Sequence record: MK524178.1
Length of the DNA stretch: 64,000 nucleotides
DNA from: Escherichia phage PHB12
Reading direction: 5' to 3' (one strand)
Notes under the pieces: model-generated
Seen by the model: only the letters and a program-made list of their open reading frames with translations
The model's database searches: none
Told to the model about the DNA's origin: nothing
Shown: piece after piece, positions 1-64,000 of the stretch
How positions within the stretch are numbered: the stretch's first letter is position 1
Layout: each line of letters starts with the position of its first letter
Made by a program: the position numbers and the translations under genes

Positions 1-622
1 AACAGAGATAAAGAGACTTCATTAAATCACGCTTGGTGTTAAACATTATTTCTTCGTACATCTCAATATCATTCTGCTGGCATGAGCCTATTGAACACTC
101 ATAATCTTCCTTAGCATTTTCCCAATGACGAGTCTTGACTAGAACATCATCGTAATATTTACCTATTGATTCAGCTCGTTTCATGATTGCTTCGTCTAAT
201 ACAATCTCATCAAATACTTTGGATGGATCGGTATAAAGATTTCGCATAATATGAGTATACGAACGAGAGTGAATAGTTTCACTGAATGTCCATGTTGCAA
301 CCCATGTATCTAATGAAGGGTCAGAAATCAGTGCCATAAGTACAGCAGATGGGGCCCTGCCTTGGATAGAATCCAATAATGATTGATACTTAAGATTGTT
401 TGTAAAGATGTCCTGTTGGAACTGAGGAAGCTTATTGAACTGCGCAGAGTCCAACATCAAGTTTACCTCTTCAGGGCGCCAGAAAAATGACAAGGATTTT
501 TCTATAAGTTCTTCAAAAACTTTATGACGCTGAATATCGTAACGTGCGAGACCAAGACCAGAACCAAAGAACATCGGTTCATTCAAAACATCGACTTGTT
601 GTGTGTTAAAAACTGTACTCAT
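1..622 (-). CDS. nrdB: Ribonucleotide reductase small subunit, N-terminal part (ORF runs off window start)
   Basis: ATG at 620-622 on minus strand; translation MSTVFNTQQVDVLNEPMFFGSGLGLARYDIQRHKVFEEL is class Ia RNR beta-like; lies directly downstream of nrdA as in T4. Not in the supplied ORF table because truncated. Confidence 0.85.
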   Translation of the reverse strand, partial: MSTVFNTQQVDVLNEPMFFGSGLGLARYDIQRHKVFEELIEKSLSFFWRPEEVNLMLDSAQFNKLPQFQQDIFTNNLKYQSLLDSIQGRAPSAVLMALISDPSLDTWVATWTFSETIHSRSYTHIMRNLYTDPSKVFDEIVLDEAIMKRAESIGKYYDDVLVKTRHWENAKEDYECSIGSCQQNDIEMYEEIMFNTKRDLMKSLYLC

Positions 623-675
623 TATATTTTCTCACTTAGTTTAACTCATCCATGAGTAAATTATAATCAAAAGTC

Positions 676-2931
676 TTAAAGCTTACAAGCAGAACAATCT
701 TCAGCTTTAGGTGTTTCTAATTCGTAGTCATCTGTACCTGACCCGTCGCGAGTGTTATGATAGTAGAGATTTTTTCCGCCAAAGTACCAGAAGTAAAGCA
801 GATCGTCAAGCATTACTGACATTGGCACTTTACCTTTCTCAAATACTGCAGGGTCATAGTAAGTATTAGCAGAAGCAGATTGGCATACCCATTTCAACAT
901 GATAGCAACTTGGGTCAAATAAGGTTTATTACCTTTCTTAGCAAGTTTCCACGCGTAGTCGTAAAGACCCATGTTATGTTCTATATTAGGAACAACCTGA
1001 CGGAAGTTGCCTTCTTTAGATTCTTTAATACTTACTGGGCCGCGTGGGGGCTCAATCCCGTTTGTAGAGTTTGATACTTGACTGCTTGACTCACAAGGCA
1101 TGAGTGCAGACAACGTTGAGTTACGAATTCCGTGTTCTTTGAGTTCAGCTCGAAGTTCTTCCCAGTCACAGACGTAGTTCGGGGCTGCAATTTGGTCAAT
1201 CTTTTTATTGTACCAGTCGATAGGTAATTCGCCTCTAGACCATTTAGTGTCTGAATAATACTCGCAACATCCTTTTTCTTTGGCGAGTTTGATTGAAGCT
1301 TTGATAAGGCCATATTGCAATCTCTCAAACAATTCATGAGTCAAATCGTTAGCGTCTTCATATGAAGCAAAGTTAGAAGCTAACCATGCAGCATAGTTCG
1401 TCACACCGACACCGAGATTTCGTCGCTTTTTAGCTTTTAAAGCTTCTGGAACCGGATAATCTTGATAGTCTAACAGGTTATCAAGTGCACGTACTTGTAC
1501 TTCAGCAAGTTCATTAATTTTATCTTGGTCTTGCCAATCAAATTTATCTAATACAAAAGCAGATAACGTGCATAAACCAATTTCAGCATCAGGACCATTC
1601 ACATCATTAGTTGGAATAGCGATTTCACAACATAAGTTACTCTGACGAATTGGAGCTTTTTCACGAATAAACGGAGTGTAGTTATTCGTGTTATCAACAA
1701 ACTGTGGATAAATTCGAGCAGTACCAGAACGTTCAGTCATGAACAATTCAAAGAGTTCTAGTGCTTTGATTCTTTTCTTTCTGATTGTTGGGTCTTTTTC
1801 AGCTTTCTCATAAAGCTCACGGAATTTATCTTGATCTTCAAAGAATGAGTAATATAGTTCGCCTGACATTTCGTGAGGGCTAAATAAAGTAATATAATCA
1901 TTTTTACCAAGGCGTTCCATCATAAGGTCATTAATCTGAATTCCGTAGTCCATATGTCGAATACGGTTTTCATCCACACCTTTGTTATTTTTCAGAACTA
2001 ATAGGTTCTCTACTTCTAAGTGCCACATCGGATAATACGCTGTAGCAGCACCACCACGAATACCGCCTTGAGAACAAGATTTTACTGCGGTTTGGAAATG
2101 TTTCCAGAATGGAATAACACCTGTATGTCGAACTTCACCCGTACCGATCTTAGAACCTTCTGCACGAAGCATACCAACGTTGATACCGATACCAGCTCGT
2201 TTAGAAATATATTCAATAATTGATGCTGAAGTTTTGTTAATAGATTTTAACGAATCACCGGCTTCAATAACTACACAACTAGAGAACTGGCGAGTTGGAG
2301 TACGAGCACCTGCCATAATTGGGGTTGGCAATGAAACTTGATGAGTAGAAACGGCATCATAAAAACGAATAATATGTTTCAAACGGTCATGAGTTTCGTC
2401 TTGGTGTAAGGCCATGCCAATAGCCATGATAGCAAACTGTGGAGTTTCATAAATCTTCCCAGTTGTTTTATCTTTAACTAGATATTTTTCTTTAAGCTGC
2501 ATAGCACCAGCATAAGTCAGGTCAAAGTCTCGTTCATGTTTAATCTGTGAATCTAGATAAATGATTTCTTCTGCCGAATATTGAGACAACAGCTCAGGGT
2601 CGTATTTGCCTTCATTAACACAGTAAGAAATATGGTCGATAAAAGCAGGCGGTTCAAACTGCCCATATACATCTTTACGAAGTGCAAACATTAGCCCTTT
2701 GGCAGCGACATACTGATAATCAGGTTCTTCGACAGAAATCAAGTTAGCTGCAACTTTAATACAAATCTTCTGAATATCTTTGGTGCTCATCCCGTCAACA
2801 AGATGGGTCTTAATTTCTTCGTACAATTCATATGGGTCAATTTGTGTTCCTTCACACTGCCAAGTTAAGACTTGAATAATTTTCTGTGCATCAAAATTTT
2901 GGGATACCCCACTGCTCTTAGTTACTTGCAT
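676..2931 (-). CDS. nrdA: Ribonucleotide reductase large subunit (class Ia)
   Basis: 751 aa; N-terminus MQVTKSSGVSQNFDAQKIIQVL and C-terminal CSACKL tail typical of NrdA; T4 synteny (td-nrdA-nrdB); SD AGAGGAC upstream. Confidence 0.95.
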   Translation of the reverse strand: MQVTKSSGVSQNFDAQKIIQVLTWQCEGTQIDPYELYEEIKTHLVDGMSTKDIQKICIKVAANLISVEEPDYQYVAAKGLMFALRKDVYGQFEPPAFIDHISYCVNEGKYDPELLSQYSAEEIIYLDSQIKHERDFDLTYAGAMQLKEKYLVKDKTTGKIYETPQFAIMAIGMALHQDETHDRLKHIIRFYDAVSTHQVSLPTPIMAGARTPTRQFSSCVVIEAGDSLKSINKTSASIIEYISKRAGIGINVGMLRAEGSKIGTGEVRHTGVIPFWKHFQTAVKSCSQGGIRGGAATAYYPMWHLEVENLLVLKNNKGVDENRIRHMDYGIQINDLMMERLGKNDYITLFSPHEMSGELYYSFFEDQDKFRELYEKAEKDPTIRKKRIKALELFELFMTERSGTARIYPQFVDNTNNYTPFIREKAPIRQSNLCCEIAIPTNDVNGPDAEIGLCTLSAFVLDKFDWQDQDKINELAEVQVRALDNLLDYQDYPVPEALKAKKRRNLGVGVTNYAAWLASNFASYEDANDLTHELFERLQYGLIKASIKLAKEKGCCEYYSDTKWSRGELPIDWYNKKIDQIAAPNYVCDWEELRAELKEHGIRNSTLSALMPCESSSQVSNSTNGIEPPRGPVSIKESKEGNFRQVVPNIEHNMGLYDYAWKLAKKGNKPYLTQVAIMLKWVCQSASANTYYDPAVFEKGKVPMSVMLDDLLYFWYFGGKNLYYHNTRDGSGTDDYELETPKAEDCSACKL

Positions 2932-3227
2932 ATGTCCTCTATATTAAATTCATCTTTAAAAAGTTTATTAACCACTAGAGCTATTATATCACCATGACAG
3001 GCTTTTGGTTTACATGTGCATCCTAATCGCATCCCACGTAAAGGTTCAAGATGAGCTTTTGTGATTTCTCCACTTCTAATTCTTTTAATAAAATCCTTTT
3101 TGAAAAGCTCAATAGCTTCTTCTCGAGAAGAGGCATCCTTGCCTACATAATTTCCCCAGAATGTGCCACGATGAATATTAACATCAAAATCTGATTTGTA
3201 TTTATTCACTACGCGGCATATTTTCAT
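2922..3227 (-). CDS. Hypothetical Cys/His-motif protein (nrdA.1 position)
   Basis: 101 aa ORF, 10-bp overlap with nrdA start; motif CTCKPKACHGD; same strand and packing as neighbours. Confidence 0.5.
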   Translation of the reverse strand: MKICRVVNKYKSDFDVNIHRGTFWGNYVGKDASSREEAIELFKKDFIKRIRSGEITKAHLEPLRGMRLGCTCKPKACHGDIIALVVNKLFKDEFNIEDICK

Positions 3228-3445
3228 GTTACGTCAACCTCAAACCAACAGTCATAAACATTATCCAAAAGATTATGCTTATTATATTCATACACCTTTG
3301 TAACAGAGAGAACTCTCTCTTCAAAGCCGTCAACATTAATTGTCTCAGTTTTAATAGGGAGCTCAAGAGGATTAGCATTATAAAGTTCAGCTAACACCTT
3401 TTTACTACCATGTCCTTTACGAACAATACGAATATTGATACCCAT
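3224..3445 (-). CDS. Hypothetical protein
   Basis: 73 aa ORF, 4-bp overlap with downstream gene; operon-like packing. Confidence 0.4.
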   Translation of the reverse strand: MGINIRIVRKGHGSKKVLAELYNANPLELPIKTETINVDGFEERVLSVTKVYEYNKHNLLDNVYDCWFEVDVT

Positions 3446-3693
3446 TAGTTACGTTCCAATTCTTCGTATTCTTTAGGTGTCAAGACTGTGATATCGAAAT
3501 AAACCAACGGTTCTTTTTCTATACCGTAACCACCACAAAATTCACGATATTCATAAATTCGTTCATGTGAATAGCAAATGAATCGTTCACCTTTAACTGT
3601 GATTTCACTATTCGGTGAAGGGATATCCAGTTCGGTAGGATTTTTCATTTCAAAAATTGTGGTGCCATATGAATTAATAAAACGTAAAATCAT
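3445..3693 (-). CDS. Hypothetical protein
   Basis: 82 aa ORF abutting td stop; overlap coupling to next ORF. Confidence 0.4.
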   Translation of the reverse strand: MILRFINSYGTTIFEMKNPTELDIPSPNSEITVKGERFICYSHERIYEYREFCGGYGIEKEPLVYFDITVLTPKEYEELERN

Positions 3694-4554
3694 TTATACC
3701 GCCATTTTAGCTTTGATAGTTGGATGAGATTCGTAATTTTTAAGAACGAAATCAGAATGTGTCATCGTTCCAGTAACCCAGTCCATTTGGATTTTTGTAG
3801 GCCAATTCTCAAAATTACTAGGCCAATTAATTTCAAGAGAACATAACTCTTTAGGTTCACGACGAAGAACTTCTTTGCATTGCTCTACATGATTGCTGTA
3901 GATATGCGTATTGCCGCCTGAGAACACTAAATCACCTGGGATAAGGTTACACATCTTCGCTACAATATGCGTCAAGGCAGCGTACGAGGCGATGTTGAAC
4001 GGCAGGCCCAAGAAAACATCTACACTGCGTTGATACCATTGTAAATCAAGATGTCCATTACGCACATTAAATTGATAGAACATATGACAAGGAGGAAGAG
4101 CCATTTGGTCAATTTCGGCAGGGTTCCATGCAGAAACTATTTGTCGACGATCATTAGGAAGAGCTTTAATACGGTCGATAGTTTTGACCAATTGGTCTAC
4201 ACCACCAAAATCACGCCATTGCTTACCATAAATAGGACCAAGTTCGCCGCTATGATATCCAAGGTCTTTTGCCTGATTTTCGTAGTTATCGTCCCAAATA
4301 GTTTTACCTTGAATAAGACTACCATGAGTACGAATACGCAAATCATTAACATTGGTAGAACCAGACATGAACCATAATAGCTCTGCAATACAAGCTTTCC
4401 ATGCTAATTTCTTAGTTGTTACTGCAGGAAATCCTTTAGTAAGGTCCCATCGCAATTTAGTTCCGAATAGAGCAATAGTGCCGGTACCTGTACGGTCGTC
4501 TGTTTCGTAGCCATTTTCTAAGATATCTTTAATCAAATCTTGATATTGTTTCAT
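3694..4554 (-). CDS. td: Thymidylate synthase (uninterrupted, no intron)
   Basis: 286 aa; MKQYQDLIKDILENGYETDDRTGTGTIALFG and catalytic PPCH motif; the same length as T4 TS as I recall it, in one continuous ORF. Confidence 0.95.
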   Translation of the reverse strand: MKQYQDLIKDILENGYETDDRTGTGTIALFGTKLRWDLTKGFPAVTTKKLAWKACIAELLWFMSGSTNVNDLRIRTHGSLIQGKTIWDDNYENQAKDLGYHSGELGPIYGKQWRDFGGVDQLVKTIDRIKALPNDRRQIVSAWNPAEIDQMALPPCHMFYQFNVRNGHLDLQWYQRSVDVFLGLPFNIASYAALTHIVAKMCNLIPGDLVFSGGNTHIYSNHVEQCKEVLRREPKELCSLEINWPSNFENWPTKIQMDWVTGTMTHSDFVLKNYESHPTIKAKMAV

Positions 4555-4569
4555 TTAACACCTATATAA

Positions 4570-4929
4570 TCAATACGGTTTAGCATCAAATTTTCTTTCG
4601 ATTTCAGGCGTGAAATATAGTTCTTTACCACGCTTAGAAAAGCGACCGATAATATGATAATTATTTTCGTCGAATGTGATATTACCGAGGTCCATAGCTT
4701 TTAACCAATCATCAATACTTCTGTGCAGTTTTATATCAAAATTCCAGTATTGAGAACTATTACCACGGATACTACAAGCAGATTCGGTAAAACAACTACT
4801 ATAAATCTTGTCTTTAGGAACTACTAATTGATAGACGCCTTTAATAAACTGAGGACCTTGCCACTTTGGCTGTTTCGCATCTTCTTCTAATAGAATAGGG
4901 TAATAATTAAAATTCATATTTTCCGCCAC
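4570..4929 (-). CDS. Hypothetical protein
   Basis: 119 aa ORF between frd and td. Confidence 0.45.
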   Translation of the reverse strand: MAENMNFNYYPILLEEDAKQPKWQGPQFIKGVYQLVVPKDKIYSSCFTESACSIRGNSSQYWNFDIKLHRSIDDWLKAMDLGNITFDENNYHIIGRFSKRGKELYFTPEIERKFDAKPY

Positions 4930-4937
4930 GTGTTATT

Positions 4938-5767
<830 letters not shown>

Positions 5768-5775
5768 ATTATCTC

Positions 5776-6111
5776 CTAATATAAAGGATCGGGAACATAT
5801 CCACTAGCTTTAATCATTTTAATTAACGTTAACATTCCTTTATTAACTGCTCGTGAGATTTCATCAAAAACTTCATCACTAAAAAGTTCTAACACACCCT
5901 TCTGAACTTTTAATTTACAACCAACAATTTCGTCATCGCCTATAGTAAATTCGTTTCCGCCAATTCCACCGAAAAACTTAATCACGCCAGTTAACTGTCT
6001 TCCACGAGAATATGGGTCGTGTGATAAAGTAATATGAGTCACCCCAGGTACAGTTTTAAATTGGCAGCGAATGTTTACTTGGGAAATTCCAGTTACATGA
6101 ATGACAGACAT
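5776..6111 (-). CDS. Hypothetical protein
   Basis: 111 aa ORF in tight minus-strand array. Confidence 0.45.
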   Translation of the reverse strand: MSVIHVTGISQVNIRCQFKTVPGVTHITLSHDPYSRGRQLTGVIKFFGGIGGNEFTIGDDEIVGCKLKVQKGVLELFSDEVFDEISRAVNKGMLTLIKMIKASGYVPDPLY

Positions 6112-6121
6112 AATATTTTCC

Positions 6122-6379
6122 TCAAACAGACTTTTTCACAATTTTCCAATCAGCTTTAAACTGTTCAACATCAGAATGGTAAATCCAGAATCCTGCGCTT
6201 TCTCCATCCTCATAAAGAGGGCATCTATCACATTCATCTTCCCATCCCATATCACGTAAAGCTTCTTCAGCTTGTTCAAGGAGTTCAGCGTCTTTACCAA
6301 CGATGTTGAAGTACCATTTACCTCTAACTTCAGAATCTTTGATGCTCTGGCGTTGCAATCTCATTTTATTCTCCTTCAC
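6122..6379 (-). CDS. Hypothetical protein
   Basis: 85 aa ORF; early promoter-like element immediately upstream (6397-6426). Confidence 0.45.
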   Translation of the reverse strand: MKENKMRLQRQSIKDSEVRGKWYFNIVGKDAELLEQAEEALRDMGWEDECDRCPLYEDGESAGFWIYHSDVEQFKADWKIVKKSV

Positions 6380-6396
6380 TTTTATTTGATAGGGCT

Positions 6397-6426
6397 ACTA
6401 TAACATAGCCCTATCTTGTTATAAAC
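6397..6426 (-). promoter_or_regulatory. Early promoter
   Basis: Minus-strand GTTTAT, 18 bp, TATAGT, embedded in a palindrome GATAGGGCTA...TAGCCCTATC. Confidence 0.5.
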
Positions 6427-6818
6427 TACTTTTTAAAAGTTTTTTGCAAAAGTTTGATGATTTCGTCGACGTTGGTTTCATCTACGATACAATGTATTTT
6501 TGTTACACCTAAAGCTATACCTTTGTTAGTAGGTTGAGACTTTACTAAATCTACCTCAGTAAAGTATTTGAACTCATCATAATAAATCTCAAAGTAAGTT
6601 TCAATTTCACCAGCGGCAGAACATACAGTACCGTCTTCCATAGTTACACTTACTACGTTTGGCGTATCGCTATCATAATCAGGTTCCATTCCGTTTACAA
6701 CAAAACTAGGCCCGTGGAGTTCAATCAATTTTAACATCTTAGCGTTATTGTGTGGTGCTTCTTGAACAAAGTCGTCTTTAAACAAAGGGTTAATGATATA
6801 AGATTTTCCGATTTCCAT
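6426..6818 (-). CDS. Hypothetical protein
   Basis: 130 aa ORF; early promoter-like element upstream (6848-6876). Confidence 0.45.
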   Translation of the reverse strand: MEIGKSYIINPLFKDDFVQEAPHNNAKMLKLIELHGPSFVVNGMEPDYDSDTPNVVSVTMEDGTVCSAAGEIETYFEIYYDEFKYFTEVDLVKSQPTNKGIALGVTKIHCIVDETNVDEIIKLLQKTFKK

Positions 6819-6847
6819 TTTGATTTCCTCATGTTGTTGATAGAACT

Positions 6848-6876
6848 ATAATATCACATCTAGAGAAGAAGTAAAC
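6848..6876 (-). promoter_or_regulatory. Early promoter
   Basis: Minus-strand GTTTAC, 17 bp, TATTAT just downstream of the gene 32 terminator. Confidence 0.6.
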
Positions 6877-6907
6877 AACTTTTTTGGCAATTTACAGATA
6901 CTCAAAA

Positions 6908-6925
6908 GGGAGACCGAAGTCTCCC
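6908..6925 (-). terminator. UUCG-tetraloop terminator after gene 32 (GGGAGAC-UUCG-GUCUCCC then UUUUG)
   Basis: Perfect 7-bp stem, UUCG loop, U-run; 7 nt after gene 32 stop. Confidence 0.7.
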
Positions 6926-6931
6926 AATTTA

Positions 6932-7831
6932 TTATAGACCAGCTAACAGGTCATCGAGGTCGCCATCGTCAGAAGACGAGGAACTCATGAAGTCATCTTC
7001 AGTTTTTGCAGAACTAAAGGCTTCCATGTCTTTATCAAAATCGTCAAGGTCAGAAGCAACTTTATCTGCAACAGAAGCTGCTGCGGCTGCTGCACCACCA
7101 AGAGCGGCAGTACCAAGAACTTGATTAAATTTAGTATTCAATTCTTCAAACGATTTGAACTTATCTTTAGAAGTCATTTCAGAAAGGTCAACCATTTGTT
7201 CGAACAATTCTTTCTGGAAAGATTCATCATCAATGTTTGGAATCGCAGATTGATTCAGGAATTTAGATTCGTCGTAGTTACTAAAACCAGAAACCTGTTT
7301 AACTTTCAGCACAAAGTTAGCACCTTCCCATGGGCAAGTTACATCAACGGGAGTTTCACCCATTTCAGTATCGACTGCAATCATTGCATTGATTTTGTCC
7401 CAAATCTTTTTACCAAAACGGTATTTGAATACTTTACCTTCATTATCTGGAGCTTGTGGGTCTTTAACAACCAGGATATTAGCCCAATAAGAAGTTTTAC
7501 GTTTCAGTTGAGAATATTCTGTTTTGTTTGTATTGTACAGATCATTTTTACTAATGTACTGACATACCGGACAAGAGTCATAATCGCCGTGTGTAGATGA
7601 ACAGGTTTCAATATACCATTTACCGTTTTTCTTGAACCCGTGGTTAACAAGAATTGCAAACGGAAGTGCGTCATCTGTTTTTGCCGGCAGGAAACGAATT
7701 ACCGCTTGACCATTACCGGATGCATCGAGTTTCAGCTTCCATTCACCTTTATCTTCTGAAGAGAAACCTTTGTTACCATTCAGTTTAGCCATCTGAGCTG
7801 CGAGGTCTGCGGTACTTTTACGTTTAAACAT
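6932..7831 (-). CDS. 32: Single-stranded DNA-binding protein gp32
   Basis: 299 aa; [36 protein letters not shown] and acidic C-terminal tail [21 protein letters not shown] match T4 gp32. Confidence 0.95.
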
Positions 7832-7905
7832 TTTATTTGCCTTTATTTAGATTATTAATTAAATTTTACAGTTGGTTGCTACGACACTTATACCTCGTAG
7901 CTGGT
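7832..7905 (-). promoter_or_regulatory. Gene 32 mRNA leader: stem-loop plus A/U-rich tract (candidate gp32 translational operator)
   Basis: Minus strand: hairpin GCUACGA-N10-UCGUAGC (7878-7901) followed by AU-rich UUAAA/UAAA repeats up to the ATG, as described for T4 gene 32 autoregulation. Confidence 0.5.
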
Positions 7906-7911
7906 ATGTTT

Positions 7912-7919
7912 TATTTATA
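7912..7919 (-). promoter_or_regulatory. T4-type late promoter (TATAAATA) upstream of gene 32
   Basis: Minus-strand TATAAATA about 80 nt upstream of gene 32 ATG. Confidence 0.55.
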
Positions 7920-7948
7920 AAGTAATTTTAACACACAAGAAATAAAGC

Positions 7949-8602
7949 TTAATACTTACATGATTTGATTGTTTCTATGAACAATTTCTTAGCAGCATTT
8001 CCATCGATTTGAAGTATTTTTCGATATGCCTTTAATTTGGTAGAATAATTTTGCCAGACTAAGTTATCGGTGAGTTCGTCGTGCTTATCTATAATATTCA
8101 AAAATGAGTCCAACAATAAGAAAGTCTCAAATGAAATTATATTGCTTTGTAGCAATTTGAATATGTAGCTCGACTGAACGTTGTTATTATAATCAAATAT
8201 CTCTTGAAGCGCACTAACTTCAACTTTCTTACTGAAATAGTAGATGTTACGTACGTCTTCAGCAAACGTCTCCTTGGCTTGTTTGAGACGTCCAATATAT
8301 TCCCTATAGAAAACTAATGCATCAGCGTCTGATATCTCACCAATCCATGCGTCTTGGTTAGCAACTAAGTTGCTTATGAATATCAAGGTGAGTTCCTTCA
8401 ATTTATATTTCTCTGCTAGTTTTTCAAAGAAATATTTATCTCGGCGTTTTTGATACGCATTATCCGAAACACGCATGCACCAGTTATATTTGATTACGTC
8501 ATACCGACCACCAAAGTGGTTTTTGCACATCAAGTATAGTTTATATACTGATTTACCGTTAATATAACGTTCTCCGTCAGGAGGCATGCGTATTTTAATC
8601 AT
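7949..8602 (-). CDS. 59: Helicase loader gp59
   Basis: 217 aa; MIKIRMPPDGERYINGKSVYKLYLM; near-identical in length and sequence pattern to T4 gp59. Confidence 0.95.
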   Translation of the reverse strand: MIKIRMPPDGERYINGKSVYKLYLMCKNHFGGRYDVIKYNWCMRVSDNAYQKRRDKYFFEKLAEKYKLKELTLIFISNLVANQDAWIGEISDADALVFYREYIGRLKQAKETFAEDVRNIYYFSKKVEVSALQEIFDYNNNVQSSYIFKLLQSNIISFETFLLLDSFLNIIDKHDELTDNLVWQNYSTKLKAYRKILQIDGNAAKKLFIETIKSCKY

Positions 8603-9278
8603 AGTTCCATCCAGGCCATTTTGAAGATTTAAGTCTATACGTAACTAGAGATGCAGAAATATTAAAAACATCCGAAACTTCTGTGCATGATGAGTATTTT
8701 ATACCATCAATAATTATAGGTTTTTGTTTTTTAATAGTTCTTTCTTTAGAATGCGGCTTTGAATTTGCTATTCTAAGAGCTTCTTTGGTTGAATCAGGCA
8801 TCGGCTTATTCGTTTTTCGCCCTTTTCGGACTTTACTCAAAGCTAATTTATGAGCTTCAGATAGTTTCTTACCCTTATTAGGGGATGGTATTTTTCTTTC
8901 TAATCTGGTTTTAGATACTTTAGCCTTAGTCTCTTCAGATCTAGGTTTACCTAATTTAGAAAGTGAAATAGCCCTTTTAGCTTCATCACTTTGTTTTTTA
9001 CCAGGGCCACCTTTACCACCGGGAACTAAGTTATAAGTATCAGTTCGCAAAACAAAATCTTCATTAACCAATTCTGCTTCTTTTTTATAGGCGTCCTTGT
9101 CATTATCATATTCATAAAGAATTTCGGTATAAAAATTTTTTAGTCCATATTTAGCTTTGGCCGCTAATATAGCGCGGCCTGATCCAATATACCAATCTTT
9201 CTCTTTATGTTTTTTGTGTACGCCTATATAAATTTTACCATTTATTTTATTGGTAGTTTTATACACAACGTATTTCAT
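8595..9278 (-). CDS. Free-standing GIY-YIG homing endonuclease (Seg-like)
   Basis: 227 aa; GIY-YIG module YVVYKTTNKINGKIYIGVH...YIGSG, Lys-rich NUMOD-like linker, C-terminal DNA-binding-like region; ATGA overlap with gene 33 stop; 8-bp overlap with gene 59. Confidence 0.8.
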   Translation of the reverse strand: MKYVVYKTTNKINGKIYIGVHKKHKEKDWYIGSGRAILAAKAKYGLKNFYTEILYEYDNDKDAYKKEAELVNEDFVLRTDTYNLVPGGKGGPGKKQSDEAKRAISLSKLGKPRSEETKAKVSKTRLERKIPSPNKGKKLSEAHKLALSKVRKGRKTNKPMPDSTKEALRIANSKPHSKERTIKKQKPIIIDGIKYSSCTEVSDVFNISASLVTYRLKSSKWPGWNYD

Positions 9279-9613
9279 AATAAGAAATCTAACGTATTAG
9301 TTTTTTCACCACGAGCAACTGATGGGCGAAGCATGTTTTCGTCAATTGCTTCGCTTGTAATTTTTTCAACAATTCCTGTAGGAATAAATTTAGCAAATTG
9401 TGTTTCTGGAATAGAATTTTCTTCCAAGAAAGCAGTTGTTGCTTCTAAATAAGACATACCAAATTGTTCAACCATGGATTCGATAATGAATCCATTTTCT
9501 TGTCGGTCAAGCAATTTAGCGATATCATCTTTATCGTGTTTTACTGCTAATTCTTGTTCAGATAAACCGGCCTCATCAACCGGTTTAATATCACTTAGTG
9601 AAAACTGTGTCAT
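9275..9613 (-). CDS. 33: Late transcription co-activator gp33
   Basis: 112 aa; MTQFSLSDIKPVDEAGLSEQELAVKHDKDDIAKLLDRQENGFIIESMVEQFGMSYLEATTAFLEEN matches T4 gp33. Confidence 0.9.
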   Translation of the reverse strand: MTQFSLSDIKPVDEAGLSEQELAVKHDKDDIAKLLDRQENGFIIESMVEQFGMSYLEATTAFLEENSIPETQFAKFIPTGIVEKITSEAIDENMLRPSVARGEKTNTLDFLL

Positions 9614-9860
9614 AAAGCTCGACTACCTCTTCGTTTTCAGCTTCAAATTGGTCACGAGCGTCTTTATGATAAAGAGCTAACAAACGATTAAACATTTTTC
9701 CATCGACGCCAAGCTCTTCTTTAGCACGAGTACGAATGTCTTTAATCAGTTCATTATAACCAGAAATTTTAAGTTTGTTATCGGAAGCTTCCTTGACTAG
9801 TTTAGCCAGTTCTTCACCATGCACATCTTGATTAAATTCAACTGCTTCTTTCTTAGCCAT
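9591..9860 (-). CDS. dsbA: dsDNA-binding protein DsbA (late transcription)
   Basis: Start at internal ATG giving MAKKEAVEFNQDVHGEELAKLVKEASDNKLKISGYNELIKDIR, 89 aa, T4 DsbA-like. Confidence 0.85.
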   Translation of the reverse strand: MAKKEAVEFNQDVHGEELAKLVKEASDNKLKISGYNELIKDIRTRAKEELGVDGKMFNRLLALYHKDARDQFEAENEEVVELYDTVFTK

Positions 9861-9867
9861 GTTTACC

Positions 9868-10785
9868 TCAGAATTCATTAATTACACTTGTTAATTTAGA
9901 AAGACCAGATTTTACAAAGTATGAATAAATCTTGCCTTTAGGTTGTGGTTGATATGAGTTATAATACTCTATAATGGTTGAAGCAATATTATCAGGGATA
10001 TAATCAAAATCAATGAGAACCAAATTTTCTTGATACCGTTTATATTCTTCTGCACTTAATAATACTTCAGCTTGAGAACGGTCATTGGCAATTGCTTCAA
10101 TAATCGTTGTTTTCATGCTTGGAGTTCGTTCGCCTTCAACTCGAGTAAACCAGAAATCACCACGAACTCGAACAGACGCAACACCGTCTTTACGGTCGCC
10201 TTTAAGAATTTTAGTCATGCAATCAATTTCGGCAGAACCATTCTTAATTTTAACCCATTTTTTCTGTGGTGGCGACCACTGTTTAACGTTAGGATATTTG
10301 TGTAATTGTGTAAAGTCACCATCTGATGCAACAATACACACCTTATGACCAGCTAATGACAAATATTTAGTTAATACACCGATATGGTCATCCGCTTCGT
10401 ACTTGTCAATATCCATTACAACGTATGGCATGTATTTCTTAATCTCATCAACAACTTGACGGAGTGCAGTAAAATATCCTTCCCAATCCCACTTTGAAGC
10501 TTCACGATCAGTTTTACGATTTTTCTTGTAATAGTAAGCAAAGTCACGACGCCAATAACCTGAAGTAGCATTATCCATACACAATACAAATTTTGTATAG
10601 CCTTGCTTACGGAACATCACTACGTTTTTACGAATTGAATTCAAGATTACATGGCGAACCATCGGAACGGTAATTTTATCACCATCTTCAAAGTTGTTTA
10701 ATGCAGCTGCCAATGCAATGTTACTAAAGTCAGCAAGCGCAATACCTTCTTTGTAATCTTCATCCAACATCATTTCTAAATCCAT
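9868..10785 (-). CDS. rnh: RNase H / 5'-3' flap exonuclease
   Basis: 305 aa; MDLEMMLDEDYKEGIALADFSNIALAAALNNF...; FEN-family acidic motifs; T4 synteny next to gene 34. Confidence 0.95.
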   Translation of the reverse strand: MDLEMMLDEDYKEGIALADFSNIALAAALNNFEDGDKITVPMVRHVILNSIRKNVVMFRKQGYTKFVLCMDNATSGYWRRDFAYYYKKNRKTDREASKWDWEGYFTALRQVVDEIKKYMPYVVMDIDKYEADDHIGVLTKYLSLAGHKVCIVASDGDFTQLHKYPNVKQWSPPQKKWVKIKNGSAEIDCMTKILKGDRKDGVASVRVRGDFWFTRVEGERTPSMKTTIIEAIANDRSQAEVLLSAEEYKRYQENLVLIDFDYIPDNIASTIIEYYNSYQPQPKGKIYSYFVKSGLSKLTSVINEF

Positions 10786-10863
10786 ATGAACCTCTTGTTC
10801 AGTTAGTCAACTTAGACCATAGTAACATACTAGTTCGAAAGCGTAAATAGTCTTTTACTCATT

Positions 10864-10871
10864 TATAAATA
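10864..10871 (+). promoter_or_regulatory. T4-type late promoter (TATAAATA) for gene 34
   Basis: Exact TATAAATA about 35 nt upstream of gene 34 ATG in the rnh/34 divergent intergenic region. Confidence 0.7.
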
Positions 10872-10905
10872 GTAAAATAGAACACATAATGATAAGAGGA
10901 CTACC

Positions 10906-13900
10906 ATGGTTGACATCAAACGTAAGTTCAGGGCCGAAGATGGTCTTGACGCAGGCGGTGATAAGATAGTTAACGTTGCGCTTGCTGACCGCACAGTTGG
11001 CACCGATGGCGTGAACGTTGACTTTTTGGTGCAAGAAAACACCGTACAGAATTATGACGAGACGCGCGCGTATACAAAAGATTTTATTGTTCTTTATGAT
11101 AATCGTTTTTATCAAGCTTTAAGCGATATTCCAGCTCCGGCAGGCCCTTTCTCTTTGGCTAAATGGAAGGCAACTCGTACAGATGCAGAATGGATTACAG
11201 TTCAAGGCGGAGATTTCCAATTATCAGTAGGTAACTCTATTGCGGTTGATACTTCAGCTGGCACTGATATTAATTTCACTTTGCCTCAAAATCCTTTAGA
11301 TGGCGATACAGTTATTTTGTCTGATATTGGCGGTAGAGTAGGCTATGTAAAAGTTCAAATTACTGCAGCGGCTCAAAGTATTGTAAACTTTAGAGGACAA
11401 CAGGTTCGTTCAGTTTTAATGACGCACCCAAAATCTAAAATGGTCTTCATTTTTAGCAACCGCCTATGGCAAATGTATGTTTCTGATTACGAACGTAATG
11501 CAGTCACAGTAACTCCTGCTGCGCCATATCAAGCGCAACCTAATGATTTTATCATTCGACGTTTTACATCAGCCGCTCCTATTAATATTACATTGCCTCG
11601 TAATGCTAATAATGGCGATATTATTAATTTAGTGGATTTGGACAAATTAAACCCATTATATCACACAATTGTCAAAACTTACGATGATACAACTTCTATA
11701 CGAGAAGCTGGTGTTCATGTAGCAGAAGGACGTAATACTGCGGAAGCATTCTTTGTTTATGATTCTGCCAATAGTTTATGGCGTGTTTGGGAAGGTGACC
11801 AGAAATCTCGTTTACGTATAGTTCGTAATGATACTGATTTACGCCCTAATGAAGAAGTTCTTGTTTTTGGAACTAATAATGATACAATCTCGACGGTAAA
11901 TCTTACTTTGCCTACAGATATTTTGTCTGGCGATACTGTTAAAATATCGTTGAATTATATGCGTAAAGGGCAAACTGTAAAAATTAAAGCTGCTGAAGGC
12001 GATACAATTGCTAGCAGTATTTCTTTATTACAGTTCCCAAAACGTTCGGAGTATCCACCTGATGCACAATGGGTTTCTGTTAGTGAGCTAGAATTTAATG
12101 GTGATACTTCGTATGTACCTGTACTTGAGTTAGCTTATATAGAAGATTATTCATCTGAAACAAAATATTGGGTAGTTCAACAAAACACCGTAACCGTCGA
12201 ACGAGTCGATGCATCGAGCAATACCACTCGAGCTCGTTTAGGTGTTATTGCTCTTGCTTCTCAAGCGCAAGCAAATGTCGATTTAGAAAATGCTCCTGGT
12301 AAAGAACTGGCTATTACTCCGGAAACATTAGCAAATCGTACAGCAACTGAAACTCGTCGTGGTATTGCTCGTATTGCAACAACTGCACAAGTTAACCAGA
12401 ATACCGATTTTGCATTCCAAGACGACTTGATTATTTCTCCTAAGAAATTGAACGAACGTACAGCAACTGAAACCCGTAGAGGTGTTGCTGAAGTTGCAAC
12501 TCAGGCTGAAACTAATGCTGGAACAGATGACACCACTATTATTACTCCTAAGAAATTGGATGGCCGTCAAGGTTCTGAAGTTTTATCTGGTATTGTAAAA
12601 TACACATCTACGACTGGTACTACAGCGGCTACTGTTCGTGGTAATGCTGGGACTAACGTTTATAACAAAGCCGTAGATAATTTAACTATTTCTCCAAAGG
12701 CTCTTGACCAGTATAAAGCTACCCCTACTCAGCAGGGTGCAGTAATTCTTGCTATTGAAAGTGAAGTTATCGCTGGCGAATCACAAGCTGGTTGGGCTAA
12801 TGCTGTAGTGACCCCTGAAACTCTGCATAAGAAAACTTCTACTGATGGACGTATTGGTTTAATTGAAATTGCTACGCAAGCAGAAACTAACACTGGAACT
12901 GATTATACTAGAGCAGTAACGCCTAAGACGTTAAATGATAGGAAAGCTACGGAAGGATTATCTGGCATAGCCGAAATTGCTACGCAAGTTGAATTTGATA
13001 CTGGAACTGATGATACTCGTATCTCGACTCCACTGAAAATTAAAACTCATTTTGATTCTTCTGACCGTACCAGTGTTAATTCTGATTCCGGACTTATTGA
13101 AGAAGGAACCTTGTGGAACCATTATACTCTTGATATTTCTAAAGCAAATGAAACACAACGTGGTACACTTCGCGTAGCTACTCAGGCAGAATCTAATGCC
13201 GGAACTTTAGATGATGTTCTTATTACTCCTAAAAAACTTTTAGGGACTAAGTCCACTGAAACGTCTGAAGGCGTGATTAAGGTTGCTACTCAGGCTGAAA
13301 CTGTAACAGGAACTTCTGCTAATACTGCTGTATCACCTAAGAATTTAAAATGGATTGTCCAGAATGAACCAACATGGGCTGCTACTACGGCAATTCGTGG
13401 ATTCGTTAAAACTTCATCTGGTTCTATTACATTCGTTGGTGACGATACTCAAGGTAGTACCCAGGACCTGAATCTTTACGAGAAAAATAGTTATGCTATT
13501 TCTCCATATGAATTAAACCGTGTACTTGCTAACTATTTGCCATTGAAAGCTAAAGCCGTAGATAGTAATCTGTTAGATGGTCTAGATTCTCTTCAGTTCA
13601 TCCGTAGAGACATCGACCAGACGGTTAATGGTTCTTTAAGTCTTACTAAACAGACCAACCTGAGTGCTCCTTTAGTATCTACAAGCACTGCTTCTTTTGG
13701 TTCCGAAGCATCTGTTACTCGTAGATTAACTCTTAATGACTCTAGTGGTTCCGAAATAGTTTTCACTAAAGGAACTCAATCTCTTAGTAATAAAGAGAAT
13801 TTCGTTGTTAGAGCATGGGGTAATAGCGCTACAGATGGTGCCCGTGATACAGTATTTGAAGCGGGTGACGAAACCGGATACCATTTCTATTCTCAGCGCG

Positions 13901-14739
13901 CTTCTGATAATAAAGTATCATTTAATATTAATGGAACACTTTATTCAACAGGCATTGTTTCTACAAATGGATTAAACGTTACAGGTTTTTCTACCTTTAC
14001 CGGGCCTATTAGTGCTACAGGCGAAATTGTTTCTAGTTCTCCTATTGCATTCAGAGCTATTAACGGTAACTATGGTGTTATGCTTTATAACGCTGGTAAC
14101 AGTTCTTATATTGCATTAACTAACTCAGGTGACCAGACCGGGACGTTTAATAACTTACGCCCGATCACGATTAACAACGCCACAGGCTTAGTTCGTCTTG
14201 ACAATGGTGTTCAAATCACAAGTGGTGCAACAATAACTACCGGTGGGTTAACTGTAAATAACAGGATTATTTCTAACGGCGTTAAAACTGCCACGGTTTA
14301 TACCGATAAACCAACAGCTTCTACTGTAGGTTTTTGGTCTATTGACATTAACGATTCTGCCGTATATAGCCAATTCCCTGGATACTGGACGCGTGATAAC
14401 AAAGGTAACCGTGACCAAGAAATTAAATATCCTGGTACTTTGACTCAATTCGGTAATAGCTTAGATTCGCTTTATCAGGATTGGATTTGTTATCCTACAG
14501 GTGCAAATGGCGGTAGTATTCGTTATACTCGTACCTGGCAGAAAAATAAAGATGCTTGGACTTCATTTGCAATGGTATTTGATAGTGGCAACCCACCTTC
14601 ACCTAGCGATGTCGGTGCTATCCCGTCTGATAATGCTGTTATTGGAAACCTTACTATTCGAGACTTCTTACAATTAGGAAATGTGAGAATTGTTCCGGAC
14701 CCGGTTAACAAAACAGTTAAATTTATATGGGTTGAATAA
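10906..14739 (+). CDS. 34: Long tail fibre proximal subunit gp34
   Basis: 1277 aa; internal repeated motifs (TATETRRGIARIATTAQV, IATQAETNTG...) typical of phage fibre repeats; position and size as T4 gp34. Confidence 0.95.
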   Translation: MVDIKRKFRAEDGLDAGGDKIVNVALADRTVGTDGVNVDFLVQENTVQNYDETRAYTKDFIVLYDNRFYQALSDIPAPAGPFSLAKWKATRTDAEWITVQGGDFQLSVGNSIAVDTSAGTDINFTLPQNPLDGDTVILSDIGGRVGYVKVQITAAAQSIVNFRGQQVRSVLMTHPKSKMVFIFSNRLWQMYVSDYERNAVTVTPAAPYQAQPNDFIIRRFTSAAPINITLPRNANNGDIINLVDLDKLNPLYHTIVKTYDDTTSIREAGVHVAEGRNTAEAFFVYDSANSLWRVWEGDQKSRLRIVRNDTDLRPNEEVLVFGTNNDTISTVNLTLPTDILSGDTVKISLNYMRKGQTVKIKAAEGDTIASSISLLQFPKRSEYPPDAQWVSVSELEFNGDTSYVPVLELAYIEDYSSETKYWVVQQNTVTVERVDASSNTTRARLGVIALASQAQANVDLENAPGKELAITPETLANRTATETRRGIARIATTAQVNQNTDFAFQDDLIISPKKLNERTATETRRGVAEVATQAETNAGTDDTTIITPKKLDGRQGSEVLSGIVKYTSTTGTTAATVRGNAGTNVYNKAVDNLTISPKALDQYKATPTQQGAVILAIESEVIAGESQAGWANAVVTPETLHKKTSTDGRIGLIEIATQAETNTGTDYTRAVTPKTLNDRKATEGLSGIAEIATQVEFDTGTDDTRISTPLKIKTHFDSSDRTSVNSDSGLIEEGTLWNHYTLDISKANETQRGTLRVATQAESNAGTLDDVLITPKKLLGTKSTETSEGVIKVATQAETVTGTSANTAVSPKNLKWIVQNEPTWAATTAIRGFVKTSSGSITFVGDDTQGSTQDLNLYEKNSYAISPYELNRVLANYLPLKAKAVDSNLLDGLDSLQFIRRDIDQTVNGSLSLTKQTNLSAPLVSTSTASFGSEASVTRRLTLNDSSGSEIVFTKGTQSLSNKENFVVRAWGNSATDGARDTVFEAGDETGYHFYSQRASDNKVSFNINGTLYSTGIVSTNGLNVTGFSTFTGPISATGEIVSSSPIAFRAINGNYGVMLYNAGNSSYIALTNSGDQTGTFNNLRPITINNATGLVRLDNGVQITSGATITTGGLTVNNRIISNGVKTATVYTDKPTASTVGFWSIDINDSAVYSQFPGYWTRDNKGNRDQEIKYPGTLTQFGNSLDSLYQDWICYPTGANGGSIRYTRTWQKNKDAWTSFAMVFDSGNPPSPSDVGAIPSDNAVIGNLTIRDFLQLGNVRIVPDPVNKTVKFIWVE

Positions 14740-14747
14740 GAGGTTAT

Positions 14748-15872
14748 ATGGAAAAATTTATGGCAAGGTTTGGACAGGGATACGTCCAAACGCCGTTTTT
14801 ATCGGAAAGCAATTCAGTTAGATTTAAGCTAAGTATAGCGGGTTCATGCCCGCTTTCAACAACTAATCCGTATATTTTGTTCCAAAACGAGCCTTTAGGG
14901 TTGCAGTCTTTTGGTATTGGGCTAAATGTTAGGGTGATAAATCCGGAAAATGGAACTATAGTTGATAGTAAATTATACAATTTTGCGCCTACAAATAATG
15001 CGACTTCAGCTGCATTTATTTCGTTTGTTAATACATACGCGGATAATTTCATTTTCGCATTTATTTCTAATAACAAATTTAATTTGCCGCCAGAAATAAT
15101 TGAATGGTTTAAAGCTGCTGGGAGTTCAGTTATACCGTCAATTGAAGTTGCTAGTCTTGTTGATATTTCATATTCAGCGTTTTATGTTTCAGGTAAAAAT
15201 ACTATTGCATTAGAACACATAAAATACAGTAATAAGAAAACAATTTCTGATTACGCAACTCCATTAGATATTGTATATGACTCTATTGCTGATATAGGTG
15301 CTACCGGCTATCCTAGACGTACATATGAAGCTCTAGAAACGTTTTTATCTCCTGTTGGAAGAACTAACAATGAAATAAAAAGGATGCCTACATCATCCCT
15401 TGTTACTCCTATCGCAAACTATGGATTAAAGCCTACTGATTTTCTTTATTTGAAATTTCAATTAATGGCTGATGAAGAATTATTAGAGGAAGGAACCACA
15501 AGACTTTCAATTCGTTTCTTTAAGTCTCCATCTAGCTCTCCTATATCATCTAAAGATATAAACTTTGATGGAACTGCCGGGGAGTGGAAGCTATATGAAG
15601 AATACGTTGAAATACCAGCTGAAGCTGATGGCTTTACAGTATATTGTTACCGTACGGCCCCAGTCGGTCAAGGTGGACTAAGAAATGTTATTTTCACTGA
15701 AGTATCATGTAACGGAAGTATAGCAAAACCCGCCGAGTTTGGTATAAACGGTATTCGTGTTAATTACATTGATGAATCATTAACAGGTAATGATATAATG
15801 GACTTGCCTACTCAGTTATCTAACGACACAGGTAAGGTATTTGGGCAGGAATTTAAAGAGTACACAGAATAA
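14748..15872 (+). CDS. 35: Long tail fibre hinge connector gp35
   Basis: 374 aa ORF immediately after gene 34; T4 synteny and size. Confidence 0.9.
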   Translation: MEKFMARFGQGYVQTPFLSESNSVRFKLSIAGSCPLSTTNPYILFQNEPLGLQSFGIGLNVRVINPENGTIVDSKLYNFAPTNNATSAAFISFVNTYADNFIFAFISNNKFNLPPEIIEWFKAAGSSVIPSIEVASLVDISYSAFYVSGKNTIALEHIKYSNKKTISDYATPLDIVYDSIADIGATGYPRRTYEALETFLSPVGRTNNEIKRMPTSSLVTPIANYGLKPTDFLYLKFQLMADEELLEEGTTRLSIRFFKSPSSSPISSKDINFDGTAGEWKLYEEYVEIPAEADGFTVYCYRTAPVGQGGLRNVIFTEVSCNGSIAKPAEFGINGIRVNYIDESLTGNDIMDLPTQLSNDTGKVFGQEFKEYTE

Positions 15873-15890
15873 AGGAGACTTCGGTCTCCT
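15873..15890 (+). terminator. UUCG-tetraloop hairpin after gene 35 (AGGAGAC-UUCG-GUCUCCU) followed by UUUUCG
   Basis: Perfect 7-bp stem with UUCG loop directly after gene 35 stop, followed by T-run. Confidence 0.55.
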
Positions 15891-15897
15891 TTTCGCG

Positions 15898-15905
15898 TAT
15901 AAATA
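15898..15905 (+). promoter_or_regulatory. T4-type late promoter (TATAAATA) for gene 36
   Basis: Exact TATAAATA 27 nt upstream of gene 36 ATG. Confidence 0.7.
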
Positions 15906-15931
15906 CTTTAATATTAATAAGGAGACACGAA

Positions 15932-16588
15932 ATGGCCGATTTAAAAGCCGGAAGTACAGTTGGTGGTTCCGTCATATGGCATCAAGGCAATTTTCCTTTA
16001 ATGCCAGCTGGCGATGACATCCTATATAAAACATTTAAATTATACACCGAATATAACAAGCCAAAAGCGGCTGATAACGATTTCGTATCTAAAGCAAATG
16101 GTGGGACATATCTCAAAAAGGTAATCTTTAACGAAGGTGTTGCAGTCAAAACAGCAGATGACCAAACGAATGGTATTTTTTCTGGTGGTGGTGACGCCGC
16201 GACATTCGACCAAACAAACATGGATATTGTTTCGTGGTATGGTATTGGGTTTAAATCATCTCAAGGTACAGGTGAAAGAACTGTTGTAATTGATACTCGC
16301 ACCGGTAATATAAGTTCTAAAGGCGTTATTGAAGCATCTCAATTCAGAGCCACAACGTTAGCACCTTTAAATAATTACGACCTTACTCGCAAAGATTATG
16401 TTGATAGTCAAATAAATACAGTTAATGCTAATGCAAACAGTCGTGTACTCCGTTCAGGAGATACGATGACCGGTGCGCTAACCGCCCCAAACTTTTTCTC
16501 ACAGAATCCTGCATCTCAACCCTCGCATGTTCCACGATTTGACCAAATTGTTATTAAGGATTCTGTTCAAGATTTCGGCTATTATTAA
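15932..16588 (+). CDS. 36: Long tail fibre distal connector gp36
   Basis: 218 aa; MADLKAGSTVGGSVIWHQGNFPLMPAGDD; synteny 35-36-37. Confidence 0.9.
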   Translation: MADLKAGSTVGGSVIWHQGNFPLMPAGDDILYKTFKLYTEYNKPKAADNDFVSKANGGTYLKKVIFNEGVAVKTADDQTNGIFSGGGDAATFDQTNMDIVSWYGIGFKSSQGTGERTVVIDTRTGNISSKGVIEASQFRATTLAPLNNYDLTRKDYVDSQINTVNANANSRVLRSGDTMTGALTAPNFFSQNPASQPSHVPRFDQIVIKDSVQDFGYY

Positions 16589-16596
16589 GAGGACTT

Positions 16597-19500
16597 ATGG
16601 CTACTTTAAAACAAATACAATTTAAAAGAAGCAAAACTGCAGGAGCACGTCCTGCCGCTTCAGTATTAGCCGAAGGTGAATTGGCTATAAATTTAAAAGA
16701 CCGCGTACTTTTTACTAAAGATGACCAAGGAAATATCATTGATCTGGGTTTTGCTAAAGGCGGTAGCATTGACGGGAATGTTATTCATATAGGAAATTAT
16801 AATCAAACTGGTGATTATACTTTAAATGGCACTTTCACTCAGACAGGTAATTTTAATTTAACTGGTATTGCTCGAGTAACTCGTGATATTATTGCCGCCG
16901 GGCAGATTATGACTGAAGGCGGTGAACTTATTACAAAAAGTTCAGGTACAGCACATGTTCGTTTTTTCGATGGCAATAGCCGCGAACGTGGCATTATCTT
17001 TTCGCCAAATAATGCTGGAGCGACCACTCAGGTAGTTAATATTCGCGTACAAGATTATGCCGCTGATAGCGAAAGCATTTATGCGTTTTCAGGCAACGGT
17101 GTATTTTCTTCACCTGAAGTATCGGCACGGAAATCTATTTCGTCTCCACAAATTCTGACCGATAAAGTTATTACAGATGGGAAGAAGACGGGCGATTATG
17201 ATATATCTTCATTATCAAATAACACTCCATTGGCAGAAAGCGAAACGGCTATTAACCACCTCCGTGTTATGCGAAATGCTGTAGGAGCAGGTATTTTCCA
17301 CGAAGTTAATGTTAATGACGGAATAACCTGGTATTCCGGAGATGGACTTGACACTTATCTTTGGTCGTTTAACTGGGCCGGTGGATTGAAAGCCGGTCAT
17401 TCTATTTCTGTAGGTCTTCCAGGCGGCCCTAAAGGATATTCTGAGTTAGGAACGGCCTCAATTGCTCTTGGTGATAATGATACCGGATTAAAATGGTATC
17501 AAGATGGTTATTTCTATGTAGTAAACAATGGTACGAGAACTTTCCTTTATAGTCCTGAATCAACCGTAAGCCTTAGAAAAATGGTTATGGGTTATTCTGT
17601 AAATGGCAATGATTTGACTACTCCTCCGACTGAAAACTATGCTTTGGCTACTGTTGTTACTTACCATGATAATAATGCGTATGGTGACGGTCAGACTCTT
17701 TTAGGATATTACCAAGGCGGTAATTATCATCACTATTTCCGTGGTAAAGGTACTACAAATATTAATACTCACGGCGGTTTATTAGTCACTCCTGGTAATA
17801 TTGACGTTATTGGTGGTTCTGTTAATATTGATGGTCGTAATAATGCTTCTACGCTGATGTTTAGAGGTAACACAACTGGTAGCAGTTCAGTTGATAATAT
17901 GACTATCAACGTTTGGGGTAACACCTTTAGTACAGTAGATGGTTTTCGTAAAAACGTGATGGAAATATCTGATGCTATTGGTTGGATGCATTATATTCAG
18001 CGCAATAAAGATAATACCATTGAGGCTGTATTAAATGGACAACAAACTATTAACGAAAATCTTGTTGTTAAAAAAGATATTTTGGTTGATAGAGCGGTCC
18101 ATACCGCAGGCGAAATTACTACAAGTGCTGTTAACGGGCTCCGCATCTGGAACAACGATTATGGCGCCATTTTTAGACGTTCGGAAGGAAGTCTTCATAT
18201 TATTCCTACTGCATTCGGTGAAGGCATGTCCGGTGATATTGGCCCACTTCGCCCGTTTAGTTTGGCTTTAGATACTGGTAAAGTTACTATTCCAGATTTA
18301 CAATCAAGTTACAATACGTTTGCTGCTAACGGTTATATTAAATTTGTTGGTCATGGAGCGGGTGCCGGTGGATATGATATTCAATATGCCCAAGCGGCTC
18401 CTATTTTCCAGGAAATTGATGATGATGCTATAAGCAAATATTATCCTATTGTTAAACAGAAGTTTTTAAACGGTAAATCCGTTTGGTCTTTAGGTACTGA
18501 AATTAATTCGGGTACATTTGTTTTACACCATATCAAAGAAGATGGATCACAAGGACATACATCTCGTTTTAATCAAGACGGTACTGTTAACTTCCCGGAT
18601 AACGTTCTGGTCGGCGGTGGCGAAGCTGCTATTGCTCGTAATGGTAATATTTTCTCGGATATCTGGAAAACGTTTACTTCAGCAGGAGACATTACAAATA
18701 TTCGCGATGCAATAGCTACTCGTGTTGCTAAAGAAGGCGATACGATGACCGGCACTCTTTGGATTAATAAAGATGCTGCTGGAATAGTTCTTAATCCTCC
18801 TTTGTCTAGTGATTCATCATTTATTCGTTCTGATACGGCCGGGGCCAATAATTGGTATATTGGTAAAGGCGGTGCCGACAATGGTCTAGGTTTTTACAGT
18901 TACATTACACAAGGCGGTGTATACATAACAAATACCGGTGAAATATCGCTTTCTCCTCAAGGACAAGGAACATTTAATTTTAATAGAGACCGCCTTTATA
19001 TAAATGCTAGTCAATGGGTTGCACATAAATCTGGCGCTTGGGGCGACCAATGGGGCTTAGAAGCTCCTATATTTGTGGATTTTGGTGGTGTCGGTAATGA
19101 TAGTTATTATCCGATTATCAAAGGAAAATCTGGTATTACCAATGAAGGATATATATCGGGTGTAGATTTCGGTATGCGTCGTATTACTAATACATGGGCC
19201 CAAGCTATTATCCGTGTTGGTAACCAGGAAAGCGAGTCGAACCCGCAAGCTATCTATGAATTCCACTCTAATGGCACTTTTTATGCTCCGAGCTTACTTA
19301 AGAGTAACAGAGTATCGGCTGGTGGTGGTGACCCAGCATGGGGCAGTCCTTGTATTGTATTAGGTGACAATGATACCGGATTTCTTTGGGAAGCAGATGG
19401 TATTTTCAACGCATATGCAAACGGCCAAGGCGTATTCAGTTTTAGAGCTGGTCTCGCACAAACGTTCGGTAACGTTAACTTCCACTGTAACGCCGGTATG

Positions 19501-19863
19501 TATGTTCGTGATAACATTGATGTTAACGATGTTTATATCCGTTCTGATATTCGTTGTAAGTCAGAAATTAAGCTTATTAAGAACGCTCAAGAGAAATCTA
19601 AACTCTTAGGCGGCTATACTTATCTGCTTAAAAACCCTGTTACAGACGAAGTTAAACCGTCTGCAGGTTTAATTGCTCAGGAAGTTCAAGAAATATTGCC
19701 TGAACTTGTTTCTGAAGATAAAGAGACCGGCTTACTTCGTTTAAACTATAACGGTATTATCGGTTTAAATACTGCTACTATCAACGAGCATACTGACGAA
19801 ATCAAGGAATTGAAATCTGAAATTGCTGAATTGAAAGCATTAATTAAATCATTGATAAAATAA
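16597..19863 (+). CDS. 37: Long tail fibre distal subunit gp37 with C-terminal intramolecular chaperone domain
   Basis: 1088 aa; C-terminus (LGGYTYLLKNP...GLIAQEVQEILPELVS...LNYNGIIGLNTATINEH) resembles the self-cleaving chaperone of T2-type fibres; followed by gp38 adhesin. Confidence 0.95.
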   Translation: MATLKQIQFKRSKTAGARPAASVLAEGELAINLKDRVLFTKDDQGNIIDLGFAKGGSIDGNVIHIGNYNQTGDYTLNGTFTQTGNFNLTGIARVTRDIIAAGQIMTEGGELITKSSGTAHVRFFDGNSRERGIIFSPNNAGATTQVVNIRVQDYAADSESIYAFSGNGVFSSPEVSARKSISSPQILTDKVITDGKKTGDYDISSLSNNTPLAESETAINHLRVMRNAVGAGIFHEVNVNDGITWYSGDGLDTYLWSFNWAGGLKAGHSISVGLPGGPKGYSELGTASIALGDNDTGLKWYQDGYFYVVNNGTRTFLYSPESTVSLRKMVMGYSVNGNDLTTPPTENYALATVVTYHDNNAYGDGQTLLGYYQGGNYHHYFRGKGTTNINTHGGLLVTPGNIDVIGGSVNIDGRNNASTLMFRGNTTGSSSVDNMTINVWGNTFSTVDGFRKNVMEISDAIGWMHYIQRNKDNTIEAVLNGQQTINENLVVKKDILVDRAVHTAGEITTSAVNGLRIWNNDYGAIFRRSEGSLHIIPTAFGEGMSGDIGPLRPFSLALDTGKVTIPDLQSSYNTFAANGYIKFVGHGAGAGGYDIQYAQAAPIFQEIDDDAISKYYPIVKQKFLNGKSVWSLGTEINSGTFVLHHIKEDGSQGHTSRFNQDGTVNFPDNVLVGGGEAAIARNGNIFSDIWKTFTSAGDITNIRDAIATRVAKEGDTMTGTLWINKDAAGIVLNPPLSSDSSFIRSDTAGANNWYIGKGGADNGLGFYSYITQGGVYITNTGEISLSPQGQGTFNFNRDRLYINASQWVAHKSGAWGDQWGLEAPIFVDFGGVGNDSYYPIIKGKSGITNEGYISGVDFGMRRITNTWAQAIIRVGNQESESNPQAIYEFHSNGTFYAPSLLKSNRVSAGGGDPAWGSPCIVLGDNDTGFLWEADGIFNAYANGQGVFSFRAGLAQTFGNVNFHCNAGMYVRDNIDVNDVYIRSDIRCKSEIKLIKNAQEKSKLLGGYTYLLKNPVTDEVKPSAGLIAQEVQEILPELVSEDKETGLLRLNYNGIIGLNTATINEHTDEIKELKSEIAELKALIKSLIK

Positions 19864-19868
19864 TAAAA

Positions 19869-19882
19869 GGGCCTTCGGGCCC
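19869..19882 (+). other. GGGCC-UUCG-GGCCC hairpin between genes 37 and 38
   Basis: Perfect 5-bp GC stem with UUCG loop; no T-run, so more likely an RNA stability or processing element than a terminator. Confidence 0.45.
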
Positions 19883-19893
19883 TGGAGGTTTAT

Positions 19894-20673
19894 ATGGCAG
19901 TAGTAGGAATCCCTGGTTGGATTGGGACCTCAGCCGTTGCTGAAACGGGTCAAAGATGGATGACGGCTGCTTCAAGGGAACTTCGTTTAGGAAACCCTTC
20001 ATGGATGTCCCAATTCGCGGGCCGTTCAAGAGAAATAATTCATACACTTGGTGCAGACCATAACTTTAACGGACAATGGTTCCGTGACCGTTGCTTTGAA
20101 GCTGGCGGCGCTCCTATAGTGTTTAATATCACCGGAAATTTGGTATCATATAGTAAAGATGTTCCATTATTCTTTATGTATGGCGATACACCAAATGAAT
20201 ATGTTACTTTGAATATTCATGGTGGAGTTCATATGTGGGGACGAGGTGGTAACGGTACTGTAAACGGAAACCCAGGCACAAATGGCGGCGATGTAATCCA
20301 AAATGATATCGGCGGAAGACTTCGTATTTGGAACTATGGCGTTATTGCATCAGGCGGTGGCGGTGGTGGTGCAGTGTCATTACAGAATAGCTGGGCGCCA
20401 AATGCTACAGCAGGTGGCGGTGGTGGTAGACCATTTGGCATCGGCGGAGGTGGCGTTAATTGGCCAGGTGGTAATGCTAGTTATGACGCCCCGGGCGGTG
20501 CCGGTTACACTTCCCAATTCGGCGGAGGCAATGGCGGTGATGCTGGCGCTTGGGGCGGAGATGGATGGGGTAATCACTTATCTAGATCTGGCGGTGGTGC
20601 TCCTGGCAGAGCAGTATTCGGAAGTTCACCGTCATGGGGTGCTACAGGCACAATCTACGGCTCCTGGATTTAA
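19894..20673 (+). CDS. 38: Receptor-recognising tail fibre adhesin gp38 (T2-type, Gly-rich loops)
   Basis: 259 aa; multiple poly-Gly segments ([31 protein letters not shown]) encoded by GGN repeats; position after gene 37. Confidence 0.9.
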
Positions 20674-20691
20674 ACGATAATACCTCTCAAT

Positions 20692-20699
20692 TATAAATA
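20692..20699 (+). promoter_or_regulatory. T4-type late promoter (TATAAATA) for holin gene t
   Basis: Exact TATAAATA about 20 nt upstream of t start, followed by SD GGGAGGT. Confidence 0.7.
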
Positions 20700-20718
20700 T
20701 TGATAAATGGGAGGTAAT

Positions 20719-21378
20719 ATGGCAGCACCAAAAGTATCATTTTCGCCTAGTGATATTTTATTTGGGTTGCTAGACCGCATTTTCAAAGATAACGCCTCTG
20801 GAAATATTCTTATTTCAAGAGTTGCTGTTGTAGTTCTTTTGTTCCTAATGGCACTAATATGGTACAAAGGGAATATTTTTATGGATTATTACGTGAGGTC
20901 GAAATATGATACTTACACAGAAGTAATTCAAAAAGAAAGAAATACACGATTTGAATCTGCGGCTTTAGAACAACTACAAATAGTCCACGTCACATCAAGG
21001 GCGGATTTTAGTTCGGTGTATTCTTTCAGACCTAAAAATCTAAATTATTTCGTCGACCTTATTGCGTATGAAGGTAAGTTACCTAGCACAGTAACTGAAA
21101 AATCTATGGGAGGATTTCCTGTTGATAAAACGACAGCAGAATATTCGGTCCATTTAAGTGGACTTCACTTTACTTCTAAAACAGATTTTGCTTTCTTACC
21201 TACCAAATCAAAAACTCCGGAACTGGCGTATATGTATAGTTGTCCTTACTTCAATTTGGATAACATATATGCTGGAACTGTTTCTATGTATTGGTATAAG
21301 GGGTCGGATGTGTTAAATGAAGAACGCTTGGCTGCAATATGCAACCAAGCAGCAAGGATATTAGGGCGGGCTAAATAA
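20719..21378 (+). CDS. t: Holin
   Basis: Start at ATG 20719 (MAAPKVSFSPSDILFGLLDRIFKDNASG...) matches T4 holin T; single N-terminal TM segment; about 219 aa. Confidence 0.9.
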   Translation: MAAPKVSFSPSDILFGLLDRIFKDNASGNILISRVAVVVLLFLMALIWYKGNIFMDYYVRSKYDTYTEVIQKERNTRFESAALEQLQIVHVTSRADFSSVYSFRPKNLNYFVDLIAYEGKLPSTVTEKSMGGFPVDKTTAEYSVHLSGLHFTSKTDFAFLPTKSKTPELAYMYSCPYFNLDNIYAGTVSMYWYKGSDVLNEERLAAICNQAARILGRAK

Positions 21379-21651
21379 TTAGTTGTTAGAATACATCGTC
21401 AAATGGCGATAAATATTTTCAAAACCTTCATTGAATTCACTAATCAGTGTTTTCTTTTCTTCGGCAGTTAAATTTGTAATTAGTTTTCTGAACGAATTCT
21501 GATTTAGCTGCCGACCATCTTTTTTAATTCCAATCTCATTCAAGAATCCGATGAAATTTGCTCGGTCTTCAACAATATCTTCCCTCGAGAATTTAATCAA
21601 AATAGAAGCAACAGTAATAATTTCACGTACAATTTCAATATCTTTATTCAT
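21379..21651 (-). CDS. asiA: Anti-sigma70 factor AsiA
   Basis: 90 aa; MNKDIEIVREIITVASILIKFSREDIVEDRANFIGFLNEIG is near-identical to T4 AsiA. Confidence 0.95.
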   Translation of the reverse strand: MNKDIEIVREIITVASILIKFSREDIVEDRANFIGFLNEIGIKKDGRQLNQNSFRKLITNLTAEEKKTLISEFNEGFENIYRHLTMYSNN

Positions 21652-21685
21652 ACCGTTTTATTCATTCCATTTGGTTGATACGAGT

Positions 21686-21715
21686 ATAGTACCATTAACA
21701 ATGTTGATTGTAAAC
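21686..21715 (-). promoter_or_regulatory. Early (sigma70-type) promoter upstream of asiA
   Basis: Minus-strand GTTTAC (-35), 18-bp spacer, TACTAT (-10); T4 early promoter architecture. Confidence 0.6.
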
Positions 21716-21859
21716 AGCTTTTTCTACACTTTTAACGTAATCAGTGTAGTCTTCCTGTTCATACGAGTGTAAGGCTAAGAACGTGGCTAATAGTTCATTA
21801 TAGACTAAAGCCTCACGCTCACGTTCGGCCTCTACTACGTTCTGAAGATTATGACTCAT
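21695..21859 (-). CDS. Hypothetical small protein
   Basis: Internal-start version of table ORF 21695..21913; overlaps the asiA promoter region; weak. Confidence 0.3.
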   Translation of the reverse strand: MSHNLQNVVEAEREREALVYNELLATFLALHSYEQEDYTDYVKSVEKAVYNQHC

Positions 21860-22148
21860 ATTGTTCCTTATAACTATCAATGTAGTCCTGTATGTCAAAG
21901 AACGACATTTCATATTCTAGGACATTAAGAGCCCGTTCTTCAGTATAGTCAGAACCAAAGACGATAGTGATTTCACCAGGCTTCATATGATTGAAATCGA
22001 CACTAAAAGGAATACGAGAACATACTTCGTCTGCCATATCTACGATAACACTACGACACACTTCTCGGTTAACCTGATAAAGCTCTGCAAGTTCTTCGCA
22101 ACGAATAACAAGTTCAGTGGCAGGATTTTCTTTGATTTTAGTAAACAT
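21849..22148 (-). CDS. Hypothetical acidic protein (possibly Arn-like, by position only)
   Basis: 99 aa, strongly acidic; sits in the asiA-motA interval where T4 encodes arn. Confidence 0.4.
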   Translation of the reverse strand: MFTKIKENPATELVIRCEELAELYQVNREVCRSVIVDMADEVCSRIPFSVDFNHMKPGEITIVFGSDYTEERALNVLEYEMSFFDIQDYIDSYKEQYES

Positions 22149-22222
22149 AGTCTTTACCCTTATGTTTTTGTTTGCGTTTAGATTGAAGTTCTGATTTCTT
22201 CTTGTCCTTATGAACAGAAGCC

Positions 22223-22450
22223 TTATTGAAATCGTGTTTTGCTACAAGATTGTTCATAATGATTTATAACCTCACTTAAACATTTATCGGTAAAAGAAAA
22301 CTTTTTAGCCACAGAACATTCGATAATGTGTTCTTTCAAATCTTTAGAGTCAGTATAACCCATCTCAGTAATAAAGTGGCGAATTAAAGCTTTATTCTTA
22401 TCATTAACAGAATTAAAATAATCTGCTTTAGAATCAATTATTCTCATCAT
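22223..22450 (-). CDS. Hypothetical protein
   Basis: 75 aa ORF in asiA-motA accessory interval. Confidence 0.4.
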   Translation of the reverse strand: MMRIIDSKADYFNSVNDKNKALIRHFITEMGYTDSKDLKEHIIECSVAKKFSFTDKCLSEVINHYEQSCSKTRFQ

Positions 22451-22715
22451 CTAATTTCCTTAATTGATATTGCAACGAGCTAATAATTTCTTCGTTCATT
22501 TTAATATACATGTCACGCAAGAAAGGTTTTAACCCATCACGAATAATTGCTAACGTATCACCTTTACATAAATTAACCAAATAAGGATGGTCTAAAGCAT
22601 CCCAACCAGGCTGATTAGCATACATACCATAGTTTTCTTCCATCATATGATTAAGGCGTTTGATATCTTGGATACGTGATTCAATAGCATCTTTCTGGAG
22701 TTGTTTAATATTCAT
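22434..22715 (-). CDS. Hypothetical protein
   Basis: 93 aa ORF, overlap coupling with neighbours. Confidence 0.45.
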   Translation of the reverse strand: MNIKQLQKDAIESRIQDIKRLNHMMEENYGMYANQPGWDALDHPYLVNLCKGDTLAIIRDGLKPFLRDMYIKMNEEIISSLQYQLRKLDDENN

Positions 22716-23176
22716 TAATAAAGGTCCTCTGAATAAAGTTCTTTCTCACTTCCGCCACGTTCAATACGTACCTGACCAGCATACGTTGCAATAACCATTG
22801 CTTCTTCACGTGTCCAGTAATTAGAGTATTGGTCAATAAAGCCTTGGTCGTCGCCACAAACTTGTTGCGAGACTAATTGAGGACCAACTATGTCAAGTAC
22901 TTCAGCCATATCTTTAGAGTAATGACGAACTCCAGGAATAACCAGAGTTCCACCACTCTTCAATTTAAACCTATTAGCTGCACATACTATAACACGTTGA
23001 ACTTTTTGGTCATTATTCCAATAGCACGTTTGCCAACAGATTTCAGGAACTTCATTCATTATATCATCAGCAGAATAATTATAACCGTAGGACTGGAATT
23101 TTTCTGCTAGACTTTCAGGAGTCTCACGAGACAAGGCCAAATCTAATAGCTCTAAACGTTCTTTAAATGATTTCAT
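22715..23176 (-). CDS. Hypothetical protein
   Basis: 153 aa; no motif I can assign with confidence. Confidence 0.5.
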
Positions 23177-23502
23177 TTAAACCATTCCTTAATACGTTGC
23201 CAAATAGATTTTTGTGCTTGTTTATTTACACCAATCGAACGAATAACCGGTTGTGACTGCTGATATTCTTTATAATCTTCTTTATAGATTTCGTAAGCTG
23301 CATCAACAAATGAACTGATCGCTGCCATGTAGTTTTTACGAAGGCCGAATGGTGCGTCATTATTTTCACGAATAATCATATATTGGCCTGCTTTAATCTT
23401 TACAATTGTCCCTAAATAAGCCCCGTGGTACCAAATATCCCATCCTTCCTGAGTAGGTTCTGCACATTTACGAAGTTCGTTAATAACATTCAGCTTATTC
23501 AT
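23173..23502 (-). CDS. Hypothetical protein
   Basis: 109 aa ORF directly downstream of motA. Confidence 0.45.
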
Positions 23503-23512
23503 TATGTATTCC

Positions 23513-24145
23513 TCACAGTACGTTAGTTACAAGGGTAATGATTTCTTTGGACACATTAGGGAAGTCAATGTAAGTATATTTACCACCGATCTTAATCTTA
23601 ACATCATTTTCAAGAGAAGTAAACAGCTTTGATTCAGTTTCTGACATGTTGTATGCAAAGATTCTAAGAGAACCATTTCGACGAATTTCGATCTGACGAA
23701 TACCTAGAACTCGTTTTGCAAATCGAACTTCCAAGTTACTACGGTTTTCACCAATTTCTTTAACTTCAACTTTATCTTTAATATTTTCAAAAACAAAGTT
23801 TGCTAGTTCATGCATTTCAGGAGTAACTCCACGTGCTTTTCTGGTGTTACGTTTCTGAAGAAGTTCTGGAGCATTTTCTTGGGCAAAGAGGTCTGCAGCT
23901 TTTTGGATAATATCCATTGCTTCGCCTGTTGCTATAAGTCCATCACCAGATTTTTCGACTAAACCTTTCTTAATCAATACACCAATGTTAGAGTTAACAA
24001 CCGATGCATTGTATTCCGCTTCCAGAGCTTCCCGGACATTGGCAGCAGTGGTGAAGTTGTTCTTAATGATATAAACCATTATTGCAGCAGTTTTTTCATT
24101 CAGAGCGTTTTCGGAAGCTTTGATGATGTAAGTAACTTTAGACAT
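23513..24145 (-). CDS. motA: Middle-transcription activator MotA
   Basis: 210 aa; size and position as T4 MotA; N-terminal MSKVTYIIKASENALNEKTAAIMVYII. Confidence 0.9.
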   Translation of the reverse strand: MSKVTYIIKASENALNEKTAAIMVYIIKNNFTTAANVREALEAEYNASVVNSNIGVLIKKGLVEKSGDGLIATGEAMDIIQKAADLFAQENAPELLQKRNTRKARGVTPEMHELANFVFENIKDKVEVKEIGENRSNLEVRFAKRVLGIRQIEIRRNGSLRIFAYNMSETESKLFTSLENDVKIKIGGKYTYIDFPNVSKEIITLVTNVL

Positions 24146-24220
24146 TTTATTTCTCCAATTTGGTTGTTTTGTTTTGATAGGTCTATAATATCATGTTTGA
24201 AGCAAAAGTAAACTTTATTT
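24137..24220 (-). repeat. Direct repeat copy A (early promoter plus 5' leader plus first codons) upstream of motA
   Basis: About 84 bp nearly identical to 24458-24540, including a 64-bp perfect core. Confidence 0.85.
24185..24213 (-). promoter_or_regulatory. Early promoter for motA
   Basis: Minus-strand GTTTAC, 17-bp spacer, TATTAT; inside repeat copy A. Confidence 0.65.
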
Positions 24221-24250
24221 TGGGCTCTTTTTCAAAAGCCCTGGTAAAAT

Positions 24251-24466
24251 TTACAAACTCATTTCTTTAATAAGGCTAATAAGTTTTGCCTTTTTAGAAC
24301 GAAGCTTTTCTAAATGATGTCCATTTGAACCGCGAACCACTAAAGAATTGATTTCAACTTCTAAGAAATTTAATTCTTCAACAAGTGCTTTACGTGGAGC
24401 ATTCATACCAGGTTTAACTTTACCGAAACGAGTAGTTGTGTTTTGGGTTAATTTCATTTTAGACAT
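24251..24466 (-). CDS. Hypothetical basic protein
   Basis: 71 aa; its own copy of the motA promoter/leader repeat upstream; starts MSK like motA. Confidence 0.5.
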   Translation of the reverse strand: MSKMKLTQNTTTRFGKVKPGMNAPRKALVEELNFLEVEINSLVVRGSNGHHLEKLRSKKAKLISLIKEMSL

Positions 24467-24540
24467 TTTATTTCTCCAATTTGGTTGTTTTGTTTTGATA
24501 GGTCTATAATATCATGTTTGAAGCACATGTAAACTGTTTT
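24458..24540 (-). repeat. Direct repeat copy B (early promoter plus 5' leader)
   Basis: Near-identical to 24137-24220. Confidence 0.85.
24506..24534 (-). promoter_or_regulatory. Early promoter for ORF 24251-24466
   Basis: GTTTAC, 17 bp, TATTAT on minus strand inside repeat copy B. Confidence 0.6.
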
Positions 24541-24559
24541 GTGAGAAAAATGCACAAAA

Positions 24560-24575
24560 GGGAGCCGAAGCTCCC
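24560..24575 (-). terminator. UUCG-tetraloop hairpin terminator after gene 52 (GGGAGC-UUCG-GCUCCC then UUUUG)
   Basis: Perfect 6-bp stem, UUCG loop, U-run on minus strand, about 77 nt after gene 52 stop. Confidence 0.6.
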
Positions 24576-24651
24576 TAATCATGTTTGTCCAACCAATACA
24601 GCCAAATCACTAGTGCAGCTATTGCACCGAGAAATCCTAAGGCTAGGGCAC

Positions 24652-25977
24652 TCAAAGTGCCTCCAAGTCTTTAGTGTACTCTGTCACAACATCAGTAGAC
24701 TTCCAATACTCATTTTCTTCTTTCTTAGCTTTAGCTTCTTCTGCTAGTTTACGTGCTTCGTCGGAAGTGATATGGAAGATGTTAAGGCCTACCAGTTTAT
24801 CGACATGTTCTTTATACATTTCGATTTGTGCTAGCTCTTCAGTCAAAGCTTTACGAGTCTTGCCCTGAATCACAATTTCACCTGTAATAACTTTTTTGAT
24901 GAAGTGTGCCTTAGCAAAAGCCAGTTTAAATGCTTTTTCAGATTCAAGGATTTTGTTGTCAATACGTTTCTGAACGTAAGTCTTACGGACTTCAACAAAA
25001 TCTTTGATTAAGTCCACTACGTTATCGTAGACAGCTAATTTACCCTTTTCATTAATCACTGTGATGTTTTGTGAACGACGTTCGATGAGACTAAAATCTT
25101 TCATGATTTTTTCATGACGTAGCTCTTCATCATCAGGAAGCGAGTACTCTTTACGGAACTTCACCTTAAACCCAAAGCCGTGTTCACCACAATCATCTTC
25201 CCATGAGATTAGACCTTTGTCTTCCAGCGGGTCAAGAACCTTACTCACATACGTTTCACGGTCAAATTTATATGGGATTTCAGTTATCTGCATTTGAGTG
25301 CGAGATGTGAACTTATATGTTCCGTGAATCTCATAACGCCCATCAACTTCATGTACTTCACCACGGAATTCCGGGAATTCAACTTTTGGCTTAGTGACAT
25401 TTTTACCTTGAAGAGCTTGTAATACAGCCTTTTTGACTGATTTAAAACTATGAGGCAGAATATTTGTTGCGTAACCGGTTGCAATACCGGAGACACCATT
25501 CAAAAGAACTGTTGGAATAATAGGAAGATAGAATTTTGGTGGAATGTGTTCTTTATCTTCATGAGCTGGAGCATATTCAGTATCTTTATATACGTTATAG
25601 AAATTTTTACTTACACGAGCAAAAATATAACGAGACGCTGCAGCTTTTTGGACTGTTCGAGAACCAAAGTTGCCTTGGCCATCTAACAGTGGATAGTTGT
25701 TGTTCCATGTGTTAGCCATCAATGCACCTGCATCTTGTGCAGAAGATTCGCCATGGTGATAACCTAAATCTGCAACACCACCTGCAATTGACGCAAGTTT
25801 ATGAAATTTTTCTTTATTACCACGAGCCAAATCTAACGCACGATGAACCACAAAACGTTGAACCGGCTTAAATCCATCAATCATGTTTGGGATTGCACGG
25901 TTTTCAACGGTGTACATCGCATATGCTAAGGCTTCGTTATCAATAATACTTTTTAGATTACGAGAATTCAATTGCAT
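24652..25977 (-). CDS. 52: DNA topoisomerase II medium subunit gp52
   Basis: 441 aa; MQLNSRNLKSIIDNEALAYAMYTVENRAIPNMIDGFKPVQRFV matches T4 gp52 (GyrA-like). Confidence 0.95.
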   Translation of the reverse strand: MQLNSRNLKSIIDNEALAYAMYTVENRAIPNMIDGFKPVQRFVVHRALDLARGNKEKFHKLASIAGGVADLGYHHGESSAQDAGALMANTWNNNYPLLDGQGNFGSRTVQKAAASRYIFARVSKNFYNVYKDTEYAPAHEDKEHIPPKFYLPIIPTVLLNGVSGIATGYATNILPHSFKSVKKAVLQALQGKNVTKPKVEFPEFRGEVHEVDGRYEIHGTYKFTSRTQMQITEIPYKFDRETYVSKVLDPLEDKGLISWEDDCGEHGFGFKVKFRKEYSLPDDEELRHEKIMKDFSLIERRSQNITVINEKGKLAVYDNVVDLIKDFVEVRKTYVQKRIDNKILESEKAFKLAFAKAHFIKKVITGEIVIQGKTRKALTEELAQIEMYKEHVDKLVGLNIFHITSDEARKLAEEAKAKKEENEYWKSTDVVTEYTKDLEAL

Positions 25978-25981
25978 ATTT

Positions 25982-26122
25982 TCACCATATTAATGAACGA
26001 ATAGCCATTATAACATCTGAAATGAAAAGCACTACTTGGATTAGTCCAAACATCACACCATAGTACAGAACCGTAAGCAACAACAAGAGCCCGAAGGCTC
26101 CTGCTAAGATTTTCTTAATCAT
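25982..26122 (-). CDS. Putative small hydrophobic protein (46 aa)
   Basis: Found by manual translation (MIKKILAGAFGLLLLLTVLYYGVMFGLIQVVLF...); TAATG overlap with upstream small ORF; below ORF-table size cut-off. Confidence 0.3.
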   Translation of the reverse strand: MIKKILAGAFGLLLLLTVLYYGVMFGLIQVVLFISDVIMAIRSLIW

Positions 26123-26268
26123 TACTCGCCTTTTAATACGTTAAGAAGAGCTAAGACCGCTAATGTACCTTGTGACACCGCCTGTTGAAATACTGTTGTT
26201 TCGCCTGTAACTAAAGTATTAATGAATAAAAACGACCAACACAATAATGCAATAATCCATGTTACCAT
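26122..26268 (-). CDS. Putative small membrane protein (48 aa; T4 ac position)
   Basis: Manual translation MVTWIIALLCWSFLFINTLVTGETTVFQQAVSQG...; SD GAGGT 7 nt upstream; between ndd and 52 where T4 has ac/stp. Confidence 0.3.
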   Translation of the reverse strand: MVTWIIALLCWSFLFINTLVTGETTVFQQAVSQGTLAVLALLNVLKGE

Positions 26269-26293
26269 TTTAATTACCTCAAAAATAAATTAA

Positions 26294-26313
26294 AGGCCTA
26301 TTAAGCTAGGCCT
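26294..26313 (-). terminator. Hairpin (AGGCCUA-N6-UAGGCCU) after ndd followed by U-rich tract
   Basis: 7-bp inverted repeat directly 3' of ndd stop on minus strand. Confidence 0.45.
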
Positions 26314-26320
26314 ATATAAA

Positions 26321-26767
26321 TTAATAACTCTGCAGAATGAATTTGAAATTATCTGCCAGAAGACGGTTCATTTCAGTGAGTGTTTGATATTCTGATGTAT
26401 GGTTGCGAGTGAATGCCAGAGCCAATTGACCTTTACCATAACCGGTGGTCAGTGGTTTCATGTTCTTAGCTGCAACAAAGATTACATCATATTCGATATT
26501 GTTAGTGCCCATTGTACGGGCTAGTTGCGAACGGCCTTGACGAATGTGAGAAAGAATTGCATCCAACCCTTGTTTAGAACGTTGGCGTCCTACAAAGAAT
26601 CGTGCTGCCACTTGACGCCAATCAGACGAACCTTTAACAAAGAAGTAAAAACCTTCACGAGAACGAAACTCTTTAGAAACTTCAGAACCGTATTCGCCAT
26701 TACGAACTACTGCAACAACTTCACCGCCAACTGCCAGAAGGTCTTTACGAGTTAAATATTTGGACAT
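26321..26767 (-). CDS. ndd: Nucleoid disruption protein Ndd
   Basis: 148 aa; ...[31 protein letters not shown]...[20 protein letters not shown]...NFKFILQSY matches T4 Ndd. Confidence 0.9.
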
Positions 26768-26843
26768 GCTAATTTCCTCAATTGATTAATGTTTTTGTAA
26801 TCCATGAGAGCATTATACTCTGCTCTCAAGAGTTTGTACAATT

Positions 26844-27044
26844 TTATTCGGTTATATCAGAACGTTCAAAAAGCTCTTCAACAGTTAAACATTCGGTGTC
26901 ATCCTCAATAAAGAATCGGGTCCAACACGTTGGGGCGATGCAGTTATGAGTTTGTCCGGCTATAGAAGCTACACGAATAAGCTGCTGGCCATTATTCAGG
27001 ACAAATTTTTCACCAATTTCAACATCTTTAAAAAGCTTAGCCAT
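26844..27044 (-). CDS. Hypothetical protein
   Basis: 66 aa ORF with early promoter-like element upstream. Confidence 0.4.
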   Translation of the reverse strand: MAKLFKDVEIGEKFVLNNGQQLIRVASIAGQTHNCIAPTCWTRFFIEDDTECLTVEELFERSDITE

Positions 27045-27291
27045 TTTGTGTTCCTCTTGTTTTGATAGGACTACTATACCATAATCCTACTGTGTTGTAA
27101 ACAATTAAATTACATTAAAATATGTTAAAGCCAACCATGTTCCAGTGAACGAACATGCGATGTAAAAACCTGTATCGCAAATTGTTCTTAGTACAATAAG
27201 TGCATTTTTCATAAGTACCTCAATACAATTGAAAATATTATACAAATCATAGGGATACTAAGCAACCATATTCCGATCCACATTTTAGAGC

Positions 27292-27591
27292 TCATATCTC
27301 AACTTCCGCGAGTTCCATATATCCTTTGTTGATAACCTCTTTAAGGTCTTTAGAAAGAATAACACCAAAATGGTCGTTCATATGCCCATTAACCAGACGA
27401 GTTATTTCGGCTTCAGATGACATATAAGGCACGTCTGAGTCCCAATGAGATAGGCCTAAATGGGTATAAATCATCCCTTCATCATCTGCGGTGTTGTACA
27501 TTGAAACAAATTCGCCTGTTACTTTATGTTTTGCGTAGAAAAATTTAAATTTCATGATGCTATCCTCTTTTAGATAGGACCACTGTATCAT
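27292..27591 (-). CDS. Hypothetical protein
   Basis: 99 aa ORF (true start may be the internal MKFKFF). Confidence 0.4.
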   Translation of the reverse strand: MIQWSYLKEDSIMKFKFFYAKHKVTGEFVSMYNTADDEGMIYTHLGLSHWDSDVPYMSSEAEITRLVNGHMNDHFGVILSKDLKEVINKGYMELAEVEI

Positions 27592-27623
27592 AGTCCTACT
27601 TAGTTGTAAACACTTTTATGAAA

Positions 27624-28100
27624 TTAAAGATGAAGATACCACCCGTTGTAGTTGCTCTTGCGGACGATTTTCTTTAGGTCTTCATGGTCTCCCACGAACT
27701 TTATAGAATAAGAGAAGACGTCAGGTGAGGTTTCTTTGACATCCAATATAATAATGCAATCTGCGACTCGATGGTTCAAGAAGGGCCCTATATTGATTCC
27801 ATTACCACCCGGATAATCACCGCTGTATCCTGTGGTAACCGAAATCCATTTAGAATCTATCTGGTGTGTCTTGACTTCTACACGAATTCCGCAATACTTG
27901 GGATGGGCTAACACGTCCCATGCATACGTGTATGGGTCTTCTACGTCTTCAATACCTTTATTAACGTATCCGTCTAGCCAATTTGCTACTACATACTCTG
28001 CAAAGACCGCAACCTTACAACGTCGAACTACATCTTCTTTGTTTTGGCCAGGATTTTGGCTCAGGGAATACCGAGCAGTGTCAGCAATCTTCACCTTCAT
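27624..28100 (-). CDS. Hypothetical protein (T4 denB position; identity not verified)
   Basis: Start set at internal ATG (MKVKIADTARY...) to avoid 128-bp overlap with upstream ORF; between rIIB and ndd where T4 has denB. Confidence 0.35.
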   Translation of the reverse strand: MKVKIADTARYSLSQNPGQNKEDVVRRCKVAVFAEYVVANWLDGYVNKGIEDVEDPYTYAWDVLAHPKYCGIRVEVKTHQIDSKWISVTTGYSGDYPGGNGINIGPFLNHRVADCIIILDVKETSPDVFSYSIKFVGDHEDLKKIVRKSNYNGWYLHL

Positions 28101-28116
28101 TTCACTAGTCAAAAAC

Positions 28117-28404
28117 TCATTCGACAGGATAAATGTCGGAAGATTCTTCAGTCTCAACAGCCCCAAGTTCGTCTTTACCATAGATACCTCTGATGTGTAG
28201 TTCACCAAAATAAATGCGGTCACCTTCTTCAAGATATTCTGCATCTACAGGCGGAATTTCAATAACAACTTCGTCGCATTCTAACCAGCCGTAGTGTGCA
28301 TCACCAGGATGTTTTACCAATTTAGCACAATAAACTGATTTACACTTATGATGACCACGAAGATTAGCAATTTTGGATTCTGATACGTCAAATGGATGAA
28401 TCAT
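28117..28404 (-). CDS. Hypothetical protein
   Basis: Start at ATG 28402-28404 (MIHPFDVSE...) preceded by SD AGGGG and the rIIB terminator hairpin. Confidence 0.4.
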   Translation of the reverse strand: MIHPFDVSESKIANLRGHHKCKSVYCAKLVKHPGDAHYGWLECDEVVIEIPPVDAEYLEEGDRIYFGELHIRGIYGKDELGAVETEESSDIYPVE

Positions 28405-28423
28405 AATTACCCCTAAAGAAAAA

Positions 28424-28439
28424 GGGGACCGAAGTCCCC
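28424..28439 (-). terminator. UUCG-tetraloop hairpin terminator after rIIB (GGGGAC-UUCG-GUCCCC then UUUUUCUUU)
   Basis: Perfect 6-bp stem with UUCG loop and U-run, immediately 3' of rIIB stop. Confidence 0.65.
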
Positions 28440-28444
28440 AATTA

Positions 28445-29380
28445 TTATTCTGCAAATAATTCAGTAACGTCTGAAATTACTTCATAACGACAAGTACGCA
28501 TCTTAGCATCACCATAGTCAACTGGGATAGATACAACATCACGTGGATGAACTTTAACCTTAACAACTTTATCTGAGCTAGAACCAAAGTAACGAATATA
28601 TGATTTAGCACAAACATGTAGACCACGGGAACAAGTTTGTGTATCATCATCGTTAACACGAGTACGAGGCATTGAAACAACTTTACCAGGCGAGTTATCA
28701 AATGTGCCACTATAACAATCTAAATAGTCTTTACGAACTACTTTCCACGCATAGAAATGCCCATCTTCAGTGATTTCAATATCGTTTGCAACCAAGAAGT
28801 CGAATAAACGTTGTACAGCTTTTTCGCTTGGGTTTTCTAACAGGTTTTCAAGGAACGGCAGATAGAATTTAAAGTCTTCGCCTTTTTCCATGGAATCAAT
28901 AATACGATTAACCAGTCCTGAACGAATTTCTATACCTTGATAAAATAAACTACCACCTTCAATAGTAACATTACCATCAACAAACTTAGTAATAGCTTTC
29001 TTGATGTTAATAAGTTCGACAGCTTTACTAAGGTTTCCTGCGACCAAATTAGCTTTAATTTCTTCAAAATTTGCATGACTCGATGGGGTCGCATTGTATG
29101 CTACGCGTCCTTCAATGATTGAAATAAATTTAGATGACGCGTTCCATACGATTTCTGGACGATGACCTGTAATAATAGGTTCATTATTTTCTGGGACCTG
29201 TTCTTCGTCTTCAAATTTAGCTGCTTTCTCTTCAGCTTTAAAATTCTTAACAATCTTACGAAGAGTATCTGTTGAAATGTCGAAGTAATTGGCAATTTCT
29301 TTACGGGTCCATTTGCCTGATTTGACCAGGTTGTAAGCTTCTAACTGTTCTTCTTGGGACAAGCATTTGATATTGTACAT
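28445..29380 (-). CDS. rIIB: rIIB protein
   Basis: 311 aa; MYNIKCLSQEEQ... and ...FLENLLENPSEKAVQRLFDFLVANDIEITEDGHFYAWKVVRKDY... match T4 rIIB. Confidence 0.95.
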   Translation of the reverse strand: MYNIKCLSQEEQLEAYNLVKSGKWTRKEIANYFDISTDTLRKIVKNFKAEEKAAKFEDEEQVPENNEPIITGHRPEIVWNASSKFISIIEGRVAYNATPSSHANFEEIKANLVAGNLSKAVELINIKKAITKFVDGNVTIEGGSLFYQGIEIRSGLVNRIIDSMEKGEDFKFYLPFLENLLENPSEKAVQRLFDFLVANDIEITEDGHFYAWKVVRKDYLDCYSGTFDNSPGKVVSMPRTRVNDDDTQTCSRGLHVCAKSYIRYFGSSSDKVVKVKVHPRDVVSIPVDYGDAKMRTCRYEVISDVTELFAE

Positions 29381-29389
29381 AATGTTTCC

Positions 29390-31603
29390 TTATTTGGCCG
29401 CTTCCACGGCCTTCATGAATTTAACGATTTGAGCGACCTGTTCTTTAGAAAGAGTACCACGTCGTCCCATGTATTCTGACACAATATGATAATTGGTTTC
29501 AAATTCAATAACCATTTTATCATCATTATCGTAAGCATTATCTTTAAGCTTATCGAAAATTTTAGCACACAATTCTAACTTCCTGTTCAGGTCTCTGTTA
29601 TCAGCACCTGCGAATCGATTCCATCCCCAACGATTATTTACTGTTGAAAGTTTTGCAAAATCTTTACTGATTTCTTTGTTCTTAGAGCTAAAATACTTAC
29701 TGAGGAAGTTAAGCTCTTCATTACGAGTAATATGATTCAAATAAGGCTGTGCTCTACGACTTGGTGATACATACTCATCATAATCCACTTTATCAATTAG
29801 CGTAATATAGTCATTAATTGATTTTTCGAACAAGCATTCTACTTCACCAAGTTTACGAACTTTCTTAGCAATCTGTGGACGGACTACAGTGAACTCTTTA
29901 ATACCTGACAAATCAGCAATACGGGTCAAGAAATTAGAATCATAGTTCAACCAACCTTTATCCGCGTCAAGACATTCAGCGTTAGAACGATTACGAATTA
30001 CAACATAACCTTGGATTTCATCAGCTTTACCGGCCGGAATAAAGAGATCTTCTGATACCCAAACATCGTTTTCATTCTTAAAGAACCGATGAGCACTTGG
30101 GGATTTAGGACGAGGCTGCGATGAACGTTCTTTAACTTCAATCCACGGTTTAACTAATGCAAGAATTTCAGAGGTCTTATAAAATTTAAGGCTATCACCA
30201 GCGAAAATAACCTTTAATCGTTCTAGAAGTTTCATTGCAACTTCATCTTCCGGATTAACGAATAATACGCTACTACCCCATCCGGAAGGAACCTTATCAA
30301 CGAGTGTTGATGCATCGGTGGAAGTCAAAGCATCGTTCAGAGCACGCATCATTGGTACACGGCCTTTCACATCGTCAATAACAATATCAATATGCTTACG
30401 ACTAATACCTAGCAGGCTATTAATTGAAATAGTTGAAGACGAGCTTCCGCTTTCACGAATACGACGAAGTCGTGGGTCTGAAACGATATCATATACAACG
30501 CCAAGGTTGCACCATTCAGGTCCCATTTTAAAACGTTTGTACAACTCAGAATAAGTTAGCTGTTCTTTAGAATATTTCAGTGATTCAATATTAGAACCAG
30601 CTTTTTCCATGTATTTACGAGCAGAGTAACCAAGAGAATCGATTTCACGGAATACATGACGTGGATATTCACAATCAATCCATTTCTTAGAATCTTCAGC
30701 AAATAATTTTGCATCGATTTCTGCAACACGTTTATGGATATTTGCTACTGTACGTTTATCAAATGACAATGCTTCACGAGACGGGGCTACATCTAGTTCA
30801 CCCATAGGGAATTTAATATAAGCTGTAGTGCATCGCGTCATCATCCATGTTTGTTCTTTAATAACACTTCCGATTGGATATACAATACCACCATAAACAG
30901 CCATGATATTACCACGTTCACCCCATGGAGCTTCCTTGGCCAAATATACATCATCGAATTCCTGGAAGTATTTGATATCTTTAACACCACGAACTTCTGC
31001 AATATCGCCGAGAGGACGCATAACATAAGCAATTTCGGATGCGAACTTTTCAAAATCTTCCGGGTTAACAGGCACAACTACTTCAACGCCGGTCCGGTCA
31101 TCAGGACCCATCTTATCTACAAAGGTTGGCTTAATCTGTGGACCTGTGTCATCTTGATAAATTACATAACCACGAACTTCACCGTTGTGATAAGACGTAA
31201 GGTTAAACGTATCGGTATATGCTAGTGGAGCTTTAGAACCGAGTCCGAATCCACCAATGAAATCGTTACTCGATGTTTTAGTTGAAGCAAAATATGAGTT
31301 ATAGATTCCTGGCTCTTCATCATTACCTCGAATGGTGAAATCACTCATACCAGGACCAAAGTCTCGAACTACAAAACGTGGGTCTAAACGACCTGGAGCC
31401 TGAACAATAAACTTATCAGTGCAACCATTAAGAATTTGTCCATCGATACAGTTTGTGATTAATTCACGTACACAAGCCAATTCTTTGTTTGTATAAAGGT
31501 CATTAGACAAAATCTTATAAACTTTGCTATTGCCTTGAATAGTAAATGCTGTGCTCTTACCGCCTGAACCAATAATCGTTTCTTTAGCCGTTTCAATAAT
31601 CAT
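29390..31603 (-). CDS. rIIA: rIIA protein (GHKL-type ATPase fold)
   Basis: 737 aa; MIIETAKETIIGSGGKSTAFTIQGNSKVYKILSNDLYTNKELACVRELITNCIDG; T4 rIIA-like. Confidence 0.95.
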   Translation of the reverse strand: MIIETAKETIIGSGGKSTAFTIQGNSKVYKILSNDLYTNKELACVRELITNCIDGQILNGCTDKFIVQAPGRLDPRFVVRDFGPGMSDFTIRGNDEEPGIYNSYFASTKTSSNDFIGGFGLGSKAPLAYTDTFNLTSYHNGEVRGYVIYQDDTGPQIKPTFVDKMGPDDRTGVEVVVPVNPEDFEKFASEIAYVMRPLGDIAEVRGVKDIKYFQEFDDVYLAKEAPWGERGNIMAVYGGIVYPIGSVIKEQTWMMTRCTTAYIKFPMGELDVAPSREALSFDKRTVANIHKRVAEIDAKLFAEDSKKWIDCEYPRHVFREIDSLGYSARKYMEKAGSNIESLKYSKEQLTYSELYKRFKMGPEWCNLGVVYDIVSDPRLRRIRESGSSSSTISINSLLGISRKHIDIVIDDVKGRVPMMRALNDALTSTDASTLVDKVPSGWGSSVLFVNPEDEVAMKLLERLKVIFAGDSLKFYKTSEILALVKPWIEVKERSSQPRPKSPSAHRFFKNENDVWVSEDLFIPAGKADEIQGYVVIRNRSNAECLDADKGWLNYDSNFLTRIADLSGIKEFTVVRPQIAKKVRKLGEVECLFEKSINDYITLIDKVDYDEYVSPSRRAQPYLNHITRNEELNFLSKYFSSKNKEISKDFAKLSTVNNRWGWNRFAGADNRDLNRKLELCAKIFDKLKDNAYDNDDKMVIEFETNYHIVSEYMGRRGTLSKEQVAQIVKFMKAVEAAK

Positions 31604-31615
31604 ATTTTTCTCTCA

Positions 31616-31816
31616 TCACAAGTTACGTTTAAAAATTTCTGCTACTTCAAGAAGTTCTTCTTTAGTAGCTGTATCGGTTTGTATTTTATATCGAATTTCC
31701 TTAAAGCGTTCTTTAAAGGCTTCAGCTGACTCGATATCAAAAAATCTTTGGATAAGCCGGAATTCCCGGAGCACCGCTTTATCAAAAAGGTCCAAGTCCA
31801 CGTTATATGTTCTCAT
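31616..31816 (-). CDS. Hypothetical protein (rIIA.1 position)
   Basis: 66 aa ORF immediately upstream of rIIA. Confidence 0.5.
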   Translation of the reverse strand: MRTYNVDLDLFDKAVLREFRLIQRFFDIESAEAFKERFKEIRYKIQTDTATKEELLEVAEIFKRNL

Positions 31817-31841
31817 AATATTCTCTTCAGTAGATTCCTAG

Positions 31842-31892
31842 GGCACTATTACTAAAGACCATATAATCTATCATCTTATGTGTAATAGTGCC
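31842..31892. repeat. Perfect 11-bp inverted repeat GGCACTATTAC / GTAATAGTGCC separated by 29 bp
   Basis: Read directly from sequence; lies in the 92-bp gap between the glycosyltransferase gene and rIIA.1. Confidence 0.8.
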
Positions 31893-31908
31893 TCAGGCGA
31901 TTCAGGAT

Positions 31909-33009
31909 TTACGCTGTGAAGATTTTATCCCACATCGCAACAACTGCATCTCGGTTATACTTCTTCCATACTGCTTCAGCACGTTTAACTCGAGCTTCGT
32001 ATGTGTCAGTGAATTCTAATACAGCTTTTGTGTAAAGCGCAACTACTTCTTTCTTAGGAGTAGAGGAATCAATTTCTACACGCACAGTATCTGGGTCGTA
32101 TTCAAATGTCGCATGAGGATAATCCTTAAAAACTAACTGGATTACAGGGACACCTTTAGAGATGGCTTCAATAGAACTATTCTCTACCGTACCTGTGTTA
32201 GGACACGTATTAATAAGTGCTTTAGCTGTTTTAAGACGTTCCATGATTTCACTGTGTGGAGCATCAATAATAACAGGATATTTAGCTGGTGGTGCCCATT
32301 TGCTTGGACAGTATCCTACACCATTTTCGCCTAGTGCTTTAATCGCTTCAAGAGCAACATCAGTACGACGCATTTTAGTGTCATAACGTTGTGCACTAAT
32401 AATCAGATCAGTCGCCGGAAGAACTTCAGGTTTCTCATTCAAACAAATAACCGGATAATCTTCGGCTTCAAACAACGGATTTGCTCGCCAATAATCATAA
32501 TCAATTTTGTCAGTCAGACCTGAAGTCATATAACAATATTTGCGTTCAAATTCACGGAAGGCTTTAGTAGGAGCATAACTCTTACCACCATTCTTATGAA
32601 TTTGAATAGTCTGGTCCCAAATTTGAACAATGCCACGAGATACAGGTTCAAATGGTGTTGCCATAAAATTCTTATGAACTTTAGAGAGACCTGCGTCTTT
32701 AATTGCCTGAACGGTTAGTTTAGTCGGTTCCATAGTAACAACAAAATCGTATTCATGGATGCCGGCTAGTTCAACAATCTTACGAGCCATAGTATAACTC
32801 ATACCTAGACTGAATTTAGTCAGATGACCAACAGGATGGTGTGTAACTTTCCAGTCACCAAACGTGTCATTATCAAAACCGATATAATCAATATCAGCAC
32901 CAATAGAAACTAAATATTTCAACACATTTAAATGTACTGCTTCAAGGCCACCTTGTACACGGTCAGGATTAAATGGGACTGCACGAGATGGGATAAACAT
33001 AACTTTCAT
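31909..33009 (-). CDS. GT-B fold glycosyltransferase (candidate DNA hmC pentosyl/arabinosyl-transferase)
   Basis: 366 aa; C-terminal ...TGTVENSSIEAISKGVPVIQ fits the GT-B E-x7-E/GxPVI donor-binding signature; occupies the slot where T4 has gene 60/mobA. Confidence 0.7.
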   Translation of the reverse strand: MKVMFIPSRAVPFNPDRVQGGLEAVHLNVLKYLVSIGADIDYIGFDNDTFGDWKVTHHPVGHLTKFSLGMSYTMARKIVELAGIHEYDFVVTMEPTKLTVQAIKDAGLSKVHKNFMATPFEPVSRGIVQIWDQTIQIHKNGGKSYAPTKAFREFERKYCYMTSGLTDKIDYDYWRANPLFEAEDYPVICLNEKPEVLPATDLIISAQRYDTKMRRTDVALEAIKALGENGVGYCPSKWAPPAKYPVIIDAPHSEIMERLKTAKALINTCPNTGTVENSSIEAISKGVPVIQLVFKDYPHATFEYDPDTVRVEIDSSTPKKEVVALYTKAVLEFTDTYEARVKRAEAVWKKYNRDAVVAMWDKIFTA

Positions 33010-33034
33010 AATTAAGCCTTATTAAATTAAAATG

Positions 33035-33052
33035 AAGCTCCCGAAGGAGCTT
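33035..33052 (-). terminator. UUCG-tetraloop hairpin overlapping gene 39 stop codon
   Basis: AAGCUCC-UUCG-GGAGCUU on minus strand followed by CAUUUUAAUUU. Confidence 0.5.
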
Positions 33053-34868
33053 AGGACATCCATTCTTTACGAAGTTCTGAATCATCACCCAACAACATTT
33101 CAAAGAGTTCTTTCCAATTTTCAGGAAGTTTAACTACGTCGTACACAGGGTTTTGAATCATTTCACGATATTCTGACTTTTCAAGGGAGCCCAATCCCTT
33201 GATGTATCGAATACTATGCTTAGGCAGTGTATCTTTAGCTTCTTCATACTCAGCTACAGTATAAAACCATTTTTGAGTTTTGCCAATTTGTGCAATAATT
33301 ACAGGCGTTTTAACAAAGCGAATACGTCCTTGTTCAAACAATTCAGGCCAATTACTAAAGAAAGCAAGCAAAGCCGGATAAATACTTCCAAGACCGTCAT
33401 GATCGGCATCGGTCATAATTGCAATATTACGATAGTTCGTATTCTCTGCCTTTTCACCAAGAATAAGACCTGTGATAGCACAGATATCAAAGAGCTCTTT
33501 GTTCTTCATCATATCAGCATATGACATACCCCAGCTATTCATTACCTTACCACGTAATGGGAACCCGCCGTGTAGTTCACGGTCACGAACATCAATGAGA
33601 TAACCAATTGCCGAATCACCTTCTGTTAAAAACAATGTCGTATCTGCATCTTTACCACATTGGTTAGCTTTAATATGCTTATGAACCTTAGCTTTAGTTG
33701 CCTTTTTAGCTGCTTTAGTTTCTGCAGCCTTTTCTGCTGCCAATTTACGAGCTAATGCTGCTTCAACAATAGGCATAATCAAGGCTTCGTTTTTAAGAAG
33801 TGCCTGAGCAATTTTCTTAGTATCTAATTGGATATGATTACGAATATCACCATACGTTGACGTTAAACGTTCTTTAGTCTGAGAATCAAAACGCATGTTG
33901 CTCATGTCTCTAATAAACATCAACATTGTGAGACATTCTTTAACACGAGCTTTAGTGACTTCAATACCCTTATATTTCTTTTTAATACCAGGCAAAAGAT
34001 GTTCGCAGATATCATCCATTACACATTCAACGTGATGACCGCCATTTTTAGTATGGATGTTATTCACATAAGTTAAATGTCGGAAGCCATCTGGTGATGT
34101 TGTGAATGCTATAGAGACTTTATCATTTTCTTGAATGATGTTATCTTCGCCAAATTGTTTAGCAAATCGTTTAAAATTACCATCAACCTTTTTACCATTA
34201 AATGTGAACTTGATATCAGGATAAACGACTGCCAATGTTTGAAGTCGGTCTAAAGTAATATCTAAATAAATTTGAGATAAATTATGCTCTTCAAATGAAG
34301 AGAAATCAGGAGTGAAGATTACTTTAGTGCCTTTACCTTTAGATTTCTTAGAAGACCATGATTTGTTTTCCATTCCGTTTGAACAGTTAACAGTGATTTC
34401 ATTTTCGCCATCTGACGTGATGCCTGTAAACAACGTAGAGAAGATATTAGTTAAACTACTCCCGACGCCGTTCATACCACCAGTCTTACGTTCAGAGTCA
34501 TCGCCAAAGTTACCACCAGCCTTTGGAATAGTCCAGGCTGCTACAGGCCCAGGAATTTGTTCACCTGTTTGGTCGGTAACTAAACCTTGAGGAATACCAC
34601 GCCCGTTATCTTCCACCGAAACTTGATTATTTTTAATTTGCACATCAATTTTATTTGCAAACTTAAATGATGTACGAATAGCTTCATCAACCGAGTTGTC
34701 AATAATCTCATCGATTAATTTAACCAGACCAGGAACATATTCAACTTGTTGATATTTACCAAACAAAAAACGCTCGTGGGCTTCTTTGGCCGAAGAACCA
34801 ATATACATGCCACTACGTTTCTTAATATGTTCTACATCTGACAATACCTTAATTTCATTTTTAATCAT
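33051..34868 (-). CDS. 39: DNA topoisomerase II large subunit (uninterrupted gene 39; no separate gene 60)
   Basis: 605 aa; GyrB-like ATPase and Toprim motifs; single ORF as in T2-type phages rather than T4 split 39/60. Confidence 0.95.
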   Translation of the reverse strand: MIKNEIKVLSDVEHIKKRSGMYIGSSAKEAHERFLFGKYQQVEYVPGLVKLIDEIIDNSVDEAIRTSFKFANKIDVQIKNNQVSVEDNGRGIPQGLVTDQTGEQIPGPVAAWTIPKAGGNFGDDSERKTGGMNGVGSSLTNIFSTLFTGITSDGENEITVNCSNGMENKSWSSKKSKGKGTKVIFTPDFSSFEEHNLSQIYLDITLDRLQTLAVVYPDIKFTFNGKKVDGNFKRFAKQFGEDNIIQENDKVSIAFTTSPDGFRHLTYVNNIHTKNGGHHVECVMDDICEHLLPGIKKKYKGIEVTKARVKECLTMLMFIRDMSNMRFDSQTKERLTSTYGDIRNHIQLDTKKIAQALLKNEALIMPIVEAALARKLAAEKAAETKAAKKATKAKVHKHIKANQCGKDADTTLFLTEGDSAIGYLIDVRDRELHGGFPLRGKVMNSWGMSYADMMKNKELFDICAITGLILGEKAENTNYRNIAIMTDADHDGLGSIYPALLAFFSNWPELFEQGRIRFVKTPVIIAQIGKTQKWFYTVAEYEEAKDTLPKHSIRYIKGLGSLEKSEYREMIQNPVYDVVKLPENWKELFEMLLGDDSELRKEWMS

Positions 34869-34917
34869 GTTGTCTCCTCGTTATGAAGGTATTCTATCAT
34901 CCGAAATCTAAAGCAAA

Positions 34918-34933
34918 AAGGGCCGAAGCCCTT
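34918..34933 (-). terminator. UUCG-tetraloop hairpin terminator (AAGGGC-UUCG-GCCCUU then UUUUUG)
   Basis: Overlaps the stop codon of ORF 34932-35357; U-run follows on minus strand. Confidence 0.55.
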
Positions 34934-35357
34934 ATTTAAATTTAATTTTCTGAAGTGCATCAATTGCAGCCAAACGCCCTTGTTCACTTTTAACTGTAAT
35001 GACCACATCACCTGATACGATCACCGAACCATCAACAAATTCTACAGAGCCTTTTTTGAAATCGACAGATGTATCTGGTTCCGGAACTTCTTCAAAGAAT
35101 TTAAATTCTGCACCATAAAGCAGAATATCACCTTGCATACTATGAATAGTTCGGCCATAATCGCCTACGGCTTCTACGGCAATAACCGAAACGCCGTAAC
35201 CAATCATCTCTTCCACAATAAAATCTTTGGACAATAAAGTAGTATGCAGATTAGTATTAAGACGTTTACCAGTCGTATTAAGAATTCTCAAGAAATTATC
35301 TTCCTGTCCTTTGATAATACGATATTTCTTACCAACTTCAAAACCTTTAAAAGCCAT
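34932..35357 (-). CDS. Hypothetical protein (T4 goF position)
   Basis: 141 aa ORF immediately upstream of gene 39. Confidence 0.4.
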   Translation of the reverse strand: MAFKGFEVGKKYRIIKGQEDNFLRILNTTGKRLNTNLHTTLLSKDFIVEEMIGYGVSVIAVEAVGDYGRTIHSMQGDILLYGAEFKFFEEVPEPDTSVDFKKGSVEFVDGSVIVSGDVVITVKSEQGRLAAIDALQKIKFK

Positions 35358-35359
35358 AA

Positions 35360-35539
35360 TTAACCCTTCTTAAGTAAGTCGTAAAAACCACCGTTCACAT
35401 GTTTAGGAGCAGAAACCCGACGAGTAGACAGACGATGACATTCAGGGCAAACATCGTTTTCTCGTTCAGAAATTCTTTTAATTTTTTCATATTCATGGCC
35501 ACAATCTTCAGATTGACATTTATAGTCGTATAACGGCAT
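35360..35539 (-). CDS. Putative zinc-ribbon protein (59 aa)
   Basis: Manual translation MPLYDYKCQSEDCGHEYEKIKRISERENDVCPECHRL...; two CxxC pairs (FmdB-like zinc ribbon). Confidence 0.45.
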   Translation of the reverse strand: MPLYDYKCQSEDCGHEYEKIKRISERENDVCPECHRLSTRRVSAPKHVNGGFYDLLKKG

Positions 35540-35541
35540 TA

Positions 35542-35952
35542 TTATTCCTTAAAATGTGCTTTCAACATTTGATACAAAGACCATGCCTGGTCGTTATTTT
35601 CGATAGTAATCGTCATCACCGGAAATTCAGACAATTCGCCAAGTTCACCAGAATCTTGCTCTTCGGACGCTTGATATGGATTTCCCACTTCATCAAAAAA
35701 CTCTGCTTCACTAGTAGAGAGCCAGATAAAGTTTTCATCAAGGATATCACCGCCTGTTGCGTATCCAACCGTGCCAGTAGATGTCACAATTTTAGTAGGA
35801 CGACCAAGATGGTCAACATCTAATACTTTAAATGGTTCCATGCCAAGACGTCGTGCATAAATCCCATTATCAGTGTGGTTTTTAATAAACTCTTTTTGGG
35901 TACGTTTATCTTTAAATTGGTACCATGAGTTAACGCGGAATTTATTAGCCAT
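35542..35952 (-). CDS. Hypothetical protein
   Basis: Start taken at internal ATG ([10 protein letters not shown]...) giving ATGA coupling with upstream ORF. Confidence 0.45.
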
Positions 35953-36179
35953 TAGTAAGTTTCCTTCCAATAAGTTGTACCGTTTTCAGTGATTTCACGG
36001 AAGATACCATAGATAGGCATTTCGTCACCGAGTTTTTCGTAAACGTAAACCACTTCGGTGTAGCATAAAAATTCGGTCCAGTTTTTCTGTACAACAACTA
36101 AATCAGGATTAAACAGAACATCTTCAAACTCATCGATGTTTGAATCAGTAGTTACGTTTTTAATGATTTGACGTTTCAT
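35952..36179 (-). CDS. Hypothetical protein
   Basis: 75 aa from ATG 36179 preceded by SD GAGGAGAA. Confidence 0.4.
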
Positions 36180-36236
36180 AATATTCTCCTCTTGTTTTGA
36201 TAGGTCTATAGTATCATAGACCATAGTTGTTGTACA

Positions 36237-36761
36237 TCATTTTAGCAAAATAAAATCAACTTGTTCTGCCAATGAACGTCTAAACATTAATTGACAACTT
36301 CCGAGGATGAAATCAGGTGCTTCATAGACCGCGATGTAGTATCCTTTAGCTTTCAAGAGTTCAACATCCACCTGGTCATCAAACCATGCATAAACCGCGT
36401 CAACACTTTCAAATCCAAAATAGAACCCTTGGGCCCAATCTTCACTCAATTCAAATGTGTGCTCAATTCTATAGTATCTTAAGATATTTTGTTCAAGGAG
36501 TTTGTCTTCATTTACTGTAGGACGATTAGGGACATTATAGTTGTCACCGTGATGGTAGAAGTTACCTGAGATTATTCCATGTTTATCAAGGAACTCCCAT
36601 GTTTCTTCAGAGTTGTCGGTGCCCGACCAACCGTATGGTGAACGAGGTTCTTTATTCCAAGAGGTTTCCCAAATTCTGACGGCTTTACCGTCTTCGATAG
36701 CAATTCCTGGTAATGATTCACGTTGAGTACAAAAACTACGTTCTACACGATAAACTAACAT
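36237..36761 (-). CDS. Hypothetical protein
   Basis: 174 aa from ATG 36761 (MLVYRVERSF...) preceded by SD GAGGAGAA and an early promoter. Confidence 0.45.
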   Translation of the reverse strand: MLVYRVERSFCTQRESLPGIAIEDGKAVRIWETSWNKEPRSPYGWSGTDNSEETWEFLDKHGIISGNFYHHGDNYNVPNRPTVNEDKLLEQNILRYYRIEHTFELSEDWAQGFYFGFESVDAVYAWFDDQVDVELLKAKGYYIAVYEAPDFILGSCQLMFRRSLAEQVDFILLK

Positions 36762-36787
36762 ATTATTCTCCTCTGGTTGATATGGGT

Positions 36788-36816
36788 ATAATATCAAAAC
36801 CAGAGGAGAAGTAAAC
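36788..36816 (-). promoter_or_regulatory. Early promoter
   Basis: Minus-strand GTTTAC, 17 bp, TATTAT, upstream of ORF 36237-36761. Confidence 0.6.
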
Positions 36817-36820
36817 AACT

Positions 36821-37240
36821 TTATGCGAAAGCAGCTGGGGTATATTTTTTAATTTGGAATTCAGGAACTACCATGAACTGACCAGCGAAAACGATGTTAT
36901 AAAGCTTAACACCATCTTCAACCCATTGGTCGCTGATAAATCCGGCGATTTGCTTAGTTTTCCACGGTGTTCCATCAGTTGCCGCAGCAATAGTGAATTC
37001 ATGGTCTTTTTCAACAGAAACTGATCTGCATAGTCCCCATTTGAACGCTTTTTCTTCTGGTTCAATGAATTGGCTTGAGACGTAGCCAATATTACCATTA
37101 GCATCACGAACTTTAACTTGGTTACGACCAAAAACCGGATCACTCACAGAAAGAACTTCAACCAACTTCCCGGCAACTTTAGAGCGAGAAGCAACAGATA
37201 CATATACGTAATCACCTGTAGAGAGATTTACAATATTCAT
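36821..37240 (-). CDS. Paralog family member 1 (DQWVEDG C-terminal motif)
   Basis: 139 aa; shares N-terminal SRSKVAGKLVEV and C-terminal GFISDQWVEDGVKLYNIVF with the next ORF. Confidence 0.5.
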   Translation of the reverse strand: MNIVNLSTGDYVYVSVASRSKVAGKLVEVLSVSDPVFGRNQVKVRDANGNIGYVSSQFIEPEEKAFKWGLCRSVSVEKDHEFTIAAATDGTPWKTKQIAGFISDQWVEDGVKLYNIVFAGQFMVVPEFQIKKYTPAAFA

Positions 37241-37249
37241 AATAATTCC

Positions 37250-37705
37250 TTAAGCTTTACGAGGAGACACATAGCGAGTGATTTCAGATTCTTTAACAAC
37301 TCGGAAGTCACCTAAGAATACGATATTGTATAACTTTTCACCATCTTCAACCCATTGGTCACTAATGAAGCCACACATAGTATCAGTTTTGCTTGGATAA
37401 CCGTATTCATCGATGAAGTCAAATTCTTTATCAGTCTGGAATTCAACGCCTTTGCAAAGGGCCCATTTGAACTGTACATTAGGTTCAGTGGAAGCAAAAT
37501 GAGCGCTCACAGGAGTTTCCAAGAATTTAGGACTTACGTAAGCGTACTGAGTATCCTGACGTCCAAAACTAGGAATGATTCGAACTTTAACTTCTTTAAT
37601 ACGTCCCATGCCATTTGTGCGAAGTCCGATAACTTCAACCAGACGACCTGCGGCTTTAGACCGGGATGCAATTGATACACGCTTAATTTCACCAATAGTA
37701 ATCAT
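37250..37705 (-). CDS. Paralog family member 2
   Basis: 151 aa; SRSKAAGRLVEV ... GFISDQWVEDGEKLYNIVF. Confidence 0.5.
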   Translation of the reverse strand: MITIGEIKRVSIASRSKAAGRLVEVIGLRTNGMGRIKEVKVRIIPSFGRQDTQYAYVSPKFLETPVSAHFASTEPNVQFKWALCKGVEFQTDKEFDFIDEYGYPSKTDTMCGFISDQWVEDGEKLYNIVFLGDFRVVKESEITRYVSPRKA

Positions 37706-37766
37706 AATTTCTCTCTCTTTGTTAAATTGAATTCACTATACTCCATCCGTCCTTGGATGTACAACA

Positions 37767-38261
37767 TTAATTAAGGATATTAACCACAGCACTACGTGGA
37801 ACTACACTAAAATCACTTGAGTGAACAACGTTCAGAAGTTCAACACCGTCTTCAATCCATTGGTCAGTTACCCATCCATTTACTGGACCAGCGAATGGGC
37901 GTCGAATTGAAACATATTTACACAATAAATCAGTAGGCTCAATAGGCTTAATCAGAGTACCGTACATACAAGCGATATCCATATCAATACAGATGTCTTT
38001 AACGGGTTCTACTTCTTCAATCAACAGTTCAAAGTCGGTGCTTGGGATGGCAGTAGTAGAAATTGTACCGTATGAATTTTTAATTTCTAAGAATAACCAA
38101 GGGCCTTCAGCTTGTTTAATGAAGTTAACAATAGTGAAACTATTACCTTGAGTGGCACCTAAAATTTCACAAAACTTTTCATAAGCTCGCACTGAAGCAC
38201 CGTACCAGTTGATTTGTTTTTCGTCTTTCAGGATGTAAGTAGCCGTAGTATTGATATTCAT
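37767..38261 (-). CDS. Paralog family member 3 (more divergent)
   Basis: 164 aa; C-terminal GWVTDQWIEDGVELLNVV aligned with members 1 and 2. Confidence 0.5.
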   Translation of the reverse strand: MNINTTATYILKDEKQINWYGASVRAYEKFCEILGATQGNSFTIVNFIKQAEGPWLFLEIKNSYGTISTTAIPSTDFELLIEEVEPVKDICIDMDIACMYGTLIKPIEPTDLLCKYVSIRRPFAGPVNGWVTDQWIEDGVELLNVVHSSDFSVVPRSAVVNILN

Positions 38262-38327
38262 AATGTTTTTCCTGTTTGGTTAAGATAGAAAGATTATACT
38301 CCAACCATCCTTGGTTGTAAACTGGTT

Positions 38328-39005
38328 TTATCGCTGTTTTACACTTAACGGGTCAGGATTCTCAGGGACATCTTCAAGGCCAAGCGCATAACGCTGAGCA
38401 TATTTTAACATCAAAATATCTTTAGCACAATCATGAATACTATCATGGGCAACGAATCCTTTTAACGTACCCATCGGTAATGGACACATACTTAATCCTC
38501 GTGTCAACGAGTAAGCTTCGATTGCCGTACGAATATCGCGTTGAGCCCAGAATTTAACTGGTTCTAAGTTATCAGTATCGATCTCTGGTTCAAGAACACC
38601 TTCATCACGATAGAGGTCACGAATCAAATCGACCAAGATCGGGAAGTCAAAGCTCATACCACGGCACCACATCTGTGATTTCCATTGGTCGACTTTATTA
38701 GCTCGGCAATAGTCTAAAAAGATTTTAATACCTTCAAGCGTAGTGACATCGTCTTCAGACGGAGCCAAGTTTTTACGTGCTTCAGCCGATTGTTCTTTCC
38801 ACCATTTCATAGTGGATTTAGCGAAAACTCGCTTCCCTTTCTGAGAAGCTAAATTAAATTTAATTCGCTTACCTCGTTGAACAAGTTCTTCAAATGATTC
38901 AACAACTTCAGGGTCGGAATTATATGCAATAACCGCAAGGTCAATAACAGCCGCTTTTGATGTATTGCCGAATGTTTCAAAATCTATAATAACATCAGTG
39001 CTCAT
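38328..39005 (-). CDS. dexA: Exonuclease A
   Basis: 225 aa; MSTDVIIDFETFGNTSKAAVIDLAVIAYN (DEDD-like); T4 synteny upstream of dda. Confidence 0.9.
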   Translation of the reverse strand: MSTDVIIDFETFGNTSKAAVIDLAVIAYNSDPEVVESFEELVQRGKRIKFNLASQKGKRVFAKSTMKWWKEQSAEARKNLAPSEDDVTTLEGIKIFLDYCRANKVDQWKSQMWCRGMSFDFPILVDLIRDLYRDEGVLEPEIDTDNLEPVKFWAQRDIRTAIEAYSLTRGLSMCPLPMGTLKGFVAHDSIHDCAKDILMLKYAQRYALGLEDVPENPDPLSVKQR

Positions 39006-39014
39006 AATTTTCTC

Positions 39015-40328
39015 TCAAATAAAATGGACGTCAAAACGACCACGAGTTGTACCGACATACAATAACTGTTTAGCTAATTCTGAATCGGCATAATGGATAC
39101 ACGGTGTATAAACAAAGGCCGTGTCAACAGACATACCCTGGGCCTTATGGAAGGTTGATACTGGTAGTGCCTTCACCTTAGTGAACATACGTTTAGCATC
39201 CCAGAATTCGCTCCATGGAGCTTTACCACCTTTATTCCAAAATTTGTATGTTTCTGCGGTCTTAGCCAAAAACAAATTGAATTTATAAAGCTCTTCTTCA
39301 GAAGAAATAACCTTTATATCTTCGCGGATGTATTCTTCATCATCCCCATATGTTTCTACTGTAAGATTCCAGTATCGTATCATATATTCGCCTGAAACAC
39401 CACGTGCTTTAACGAATGTAGACGTTTCTACAGCATCTCGAATACGAACGAATTGGCCGTTATTGAAAAGCATTTCGGTCATATTTTTACCATCTAGCTT
39501 ATATGTCTTAGTAAATGGCTCTTGTAGAACAATGACTTCGTCTTTAATAAATGGTTTTTCTGTTTCAAGAAGTTTTCGTCGAATAATTGAATTTAACTTG
39601 TCCACTGACTTATTTGTGAATGCCATCATTCGATTTTCGAAAAGGTCTTCAGGAGTTTTAACGACGTTAAAATAGTTCATCATATACGATTTAAGGTCTG
39701 TATATCCGTGAACACCGTGCCCATCAACTACTTTATCGTAAATCCATTTGCCATTACGAATATCAGTCGCAACATCAATAATTGGTGCATTGCTACGTTT
39801 AACTTCTGTAAGGTTGCATTGCACGAAGTCTTTGTGAGTGAAGAAAGGACTTAGATACGCAGTTGATTCGCCTGGGTCTACCGGACGAATCTGGCATCGG
39901 TCACCGATTCCAATTACTGTACACCATTTAGGGATACTAGCTAACATTATTTTAAACAGAGAACGGTCGCACATTGACGCTTCATCAAATAACAGTACAC
40001 GGCACAAGGCTAAGTCGGGGACCTTTTTCTGTTCAAACAATACGTTTTCTTCGTATGTAGTTGGGTTGATTTTAAGAATGCTATGAATAGTCGATGCTTC
40101 TTGACCAGCAAGTTTGCTTAGAACCTTTTTAGCAGCATGTGTAGGGGCTGCTAAAATAATACCTGATTCTCCAGAAGAAATAAGGGCTTCAACGATGAAT
40201 CTAGTAAGGGTTGTTTTACCTGTACCAGCAGGCCCATTAATAGTTACGTGATGTTTCTTTTCTTTAATAGCGTTCATAACAACGTTGAAGGCGTTTTTCT
40301 GGCCTTCAGTCAAATCATCAAATGTCAT
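39015..40328 (-). CDS. dda: Dda DNA helicase (SF1B)
   Basis: 437 aa; Walker A GPAGTGKTT; T4 Dda-like length and start MTFDDLTEGQKNAFNVV. Confidence 0.95.
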   Translation of the reverse strand: MTFDDLTEGQKNAFNVVMNAIKEKKHHVTINGPAGTGKTTLTRFIVEALISSGESGIILAAPTHAAKKVLSKLAGQEASTIHSILKINPTTYEENVLFEQKKVPDLALCRVLLFDEASMCDRSLFKIMLASIPKWCTVIGIGDRCQIRPVDPGESTAYLSPFFTHKDFVQCNLTEVKRSNAPIIDVATDIRNGKWIYDKVVDGHGVHGYTDLKSYMMNYFNVVKTPEDLFENRMMAFTNKSVDKLNSIIRRKLLETEKPFIKDEVIVLQEPFTKTYKLDGKNMTEMLFNNGQFVRIRDAVETSTFVKARGVSGEYMIRYWNLTVETYGDDEEYIREDIKVISSEEELYKFNLFLAKTAETYKFWNKGGKAPWSEFWDAKRMFTKVKALPVSTFHKAQGMSVDTAFVYTPCIHYADSELAKQLLYVGTTRGRFDVHFI

Positions 40329-40636
40329 CGTAAAGTCCCTGCAATTGGAATACTAACAATACGGCCTGTATCCAGGATTCGTTGATACAATTTTTGCGTC
40401 TCCGCATCTAGTTTAATGTGTTTCATTTCAAGCTTATTAAACCAGAACTTACGCGGAGTTTCGACCATTCTTAGAACTCCCATTTTTAAATCTGTTTTAT
40501 ATTGGGTTTTCAAAGTATCGAAAACTTTATCTGCAATATCCTTTCTAAAAAATACTGCAGGACGATGCTCATCAAGTGGAACCGGGACAGTAAATCCTTC
40601 CATATCTCGATAAACTATTGCATATACATAAACCAT
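40325..40636 (-). CDS. Hypothetical protein (dda.1 position)
   Basis: 103 aa, ATGA-type overlap with dda. Confidence 0.45.
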   Translation of the reverse strand: MVYVYAIVYRDMEGFTVPVPLDEHRPAVFFRKDIADKVFDTLKTQYKTDLKMGVLRMVETPRKFWFNKLEMKHIKLDAETQKLYQRILDTGRIVSIPIAGTLR

Positions 40637-40638
40637 AA

Positions 40639-41385
40639 TTAACCTTTAATCAGTTGGAATAATGATGCGCTAAGTGGTAAGCCACGTTTCAATTTTAATT
40701 TACCAATGAAACCGATCTTTTCAAAACGTTGCAGACCTTGGATAACTTTATCATATGTATCGAAAAGCGATTCAGCGTCAGTTAATTTAGTTTTAGTTTT
40801 CCAGTCAGAGCCTTTAAGAAGAACGTTGAGTTTAGTAAGTTCATGGCCTTCTGCTTGATGTGAGCCATTAATGCGTGCTTTCAAAGCAACAATTCTAAGT
40901 TTAGATTCGTTAGATAAAGGTTGATTTTTCATCATGTTCGCCATATGCTTAACACGATTTTCACGTTTTGCTCGGATTTTTAAAATAGTACCATAAACCT
41001 TTTTAATTTGGGCCCATTTCTTCTCGTCGAGATTAAGTTTCTCTACTTTACGGACAGAAGGATTAGCGATACGTCTTGCAATGGCATCACGTTTTTCAAT
41101 AAGTTCTTCTAATGTTAAATCAGAACGAGCCGTGTTATATTTTTTCTTAACTGGGATAACATTACCTTTAATGTAGCCTATATCATTATTAAAACGTTCT
41201 AAGGATAATTTCTCACCTTCAACAGAGTTATTGAAAGATTCACCTGAGTAAGCGCAGACCTTTTGATCAAGAATGTTTTTAAGGTAATTAAAGTCTAAGT
41301 TAAAATCCTTAGAGCGTCTCTTCGCAGAAGCTCTGGTGTGGTCAAGACGACGATTAATTTTGTTAATTTTATTATTTGATAACAT
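40639..41385 (-). CDS. Hypothetical basic protein (T4 srd position)
   Basis: 248 aa Lys/Arg-rich; size and position fit T4 Srd but sequence not verified. Confidence 0.45.
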   Translation of the reverse strand: MLSNNKINKINRRLDHTRASAKRRSKDFNLDFNYLKNILDQKVCAYSGESFNNSVEGEKLSLERFNNDIGYIKGNVIPVKKKYNTARSDLTLEELIEKRDAIARRIANPSVRKVEKLNLDEKKWAQIKKVYGTILKIRAKRENRVKHMANMMKNQPLSNESKLRIVALKARINGSHQAEGHELTKLNVLLKGSDWKTKTKLTDAESLFDTYDKVIQGLQRFEKIGFIGKLKLKRGLPLSASLFQLIKG

Positions 41386-41538
41386 AATATTTTCCTCTGT
41401 CTTACGGACGTTAGGTCATTTAGCTGATAGGTCTTATAATATCATGCCCTCAGGTAGTGTACACTCTTTTTTCGTAAAATGCTTTAATTTTTTATGTGTT
41501 ATAATGGTTCTGAGTTCCATCCGGTTATTCCAATCTAG

Positions 41539-42147
41539 TCAGTAACCGACAATAGACAGATTCCAGATTGTATAACTTCCATCTTGAATAATAGAATCTA
41601 CACGCAGTGTAGTCCCTATAGGGAGCATAAATTCACATTCGTCAGATATAAGTCTAGCATTAGACCGTCTTGTCGCTTCAGGGAAAGCTCCATTGAACTC
41701 ACAAGATGGCGCAGCCAGAATCATATTAAGCATATGTTCACGGAAGTTGAAAGCAAATGGTGCATCTTTGACGCAGAACATATTAAATGTTCCATAAAAA
41801 TTATATGAAGCGAAGTTACGTGCTACACCGAACACTGGACTAAAGCTCATTACTCTGTCAAATTTAATAATACTACCAACGCCTTTATCGTCGAGTGTGG
41901 ACATAGTTTTCTTAGAGATTCCACGATACATTGTCTCAGGAACAGAAGACGACCAATTTCTACGAACAATTGCACTTAAATCTTGTTGGATGCTGTCTGG
42001 CTTGTTTTCCATACATTGCCACAGTACACTTTGTTCAATGTCACTGAATTGCTCATCGATTTTGTACTGAAGTTCATCCTGATAGTCTGGGCATTGAGCA
42101 CGTCGAACCATTTCTTCAATTTCACACTCGTTATACGGCATAAACAT
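41539..42147 (-). CDS. ModA/ModB-like mono-ADP-ribosyltransferase
   Basis: 202 aa; R-S-ExE arrangement: YRG, SFS, DECEF; SD AGGAGAA upstream; T4 modA/modB position. Only one copy seen. Confidence 0.65.
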   Translation of the reverse strand: MFMPYNECEIEEMVRRAQCPDYQDELQYKIDEQFSDIEQSVLWQCMENKPDSIQQDLSAIVRRNWSSSVPETMYRGISKKTMSTLDDKGVGSIIKFDRVMSFSPVFGVARNFASYNFYGTFNMFCVKDAPFAFNFREHMLNMILAAPSCEFNGAFPEATRRSNARLISDECEFMLPIGTTLRVDSIIQDGSYTIWNLSIVGY

Positions 42148-42494
42148 TTAGGTTTCTCCTGTGGTTGATAAAAGTATAGTATCATCGTCGGTAGAGTTTG
42201 TACACTAAAAATTCAACATTTTCAAATGAATGTTTTTGTTAGGTATTCGCGTTCTTGAAGTTCAGATTGACATGTCATGATAGACCTCCATTTAAAGATA
42301 AGCCTATCATAACACGAGAGGAGGGAATGTAAACTACTTTTTAAGCTTTCCTACTAAAGGTCCATCAGGACCAGGTTGTTCTAACATGAATAAGGATGCT
42401 TTAAAAAGCAATGTCAACCCTTTCACCATTCGATACCATGTCTCAAAGTCTTTTTCCTTGATTTCTAGTAAGAATTTCTCTTTAAATTTCTCTT

Positions 42495-42683
42495 TCATTT
42501 CCAAGGACTCCATGGTGGAGGGTCGTCATAATAAGAGGCAAGGTCTTTCAAGGCTTCAACAGGTAAACTAAAGCCATGTCGTTGTATAATACTATCTAGT
42601 TCATCAACAAGTTCACTACGATGCACTTTAGGAGCCTCAACTTCAGGCTCATCAAACATACTCATCAAGTCCATATTATTCAC
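42495..42683 (-). CDS. Hypothetical acidic protein
   Basis: 62 aa ORF. Confidence 0.35.
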   Translation of the reverse strand: MNNMDLMSMFDEPEVEAPKVHRSELVDELDSIIQRHGFSLPVEALKDLASYYDDPPPWSPWK

Positions 42684-43140
42684 CGAGATAAAAACTAGCA
42701 GGTTCAGAGAATGTTTCTAGTGCTACACCTTTTGTCTTAAAAAATTTCCAAATAGCTCGTTGCAAATGGATTAAATCTGCTAATGATGTAATAAAGTATT
42801 TTTTGGCAAAATACTTATGGTCTCGCTTTTCAAACAAGTCTAAACGCTTTTCAGGATTCACATAAACGGCATTTTCCGTAGATTCATAACCTAAGTCCTT
42901 TATGCCTTCTTCAAGACTAAATGGAGAATTTTTAGAACGAGTAATAGCTCCAACTCGCTCTACACGAATTTTGTAACCTTTAGGAATCTGCAATTTGCAG
43001 AATTCTTCTACGATATATTGCGGATTATTTAGACTTTTGTTAATGAGAATAGCTATTTCTAGTGGAGTCTTATCTTCTACTGGTATATGTTTAAATGACT
43101 TGGCTTCAAGCAAATACATTTTAAATAACATAGCATCCAT
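42676..43140 (-). CDS. Hypothetical protein
   Basis: 154 aa ORF. Confidence 0.45.
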   Translation of the reverse strand: MDAMLFKMYLLEAKSFKHIPVEDKTPLEIAILINKSLNNPQYIVEEFCKLQIPKGYKIRVERVGAITRSKNSPFSLEEGIKDLGYESTENAVYVNPEKRLDLFEKRDHKYFAKKYFITSLADLIHLQRAIWKFFKTKGVALETFSEPASFYLGE

Positions 43141-43319
43141 TATAATTTCCTCGATGGTTCACCCATATAAAGTTTTACAATACGTTCGCCTTCATCTTCG
43201 ACGAGCTTCTCTTCATGTTTCTGGAGTTCTTTGACCATTTTCTCTTCAAAAACATCTAACCAATCTTCTGGTCCGACTCCATCATTCCAGCTTTTAAACC
43301 ATTTTACTATTCTGTTCAT
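43140..43319 (-). CDS. Hypothetical small protein (59 aa)
   Basis: Manual translation MNRIVKWFKSWNDGVGPEDW...; ATGA and TAATG coupled to both neighbours. Confidence 0.3.
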   Translation of the reverse strand: MNRIVKWFKSWNDGVGPEDWLDVFEEKMVKELQKHEEKLVEDEGERIVKLYMGEPSRKL

Positions 43320-43516
43320 TCACAGCTCCCTGAGCTTGAACCACAATCAGAATAACTTGACCCAGAATCACCAGGCCAAGACGATACGTATGAATGATTA
43401 TAACTTGAAGAGCTTGAAACATTAACCTGTTTTGTTTTTGGACGAACAACTTCTTCCATCATTCCATCACCGATATATTCCCAACTTTTTTCATGTGTAT
43501 CAGGAATAGGCATCAT
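43316..43516 (-). CDS. Hypothetical protein with Ser-rich C-terminal tail
   Basis: Start uncertain (MMPIPDTHEK... preceded by GAAGGT); tail SSSSSYNHSYVSSWPGDSGSSYSDCGSSSGSCE. Confidence 0.3.
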   Translation of the reverse strand: MMPIPDTHEKSWEYIGDGMMEEVVRPKTKQVNVSSSSSYNHSYVSSWPGDSGSSYSDCGSSSGSCE

Positions 43517-43529
43517 ACCTTCGCCTGGA

Positions 43530-43757
43530 TTAACAGCAAACAACTTCTTCAGTATCGTAAGCATTAATTGTTCCTCGAACAAAACGAACACCACCGTCAT
43601 CCCAGCGGATTTCGGCATTAAATTTGACGTCTTCACCGTCCATCATGAATGAGTGTACGACTACATCATCATAATATCCAAGACCGTATTTCAACGAAAC
43701 TTCTTGAGCAATTAAAGCACCTAATGTGTTATTAGGTTTAATCCAACGATTTAACAT
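43530..43757 (-). CDS. Hypothetical protein
   Basis: 75 aa from ATG 43757 preceded by SD AGAGGAGAA. Confidence 0.4.
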   Translation of the reverse strand: MLNRWIKPNNTLGALIAQEVSLKYGLGYYDDVVVHSFMMDGEDVKFNAEIRWDDGGVRFVRGTINAYDTEEVVCC

Positions 43758-43831
43758 ATTGTTCTCCTCTTGAGTAAGTAAGAATATCTTAACACAGTTT
43801 TTAGTGGTTGTAAACTGTAGAAACAAAAAAA

Positions 43832-43853
43832 AAGGAATCCCGAAGGATTCCTT
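43832..43853 (-). terminator. Strong UUCG-tetraloop terminator after soc (AAGGAAUCC-UUCG-GGAUUCCUU then U9)
   Basis: 9-bp stem, UUCG loop, long U-run on minus strand right after soc stop. Confidence 0.7.
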
Positions 43854-43860
43854 AAATTAT

Positions 43861-44097
43861 TTAACCACTTACTGGTGTAGGGGTAAACATTGCAGCATTC
43901 TTAGTTTTCCAAGTTGCTGCATCAGAAACTACAGTAGAATATGCTGCCTTTTCTGATGGAAAGATTTGGTAATGAGAATCTGCAATCCGATGTTCGTTTG
44001 AATAAATCTCAAACGGTACAGAAACTTCCATACCTTTAACTTCTTTACCTTCACCGGCAGGATGCGTAAAGGTTTTGATGTTTACATAACCACCCAT
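43861..44097 (-). CDS. soc: Small outer capsid protein
   Basis: 78 aa; GYVNIKTF...SHYQIFPSEKAAYSTV matches T4 Soc; late promoter upstream. Confidence 0.9.
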   Translation of the reverse strand: MGGYVNIKTFTHPAGEGKEVKGMEVSVPFEIYSNEHRIADSHYQIFPSEKAAYSTVVSDAATWKTKNAAMFTPTPVSG

Positions 44098-44128
44098 AAT
44101 TAACTCCTTTGTTGTTTAATTACAGGTG

Positions 44129-44136
44129 TATTTATA
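44129..44136 (-). promoter_or_regulatory. T4-type late promoter (TATAAATA) for soc
   Basis: Minus-strand TATAAATA about 32 nt upstream of soc ATG. Confidence 0.65.
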
Positions 44137-44142
44137 ACTTAA

Positions 44143-44664
44143 TCAGTAACCATTATCCTGGCGTTCAAAGTTGTGTTGGTTTTTCAAGTAGTAAAGTTTA
44201 AAGATTTCTTCAGCGGAAAGACCCAGACCTTGGAACATATTCAGAACGAAATGCAGAATATCAATCATCTCGAATTTAATTTCAAGCTGGTCTTCAGGAG
44301 ACAGTTCATCGATACGACGATTTCGATATTCAGCATGTTGAGCTTTCCAAGGCTTCCATACAGAGCTAGCGGCTTTTTCACCATTGCTCATACCACCAAG
44401 TGAAGTCAGCAGTTCACGGAATTCATCATCAATATAATCTTTTTGATTACGCAGCCAATCAACAACATCGCCAGCAGTGGCCAATTCATCAGGATGTTTG
44501 TTATGTTCAGGCTTGTCATTTGCCAGACGAACCTGTAAAGATTTCTGCATATCAAGCATTACCTGCAGAGGGTCTTTATCTTCGTGAATCAGAGCATTAA
44601 AATAAGCTTCTTCTGCTTTATCAACACCAGAAATAAGTTGTGAACATTCGTTAAAGTGTGCCAT
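44143..44664 (-). CDS. 56: dCTP pyrophosphatase gp56 (MazG-like)
   Basis: Start at ATG 44664 (MAHFNECSQLISG...) with SD AAAGGAAAA; T4 gp56-like; function matches hmC DNA metabolism. Confidence 0.9.
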   Translation of the reverse strand: MAHFNECSQLISGVDKAEEAYFNALIHEDKDPLQVMLDMQKSLQVRLANDKPEHNKHPDELATAGDVVDWLRNQKDYIDDEFRELLTSLGGMSNGEKAASSVWKPWKAQHAEYRNRRIDELSPEDQLEIKFEMIDILHFVLNMFQGLGLSAEEIFKLYYLKNQHNFERQDNGY

Positions 44665-44754
44665 TATTTTTCCTTTCAATTCAGTATAAGAGAAGTTAAT
44701 TCTAACATTAATTTTATAAAGCGTAATAAATAATAAGGTAACTAAGGAGATATT

Positions 44755-44952
44755 ATGTTTAAACTTCCATCGTTAATCAACGCTATTAAAGGCAATAAAA
44801 AGAAAACTGCTATCGCTGCAATAGTTGTAGGTGGCATTATTTCATGGAACTTCGGGATTGCACCATTGTTAGTTGCTAATGGTATTATAGTTCCTTCTGT
44901 TCCATTGGATACTGTAGTTGATTTGGCCTTTGCTATTATAGGGCTTGTTTAA
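44755..44952 (+). CDS. Putative small membrane protein (65 aa) on the opposite strand
   Basis: Strong SD AAGGAG 7 nt before ATG; hydrophobic AIAAIVVGGIISWNFGIAPLLVANGIIVPSV...LAFAIIGLV; overlaps 3' end of gene 61 by 4 nt. Confidence 0.45.
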   Translation: MFKLPSLINAIKGNKKKTAIAAIVVGGIISWNFGIAPLLVANGIIVPSVPLDTVVDLAFAIIGLV

Positions 44953-45971
44953 ATCTTAGAATAACGAGATAATCTCATTTTAGCATGCAACCCACTTGAA
45001 ATATTCTGTTTCATATATTCTAAAATTTCTTGTGGTGTTGCATTTTCTTTCATTACCATATCATTCACATCCTTTGATCTCCATGGAGCTCGGTCCCAGA
45101 ACATAACACGTTCGCCTGCATCAACTAATCGCTTCATGCGAGCTATAGTATCCGGATGCCTAGGTTCATTATCCATTACCCATACCCGACGTTCTTTAAA
45201 TGGTGCCACATCTAAATCTATTGAGCCGCCTGTAATAGCGATTGCATTGGGTATGAATAAACTATCAATAGGGCCTTCCATTACCCAGACGTCTCCTTCC
45301 TTAACACGTTCAACACCATAAATTTTTGTTGCAGACTCAAACGCTTTAATAGTGATATATTTCTGAGGAGCATCTTTACGAAGTGCACGTCCTTGGAATG
45401 ACTCGGCCTTCCCGTCTTTATTAAAAATAGGAATCACTAAACGTGGTTCGGGAATCTCTTTCTTATACGTACCAGGTTGAATCTTGTTGACCAATTTAGG
45501 CCATTCTAATGTGAACCATAATCTGTTCCATGATTCTTTAGGAATGCATCGAGACTTAACATATTTCACAATAGGATGCTCTTCAGGCAGCTTGTCCAGA
45601 CGAGAACAAGACGGCAAAGAATTTATAGTCTTTTTCTCTGGCTCCGGCTTAGCTTCAGGAACCTTTTCAATCTTTGGTTCCATTCTAGCTTTTTCTTTAC
45701 GAACTTCCATTAGATACTCGCGATAAAGCTCTTCATCATACTCTTTTAAGTATCCGGAAATTGTATTGTGGTATTGACAATTATAGCAATGTACATTACC
45801 AGGAGTACCACCATAATACCATCCGCGGGCTTTCATTGCATCTGTCTGAGAGTCACCACAAACTGGACATCGAAATGTTAATTTAAACGTGCTTGAATTA
45901 TTGATTTGTCTAAAACGAGGTAGGTGAGAAAACGCACGATAAGCAAATTCATTATCTATCCATTCAGCCAT
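44949..45971 (-). CDS. 61: DNA primase gp61
   Basis: 340 aa; N-terminal zinc ribbon CPVCGDS...CYNCQYH and Toprim region; T4 gp61-like. Confidence 0.95.
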   Translation of the reverse strand: MAEWIDNEFAYRAFSHLPRFRQINNSSTFKLTFRCPVCGDSQTDAMKARGWYYGGTPGNVHCYNCQYHNTISGYLKEYDEELYREYLMEVRKEKARMEPKIEKVPEAKPEPEKKTINSLPSCSRLDKLPEEHPIVKYVKSRCIPKESWNRLWFTLEWPKLVNKIQPGTYKKEIPEPRLVIPIFNKDGKAESFQGRALRKDAPQKYITIKAFESATKIYGVERVKEGDVWVMEGPIDSLFIPNAIAITGGSIDLDVAPFKERRVWVMDNEPRHPDTIARMKRLVDAGERVMFWDRAPWRSKDVNDMVMKENATPQEILEYMKQNISSGLHAKMRLSRYSKI

Positions 45972-46010
45972 AGTATTCTCCAGAGGCCTTAAATTAATAA
46001 GGCCATCATA

Positions 46011-46478
46011 TCACAACTTATTAATATTTACTTTAATTCGCTTTCTTTTCTTGGAAGGAATTTGTTCTGGACCTTTATTTACGACTGCACCTGTAGTTGT
46101 TCCTGATGCAATAGCTTGAGGACTACCGCCTGAATCACCAGCAACCATATCCTCAAATAAAGGGAGTTCTTTAAATATTTCTTTCTGTTGTTCTTCCGTA
46201 ATGTTATAGCGTGAAGCTACAGCACTCCAGGCAGACATCATTGAGGCCATTCCATTAAGACCTGGAACAGTGCTCATCATTCGCTTCATTGAACGAACTG
46301 AAGCATGAAAAGGTGTATACGCCGCTTTCTCTTCGGGAGTAGAAGGACGTTTAAGAACACTTCCACGTTCATCGATGATTTTGGCTTCGTATGCTTTCCA
46401 TTCGGTAAAAGGTTTTTGCATTAGTCGAATAAACTTATATGCATAAACAGAATCTATTGCAGTGTTAATAATACCCAT
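46011..46478 (-). CDS. Hypothetical protein (61.1 position)
   Basis: Start at ATG 46478 (MGIINTAIDSV...) preceded by SD AGGAGGTA. Confidence 0.45.
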   Translation of the reverse strand: MGIINTAIDSVYAYKFIRLMQKPFTEWKAYEAKIIDERGSVLKRPSTPEEKAAYTPFHASVRSMKRMMSTVPGLNGMASMMSAWSAVASRYNITEEQQKEIFKELPLFEDMVAGDSGGSPQAIASGTTTGAVVNKGPEQIPSKKRKRIKVNINKL

Positions 46479-46497
46479 AGGTACCTCCTGAGTATAT

Positions 46498-46695
46498 TTA
46501 ATCAATTACAAAGATTGCTTTGTCACCATTTATATCTGTGACTTCATATGTAGTGCCTTCATACTGTGGAATATTCCAAATTACACCGTCATTGGCTTTT
46601 ACGCTAATATGGTATTGGTGTTTTGAAACAACTTCATAATCTTCAAAACTTGTAAAAACACTAATTTTGGAACCAGTGCAAATTGCAGTAGTCAT
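46498..46695 (-). CDS. Hypothetical protein
   Basis: 65 aa ORF. Confidence 0.4.
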   Translation of the reverse strand: MTTAICTGSKISVFTSFEDYEVVSKHQYHISVKANDGVIWNIPQYEGTTYEVTDINGDKAIFVID

Positions 46696-46696
46696 T

Positions 46697-47356
46697 TTAA
46701 CCTCGATTCATAAATGCATTAAATATTTGGTCATCAACAGAAATTTCTAATTCGACTTCAATTGTTTCAGCCTTTTCTTCAGGTGGTAATTCGTATCCAC
46801 ACACTACAATTTTTTCATCGATATCAAAATATACAGAAGCAATACGATTAATGTTATTTTCGGTTAAGTCTAAATCAACATCAACGTCTTTTTGACCTAC
46901 ACTTAAAGGATAACTAATACGGGTTATTTTATTATCTTTAACAAAGAGTCCACCGACATACTCTGTACTACGTTTGAAGTTTACACGTTTCCGAAATGAA
47001 AGATATGATGCATCTTTACCGTGAGCTCGGCTCATAGGACATAATGAATAGCTAGAATAAGAGATGTCAAATCCTACACCTTCAATATGAGCCAACGCGT
47101 CATGATTAAACCAATTATAATCATATGCCAAATCCATTATATTGTAATATGTGAAAGGCACCGGATTAACATCGTACGTTGTACCTTTAAAATCTGCCCA
47201 GGCAACGATTTCGTTATCTTTAACAATTACAAAAATTACACCAATATGGTATCCGTTATTATTTTCATTCGGCGTTATATTATAACATTGTGCATTAGGA
47301 AATTTACCATATTTAAACGGCGCATTTTTGTGCATATAATAAATCATATTATTCAC
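46697..47356 (-). CDS. Hypothetical protein (61.2 position)
   Basis: 219 aa ORF. Confidence 0.45.
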   Translation of the reverse strand: MNNMIYYMHKNAPFKYGKFPNAQCYNITPNENNNGYHIGVIFVIVKDNEIVAWADFKGTTYDVNPVPFTYYNIMDLAYDYNWFNHDALAHIEGVGFDISYSSYSLCPMSRAHGKDASYLSFRKRVNFKRSTEYVGGLFVKDNKITRISYPLSVGQKDVDVDLDLTENNINRIASVYFDIDEKIVVCGYELPPEEKAETIEVELEISVDDQIFNAFMNRG

Positions 47357-47642
47357 CTGTGATTTCGGTTACGATATCTTTGTTATCGAAATTAGGGTCA
47401 CAATACAAAACATAATTGTACTGCATGATACCACCAGACTTAAGTTGTTCAACAACTTTATTAACCATATTAGGACGGTCTCGTTTAGTGATGTTCATGA
47501 TATCAGAGAAGATTTGTTGTTCAACATCTTCTTGATTTGCAGTCATTGACCACTCACAGAGGTCTTTATCATAACCTGCCGTAACTGGAGCTGGTGCACA
47601 TGATACTGCAAGTAAGATTGCTGCCAATGATAACTTTTTCAT
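47349..47642 (-). CDS. sp: Spackle periplasmic protein (superinfection exclusion / lysozyme inhibitor)
   Basis: 97 aa; signal peptide then AGYDKDLCEWSMTANQEDVEQQIFSDIMNITKRDRP...LKSGGIMQYNYVLYCD, matching T4 Sp. Confidence 0.85.
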   Translation of the reverse strand: MKKLSLAAILLAVSCAPAPVTAGYDKDLCEWSMTANQEDVEQQIFSDIMNITKRDRPNMVNKVVEQLKSGGIMQYNYVLYCDPNFDNKDIVTEITGE

Positions 47643-47705
47643 TTTAACTCCTTAGTTGATTTGATAGGACTACTATACTATAGTCCATCTATAATGTAAA
47701 CAAGT

Positions 47706-47954
47706 TTATTCTTTTTCGCGAATAATAATTACTTGTTGAGGCTGCTGAGCAGATTTCTTTTCGGCAACGATAGACCAAATTAAAGTTCCAATCCAACCAA
47801 TCATCGTCCAGTTAAAGAGTAAAGATACAAAGAAGATTGCTGTTGTGCTTTTTGTGCCACGAATAAGTGCGATTACCCAAGGCAACATGTAAATGATGAT
47901 TGAACCAATACCTGCGATTAAAACTGCTACTGAACTAGCTACGAATAATTCCAT
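47706..47954 (-). CDS. Small inner-membrane protein (2 predicted TM helices)
   Basis: 82 aa; two long hydrophobic segments; T4 61.4 position. Confidence 0.5.
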   Translation of the reverse strand: MELFVASSVAVLIAGIGSIIIYMLPWVIALIRGTKSTTAIFFVSLLFNWTMIGWIGTLIWSIVAEKKSAQQPQQVIIIREKE

Positions 47955-48015
47955 GTTAATTTCCTCTTGATTTGTTATGTTTATAATATCTTGTTTTAAC
48001 TTTGGTGTAAACCAA

Positions 48016-48384
48016 TTAATTAAATTTGTTTAAACGTTCAATACACTGGACGTAGTTATTCGCAATTTGTTTCTGGGTAGGCTCTTTACCAGTTGTTTCA
48101 ACATGGCGAATGAATGCGATTTCAGTAGCCTGTAGACAATGTTCTTTAACGCGTTGTTCTTTTGACAATGCTACAGTATCAGAATCACGATAACGTTGAG
48201 CATGAGCATCAGCTTGAATCATTCGATTGCCTACAGTAACCGGGTCTTCCACTTCAACTTTAGGTTGGTCGTACTGTTTAACATTCGGATTGTAAATCAG
48301 TTGGCCAACGTTATTAGGGATAAAGCCATGGGCACCACATCCAGTTAATCCAAATATCATTGTTAAAGCGATTAATTTTTTCAT
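48016..48384 (-). CDS. Putative lipoprotein
   Basis: 122 aa; signal peptide with lipobox LTGC (MKKLIALTMIFGLTGCGAHG). Confidence 0.55.
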   Translation of the reverse strand: MKKLIALTMIFGLTGCGAHGFIPNNVGQLIYNPNVKQYDQPKVEVEDPVTVGNRMIQADAHAQRYRDSDTVALSKEQRVKEHCLQATEIAFIRHVETTGKEPTQKQIANNYVQCIERLNKFN

Positions 48385-48412
48385 TTTAATTTCCTCTGTA
48401 GTTGATAAAAAG

Positions 48413-48442
48413 ATAGTAACACAGTATGTGGTGCTTGTAAAC
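48413..48442 (-). promoter_or_regulatory. Early promoter
   Basis: Minus-strand GTTTAC, 18 bp, TACTAT upstream of lipoprotein gene. Confidence 0.55.
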
Positions 48443-48454
48443 AGTTATTTAAAA

Positions 48455-48643
48455 TTATCGAAAATCTGCTTCGAAAACTTTCTCGTCATTAACAAATGCT
48501 TTAACTAATGCGTTGTTCACTTCAGCAAGTTGTACCGCAACCCACTCGATTTCTTCGCGATCACCTGATAACATGATATCTTTAGTGAACATCTCACCGC
48601 TTTTAAACCAACCAATAAAAGTAACTTTAGTTAATTTGCTCAT
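48455..48643 (-). CDS. Small protein, possibly Dmd-like
   Basis: 62 aa from ATG 48643 (MSKLTKVTFIGWFKSGEMFTKDI...); ATGA coupled to upstream ORF; size and region fit T4 dmd, identity from memory only. Confidence 0.35.
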   Translation of the reverse strand: MSKLTKVTFIGWFKSGEMFTKDIMLSGDREEIEWVAVQLAEVNNALVKAFVNDEKVFEADFR

Positions 48644-48957
48644 ATTTCCTCGCAAAATGCCCATTCAGCGTGATAAACTGTGGCGCCTTTAGTATTATTC
48701 ATTTGAACTACGTCTACCGGAGAAATTACTCGATAGAGACGTGGTTCACCTCCATAAGAGCGTGCTGCTCGTCCTGCATAAATCTTTGCTAAACCGATAT
48801 CTTCAGTAAAGAATACACGATCCAAGTTTTTCTTACGTCCAGTTTCAGACAGAACTCCTGTTTCCTCAGGAGGACAAAGCATGTTTTCGATGTTAGCTGA
48901 ACTACTTGAACCGTGATAAAAAATCTTAAATTCTGCTTTACAATCGATGGTTTTCAT
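48640..48957 (-). CDS. Hypothetical protein with HGS motif
   Basis: 105 aa; FYHGSSSS...AKIYAGRAA...YHAE. Confidence 0.45.
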   Translation of the reverse strand: MKTIDCKAEFKIFYHGSSSSANIENMLCPPEETGVLSETGRKKNLDRVFFTEDIGLAKIYAGRAARSYGGEPRLYRVISPVDVVQMNNTKGATVYHAEWAFCEEI

Positions 48958-48983
48958 TTTGTTCTCCAGTAGTTGATAGGTCT

Positions 48984-49012
48984 ATAATAACACAACTACT
49001 GGAGAAGTAAAC
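48984..49012 (-). promoter_or_regulatory. Early promoter
   Basis: Minus-strand GTTTAC, 17 bp, TATTAT upstream of ORF 48640-48957. Confidence 0.6.
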
Positions 49013-49387
49013 TTAAAAATGTAATTTAGATATATCTGCGTTGATTTCGTTTTGGTTTGCGTCATATGCAATTAAACGAACCGCTTTAGATGGGTCATTC
49101 AATGCATAGAAATGATGGAACATTGCTCGAACGATATCACCATTTACGAGTTTTACCTGGATAGGAGAACCTTTTTCGAGTTGGAAATGTTCATAAGCTT
49201 TGATGGTTCGCAGATAATCAAGTTTTTGATTTCCGGCTCCAACAATTTGTACGATACGTTTGCCCATGTTTTCCATACGAGATACAATAGTTTTAGGAGC
49301 AAGAATAACATAGGTTGCCAGCGGAGAATCTACTTCAACAGTTGTGTTTTCGGTGATTGCAGTAAAAATTGCTTGAGACATATTCAT
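49013..49387 (-). CDS. Hypothetical protein
   Basis: 124 aa ORF with SD AGAGGAAAA; between gene 41 and the 61.x cluster. Confidence 0.45.
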   Translation of the reverse strand: MNMSQAIFTAITENTTVEVDSPLATYVILAPKTIVSRMENMGKRIVQIVGAGNQKLDYLRTIKAYEHFQLEKGSPIQVKLVNGDIVRAMFHHFYALNDPSKAVRLIAYDANQNEINADISKLHF

Positions 49388-49416
49388 AGTGTTTTCCTCT
49401 TGGTTGGTGTAAGTAC

Positions 49417-49446
49417 ATCATATCATGCCTAGAGGAAGATGTAAAC
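49417..49446 (-). promoter_or_regulatory. Early promoter
   Basis: Minus-strand GTTTAC, 18 bp, TATGAT immediately after the gene 41 terminator hairpin. Confidence 0.55.
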
Positions 49447-49452
49447 CCCGAA

Positions 49453-49470
49453 AGGAGACCGAAGTCTCCT
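49453..49470 (-). terminator. UUCG-tetraloop hairpin after gene 41 (AGGAGAC-UUCG-GUCUCCU)
   Basis: Same stem sequence as hairpins at 6908 and 15873; flanked by A/T runs on both strands, so possibly bidirectional. Confidence 0.55.
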
Positions 49471-49475
49471 TTTTA

Positions 49476-50918
49476 TTAAAATTTTAACTCATTGGCTAAG
49501 CTATCTAGGTCAGCACGTGTTGTTTTGGCTTTACCTACGCGTTCCGTACGATTCACCTCTGCCTGACGCATCTGAGCACCTGCGTTTTCATTTACTGTGT
49601 TAGGTGTGTTCATGCCTTCTTGCTCAATCTCAATCCATTTCTGGTTGCCTTTACGTACACCCATCAGGAATTTATTCCACTTATTCTTATCACCATATCG
49701 TGATTTGATTTGTTTGATAAGTTGTTGTTCAGCTTGTGCAAGTTCTTCGGTTTCAATTACGGCCAACATGAAATCTGCCGTTGCTGGTAAACCTGCTGAT
49801 TCTGCAATATCGCGCATGTTCATATCCGAAGCATCCCATGCTGCACGTCCTACTTGAGCTGCAGTCCATAGAACTGTTTCAGATTCTACTGCTAATGCAC
49901 GAAGTTCTTCTGCGATAGCTTTAACTAATGTGTAGCTATTTTCAGTGTAAACTCTGATACGACAAGACCCACAAATACCTAAGTAATCAACCATGATTAC
50001 AGATGGCACAAAGTTCTTCTTAAGTTTTAACTCATTAAGCAATGCACGGAATGTATTAGCATTAGCTCCGCCAGTAGGATACTGTTTAACTACTAAACGT
50101 CCTAATGTGGATTTTGAACGCCATTTTTCCATCTTGGCTTTATATTCAGCATAAGATACGTTACCATCATCAATATCATCAAGTGATACGTCAAGCATGT
50201 TTGCATCTATACGCTTAGCGCAAACTTCTTCAGCCATTTCCATGGAAATATAAAGAACATTATGACCTGTTTGAAGATAATCTGCAGCAAGTGAACAAAG
50301 GCCTAAAGATTTACCAACGTTAACACCGGCCATTAAAACATTCAGTGTACCGGTTTCAGCACCACCTTTAGTGATTTTATTCAGAATGTTTAATTTGAAC
50401 GGGACCTTACGTGCTTTGTTCAGATAAGAAAGCCAGCGTGCTTCATAGTCTTCCATCCAGTCATGCCCAACATAACTATCAAACGAAATTGAAAGTGCTT
50501 GACGCATAATATCAGGAATAGCTCCTACGTCAGGCATTTTCTTGTTACGTTGTTCTGGAGGTAGTTCAGCATTAGATTGAATCTCAATGATTTTAGATGT
50601 AGCATTATACATCGCTTTTTGCTGGACATATTTCTCAGTTTCTTTAACCAACCATTCGTGGTCTTCAGGAGTATCAGCCAATTTTTCAATTAGGTCTGAA
50701 GTTCCTTTATATTCGGCTTCAGTTAAAGAACTGTTATCTAAAGCCACCTTTAACGCATTGATAGATGGCATTGCATTATATTCGTTAACGTGGCTCTTTA
50801 TAATTTTAAAGACGTTTTTTGCCGGTCCACGCTCAAAATACTCAGAATCCATATAAGGCCAGACCTTAGAAAAATAAGCCTGGTCATATACTAGATGAGA
50901 CAAAATAATTTCTACCAC
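49476..50918 (-). CDS. 41: Replicative DNA helicase gp41 (DnaB-like)
   Basis: 480 aa; Walker A AGVNVGKS; T4 gp41-like N-terminus MVEIILSHLVYDQAYFSKVWPYMDSEYF. Confidence 0.95.
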   Translation of the reverse strand: MVEIILSHLVYDQAYFSKVWPYMDSEYFERGPAKNVFKIIKSHVNEYNAMPSINALKVALDNSSLTEAEYKGTSDLIEKLADTPEDHEWLVKETEKYVQQKAMYNATSKIIEIQSNAELPPEQRNKKMPDVGAIPDIMRQALSISFDSYVGHDWMEDYEARWLSYLNKARKVPFKLNILNKITKGGAETGTLNVLMAGVNVGKSLGLCSLAADYLQTGHNVLYISMEMAEEVCAKRIDANMLDVSLDDIDDGNVSYAEYKAKMEKWRSKSTLGRLVVKQYPTGGANANTFRALLNELKLKKNFVPSVIMVDYLGICGSCRIRVYTENSYTLVKAIAEELRALAVESETVLWTAAQVGRAAWDASDMNMRDIAESAGLPATADFMLAVIETEELAQAEQQLIKQIKSRYGDKNKWNKFLMGVRKGNQKWIEIEQEGMNTPNTVNENAGAQMRQAEVNRTERVGKAKTTRADLDSLANELKF

Positions 50919-50927
50919 GATAACTCC

Positions 50928-51269
50928 TTAAAAGAATTTAAATTTTTTCTTGGTCCGTTCATTAAAAGCTTGTTGTACTTGCATTGTAACACATTTTTCA
51001 ACATGTGGTGCAAGTTCTGCTTTTCTGTCCTGGTCAAGAACTGCAAAGTCCATTACGATTTTACCATCAACCCAGTCTAGTTTTGTAATATAGACTATAT
51101 GATGAGAACCATCTTCAAGTGTAATCAGAATCTCTTGAATGACATTTTCCATTGCTGAACGGATAATTTTAAGAGATTCATTAAACACTCGTTCTTTGCG
51201 AATGTCTTCCCCTTCCGAAGAAGGGGATTCATCAACGATTTCTAGATTTAAATCATCGAGATTATTCAT
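50928..51269 (-). CDS. 40: gp40 (head vertex assembly chaperone position)
   Basis: About 113 aa between uvsX and 41 as in T4; start set at internal ATG to limit overlap with uvsX. Confidence 0.55.
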   Translation of the reverse strand: MNNLDDLNLEIVDESPSSEGEDIRKERVFNESLKIIRSAMENVIQEILITLEDGSHHIVYITKLDWVDGKIVMDFAVLDQDRKAELAPHVEKCVTMQVQQAFNERTKKKFKFF

Positions 51270-52434
51270 CGAAATCTTCCATTTCGTCAAGGTCGTTTTC
51301 TATATCTGCTGCAGACGGAGCATCAGAAGTTTTAACTGGAACTTTAGTTGTTGCTTTGCAATTAATAAGGTCGTTAACAGCGTCATCAACTTCTTTAATA
51401 GAAGAGATAGCACCTAGTTTATATTTAGTTTCAATTGCATCTCGGAAAGGTTTGTGTTTAAACAAAGGTCCCCAGAATTCTACACAATCAGTAGCTTTAG
51501 CACGCCATGATTTCTCTTCACGAATCATTTCGCCTGTTTCTTCGTCAAGGAATTCTCGAGCATACCACCCGGCTTTAGGCTTAACTACAAAACCAATTTC
51601 AGTTGCCATTTCTAACAAGCCACTGAATGGGTCAATACCACCATCAAAATTAACCGTGATCGGGAAAGTAGATTTTTCTTTAACGGTTCGAGATTTTTCT
51701 GCTTTCAACGTGAAGTCATAACCGGTCAATTCTGTGCCTTCTTTAACCTGACGTTTAGAGATAAAGAATACAGTGTTAGCAGAGTAAAGAATACCTGTAC
51801 CACCACCCATAATCTCTTTAGGATATAGACCGCCGATTTCCATTGCTGTATGGTTGATTGCAACACATGGAATATCTTTAATAGTCAGATAAGGAGTCAC
51901 AATGCGGAACAGAGATTTAAGTGCCTTAGCACGAGACATATCACCTACGACTTTCTCGTTCAATGCATCTTCGGTTTCTTTCTTAGATGCAGTATTACCA
52001 ATCGAGTCAATAAAGATAATAACTTTATCACCACGTTCAATCGCGTCAAGCTGATTAGTCATATCAACTTTAAGTTGTTCGACAGATTGAATCGGAGTAT
52101 GAACTACACGGTCTAAATCAACACCCATTGAACGAAAATAAGATTCTGAAGCACCAAATTCTGAATCATAGAACAAACAAATTGCATCTTTATATTTCTT
52201 CATATATGCTGCAACCATGGTCAGTCCAAACAACGTTTTAAAGTGTTTAGAAGGAGCAGCAAAAATAGTTAAGCCTGATTGCAACCCAGCATTCAGTGCA
52301 CCACCTAATGCAATATTCAACATCGGAATACGAGTAGGGACTTCATCGCGATTATTAAACAACTTAGACTTAGTCAAGTCTGCAGTCATTTTAGAAGTAG
52401 AAGCTTTAATCAGACGAGATTTTAAATCAGACAT
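51262..52434 (-). CDS. uvsX: UvsX recombinase (RecA-like)
   Basis: 390 aa; MSDLKSRLIKASTSKMTADLTKSKLFNNRDEVPTRIPMLNIALGGALNAGL matches T4 UvsX. Confidence 0.95.
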   Translation of the reverse strand: MSDLKSRLIKASTSKMTADLTKSKLFNNRDEVPTRIPMLNIALGGALNAGLQSGLTIFAAPSKHFKTLFGLTMVAAYMKKYKDAICLFYDSEFGASESYFRSMGVDLDRVVHTPIQSVEQLKVDMTNQLDAIERGDKVIIFIDSIGNTASKKETEDALNEKVVGDMSRAKALKSLFRIVTPYLTIKDIPCVAINHTAMEIGGLYPKEIMGGGTGILYSANTVFFISKRQVKEGTELTGYDFTLKAEKSRTVKEKSTFPITVNFDGGIDPFSGLLEMATEIGFVVKPKAGWYAREFLDEETGEMIREEKSWRAKATDCVEFWGPLFKHKPFRDAIETKYKLGAISSIKEVDDAVNDLINCKATTKVPVKTSDAPSAADIENDLDEMEDFDE

Positions 52435-52533
52435 TGTATTTTTCCATAGGCATCATTATATTTTACTCATGTTTAAAAGATAAGACGATTATATACTAAG
52501 GGTTATACAGCATTTAAAACTTTAAACAGGCTC

Positions 52534-53082
52534 TTAACGAGCCCATTTGATAATTTCTGTAATCAAATTATTACGTTCGCTTGCATTAAATCCTATAACT
52601 TTGTTAGCACCATCATGATTAAGTAATTGATACGTTTGGATTTTGTTATGAATTGCAAACTCTTCAAAATATGAAATGACTGTATTAAAACCAAATGAAG
52701 ACAAAGTAATAAGGTCGTCTTCAAAACTTTCAGTCATTTCGTTACGTGTTAAAATAATTGTGAACACATCATGGTTTTGGCAAAGACGAACATAATCCTG
52801 TTCATAAACGTCAAGAACCGAGTCCACATCTTGTCGAATACGTCCATAAACCCAGTTACTAATATATCCACGGTCTAACAGATAAATCTTAGTAGGGTCT
52901 AAATAATTCAACATCGTTTCGAAACAGCCAACTTCATTTCGAGACTTAACATCGAAACGTCCATCAACTGTTCGTTTAGGGAAATCAATCTTTACATATC
53001 TTTCACTAATTTCCATTATGTCATTAATGAAAGTTGTTTTACCAGCATTATCCGGGCCATCTACTAAAATAATTTTAGCCAT
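52534..53082 (-). CDS. Thymidylate-kinase-like P-loop nucleotide kinase
   Basis: 182 aa; Walker A ILVDGPDNAGKTT and DR(Y)-like LLDRGYISNWVYG as in dTMP/dNMP kinases. Confidence 0.6.
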   Translation of the reverse strand: MAKIILVDGPDNAGKTTFINDIMEISERYVKIDFPKRTVDGRFDVKSRNEVGCFETMLNYLDPTKIYLLDRGYISNWVYGRIRQDVDSVLDVYEQDYVRLCQNHDVFTIILTRNEMTESFEDDLITLSSFGFNTVISYFEEFAIHNKIQTYQLLNHDGANKVIGFNASERNNLITEIIKWAR

Positions 53083-53083
53083 T

Positions 53084-53983
53084 TTATTCCTCGATTATGA
53101 CATCTTCGTATTTAGGTATATTATACGGTGAAGAAATTAAAGCATTAAAGTAGATGAACTCACCAAGACCTGGATGGAATACTTCTTCAGGATTTTCGAA
53201 ATATTGAATCTTCGGCCGTCCTTTAAGAATTTGATAGTACTCAGTTTTAGTTGGTTTAAAAATTCGAATCAGTGCTTCTTCAGGATACTTATTTCTGTCG
53301 AAGCTATTATTTGGATCGGTTATATAAAGCGGTTGACCTAATTGAATTGCACATTCAACCACTTGTTCAAAACGATAACACGGGTCACTAATTCGAAATG
53401 GATGAAAAATACCATCTAGATGAATAGGAGCCAAATCACCTACAAGACGCTGCATGATGGAAGGACGTATAACTTTCTGCGTTACGATAATCTTATTACC
53501 ATCTGCACCTGCGTTAACCAGCACTTCTTTTTGACGTTCATTCAACACAGTAGTTTGAAGTGAACGATTAACAGACAACATGTCGGTTTTTAAGAATTCG
53601 TCAATATAAAAACGTGGTTTATTAGAGTCTGCAGTAATATTGAAATTGAATTCTACGTCAAAAGTGCCGTCATATCCAGTGATATCTGTGATTAGAAAAT
53701 CACAATCATAATAATCAATTAATGAATCAACCACAAATTCATTTTCAGACCAGAAATATTTACGAGTGTTATATGCGTTATCTTTATACCATAATGGAAC
53801 AAACTTAAATTCTGGGAAAAGACGTTCACATTCTTTAATATCAGATGCATTACGTGGATATGTAATTACATCACCCGGATTAGCACGGTGCAAATGAAGT
53901 TGGAAGTTGCCATCCTTAAGGATAGCATACTGTCCAGTTTCATAAGACCGCATACTCAAGATAGGTACGCGGAAAATAGCCAT
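53084..53983 (-). CDS. Hypothetical protein in the T4 beta-gt slot
   Basis: 299 aa; no motif assigned; sits between uvsX and gene 42 where T4 encodes beta-glucosyltransferase. Confidence 0.5.
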   Translation of the reverse strand: MAIFRVPILSMRSYETGQYAILKDGNFQLHLHRANPGDVITYPRNASDIKECERLFPEFKFVPLWYKDNAYNTRKYFWSENEFVVDSLIDYYDCDFLITDITGYDGTFDVEFNFNITADSNKPRFYIDEFLKTDMLSVNRSLQTTVLNERQKEVLVNAGADGNKIIVTQKVIRPSIMQRLVGDLAPIHLDGIFHPFRISDPCYRFEQVVECAIQLGQPLYITDPNNSFDRNKYPEEALIRIFKPTKTEYYQILKGRPKIQYFENPEEVFHPGLGEFIYFNALISSPYNIPKYEDVIIEE

Positions 53984-54699
53984 TAGTCAAGGAATCCTTT
54001 AACATAATCAAAATCACGTTCAAACACATGGGCACTTACCATGGTATGAGTATAATCACCAACTTCTACACCACATTCGTTAGCGATATAATGAAGTAAT
54101 TTTCCTTGGAGATAAAAATCCAACTGCATAACAACAGCACAGTTCTGAGAACGCATATGACAGTGGGTATAAAGCTTACCATCACGAATATAATAAGTCA
54201 CTGAGTCAGTACATGGATATTCAAGTGTTTCATCCGAATCAAGCAAAGCCTGATCTGAACTTTCAAGAATTTGAAACACAACTCTTCGTGAATTAGGTTT
54301 CTCTTTAAGTTCTTTTAGAAGAGTTGGTAACTGGGCCGCAATGCGAGGACCATAGAAAGTGTTGAAGTTCGCAGGCAAAGCATCTGATTTTGGTTTAGAA
54401 ATAAATTTAGCGACGTTAGGATATGCCTTAAATGCTTCTTCTGCATCAGTACCACCAGAAATCATAAATTTCCAGAAATCTTCAGCATATTCATAAGAGA
54501 TGCGATTAATACGTGGGTCGGTCATTTTGAATGATGAAGGGGTATCAACAACTACTGTCATAGACCCAATTTCATTACAACGTCCAATACGAGAGTCAGT
54601 AACGAACTGTGGATTTTCTAAAATTTCACGATTGACAGCTTTAAATGCGGATTGAAAATCTGCGGCTTTAATATATTTCATTGTGTTATGTTTTCCCAT
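53983..54699 (-). CDS. 42: dCMP hydroxymethylase homolog (thymidylate-synthase family), divergent
   Basis: 238 aa; catalytic YPCTDSV, PNSRRVVFQ, and HMRSQNCAVVMQLDFY with Asp at the position aligning to T4 D179 (cytosine specificity); I estimate about 30-35% identity to T4 gp42 by eye. Confidence 0.8.
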   Translation of the reverse strand: MGKHNTMKYIKAADFQSAFKAVNREILENPQFVTDSRIGRCNEIGSMTVVVDTPSSFKMTDPRINRISYEYAEDFWKFMISGGTDAEEAFKAYPNVAKFISKPKSDALPANFNTFYGPRIAAQLPTLLKELKEKPNSRRVVFQILESSDQALLDSDETLEYPCTDSVTYYIRDGKLYTHCHMRSQNCAVVMQLDFYLQGKLLHYIANECGVEVGDYTHTMVSAHVFERDFDYVKGFLD

Positions 54700-54978
54700 G
54701 TTTACCTCAATACAGTTATTATATACTCAATTCATAAAAGCTTATTTGAATTTCTTAGCGATGTTGATATAACGTAAAGCTTCAGCATCGATACTTCCAA
54801 GAACACTATGAAGAAATGCATCAGCGTAGTATTCTAGTTGAACAGGTTTCTTTAATCACTTTAGCCGCTTTAGTTTCAAACAGGCCCATAAGGGCCTTTT
54901 TAAGAATTTGTTCGTTGCTGTTAATTTTCATAGTCAAAATCTCTTCATTAAGTTGGTGGTTAAAAGTTTTTCTAGAAA

Positions 54979-56139
54979 TCATTCCGGGTACCTCAAAGCG
55001 TCATCAGAGTTAGTTATATCAATAATAGATATAGAGTTTTCTGCTAACCCATTTTTAGATAACTGACGTTTATAATATCTTTCACAATATGTACACGTCG
55101 TCCCGCAGATTTCATTAGCACAATCGAAATCTGGATGTCTGAACCACCTTTTTTCTAAAAAGCCATCTAACAAAGAGGTTTCAATATTTACTGTATGTGA
55201 AAACTCGGTTTCGTTTTCAAGAGTGAAAATAGTCTCTAAAGGCTTCCACAATTCCAACAAATTACCTTCAAATTTTTCAGAAGCATAAGCTTCAAGAACT
55301 TTCAAAATGTAGTCTGTGCTACCTGTACGTCCTGAAACTTTGAATTGAGTGATACCAATATCATTATAAAGTTTCAAATCTTGAGGACGAACAAAACGAG
55401 TTCTCAACCAGTTAAATGGGTCTGTATCACGAGCTTTAATACAGTGTTGCATTGGATATCCATTTAAGGATTTGGCATCATCTACTGTAACGTCGGTGCT
55501 ATGGAAAATATAGCAAGAGTCACGATAGCTACAATGTGTTGTATACCCTTTACCAGCATTAGAACAGAACTCATTTACAAGAACTTCAAATATTATATTG
55601 TTCTTATTACAAAACTCTGCTGCGCGTTTCAGGAAAGAAACTGAACGGTTCTTATGAATTCCACAGCAGACCTTTTTGATATTATATTGGTCATGCAAAT
55701 ATTTGATTTGAGTTACAGCATCAACATGTAGAATTGTTGAAACTTCAATCTCAATGTCTTTATTGACTTCACGAACAATTTCCATAACAACAGGGTTAGC
55801 GATAGTAATACGCCATACGCCTATTGACCAAAGATACTGAACATAATCCTGAATAGCTTTCTTCTTCCACTCAACTAGTTCTCTTTTTGAACCAGGATTT
55901 ATCGTGTTGAGTGTATAGTTAAAGCAAATACCTAATTCGTTACAACGTTTAACATAATCTTCTAACATCTTTTTGTCAACGTCAGGAAGCCTAAAATCAG
56001 GTCTGGCTGCTACAAAAGCCATTTCTCTTGTAGAGCCGTATACTTCGTTTATCAAGCTATTAGGATAAGTTTTATTGAGCTCTACGATTTTATCAAGAAG
56101 AGCTAAATCAAAATTCGTTCCGATTTTAAAGGTATTCAT
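54979..56139 (-). CDS. Peptidase-U32-family-like protein with Cys clusters
   Basis: 386 aa; FEVLVNEFCSNAGKGYTTHCSY resembles the U32 signature (E-[IV]-F-V-x-G-A-L-C...G-x-C); C-terminal CANEICGTTCTYC; assignment from motif recollection only. Confidence 0.45.
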   Translation of the reverse strand: MNTFKIGTNFDLALLDKIVELNKTYPNSLINEVYGSTREMAFVAARPDFRLPDVDKKMLEDYVKRCNELGICFNYTLNTINPGSKRELVEWKKKAIQDYVQYLWSIGVWRITIANPVVMEIVREVNKDIEIEVSTILHVDAVTQIKYLHDQYNIKKVCCGIHKNRSVSFLKRAAEFCNKNNIIFEVLVNEFCSNAGKGYTTHCSYRDSCYIFHSTDVTVDDAKSLNGYPMQHCIKARDTDPFNWLRTRFVRPQDLKLYNDIGITQFKVSGRTGSTDYILKVLEAYASEKFEGNLLELWKPLETIFTLENETEFSHTVNIETSLLDGFLEKRWFRHPDFDCANEICGTTCTYCERYYKRQLSKNGLAENSISIIDITNSDDALRYPE

Positions 56140-56193
56140 TTTTGCATCTCGCGTTAATTGTTGCGATGGTTTTTGCAGGTCTTACTTAAATTA

Positions 56194-56580
56194 TTATAGA
56201 TTCGGTTTATATGATTTAAATGTTTCGAATTCGCCTTTATTCATAAGAGCTTTGAATTCGTCAGGACGCATAGCTTTGTCGTCGATAATCCAATCATATA
56301 CTGGTTTATGTGTTAGCAAATTATGGTACTTCAATCCAATGTTTGCCAAGTTCTGAATCAGACTTGGGAGAATGTCAATTGCTATACGACCAGGACCGAC
56401 TGACTTCATACCGCGAGCAGTGTAAAGAGTTATTGTATGCCCTGCATCATACAGGGCATTAATGGCAGACACCATTTCGACGTCTGGTTTGAAGTTCACG
56501 TAATCACGATTGTTATTCCACTCTGTTATACAATCATCGACATCAAAACAAAGATTAAGCATGTTTTCTACACGGTGCAT
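56194..56580 (-). CDS. Small HAD-like phosphatase (candidate sugar-phosphate phosphatase)
   Basis: About 128 aa from ATG 56580 (TAATG coupling); HAD-like motif I FDVDDCIT, motif II ITLYTARG, motif IV WIIDDK. Confidence 0.5.
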   Translation of the reverse strand: MHRVENMLNLCFDVDDCITEWNNNRDYVNFKPDVEMVSAINALYDAGHTITLYTARGMKSVGPGRIAIDILPSLIQNLANIGLKYHNLLTHKPVYDWIIDDKAMRPDEFKALMNKGEFETFKSYKPNL

Positions 56581-58265
56581 TAGATTCGTTCCCATTGATG
56601 AGTGATATCGCCACCGATTGGACGATAGGAAACACCAGTTTCTTTATCAGTTAGTACCCATTTACCAGGATTTTTTGTAATCAGAGTAGCCGTTACAGGT
56701 TCTGCTACGTCATAACTAATAGAGCCGTCTTGAAGTACACGGCCCATGTTACGTAATTGCTTAGTCAGAAGTTCCATACCTTTATAATATGCGGCTACCG
56801 CTTTAAGTGGATTATTCTTGAAATAACCACCTAATGCAATCCAGATAATTGCTACAGCCAAATGATGATATTCATTAAACGAACTCATCTTTCCATATTT
56901 GTAAACTAATGGATTGATGTTAATAGTCACATTACAAGTTGTTTCATCAATAGTAAACTGTCCCCAGGTCGGATTAGCGTTGAATTCATCATAACCTGAA
57001 ACAGCATAAAGCACTTTAGCTTCATCGTACAATTTTGGCCCATAAATCTTGGTTTCGCCAAAATATCCACGAGGGTCGATAAACTTAACTTCGCCGTTAT
57101 CAGTAATCATAGTATTACTGAAGTTCGGGTCACCATGAATAACAGAGTACTGTCCCTGAGAACGATTATGATAACGAATAAGGTGTTCTAAAGCTTGTTT
57201 CAGCATTGGCTTCAGACGTCCAATCTTAGTGTAGTTCACATGTGTGATTTTACCAAATGAATCAATCAATGGTTGAATGCTTTCACAACGATCAATAACT
57301 TTCGTATAGAATTCTTTAGTGAAATCACGACGAACAGTTTCAGGACTTACAAAATAAGTGTCTGTGCTGAATTTCAGTGCATCTAAAATTGCATCAACAA
57401 TTTGTGGACGAGCAAGACTCGATTTGGATTTAATATATTCAAATGCCGGCTTACCTTTAATGCGTTCCATTTCAAAGTTATTTTCATTAACAGAAACTAA
57501 CTGAGGAACTGAATCTGATTTCACTTTAAGATACCATGAAATCTCATCTTTCTGAAGAGCTCGGCCCTGTTCGGTTAATGCGAATTTAGTTACAGTTTCT
57601 TCACCAATTTCAACTGCATTAAAACTACGATTAAGTTCACGAACTTCATGAGCTTTTTCAAGTTTAGGCATATCACCTAAATCAATTAGATTCATAAGCT
57701 CTGATTTATTGAATGCGCTGCCGTAAAGGAATTCTACGAAATCACGTCCTTTGCAGTATTCATGAATTTCCTCATCAGTAGAACCCATATAGAATTCCCA
57801 GTCTTTGAACTGATAAATTCCTACAACATTACCACCTGTTGAACCTACGTTAGTGATATTTTCACCGTCGAAATTATATCGACATTCGTCACCCTTAACA
57901 TAGATTGCGTTAACATTCCAAGACCATGAGCCAAAATCAGGAATAATATCACACCAGTTAACAATTACATTATGGCCGTCTAAATCTTTGTGTAATTTAG
58001 CAAGAGCATAAGCAGAACCATACGCTTCATCAACTGTACGAATAGTCACATTGAACCCTTCTTGCTCACAATAAGCTCGAACAGTTTCAGCAAATTTTGA
58101 ATGAACTACTACAATAATTTCATCTGCGCCAAGGTCAGAATAAATTGTATACAAATTGCTCAGAATAGTGTCTTGTTTATAGTTAACAAGCACCTTAGGA
58201 ATATGATGCGTTATTGGATACAAACGAGTTGCCAGTCCAGCACCAAGAATAACAGCTTTTTTCAT
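56580..58265 (-). CDS. Bifunctional sugar-1-phosphate nucleotidyltransferase / APH-ChoK-like sugar kinase
   Basis: 561 aa; N-terminal KAVILGAGLATRLYPIT (NTP-transferase G-x-G-T-R), C-terminal VIHGDPNFSNTMI...KFIDPRG (Brenner H-G-D-x4-N and D-x-E kinase motifs). Confidence 0.75.
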   Translation of the reverse strand: MKKAVILGAGLATRLYPITHHIPKVLVNYKQDTILSNLYTIYSDLGADEIIVVVHSKFAETVRAYCEQEGFNVTIRTVDEAYGSAYALAKLHKDLDGHNVIVNWCDIIPDFGSWSWNVNAIYVKGDECRYNFDGENITNVGSTGGNVVGIYQFKDWEFYMGSTDEEIHEYCKGRDFVEFLYGSAFNKSELMNLIDLGDMPKLEKAHEVRELNRSFNAVEIGEETVTKFALTEQGRALQKDEISWYLKVKSDSVPQLVSVNENNFEMERIKGKPAFEYIKSKSSLARPQIVDAILDALKFSTDTYFVSPETVRRDFTKEFYTKVIDRCESIQPLIDSFGKITHVNYTKIGRLKPMLKQALEHLIRYHNRSQGQYSVIHGDPNFSNTMITDNGEVKFIDPRGYFGETKIYGPKLYDEAKVLYAVSGYDEFNANPTWGQFTIDETTCNVTININPLVYKYGKMSSFNEYHHLAVAIIWIALGGYFKNNPLKAVAAYYKGMELLTKQLRNMGRVLQDGSISYDVAEPVTATLITKNPGKWVLTDKETGVSYRPIGGDITHQWERI

Positions 58266-58306
58266 GTTGTGGTCCTCATTGGTAAGTAGGAGTATTGTAC
58301 ACTATT

Positions 58307-58450
58307 CTAGTTAAAGCATTCATACTTTGCTTGTAGTCCAATCATAATCCATCCGATTATAAGAGTCGGAATCATTACTGGAGCCGTTAAGCTCCAGTAG
58401 ATAGTCATGACAAGCATCAATAGTAAAAGTCCTATTGTTATTGCTTTCAT
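58307..58450 (-). CDS. Putative small membrane protein (47 aa)
   Basis: Manual translation MKAITIGLLLLMLVMTIYWSLTAPVMIPTLIIGWIMIGLQ...; ATGA coupled to SIS gene stop. Confidence 0.3.
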   Translation of the reverse strand: MKAITIGLLLLMLVMTIYWSLTAPVMIPTLIIGWIMIGLQAKYECFN

Positions 58451-59082
58451 TGTTCGCCTCGTAACATGGCACCTAGTGCACCGCCAGGGTGGAACTTAAG
58501 GAAGTCATTAGAGGTAAATCCACGTTCAGACGAAAGGTTGATAGCAAACGTATCGATAAGCGCTAACAACAATGTAGTGGACATGGTCGGAGCCAGAGAA
58601 TTCTCATCGACCTCTACTGCGATGCCTGTACAGAACGTATAATCAAAAAGAGCTTCGTATTCTTGTGGAATGTCTGGGTTACAATGCAACAGAATCTGTT
58701 TGACGTTCGGACGAATCATTTTAAGATGCTTAGCCACGCCTATCATTTCTTCAGTTTTACCGGAACGACTAATATGAATCAACACATCATTAGGCGCAAT
58801 GAATCCTGCATCACCGTGAGAATAATGCCCAGTGTTCAAGTACATACTCGGGATACCGAGTGAAGCAAATGTCTCAGAAGCTTTAGTTGCAATATTAGCA
58901 TTCTTACCAACACCTGTAATAATTACTCGGCTTTCATAATTACTAAGTCCAGGGCGTCGAAGAGTTTCTAGAATAGCATTATAACGAGCAGGGTTTTGAC
59001 TAATTACTTTGGCCATAGCGGCCAAAGAAGAAGCTTGTTTTATGATTGCGTCAATAGCGATAGTAATAGGAGTAGTTTTCAT
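58447..59082 (-). CDS. SIS-domain sugar-phosphate isomerase (KdsD/GutQ-like; candidate arabinose-5-phosphate isomerase)
   Basis: 211 aa; ITGVGKNANIATKASETFASLGIPS and C-terminal HPGGALG are SIS-domain hallmarks. Confidence 0.75.
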   Translation of the reverse strand: MKTTPITIAIDAIIKQASSLAAMAKVISQNPARYNAILETLRRPGLSNYESRVIITGVGKNANIATKASETFASLGIPSMYLNTGHYSHGDAGFIAPNDVLIHISRSGKTEEMIGVAKHLKMIRPNVKQILLHCNPDIPQEYEALFDYTFCTGIAVEVDENSLAPTMSTTLLLALIDTFAINLSSERGFTSNDFLKFHPGGALGAMLRGEQ

Positions 59083-59122
59083 ATTTCTCTCATTTAATTA
59101 GTTTGCCGTCAATGTCATTATA

Positions 59123-61834
59123 TCAAAAATCGAACATATCGAACAGAGATGCTTTCTTCTCGTAATCGAGTTTCGCTGCTGATGTGAATCCTTCAAGTGG
59201 TTTAATAAATGTCTTCTCAAGGAGAACAGTGTAGTCCATCCAATGAAGTACGTCGTCTTTAATTAAATCTGTGATTTCAGTGCCAGAAGGCCATGCGATA
59301 CATTTATCACCGAATGGGTTTCCTTCACGTAAAGGCAGAACATATACTTTTTCACCTTCTACAACTTGTGGTGCATCGATATTACCTTTGATAGCCCGGT
59401 TATACGTCAGAATTCCACGAATATGGAATGGGCATTTGGGACCAGGGAATCCACCTACGTCATATTTAGCAATGTTATTCGCAGAAGATACCGACGCGAT
59501 GCTAATATAATTCAATTGACGGAATTCTTTTTCAAACTCTTTAAAATATTCTTGTAATGATTCTTCACCTTCTTGAAGCATACGACGAATACATTCTTTA
59601 AGAGCTTTCTGTACTGCTTTAGGAGTCGAAGATTTCTGAGTCTCTAGACCCATGATTTTGAGTTTAGGCTCAGCGTAACGAGTACCTTCCATATCCCACA
59701 CGTTTAATGCATAACGTTTCTTACCAGTCCAGAATCCACCAATACCTTTAGAACCTAATGGAGGCCCAGCGATAGCTTCTCGGTCCATGAACATTAAGTG
59801 TTGTTTATTGTTCATGTATTCACACATTTCACGGAAACCTCTATCAATAGCTGGTTCCATACGTTCACGTGCAAACTTATCTAAGAAGTCTACCCAATGG
59901 TTGGTATCACGGAATTTAGATTCACCAACCTTATCGATAATTTTATCAGCAGATACGTAAATAGAGTCTGTATCACCATAAAGAACGAAAGCTTCACCTT
60001 CTGTACCACAAACTTCATTCAGATATTCATTAACTTTACGTTCAATCCACTGTAAAGCCATTTGACCAAATGTTGTGATTGCAGTAGCATTACGCAAATC
60101 ATAATAACGGAACCAAACGTTTCCAAGTGCACCATAAAGTGAGTTGATAAGCAATTTACGGTTAATTTGAGCAGTCATACCTGCAACTTCAGTACGTTGA
60201 GCTCTAAACAACATTTCATTAAGAGATTTAGCAGACAACTTTTTAATCTTTTCTTTAATCTCATCACTGAAGTCGAAACGATAATCAACATCTAATGGTT
60301 CGTCAACAGAAAGATTAGGATTATGCAATGCCTCTTTAATTATTTCACCATTACGTTGAGCTGCAAGCATGTAACCTTTATGTTCTTTACGTTGATTAAA
60401 GACCTTAGTGATTTCAGTTGGAACTACACCATCACGGTCTTTATAATACATCATGCCGTTAGGAGAGCAACTGTACACATCTGAAGGACGTTCAGCAACA
60501 GCGTTAATATAATCATGCAATGGAGCTACTTTAAACGTTCCTGCTATTGTTTCTGGGCTAATATTCACTTGGCGAATAATACTTGGATACAGAGATGTAA
60601 GGTCGAAACTCATTACATATTTGTATCGATTCGGAATAGGTTCCTTAACAAAAGCGCCGGGATAAGGTTGAACCGGGTGAGAACGACCTTGTGGAATCAC
60701 CTTGTTCTGCTCTTTAAGGCTATTAAAAATAATAGCATCCCATGTTTTAATTGGACTAAACACAGATTGAATCTGTATCTTAGCATAATAACCCATGTCC
60801 AAACTCAAGTTGATGAACTGACGCTTAGCATCAATTTGCAATACACGGTACACGTCGATAATGTTATAAGAAATATATCGTTGGTGATTGCTTTCACGAA
60901 GCTTAGAAATAGGGCCGTCATATTTCAGTTTACCAACGTTCAATTCAAATTCTGAAATGTAATCCAGAGAATATGATGGTTGATTGGTAAAAGAGAATTT
61001 TTTGTAAAGGTCAATGTAATCAAGAACAGAGATACCGAACAATGTAATGATTTCACGAGAACCATACATGTTTTCGATAACTTTAACACGAGTTTTACGA
61101 TGTGGTGATAAACGTTTCGCAGTAGATTCGCCAAAAATATTCTTGATTCGGTTATACACATACGGAATATCAAATGACTCAACGTTCCATCCAGTCAAAA
61201 TGACAGGAGTTTTCTGTTGCCAGAAGTTGAGATATTCCATCAACAATTCTTTTTCGTTATCGAACGGCATATAAATGATTTTATCGATAATTTCAGATGG
61301 AACTTCATCACCACCTTGTTCTTGAAGCTTAGCAGCGATTTCAATAGACCATTCTTCTACATTACCATATGGAGAATTCAATAGATCAAATACATAGAAC
61401 CTGTCGTCAATTGAGTCATAATGGGTGATAGCATCAATCGGATGTTTTGCTTGTGACGGCTCAGGGAACCCATCCGGAGATGTTACTTCGATGTCGAAGT
61501 TAGCCACACGAATTTTTGTATGGTCATATTTGATTTCATAGTTATAAGTGTCAGACAAATACGCCAATTTGAAATCGTCCATGCCAAGTGCTTCAAGTCC
61601 GATATCTTCCATGCGTTTAATCCATTGGGAGGCATCACGCATATTGGCGAACAACTTACGAGTACACGGCTTACCGTAGATATCGAAATATTTCGTAGCC
61701 TGACTTTCTGGGCAATGAGCAAACAGTGATGGTTTATATTCTACTTCACGAGTACGTTCACGGCCATTAGAATCGATGTAACGTTCAAAAATTGAATCAC
61801 CAATCTGTTCAACCGTTAAGTAAAATTCTTTCAT
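59123..61834 (-). CDS. 43: DNA polymerase gp43 (family B)
   Basis: 903 aa; exo motif FDIEV, pol motifs SLYPSI, YGDTDS; N-terminus matches my recollection of RB69 gp43 (903 aa). Confidence 0.97.
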   Translation of the reverse strand: MKEFYLTVEQIGDSIFERYIDSNGRERTREVEYKPSLFAHCPESQATKYFDIYGKPCTRKLFANMRDASQWIKRMEDIGLEALGMDDFKLAYLSDTYNYEIKYDHTKIRVANFDIEVTSPDGFPEPSQAKHPIDAITHYDSIDDRFYVFDLLNSPYGNVEEWSIEIAAKLQEQGGDEVPSEIIDKIIYMPFDNEKELLMEYLNFWQQKTPVILTGWNVESFDIPYVYNRIKNIFGESTAKRLSPHRKTRVKVIENMYGSREIITLFGISVLDYIDLYKKFSFTNQPSYSLDYISEFELNVGKLKYDGPISKLRESNHQRYISYNIIDVYRVLQIDAKRQFINLSLDMGYYAKIQIQSVFSPIKTWDAIIFNSLKEQNKVIPQGRSHPVQPYPGAFVKEPIPNRYKYVMSFDLTSLYPSIIRQVNISPETIAGTFKVAPLHDYINAVAERPSDVYSCSPNGMMYYKDRDGVVPTEITKVFNQRKEHKGYMLAAQRNGEIIKEALHNPNLSVDEPLDVDYRFDFSDEIKEKIKKLSAKSLNEMLFRAQRTEVAGMTAQINRKLLINSLYGALGNVWFRYYDLRNATAITTFGQMALQWIERKVNEYLNEVCGTEGEAFVLYGDTDSIYVSADKIIDKVGESKFRDTNHWVDFLDKFARERMEPAIDRGFREMCEYMNNKQHLMFMDREAIAGPPLGSKGIGGFWTGKKRYALNVWDMEGTRYAEPKLKIMGLETQKSSTPKAVQKALKECIRRMLQEGEESLQEYFKEFEKEFRQLNYISIASVSSANNIAKYDVGGFPGPKCPFHIRGILTYNRAIKGNIDAPQVVEGEKVYVLPLREGNPFGDKCIAWPSGTEITDLIKDDVLHWMDYTVLLEKTFIKPLEGFTSAAKLDYEKKASLFDMFDF

Positions 61835-61894
61835 TTAATTTCCTTTAGACGAGTTATTGTCTTTTGTTTGTTGATGAACTTATTATACTCCAAA

Positions 61895-61910
61895 TGGGAC
61901 CGAAGTCCCA
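61895..61910 (-). terminator. UUCG-tetraloop hairpin after regA (UGGGAC-UUCG-GUCCCA then UUUGG)
   Basis: Perfect 6-bp stem with UUCG loop between regA stop and the gene 43 leader. Confidence 0.5.
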
Positions 61911-61915
61911 TTGCT

Positions 61916-62284
61916 TTAATTACCAATTGTATATTTTGCTTTCAAAGTCCAGTCATCTTTCTGTTTAAAAGAGATAACACGGAAGTTATTAGTCAGGCCA
62001 AACAGATCTTCACGAGCAGAGTCTTCAATAACAATCAATCCCCAGTCTTCAAGCAACTGAGCAATCGAATCACGTCGCTGATAGTCTTCACCATCAATAT
62101 CAACCTGACGTCCGTCCATACGCAGCATTTCTTTAAAGTGGACGATGTAATATTTACCTTGCTTTTGGAGGATATGACAAGACTGGTAAAGGACTTTATC
62201 CTTGTTATTAGCGATGCCCATACGGGTCAGAGTCTCTTTGACTTTCAGAAAATCTTCAGGGTTCTTCAATTTAATTTCAATCAT
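61916..62284 (-). CDS. regA: Translational repressor RegA
   Basis: Start at internal ATG (MIEIKLKNPEDFLKVKETLTRMGIANNKDKVLYQSCHILQK...) near-identical to T4 RegA. Confidence 0.9.
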   Translation of the reverse strand: MIEIKLKNPEDFLKVKETLTRMGIANNKDKVLYQSCHILQKQGKYYIVHFKEMLRMDGRQVDIDGEDYQRRDSIAQLLEDWGLIVIEDSAREDLFGLTNNFRVISFKQKDDWTLKAKYTIGN

Positions 62285-62286
62285 TT

Positions 62287-62850
62287 TTACCATTCCAATG
62301 CTAATTTTTTAAATTGTTTTTGTTCTTTCACGTTTTTGGTAACTTCTTTGAGAAATTCATCAGTGACCATGGCCTTCAGTTCTTTAAGGACTATCGGCAA
62401 CTTGTTATTTTTTTCAAGGAGCCGCTTATACTCAGTAGCATCGTTCATGTTGATTGTGTAATGTTTCATCAACAGTTTGATAACTAGTAACTCTGAAGTG
62501 TCTTCTACTAGTTTAGCCCATTTAGAGAATCGACGACCACGCGGAATTGCCGCCATCATATAGTTGAAGTGCGCTTCATCACTTAATTCAGAACCGACTA
62601 AGTTCATCATGTAAACAGCTGGCATACATTCTGGGAACTGGGATAATGAGTTCTCAACCATAAATTTTGAGTAGTCGACCTGAGCAATTGACATAGATTT
62701 CTTTTCATTAATAGCATTAATGATTTTAAAGAATTCATTCTCAGGTTTTTCTTTAAACATATCAGCACATTTTTGAATCGCATCAGTGTCATTAGACTTC
62801 CATGCAATTTGGTGCTCGTTAAGCCGGACGTCATCATCGAATAAGTTCAT
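62287..62850 (-). CDS. 62: Clamp loader small subunit gp62
   Basis: About 187 aa from [17 protein letters not shown]; ...[42 protein letters not shown] matches T4 gp62. Confidence 0.9.
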
Positions 62851-62851
62851 A

Positions 62852-63814
62852 TTATTTCCAAGTAAGTTCACAGGTCAGTTGAAGAAGCATATACATAACA
62901 TGTAATTCAATATTACTTGCTAATCCATGAAACTTATTGTTTTCGCCTGCAATTTCATAAAGCGAAATAATACTTTTACCAGGTGCAACTTGGTCATAAC
63001 ATTCTGAAACTAATTTATCGATGAACCATGAATAATCTGCGGCATATTTTGGAGCTAATGCACGAAGCTGTTTGATATCTTTGTTCTTCATTGCTTCAAT
63101 AACATCAGAGACTGTGCCACGGTCATTAGTTACGATAGACAAAATACCTGCATCAAGAACACCTTTAGACGAGTACTGGTCTAATTGACCAATTGTGCGA
63201 CGAAAGTCTGGGAAGTTCTTTTTAACCAGAGCTGCAACAACTTTCATATCAGCGATTTCGATATTTTCGTTCTTACAGATTTCAACCATACGATGAATCA
63301 TTTTCTTCATCATCGAGATTTTATCTTCTTCGGTTGGACGTCCGAATTCGATAACTCGACAACGACTACGTAATGGTTCAATAATTCCATCGATGTTGTT
63401 AGCAGTAATAACAATAGAGCAGTTACTAGAGAATTCTTCCATAAACGTACGAAGGTGACGTTGTGATTCGGCGAGGCCACTACGGTCAAATTCATCAATA
63501 ACAATAACTTTAGGCTTGCCTTCCATTGAGACTGAACGAGCGAATGCGGTTAACGGACCCCGCACAAAATCAATCTTACAATCAGAACCGTTGACAAACA
63601 TCATTTCGGCATTGATATCATTGCATAATGCTTTTGCCACGGTTGTTTTACCTGTACCAGGAGAAGGAGAGTGCAAAATAATATGAGGAAGTTTTCCTTT
63701 AGATACTAAAGACTTGAATGTTTCATGGTCATACGCAGGCAGAATACATTCGTCAATGGAAGAAGGACGATATTTCTGTTCTAGAATGTGTTCTTTGGAA
63801 TTGATAGTAATCAT
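62852..63814 (-). CDS. 44: Clamp loader large subunit gp44 (AAA+)
   Basis: 320 aa; Walker [11 protein letters not shown], Walker [12 protein letters not shown] motif; T4 gp44-like. Confidence 0.95.
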
Positions 63815-63840
63815 GTAATTTTCCTCATTATCATTAAACT

Positions 63841-63856
63841 GGAGGATTTCTCCTCC
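63841..63856 (-). promoter_or_regulatory. GGAGGA-N4-UCCUCC hairpin in the 45-44 intergenic leader
   Basis: Perfect 6-bp inverted repeat upstream of gene 44 SD; could be a RegA or translational control site. Confidence 0.35.
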
Positions 63857-63889
63857 ATAATCGTATCACAATAAACGTAAAGCTTTGAC

Positions 63890-64000
63890 TTAGAAGTCGT
63901 GAGTAGAATCGGCTTCCATCGCAATAACATAACTTACTTGAGAGCTTTCAAACTTGGCTGCAACTTTATCACCAGCTCCCCACAACATTACTTTATAGTT
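63890..64000 (-). CDS. 45: Sliding clamp gp45, C-terminal part (ORF runs off window end)
   Basis: Minus-strand translation ends ...AMEADSTHDF*, which I recall as the T4 gp45 C-terminus; stop at 63890-63892. Confidence 0.8.
   Translation of the reverse strand, partial: NYKVMLWGAGDKVAAKFESSQVSYVIAMEADSTHDF

What the first reader, a model, noticed from the sequence alone, without database searches (positions are those of the whole stretch)
56194..59082. Phage-encoded nucleotide-sugar biosynthesis operon (SIS isomerase, HAD phosphatase, fused anomeric kinase/nucleotidyltransferase) inside the replication gene block
Four co-directional, translationally coupled genes sit between gene 42 and gene 43, where T4 has only imm. 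Their motifs imply an SIS-domain sugar-phosphate isomerase (KdsD/GutQ-like), a small HAD-type phosphatase, and a single 561-aa protein fusing an NTP-transferase domain (GAGLATRL) to an APH/ChoK-like kinase domain (HGDPNFSN ... IDPRG). Together they form a complete route: ribulose-5-P to arabinose-5-P, to free arabinose, to arabinose-1-P, to NDP-arabinose. Next to a dCMP hydroxymethylase homolog this points to synthesis of a pentosyl donor for decorating hmC in phage DNA. RB69-like phages are reported to carry arabinosyl-hmC, but the per-gene enzymology assigned here is my inference.
Basis: partly seen in the sequence, partly recalled or inferred. Interest (0 to 1): 0.85.

Follow-up and report, generated by a model that had tools for sequence, protein, structure and literature searches.

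The report
Phage UDP-arabinose operon for DNA decoration
This RB69-like phage really does carry a small operon that makes an activated arabinose sugar for decorating its own DNA, but the pathway was already published in 2018-2026.

Summary
On the minus strand between the DNA polymerase gene and a thymidylate-synthase homolog lie four genes. They are a single-domain SIS arabinose-5-phosphate isomerase (58447-59082), a 47-aa membrane ORF, a 561-aa sugar-1-P nucleotidyltransferase + APH/choline-kinase-like kinase fusion (56580-58265), and a small HAD phosphatase (56194-56580).

Lee et al. (NAR 2026), who summarise He et al. 2026 and cite Mahler et al. 2025, report this route: Ru5P to A5P, then Araf-1,5-bisP (kinase), then Araf-1-P (HAD), then UDP-Araf. 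Free arabinose is not an intermediate. The acceptor is 5-hydroxycytosine, made by an O2/flavin-dependent TS homolog, not hmC made by a gene-42 hydroxymethylase.

Verdict: real, and already known.

The most interesting lead lies just outside the coordinates. The adjacent U32 gene (54979-56139) is at least 80% conserved across genera. In 51 related phage records a chorismate mutase gene lies beside the TS homolog, and in Entb_45 it sits directly between U32 and that gene. It may be an O2-independent, prephenate-dependent cytosine hydroxylase.

The parts
58447..59082 (-). Single-domain SIS arabinose-5-phosphate isomerase (211 aa; RB69p055 homolog). Converts ribulose-5-P to arabinose-5-P.
   Evidence: Pfam SIS 1.7e-10. 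TIGR00393 KpsF/GutQ 2.2e-32 and KdsD model 1.2e-30, matching only the SIS part of those models. PDB 3etn 5.5e-25, 5uqi 6e-23, 2xhz 6.5e-19. Motifs GVGKN (57), HGDAG (89), SRSGKTEE (105), HPGGALG (198). phrog_5670 'arabinose 5-phosphate isomerase' 2e-116.
58307..58450 (-). 47-aa ORF with two hydrophobic segments (RB69p054 homolog). Function unknown; its start overlaps the SIS stop (ATGA).
   Evidence: ORF. Full-length match to phrog_3610 (4.5e-27, 47/47). Hydropathy. Junction sequence.
57651..58265 (-). N-terminal domain (about residues 1-205) of the 561-aa protein: sugar-1-phosphate nucleotidyltransferase. Converts Araf-1-P + UTP to UDP-Araf.
56580..57650 (-). C-terminal part (about residues 206-561) of the 561-aa protein: APH/choline-kinase-like (protein-kinase-like) kinase domain plus a short beta-rich tail. 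Converts arabinose-5-P + ATP to Araf-1,5-bisphosphate.
56194..56580 (-). Small cap-less HAD phosphatase (128 aa from the ATG at 56580; RB69p051 / AfhF homolog). Converts Araf-1,5-bisP to Araf-1-P.
   Evidence: 100% identical over 129 residues to PDB 9iqw; 1xpj 5e-10. TIGR01689 capsule-biosynthesis phosphatase 4e-13. HAD motifs FDVDD, YTAR, THKP, IIDDK. TAATG overlap with the upstream gene. Function from the literature.
54979..56139 (-). Context: U32-family Fe-S protein (386 aa; RB69p050). Role unproven; proposed here to be an O2-independent cytosine C5 hydroxylase.
   Evidence: Pfam Peptidase_U32 6e-11. AF2 pLDDT 91; top PDB hit U32 Mk0906 5d88. Ten invariant Cys. Best E. coli paralog match is RlhA. 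See Noticed in passing and the section on the most novel reading.
54743..54982 (-). Context: remnant of the 79-aa RB69p049 gene, broken here by a +1 A frameshift.
   Evidence: Intact in RB69, nonsense codon in phage F2, frameshift in this window.
53983..54699 (-). Context: thymidylate-synthase homolog = 5-hydroxy-dCMP synthase (RB69p048 homolog), not a dCMP hydroxymethylase.
   Evidence: 99% identical to PDB 9iqc/9ir2. MRSQN signature. Function shown for RB69 gp48 in PMC13326640.
53084..53983 (-). Context: 299-aa protein in the position of RB69p046:47, the predicted first DNA arabinosyltransferase.
   Evidence: Synteny and about 98% DNA identity to Mosigvirus genomes. No Pfam or PDB sequence hit. 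Assignment from PMC13326640 Table 1.
52534..53082 (-). Context: P-loop thymidylate-kinase-like nucleotide kinase (RB69p045 homolog).
   Evidence: ORF with GPDNAGKT motif. Weak dTMP-kinase hit. RefSeq annotation. PMC13326640 Table 1.
31909..33009 (-). Context, distant in the window: second predicted DNA arabinosyltransferase (RB69p003 homolog), between rIIA and topoisomerase gp39.
   Evidence: 99% identical (362/366) to RB69p003. Role predicted in PMC6024577 and PMC13326640.

Best explanation
The block is the UDP-D-arabinofuranose biosynthesis operon of an RB69-like (Mosigvirus) phage.

Step 1: the single-domain SIS enzyme isomerises host ribulose-5-phosphate to D-arabinose-5-phosphate.
Step 2: the C-terminal APH/choline-kinase-like domain of the 561-aa protein phosphorylates C1, giving arabinofuranose-1,5-bisphosphate.
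Step 3: the small HAD phosphatase removes the 5-phosphate, giving arabinofuranose-1-phosphate.
Step 4: the N-terminal nucleotidyltransferase domain of the same 561-aa protein condenses this with UTP to give UDP-arabinofuranose.

Phage glycosyltransferases (53084-53983 and 31909-33009) then transfer arabinose onto 5-hydroxycytosine in replicated phage DNA. That base is supplied as 5-hydroxy-dCMP by the adjacent thymidylate-synthase homolog. The decorated DNA resists restriction enzymes and, per the cited literature, CRISPR-Cas.

Shown here: the folds, motifs, orthology and synteny. Taken from the literature: substrates, order of steps, UDP as the carrier, and the structure of the DNA adduct. 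Inferred: that this particular phage behaves like RB69 and HY126.
For: Gene anatomy and motifs.

Identity of the phage: about 98% DNA identity to RB69 and many Mosigviruses over the block. HAD 100% identical to PDB 9iqw. TS homolog 99% identical to PDB 9iqc. 561-aa protein 100% identical in several Mosigvirus records.

Folds: API; HAD; NT domain; kinase domain. The AF2 model has pLDDT 94.2 and pTM 0.91.

Functional linkage independent of the literature:
- The order SIS, NT-kinase, HAD is conserved in Acinetobacter, Pseudomonas and Enterobacter phages of other subfamilies.
- Distant homologs occur as single four-domain polypeptides, HAD-SIS-NT-kinase.

Literature: RB69 DNA carries arabinosyl-5-hydroxycytosine. 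gp55, gp52:53 and gp51 are assigned to exactly these steps. HY126 AfhE is reported as an arabinose-5-P kinase plus UDP-arabinose pyrophosphorylase, and AfhF as the Mg-dependent bisphosphate phosphatase (PMC13326640).
Against: - No experiment exists on this exact genome.
- The primary biochemical papers (He et al. 2026; Mahler et al. 2025) are not in the library. The step order rests on the summary of them in Lee et al.
- Table 1 of that paper still lists the older 'A5P to free arabinose to Ara-1-P' wording, while its text adopts the bisphosphate route.
- Pfam kinase matches are all below gathering score.
- Sequence alone does not fix the nucleotide (UDP versus GDP or CDP) or the kinase substrate.
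- I infer, but cannot verify, that PDB 9iqw and 9iqc come from phage HY126.
Confidence: 0.9

Rival explanations
1. The HAD dephosphorylates arabinose-5-P to free D-arabinose, the kinase domain then phosphorylates the anomeric carbon of the free sugar, and the NT domain makes NDP-arabinose.
For: The kinase domain belongs to the APH/choline-kinase-like group. From general knowledge, this group includes anomeric kinases of free sugars such as AmgK, which works with MurU. MurU is among the best structural matches of the NT domain. Table 1 of PMC13326640 still words the steps this way.
Against: The text of PMC13326640 reports that HY126 AfhE is an arabinose-5-phosphate kinase and that AfhF dephosphorylates Araf-1,5-bisP. 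The window's HAD is 100% identical to PDB 9iqw, which I presume is AfhF. The gene set (SIS isomerase + bifunctional kinase/NT + HAD) mirrors the ADP-heptose pathway, which runs through a bisphosphate (established knowledge).
Confidence: 0.07
2. The operon makes a nucleotide sugar for something other than DNA, such as a host capsule or LPS-like modification. This is what database names like 'capsule biosynthesis protein', 'GlmU' and 'phosphoheptose isomerase' suggest.
For: Annotations in public records. The HAD matches TIGR01689 'capsule biosynthesis phosphatase'. The API's nearest solved relative is a capsule-associated isomerase.
Against: The genes always sit in the replication/nucleotide-metabolism block next to the 5hodCMP synthase and DNA glycosyltransferases, across many phage genera. 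Arabinose is found on virion DNA of RB69 and DLP3. All hits to the named families are below their curated cut-offs.
Confidence: 0.02
3. The product is a different NDP-pentose in this phage: another nucleotide carrier, or another pentose as was suggested for Shewanella phage Thanatos.
For: Nucleotide specificity cannot be read from the sequence. The best NT matches include CTP-, dTTP-, UTP- and GTP-using enzymes. The Thanatos homolog (54% identical) was discussed in the context of xylose and a deoxypentose.
Against: About 98% identity to RB69, where arabinose was determined chemically. HY126 AfhE is reported to make UDP-D-arabinose. The API homology fixes arabinose-5-P as the entry sugar.
Confidence: 0.05

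Closest known systems
Arabinosyl-5-hydroxycytosine pathway of RB69 (gp55, gp52:53, gp51), Acinetobacter phage DLP3 (gp83, gp82, gp81) and coliphage HY126 (AfhE, AfhF). Sources: Thomas 2018; Mahler 2025; He 2026; Lee 2026.
   Same: Orthologous genes in the same order and position. About 98% DNA identity to RB69. HAD 100% identical to PDB 9iqw and TS homolog 99% identical to PDB 9iqc. Same predicted product, UDP-Araf.
   Different: Nothing of substance. In this window the 561-aa gene is a single ORF, whereas the RB69 GenBank record splits it through a sequencing error. The small p049 gene is frameshifted here.
ADP-heptose pathway GmhA / HldE / GmhB (or HddC) of Gram-negative bacteria
   Different: From general knowledge, the HldE kinase is a PfkB/ribokinase-type enzyme and its transferase is of the cytidylyltransferase type, so the bifunctional enzymes are analogous, not homologous. 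The sugar is a heptose and the carrier is ADP or GDP.
LicA / LicC (choline kinase + CTP:phosphocholine cytidylyltransferase) and AmgK / MurU (MurNAc anomeric kinase + uridylyltransferase)
   Different: In the solved examples these are separate proteins. Their substrates are choline or a free amino sugar, not a sugar 5-phosphate. No HAD step is needed.
Single-domain arabinose-5-phosphate isomerases (B. fragilis 3etn; 5uqi) and KdsD / GutQ / KpsF
   Same: SIS domain with the family's conserved motifs. Best sequence matches in the PDB and NCBIfam.
   Different: Lacks the tandem CBS domains of KdsD and GutQ. Feeds DNA decoration rather than Kdo or capsule synthesis.
T4 hmC glucosylation (gene 42, alpha-gt, beta-gt)
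   Same: Same genomic neighbourhood and the same strategy: a TS-family enzyme makes a hydroxylated dCMP, and glycosyltransferases decorate the DNA after replication.
   Different: T4 uses host UDP-glucose, so it needs no sugar-nucleotide operon. Its base is 5-hydroxymethylcytosine, made with folate and without O2.

Membership tests
Phage arabinosyl-5hoC (Afh / RB69 gp45-55) gene cluster | HAD phosphatase orthologous to RB69 gp51 / AfhF | tested here: met
   100% identity over 129 residues to PDB 9iqw. Syntenic with RB69p051.
Phage arabinosyl-5hoC (Afh / RB69 gp45-55) gene cluster | Single bifunctional nucleotidyltransferase + kinase polypeptide of about 560 aa | tested here: met
   561-aa ORF. 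Both domains confirmed. 100% identical to proteins of other Mosigviruses.
Phage arabinosyl-5hoC (Afh / RB69 gp45-55) gene cluster | Arabinose-5-phosphate isomerase gene upstream | tested here: met
Phage arabinosyl-5hoC (Afh / RB69 gp45-55) gene cluster | TS homolog of the 5hodCMP-synthase type (Asn in place of ThyA D169) | tested here: met
   MRSQN motif. 99% identical to PDB 9iqc. Signature defined in PMC13326640.
Phage arabinosyl-5hoC (Afh / RB69 gp45-55) gene cluster | DNA arabinosyltransferase genes | tested here: met
   299-aa ORF syntenic with RB69p046:47. 366-aa ORF 99% identical to RB69p003.
Phage arabinosyl-5hoC (Afh / RB69 gp45-55) gene cluster | Production of UDP-Araf and presence of arabinosyl-5hoC in virion DNA | not testable with these tools
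   Needs enzyme assays and nucleoside LC-MS. Known for RB69, DLP3 and HY126 only from the literature.
KdsD / GutQ / KpsF arabinose-5-phosphate isomerases | SIS domain with the family's sequence signature | tested here: met
   TIGR00393 2.2e-32 (112.7 bits) and KdsD model 1.2e-30. Both are below the full-length cut-offs because only the SIS part aligns. PDB 3etn, 5uqi, 2xhz.
KdsD / GutQ / KpsF arabinose-5-phosphate isomerases | C-terminal tandem CBS domains | tested here: not met
   The protein is 211 aa. Matches cover KdsD model positions 47-202 of 328 only. It therefore resembles the single-domain APIs (3etn, 5uqi).
HAD-superfamily phosphatases | Four catalytic motifs (DxD, T/S, K, DD) | tested here: met
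   FDVDD (12), YTAR (53), THKP (90), IIDDK (98). These align with the same motifs of 1xpj. No Pfam HAD model hits it.
Sugar-1-phosphate nucleotidyltransferases (RmlA / MurU / LicC type) | G-x-G-x-x-R-L loop, conserved Lys, and the Rossmann-like fold | tested here: met
APH / choline-kinase-like (protein-kinase-like) small-molecule kinases | Beta3 Lys, alphaC Glu, HxDxxxxN catalytic loop, Mg-binding Asp | tested here: met
ADP-heptose pathway enzymes (GmhA / HldE / GmhB) | Homology of the bifunctional enzyme to HldE | tested here: not met
   No HldE match in Pfam, NCBIfam or PDB searches. The kinase fold is APH-like. Only the pathway logic is shared.
U32-family prephenate-dependent hydroxylases (RlhA, TrhP, UbiU/V), applied to the neighbouring gene 54979-56139 | U32 domain above the curated threshold | tested here: met
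   Pfam Peptidase_U32 42.4 bits versus a 22.4 cut-off. Top PDB fold hit is U32 Mk0906.
U32-family prephenate-dependent hydroxylases (RlhA, TrhP, UbiU/V), applied to the neighbouring gene 54979-56139 | Conserved Cys ligands for a 4Fe-4S cluster | tested here: inconclusive
   Ten invariant Cys in 36 homologs. The C203...C209-Y motif aligns with the RlhA Cys motif. The spacing differs from UbiU, and cluster binding is untested.
U32-family prephenate-dependent hydroxylases (RlhA, TrhP, UbiU/V), applied to the neighbouring gene 54979-56139 | Dependence on prephenate, and hydroxylase activity | not testable with these tools
   Indirect only. A chorismate mutase gene lies under or next to the TS-homolog annotation in 51 related phage records, and directly between U32 and the TS homolog in Entb_45. 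There is none in this window.

The most novel reading that the evidence does not exclude
The gene immediately downstream of the operon (54979-56139, RB69p050, annotated 'peptidase U32') may be an O2-independent, prephenate-dependent pyrimidine C5 hydroxylase. It would let the phage make 5-hydroxycytosine in the anoxic gut, where its O2/flavin-dependent TS-homolog hydroxylase cannot work. This would be a phage version of E. coli's dual aerobic/anaerobic hydroxylation pathways (TrhO/TrhP; UbiI,H,F/UbiU,V).

Related phages in 51 records also carry a chorismate mutase gene beside the TS homolog, and in Entb_45 it sits directly between U32 and the TS homolog. That enzyme would supply the O-donor. 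Homologs 50-58% identical sit beside dCMP deaminase, dNK, NT5C and replication genes in other, very large phage-like contigs. This suggests a wider family of viral anaerobic nucleotide hydroxylases.

I found no paper in the searchable library making this link. He et al. 2026 and Mahler et al. 2025 could not be read.
Probability: 0.35. Interest if true: 0.75.

Novelty: already known. Interest (0 to 1): 0.25.

Why it matters
The operon explains how RB69-like phages obtain a sugar donor that E. coli does not make, so that they can coat every cytosine with arabinose and escape restriction enzymes and, per the cited literature, CRISPR-Cas. That is relevant to phage therapy and to enzymatic synthesis of glycosylated DNA, but it is now textbook-level for this group and adds nothing new.

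What could matter is the neighbouring U32 gene. If it is an anaerobic cytosine hydroxylase, it would be the first U32 enzyme acting on a DNA precursor. It would give a tractable in vivo read-out for prephenate-dependent hydroxylation, for which no in vitro assay yet exists according to PMC10990095. It would also explain how a gut phage keeps an O2-requiring DNA modification.

Tried and rejected
- Promoter/terminator scan of 52400-59300: matches were no more frequent than in shuffles, so no operon boundaries could be drawn.
- He et al. 2026 and Mahler et al. 2025 are not held. The AfhE/AfhF search found only the Lee et al. paper.
- Is RB69p049, the 79-aa gene in the slot where other genera have chorismate mutase, a divergent chorismate mutase? 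I found no support: no Pfam or NCBIfam hit and no BLASTP similarity. It carries independent inactivating lesions in this window and in phage F2.
- A clean 'U32 only in phages of facultative anaerobes' rule is rejected as stated. U32 is absent from the Acinetobacter and Pseudomonas phage clusters examined and is not among the top organism names (versus 57 Acinetobacter records for the NT-kinase). However, the E. coli Dhakavirus Bp7 has the 5hoC-type TS homolog and also lacks U32.
- afdb50 fold search for U32: the library was not available.
- The 299-aa glycosyltransferase and U32 have no PDB sequence relatives.


Full report
**What is there.** All genes in 52.5-62 kb of the window are on the minus strand. 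Downstream of the DNA polymerase gene (59123-61834, whose product I recognise from memory as RB69-type gp43; the block maps beside RB69 gene 43) the order is as follows:
- a 211-aa SIS protein (58447-59082);
- a 47-aa hydrophobic ORF (58307-58450);
- a 561-aa protein (56580-58265);
- a small HAD protein (56194-56580/56595);
- a 386-aa U32-family protein (54979-56139);
- a broken small ORF;
- a thymidylate-synthase homolog (53983-54699);
- a 299-aa protein (53084-53983);
- a P-loop kinase (52534-53082).

The block 56194-59082 is 97.9% identical to RB69 and up to 99.0% identical to other Mosigvirus-like genomes. About 150 phage records carry it at 95% identity or more. RB69's own record splits the 561-aa gene into ORF052c/053c. 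Thomas et al. showed this split to be a sequencing error (PMC6024577).

**Check of the observation.** The quoted motifs are present at residues 8 (GAGLATRL), 377 (HGDPNFSN) and 396 (IDPRG) of the 561-aa protein.
- Gene junctions: SIS/47-aa overlap as ATGA. The 47-aa ORF and the 561-aa gene are 41 nt apart, and the latter has a GAGGA ribosome-binding site. The 561-aa stop overlaps an ATG as TAATG.
- That ATG (56580) gives a 128-aa HAD. This agrees with the RB69p051 annotation and with the construct in PDB 9iqw, so it is the more likely start.
- Consensus promoter and terminator matches are at background level.

One of the 'four genes' is a tiny membrane ORF. Coupling by overlap holds at two of three junctions. 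Two further genes separate the block from the TS homolog. The HAD start is 15 nt downstream of the stated end.

**Folds, tested independently.**
- *SIS protein.* Pfam SIS 1.7e-10. KpsF/GutQ family model 2.2e-32 and KdsD model 1.2e-30, aligned only over the SIS half of those models. PDB 3etn 5.5e-25, 5uqi 6e-23 and the KdsD SIS domain 2xhz 6.5e-19. It lacks the CBS pair, so it is a single-domain arabinose-5-phosphate isomerase.
- *HAD.* No Pfam hit. It is 100% identical over 129 residues to PDB 9iqw, matches 1xpj at 5e-10, and has all four HAD motifs.
- *561-aa protein.* An alignment of 52 homologs gave an AlphaFold2 model with pLDDT 94.2 and pTM 0.91.
  - A profile of ten C-terminal domains hits APH(2'') at 2.5e-7.
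  - The protein-kinase-like catalytic residues K227, E241, D379, N384 and D397 are invariant, and H377 is nearly invariant.

**Evidence that the three enzymes work together.** The order SIS, NT-kinase, HAD recurs next to a TS homolog in Enterobacter phage Entb_45, Acinetobacter phage DLP2 and Pseudomonas phage PspYZU05, which belong to different subfamilies. More distant homologs (31-35% identity) are single polypeptides of about 890-955 aa. Six were scanned: four show HAD, SIS and NTP-transferase matches in that order, and three of those four also carry a weak kinase-family match. One of these lies in a giant-virus-like contig. Thomas et al. had already noted a Butyrivibrio fusion of the NT-kinase with a SIS domain.

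**What the literature says.**
- Lee et al. (NAR 2026, PMC13326640) show by MS and NMR that RB69 and DLP3 DNA contains mono- and poly-arabinosylated 5-hydroxycytosine, linked through an ether oxygen.
- They show that RB69 gp48, the TS homolog, makes 5-hydroxy-dCMP using O2 and a flavin.
- They assign gp55, gp52:53 and gp51 to UDP-arabinofuranose synthesis.
- Summarising He et al. (Nat Chem Biol 2026, phage HY126), they state that AfhE is both an arabinose-5-phosphate kinase and a UDP-arabinose pyrophosphorylase, and that AfhF is a Mg-dependent phosphatase converting Araf-1,5-bisP to Araf-1-P.
- The window's TS homolog is 99% identical to PDB 9iqc/9ir2 and its HAD is identical to 9iqw. I take these, by inference, to be the HY126 structures.
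- I could not read He et al. or Mahler et al. directly.

**Verdict on the interpretation.** Three points were wrong.
- The predicted middle steps (A5P to free arabinose to Ara-1-P) are contradicted by the reported biochemistry. The pathway follows the logic of ADP-heptose synthesis (SIS isomerase, bifunctional kinase/transferase, HAD bisphosphate phosphatase), although the kinase is of a different fold.
- The acceptor is 5-hydroxycytosine, not hmC.
- The neighbour is not a hydroxymethylase. It carries the MRSQN signature of the hydroxylase branch.

The finding is real but already known.

**A lead outside the coordinates: the U32 gene.** The next gene (54979-56139) is a U32-family protein (Pfam 6e-11). 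Lee et al. list it only as a 'sugar or heterocycle reductase' in Table 1 and do not discuss it. Several observations suggest a more specific role.
1. U32 proteins RlhA (5-hydroxycytidine in 23S rRNA), TrhP (5-hydroxyuridine in tRNA) and UbiU/V are linked to O2-independent hydroxylation. Prephenate is the O donor for UbiU/V and is required for TrhP (PMC5727448, PMC6599085, PMC10990095).
2. In 51 phage records of other genera, a gene for an AroQ chorismate mutase, the enzyme that makes prephenate, lies under or next to the TS-homolog annotation, and in Entb_45 it sits directly between the U32 gene and the TS homolog (Pfam CM_2 2.4e-10).
3. The U32 protein is 80-89% identical across genera in which the NT-kinase is only 43-73% identical.
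4. U32 is found in 221 phage records, and none of the listed organism groups is Acinetobacter. The NT-kinase occurs in 57 Acinetobacter phage records. The DLP2 and PspYZU05 clusters lack both U32 and chorismate mutase.
5. Homologs 50-58% identical lie in other phage-like contigs beside dCMP deaminase, a DnaE-type polymerase, UDG, thymidylate kinase and SSB, or beside NT5C, a deoxynucleoside kinase, a nucleoside deoxyribosyltransferase and a second U32.
6. Ten cysteines are invariant in 36 homologs, including a C-terminal CX4CX3CX2C. The model is confident (pLDDT 91) and its best PDB match is the U32 protein Mk0906.
7. Among the four E. coli U32 paralogs, the family profile aligns best with RlhA: hhalign probability 76%, E 2.3e-5, 203 columns. 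TrhP gives 10%, UbiU 5% and UbiV 0.4%.

The TS-homolog hydroxylase needs O2, yet these phages replace all cytosine and infect gut bacteria. An anaerobic back-up hydroxylase is therefore a coherent hypothesis.

Counter-evidence:
- The E. coli Dhakavirus Bp7 has the hydroxylase-type TS homolog but no U32, chorismate mutase or SIS gene.
- This window has no chorismate mutase. The unrelated p049 gene occupies that slot and is decaying.
- Nothing is known experimentally.

I found no paper linking U32 to phage DNA modification in the searchable library.

**Scores.** The operon itself is an accurate rediscovery of published biology: novelty 'already known', interest 0.25. The U32 reading is the most novel possibility left open. 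I give it a probability of about 0.35 of being both true and new, and an interest of about 0.75 if so.

Noticed in passing
window 54979-56139 (-): U32-family gene directly downstream of the operon. It is at least 80% identical across phage genera, has ten invariant Cys, and its best E. coli paralog match is RlhA (the 5-hydroxycytidine synthase). Possible O2-independent cytosine hydroxylase.
   Followed up: partly
L005:6158-6397 (Enterobacter phage Entb_45), plus 50 other phage records: An AroQ chorismate mutase gene sits between the U32 gene and the 5hodCMP-synthase gene in Entb_45, and lies beside the TS homolog in Kanagawavirus, Klebsiella, Serratia, Yersinia, Edwardsiella, Shewanella, Providencia, Morganella, Erwinia and Pectobacterium phages. 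Prephenate is the O-donor of U32 hydroxylases.
   Followed up: partly
window 54743-54982 (-): The RB69p049 homolog (79 aa in RB69) is broken here by a +1 A frameshift (AAAGAAACC versus AAAGAACC). In phage F2 it is broken by a GAA-to-TAA nonsense codon. These are independent lesions, so the gene looks dispensable or decaying. It shows no similarity to chorismate mutase.
   Followed up: yes
L002:8001-10781 (GCA_013558355.1 contig JACCDH010973257.1); also P0088, P0089, P0091, P0092, P0095, P0109: Four-domain single polypeptides, HAD-SIS-nucleotidyltransferase-kinase (about 890-955 aa), are distant homologs of the phage NT-kinase. P0084 lies between MutS7-HNH, RNA polymerase Rpb2 and RNA_pol_N genes, which is a giant-virus-like context. 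One member comes from a eukaryote transcriptome.
   Followed up: partly
L009:7001-8086, L012:7001-8083, L010:7001-8098: Homologs of the phage U32 protein (50-58% identical) lie in other phage-like contigs, one of them 466 kb. They sit next to dCMP deaminase, DnaE-type polymerase, UDG, thymidylate kinase and SSB, or next to NT5C, dNK, nucleoside deoxyribosyltransferase, a radical-SAM protein and a second U32 gene.
   Followed up: partly
L006 (Escherichia phage Bp7, Dhakavirus) 4062-9151: Bp7 keeps imm, the NT-kinase, the HAD, the kinase, a hydroxylase-type TS homolog and a GT, but has no recognisable SIS isomerase, U32 or chorismate mutase. It presumably relies on the host's KdsD/GutQ for arabinose-5-P.
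   Followed up: partly
window 58307-58450 (-): A 47-aa ORF with two hydrophobic segments lies inside the operon, and its start overlaps the SIS stop codon. It is a full-length member of phrog_3610, of unknown function.
   Followed up: partly
window 55084-55122 (-), U32 residues 340-352: An invariant C-terminal CX4CX3CX2C motif contains a CX3CX2C spacing like that of radical-SAM clusters. It may bind a second metal or Fe-S site in addition to the U32 core cysteines.
   Followed up: no
L017 (Escherichia phage F2, NC_054913.1): F2 is the closest record to this block (98-99% identity) and carries the whole arabinosylation cluster, yet the record's taxonomy places it in Tequatrovirus rather than Mosigvirus.
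   Followed up: no
hit H51/H206 (Escherichia phage NRG-P0074, PQ480333.1): In this relative the block aligns in two pieces spanning about 700 extra bases. A homing endonuclease and a 'dCMP deaminase' are annotated under the NT-kinase match, which suggests a mobile-endonuclease insertion in or beside the operon.
   Followed up: no
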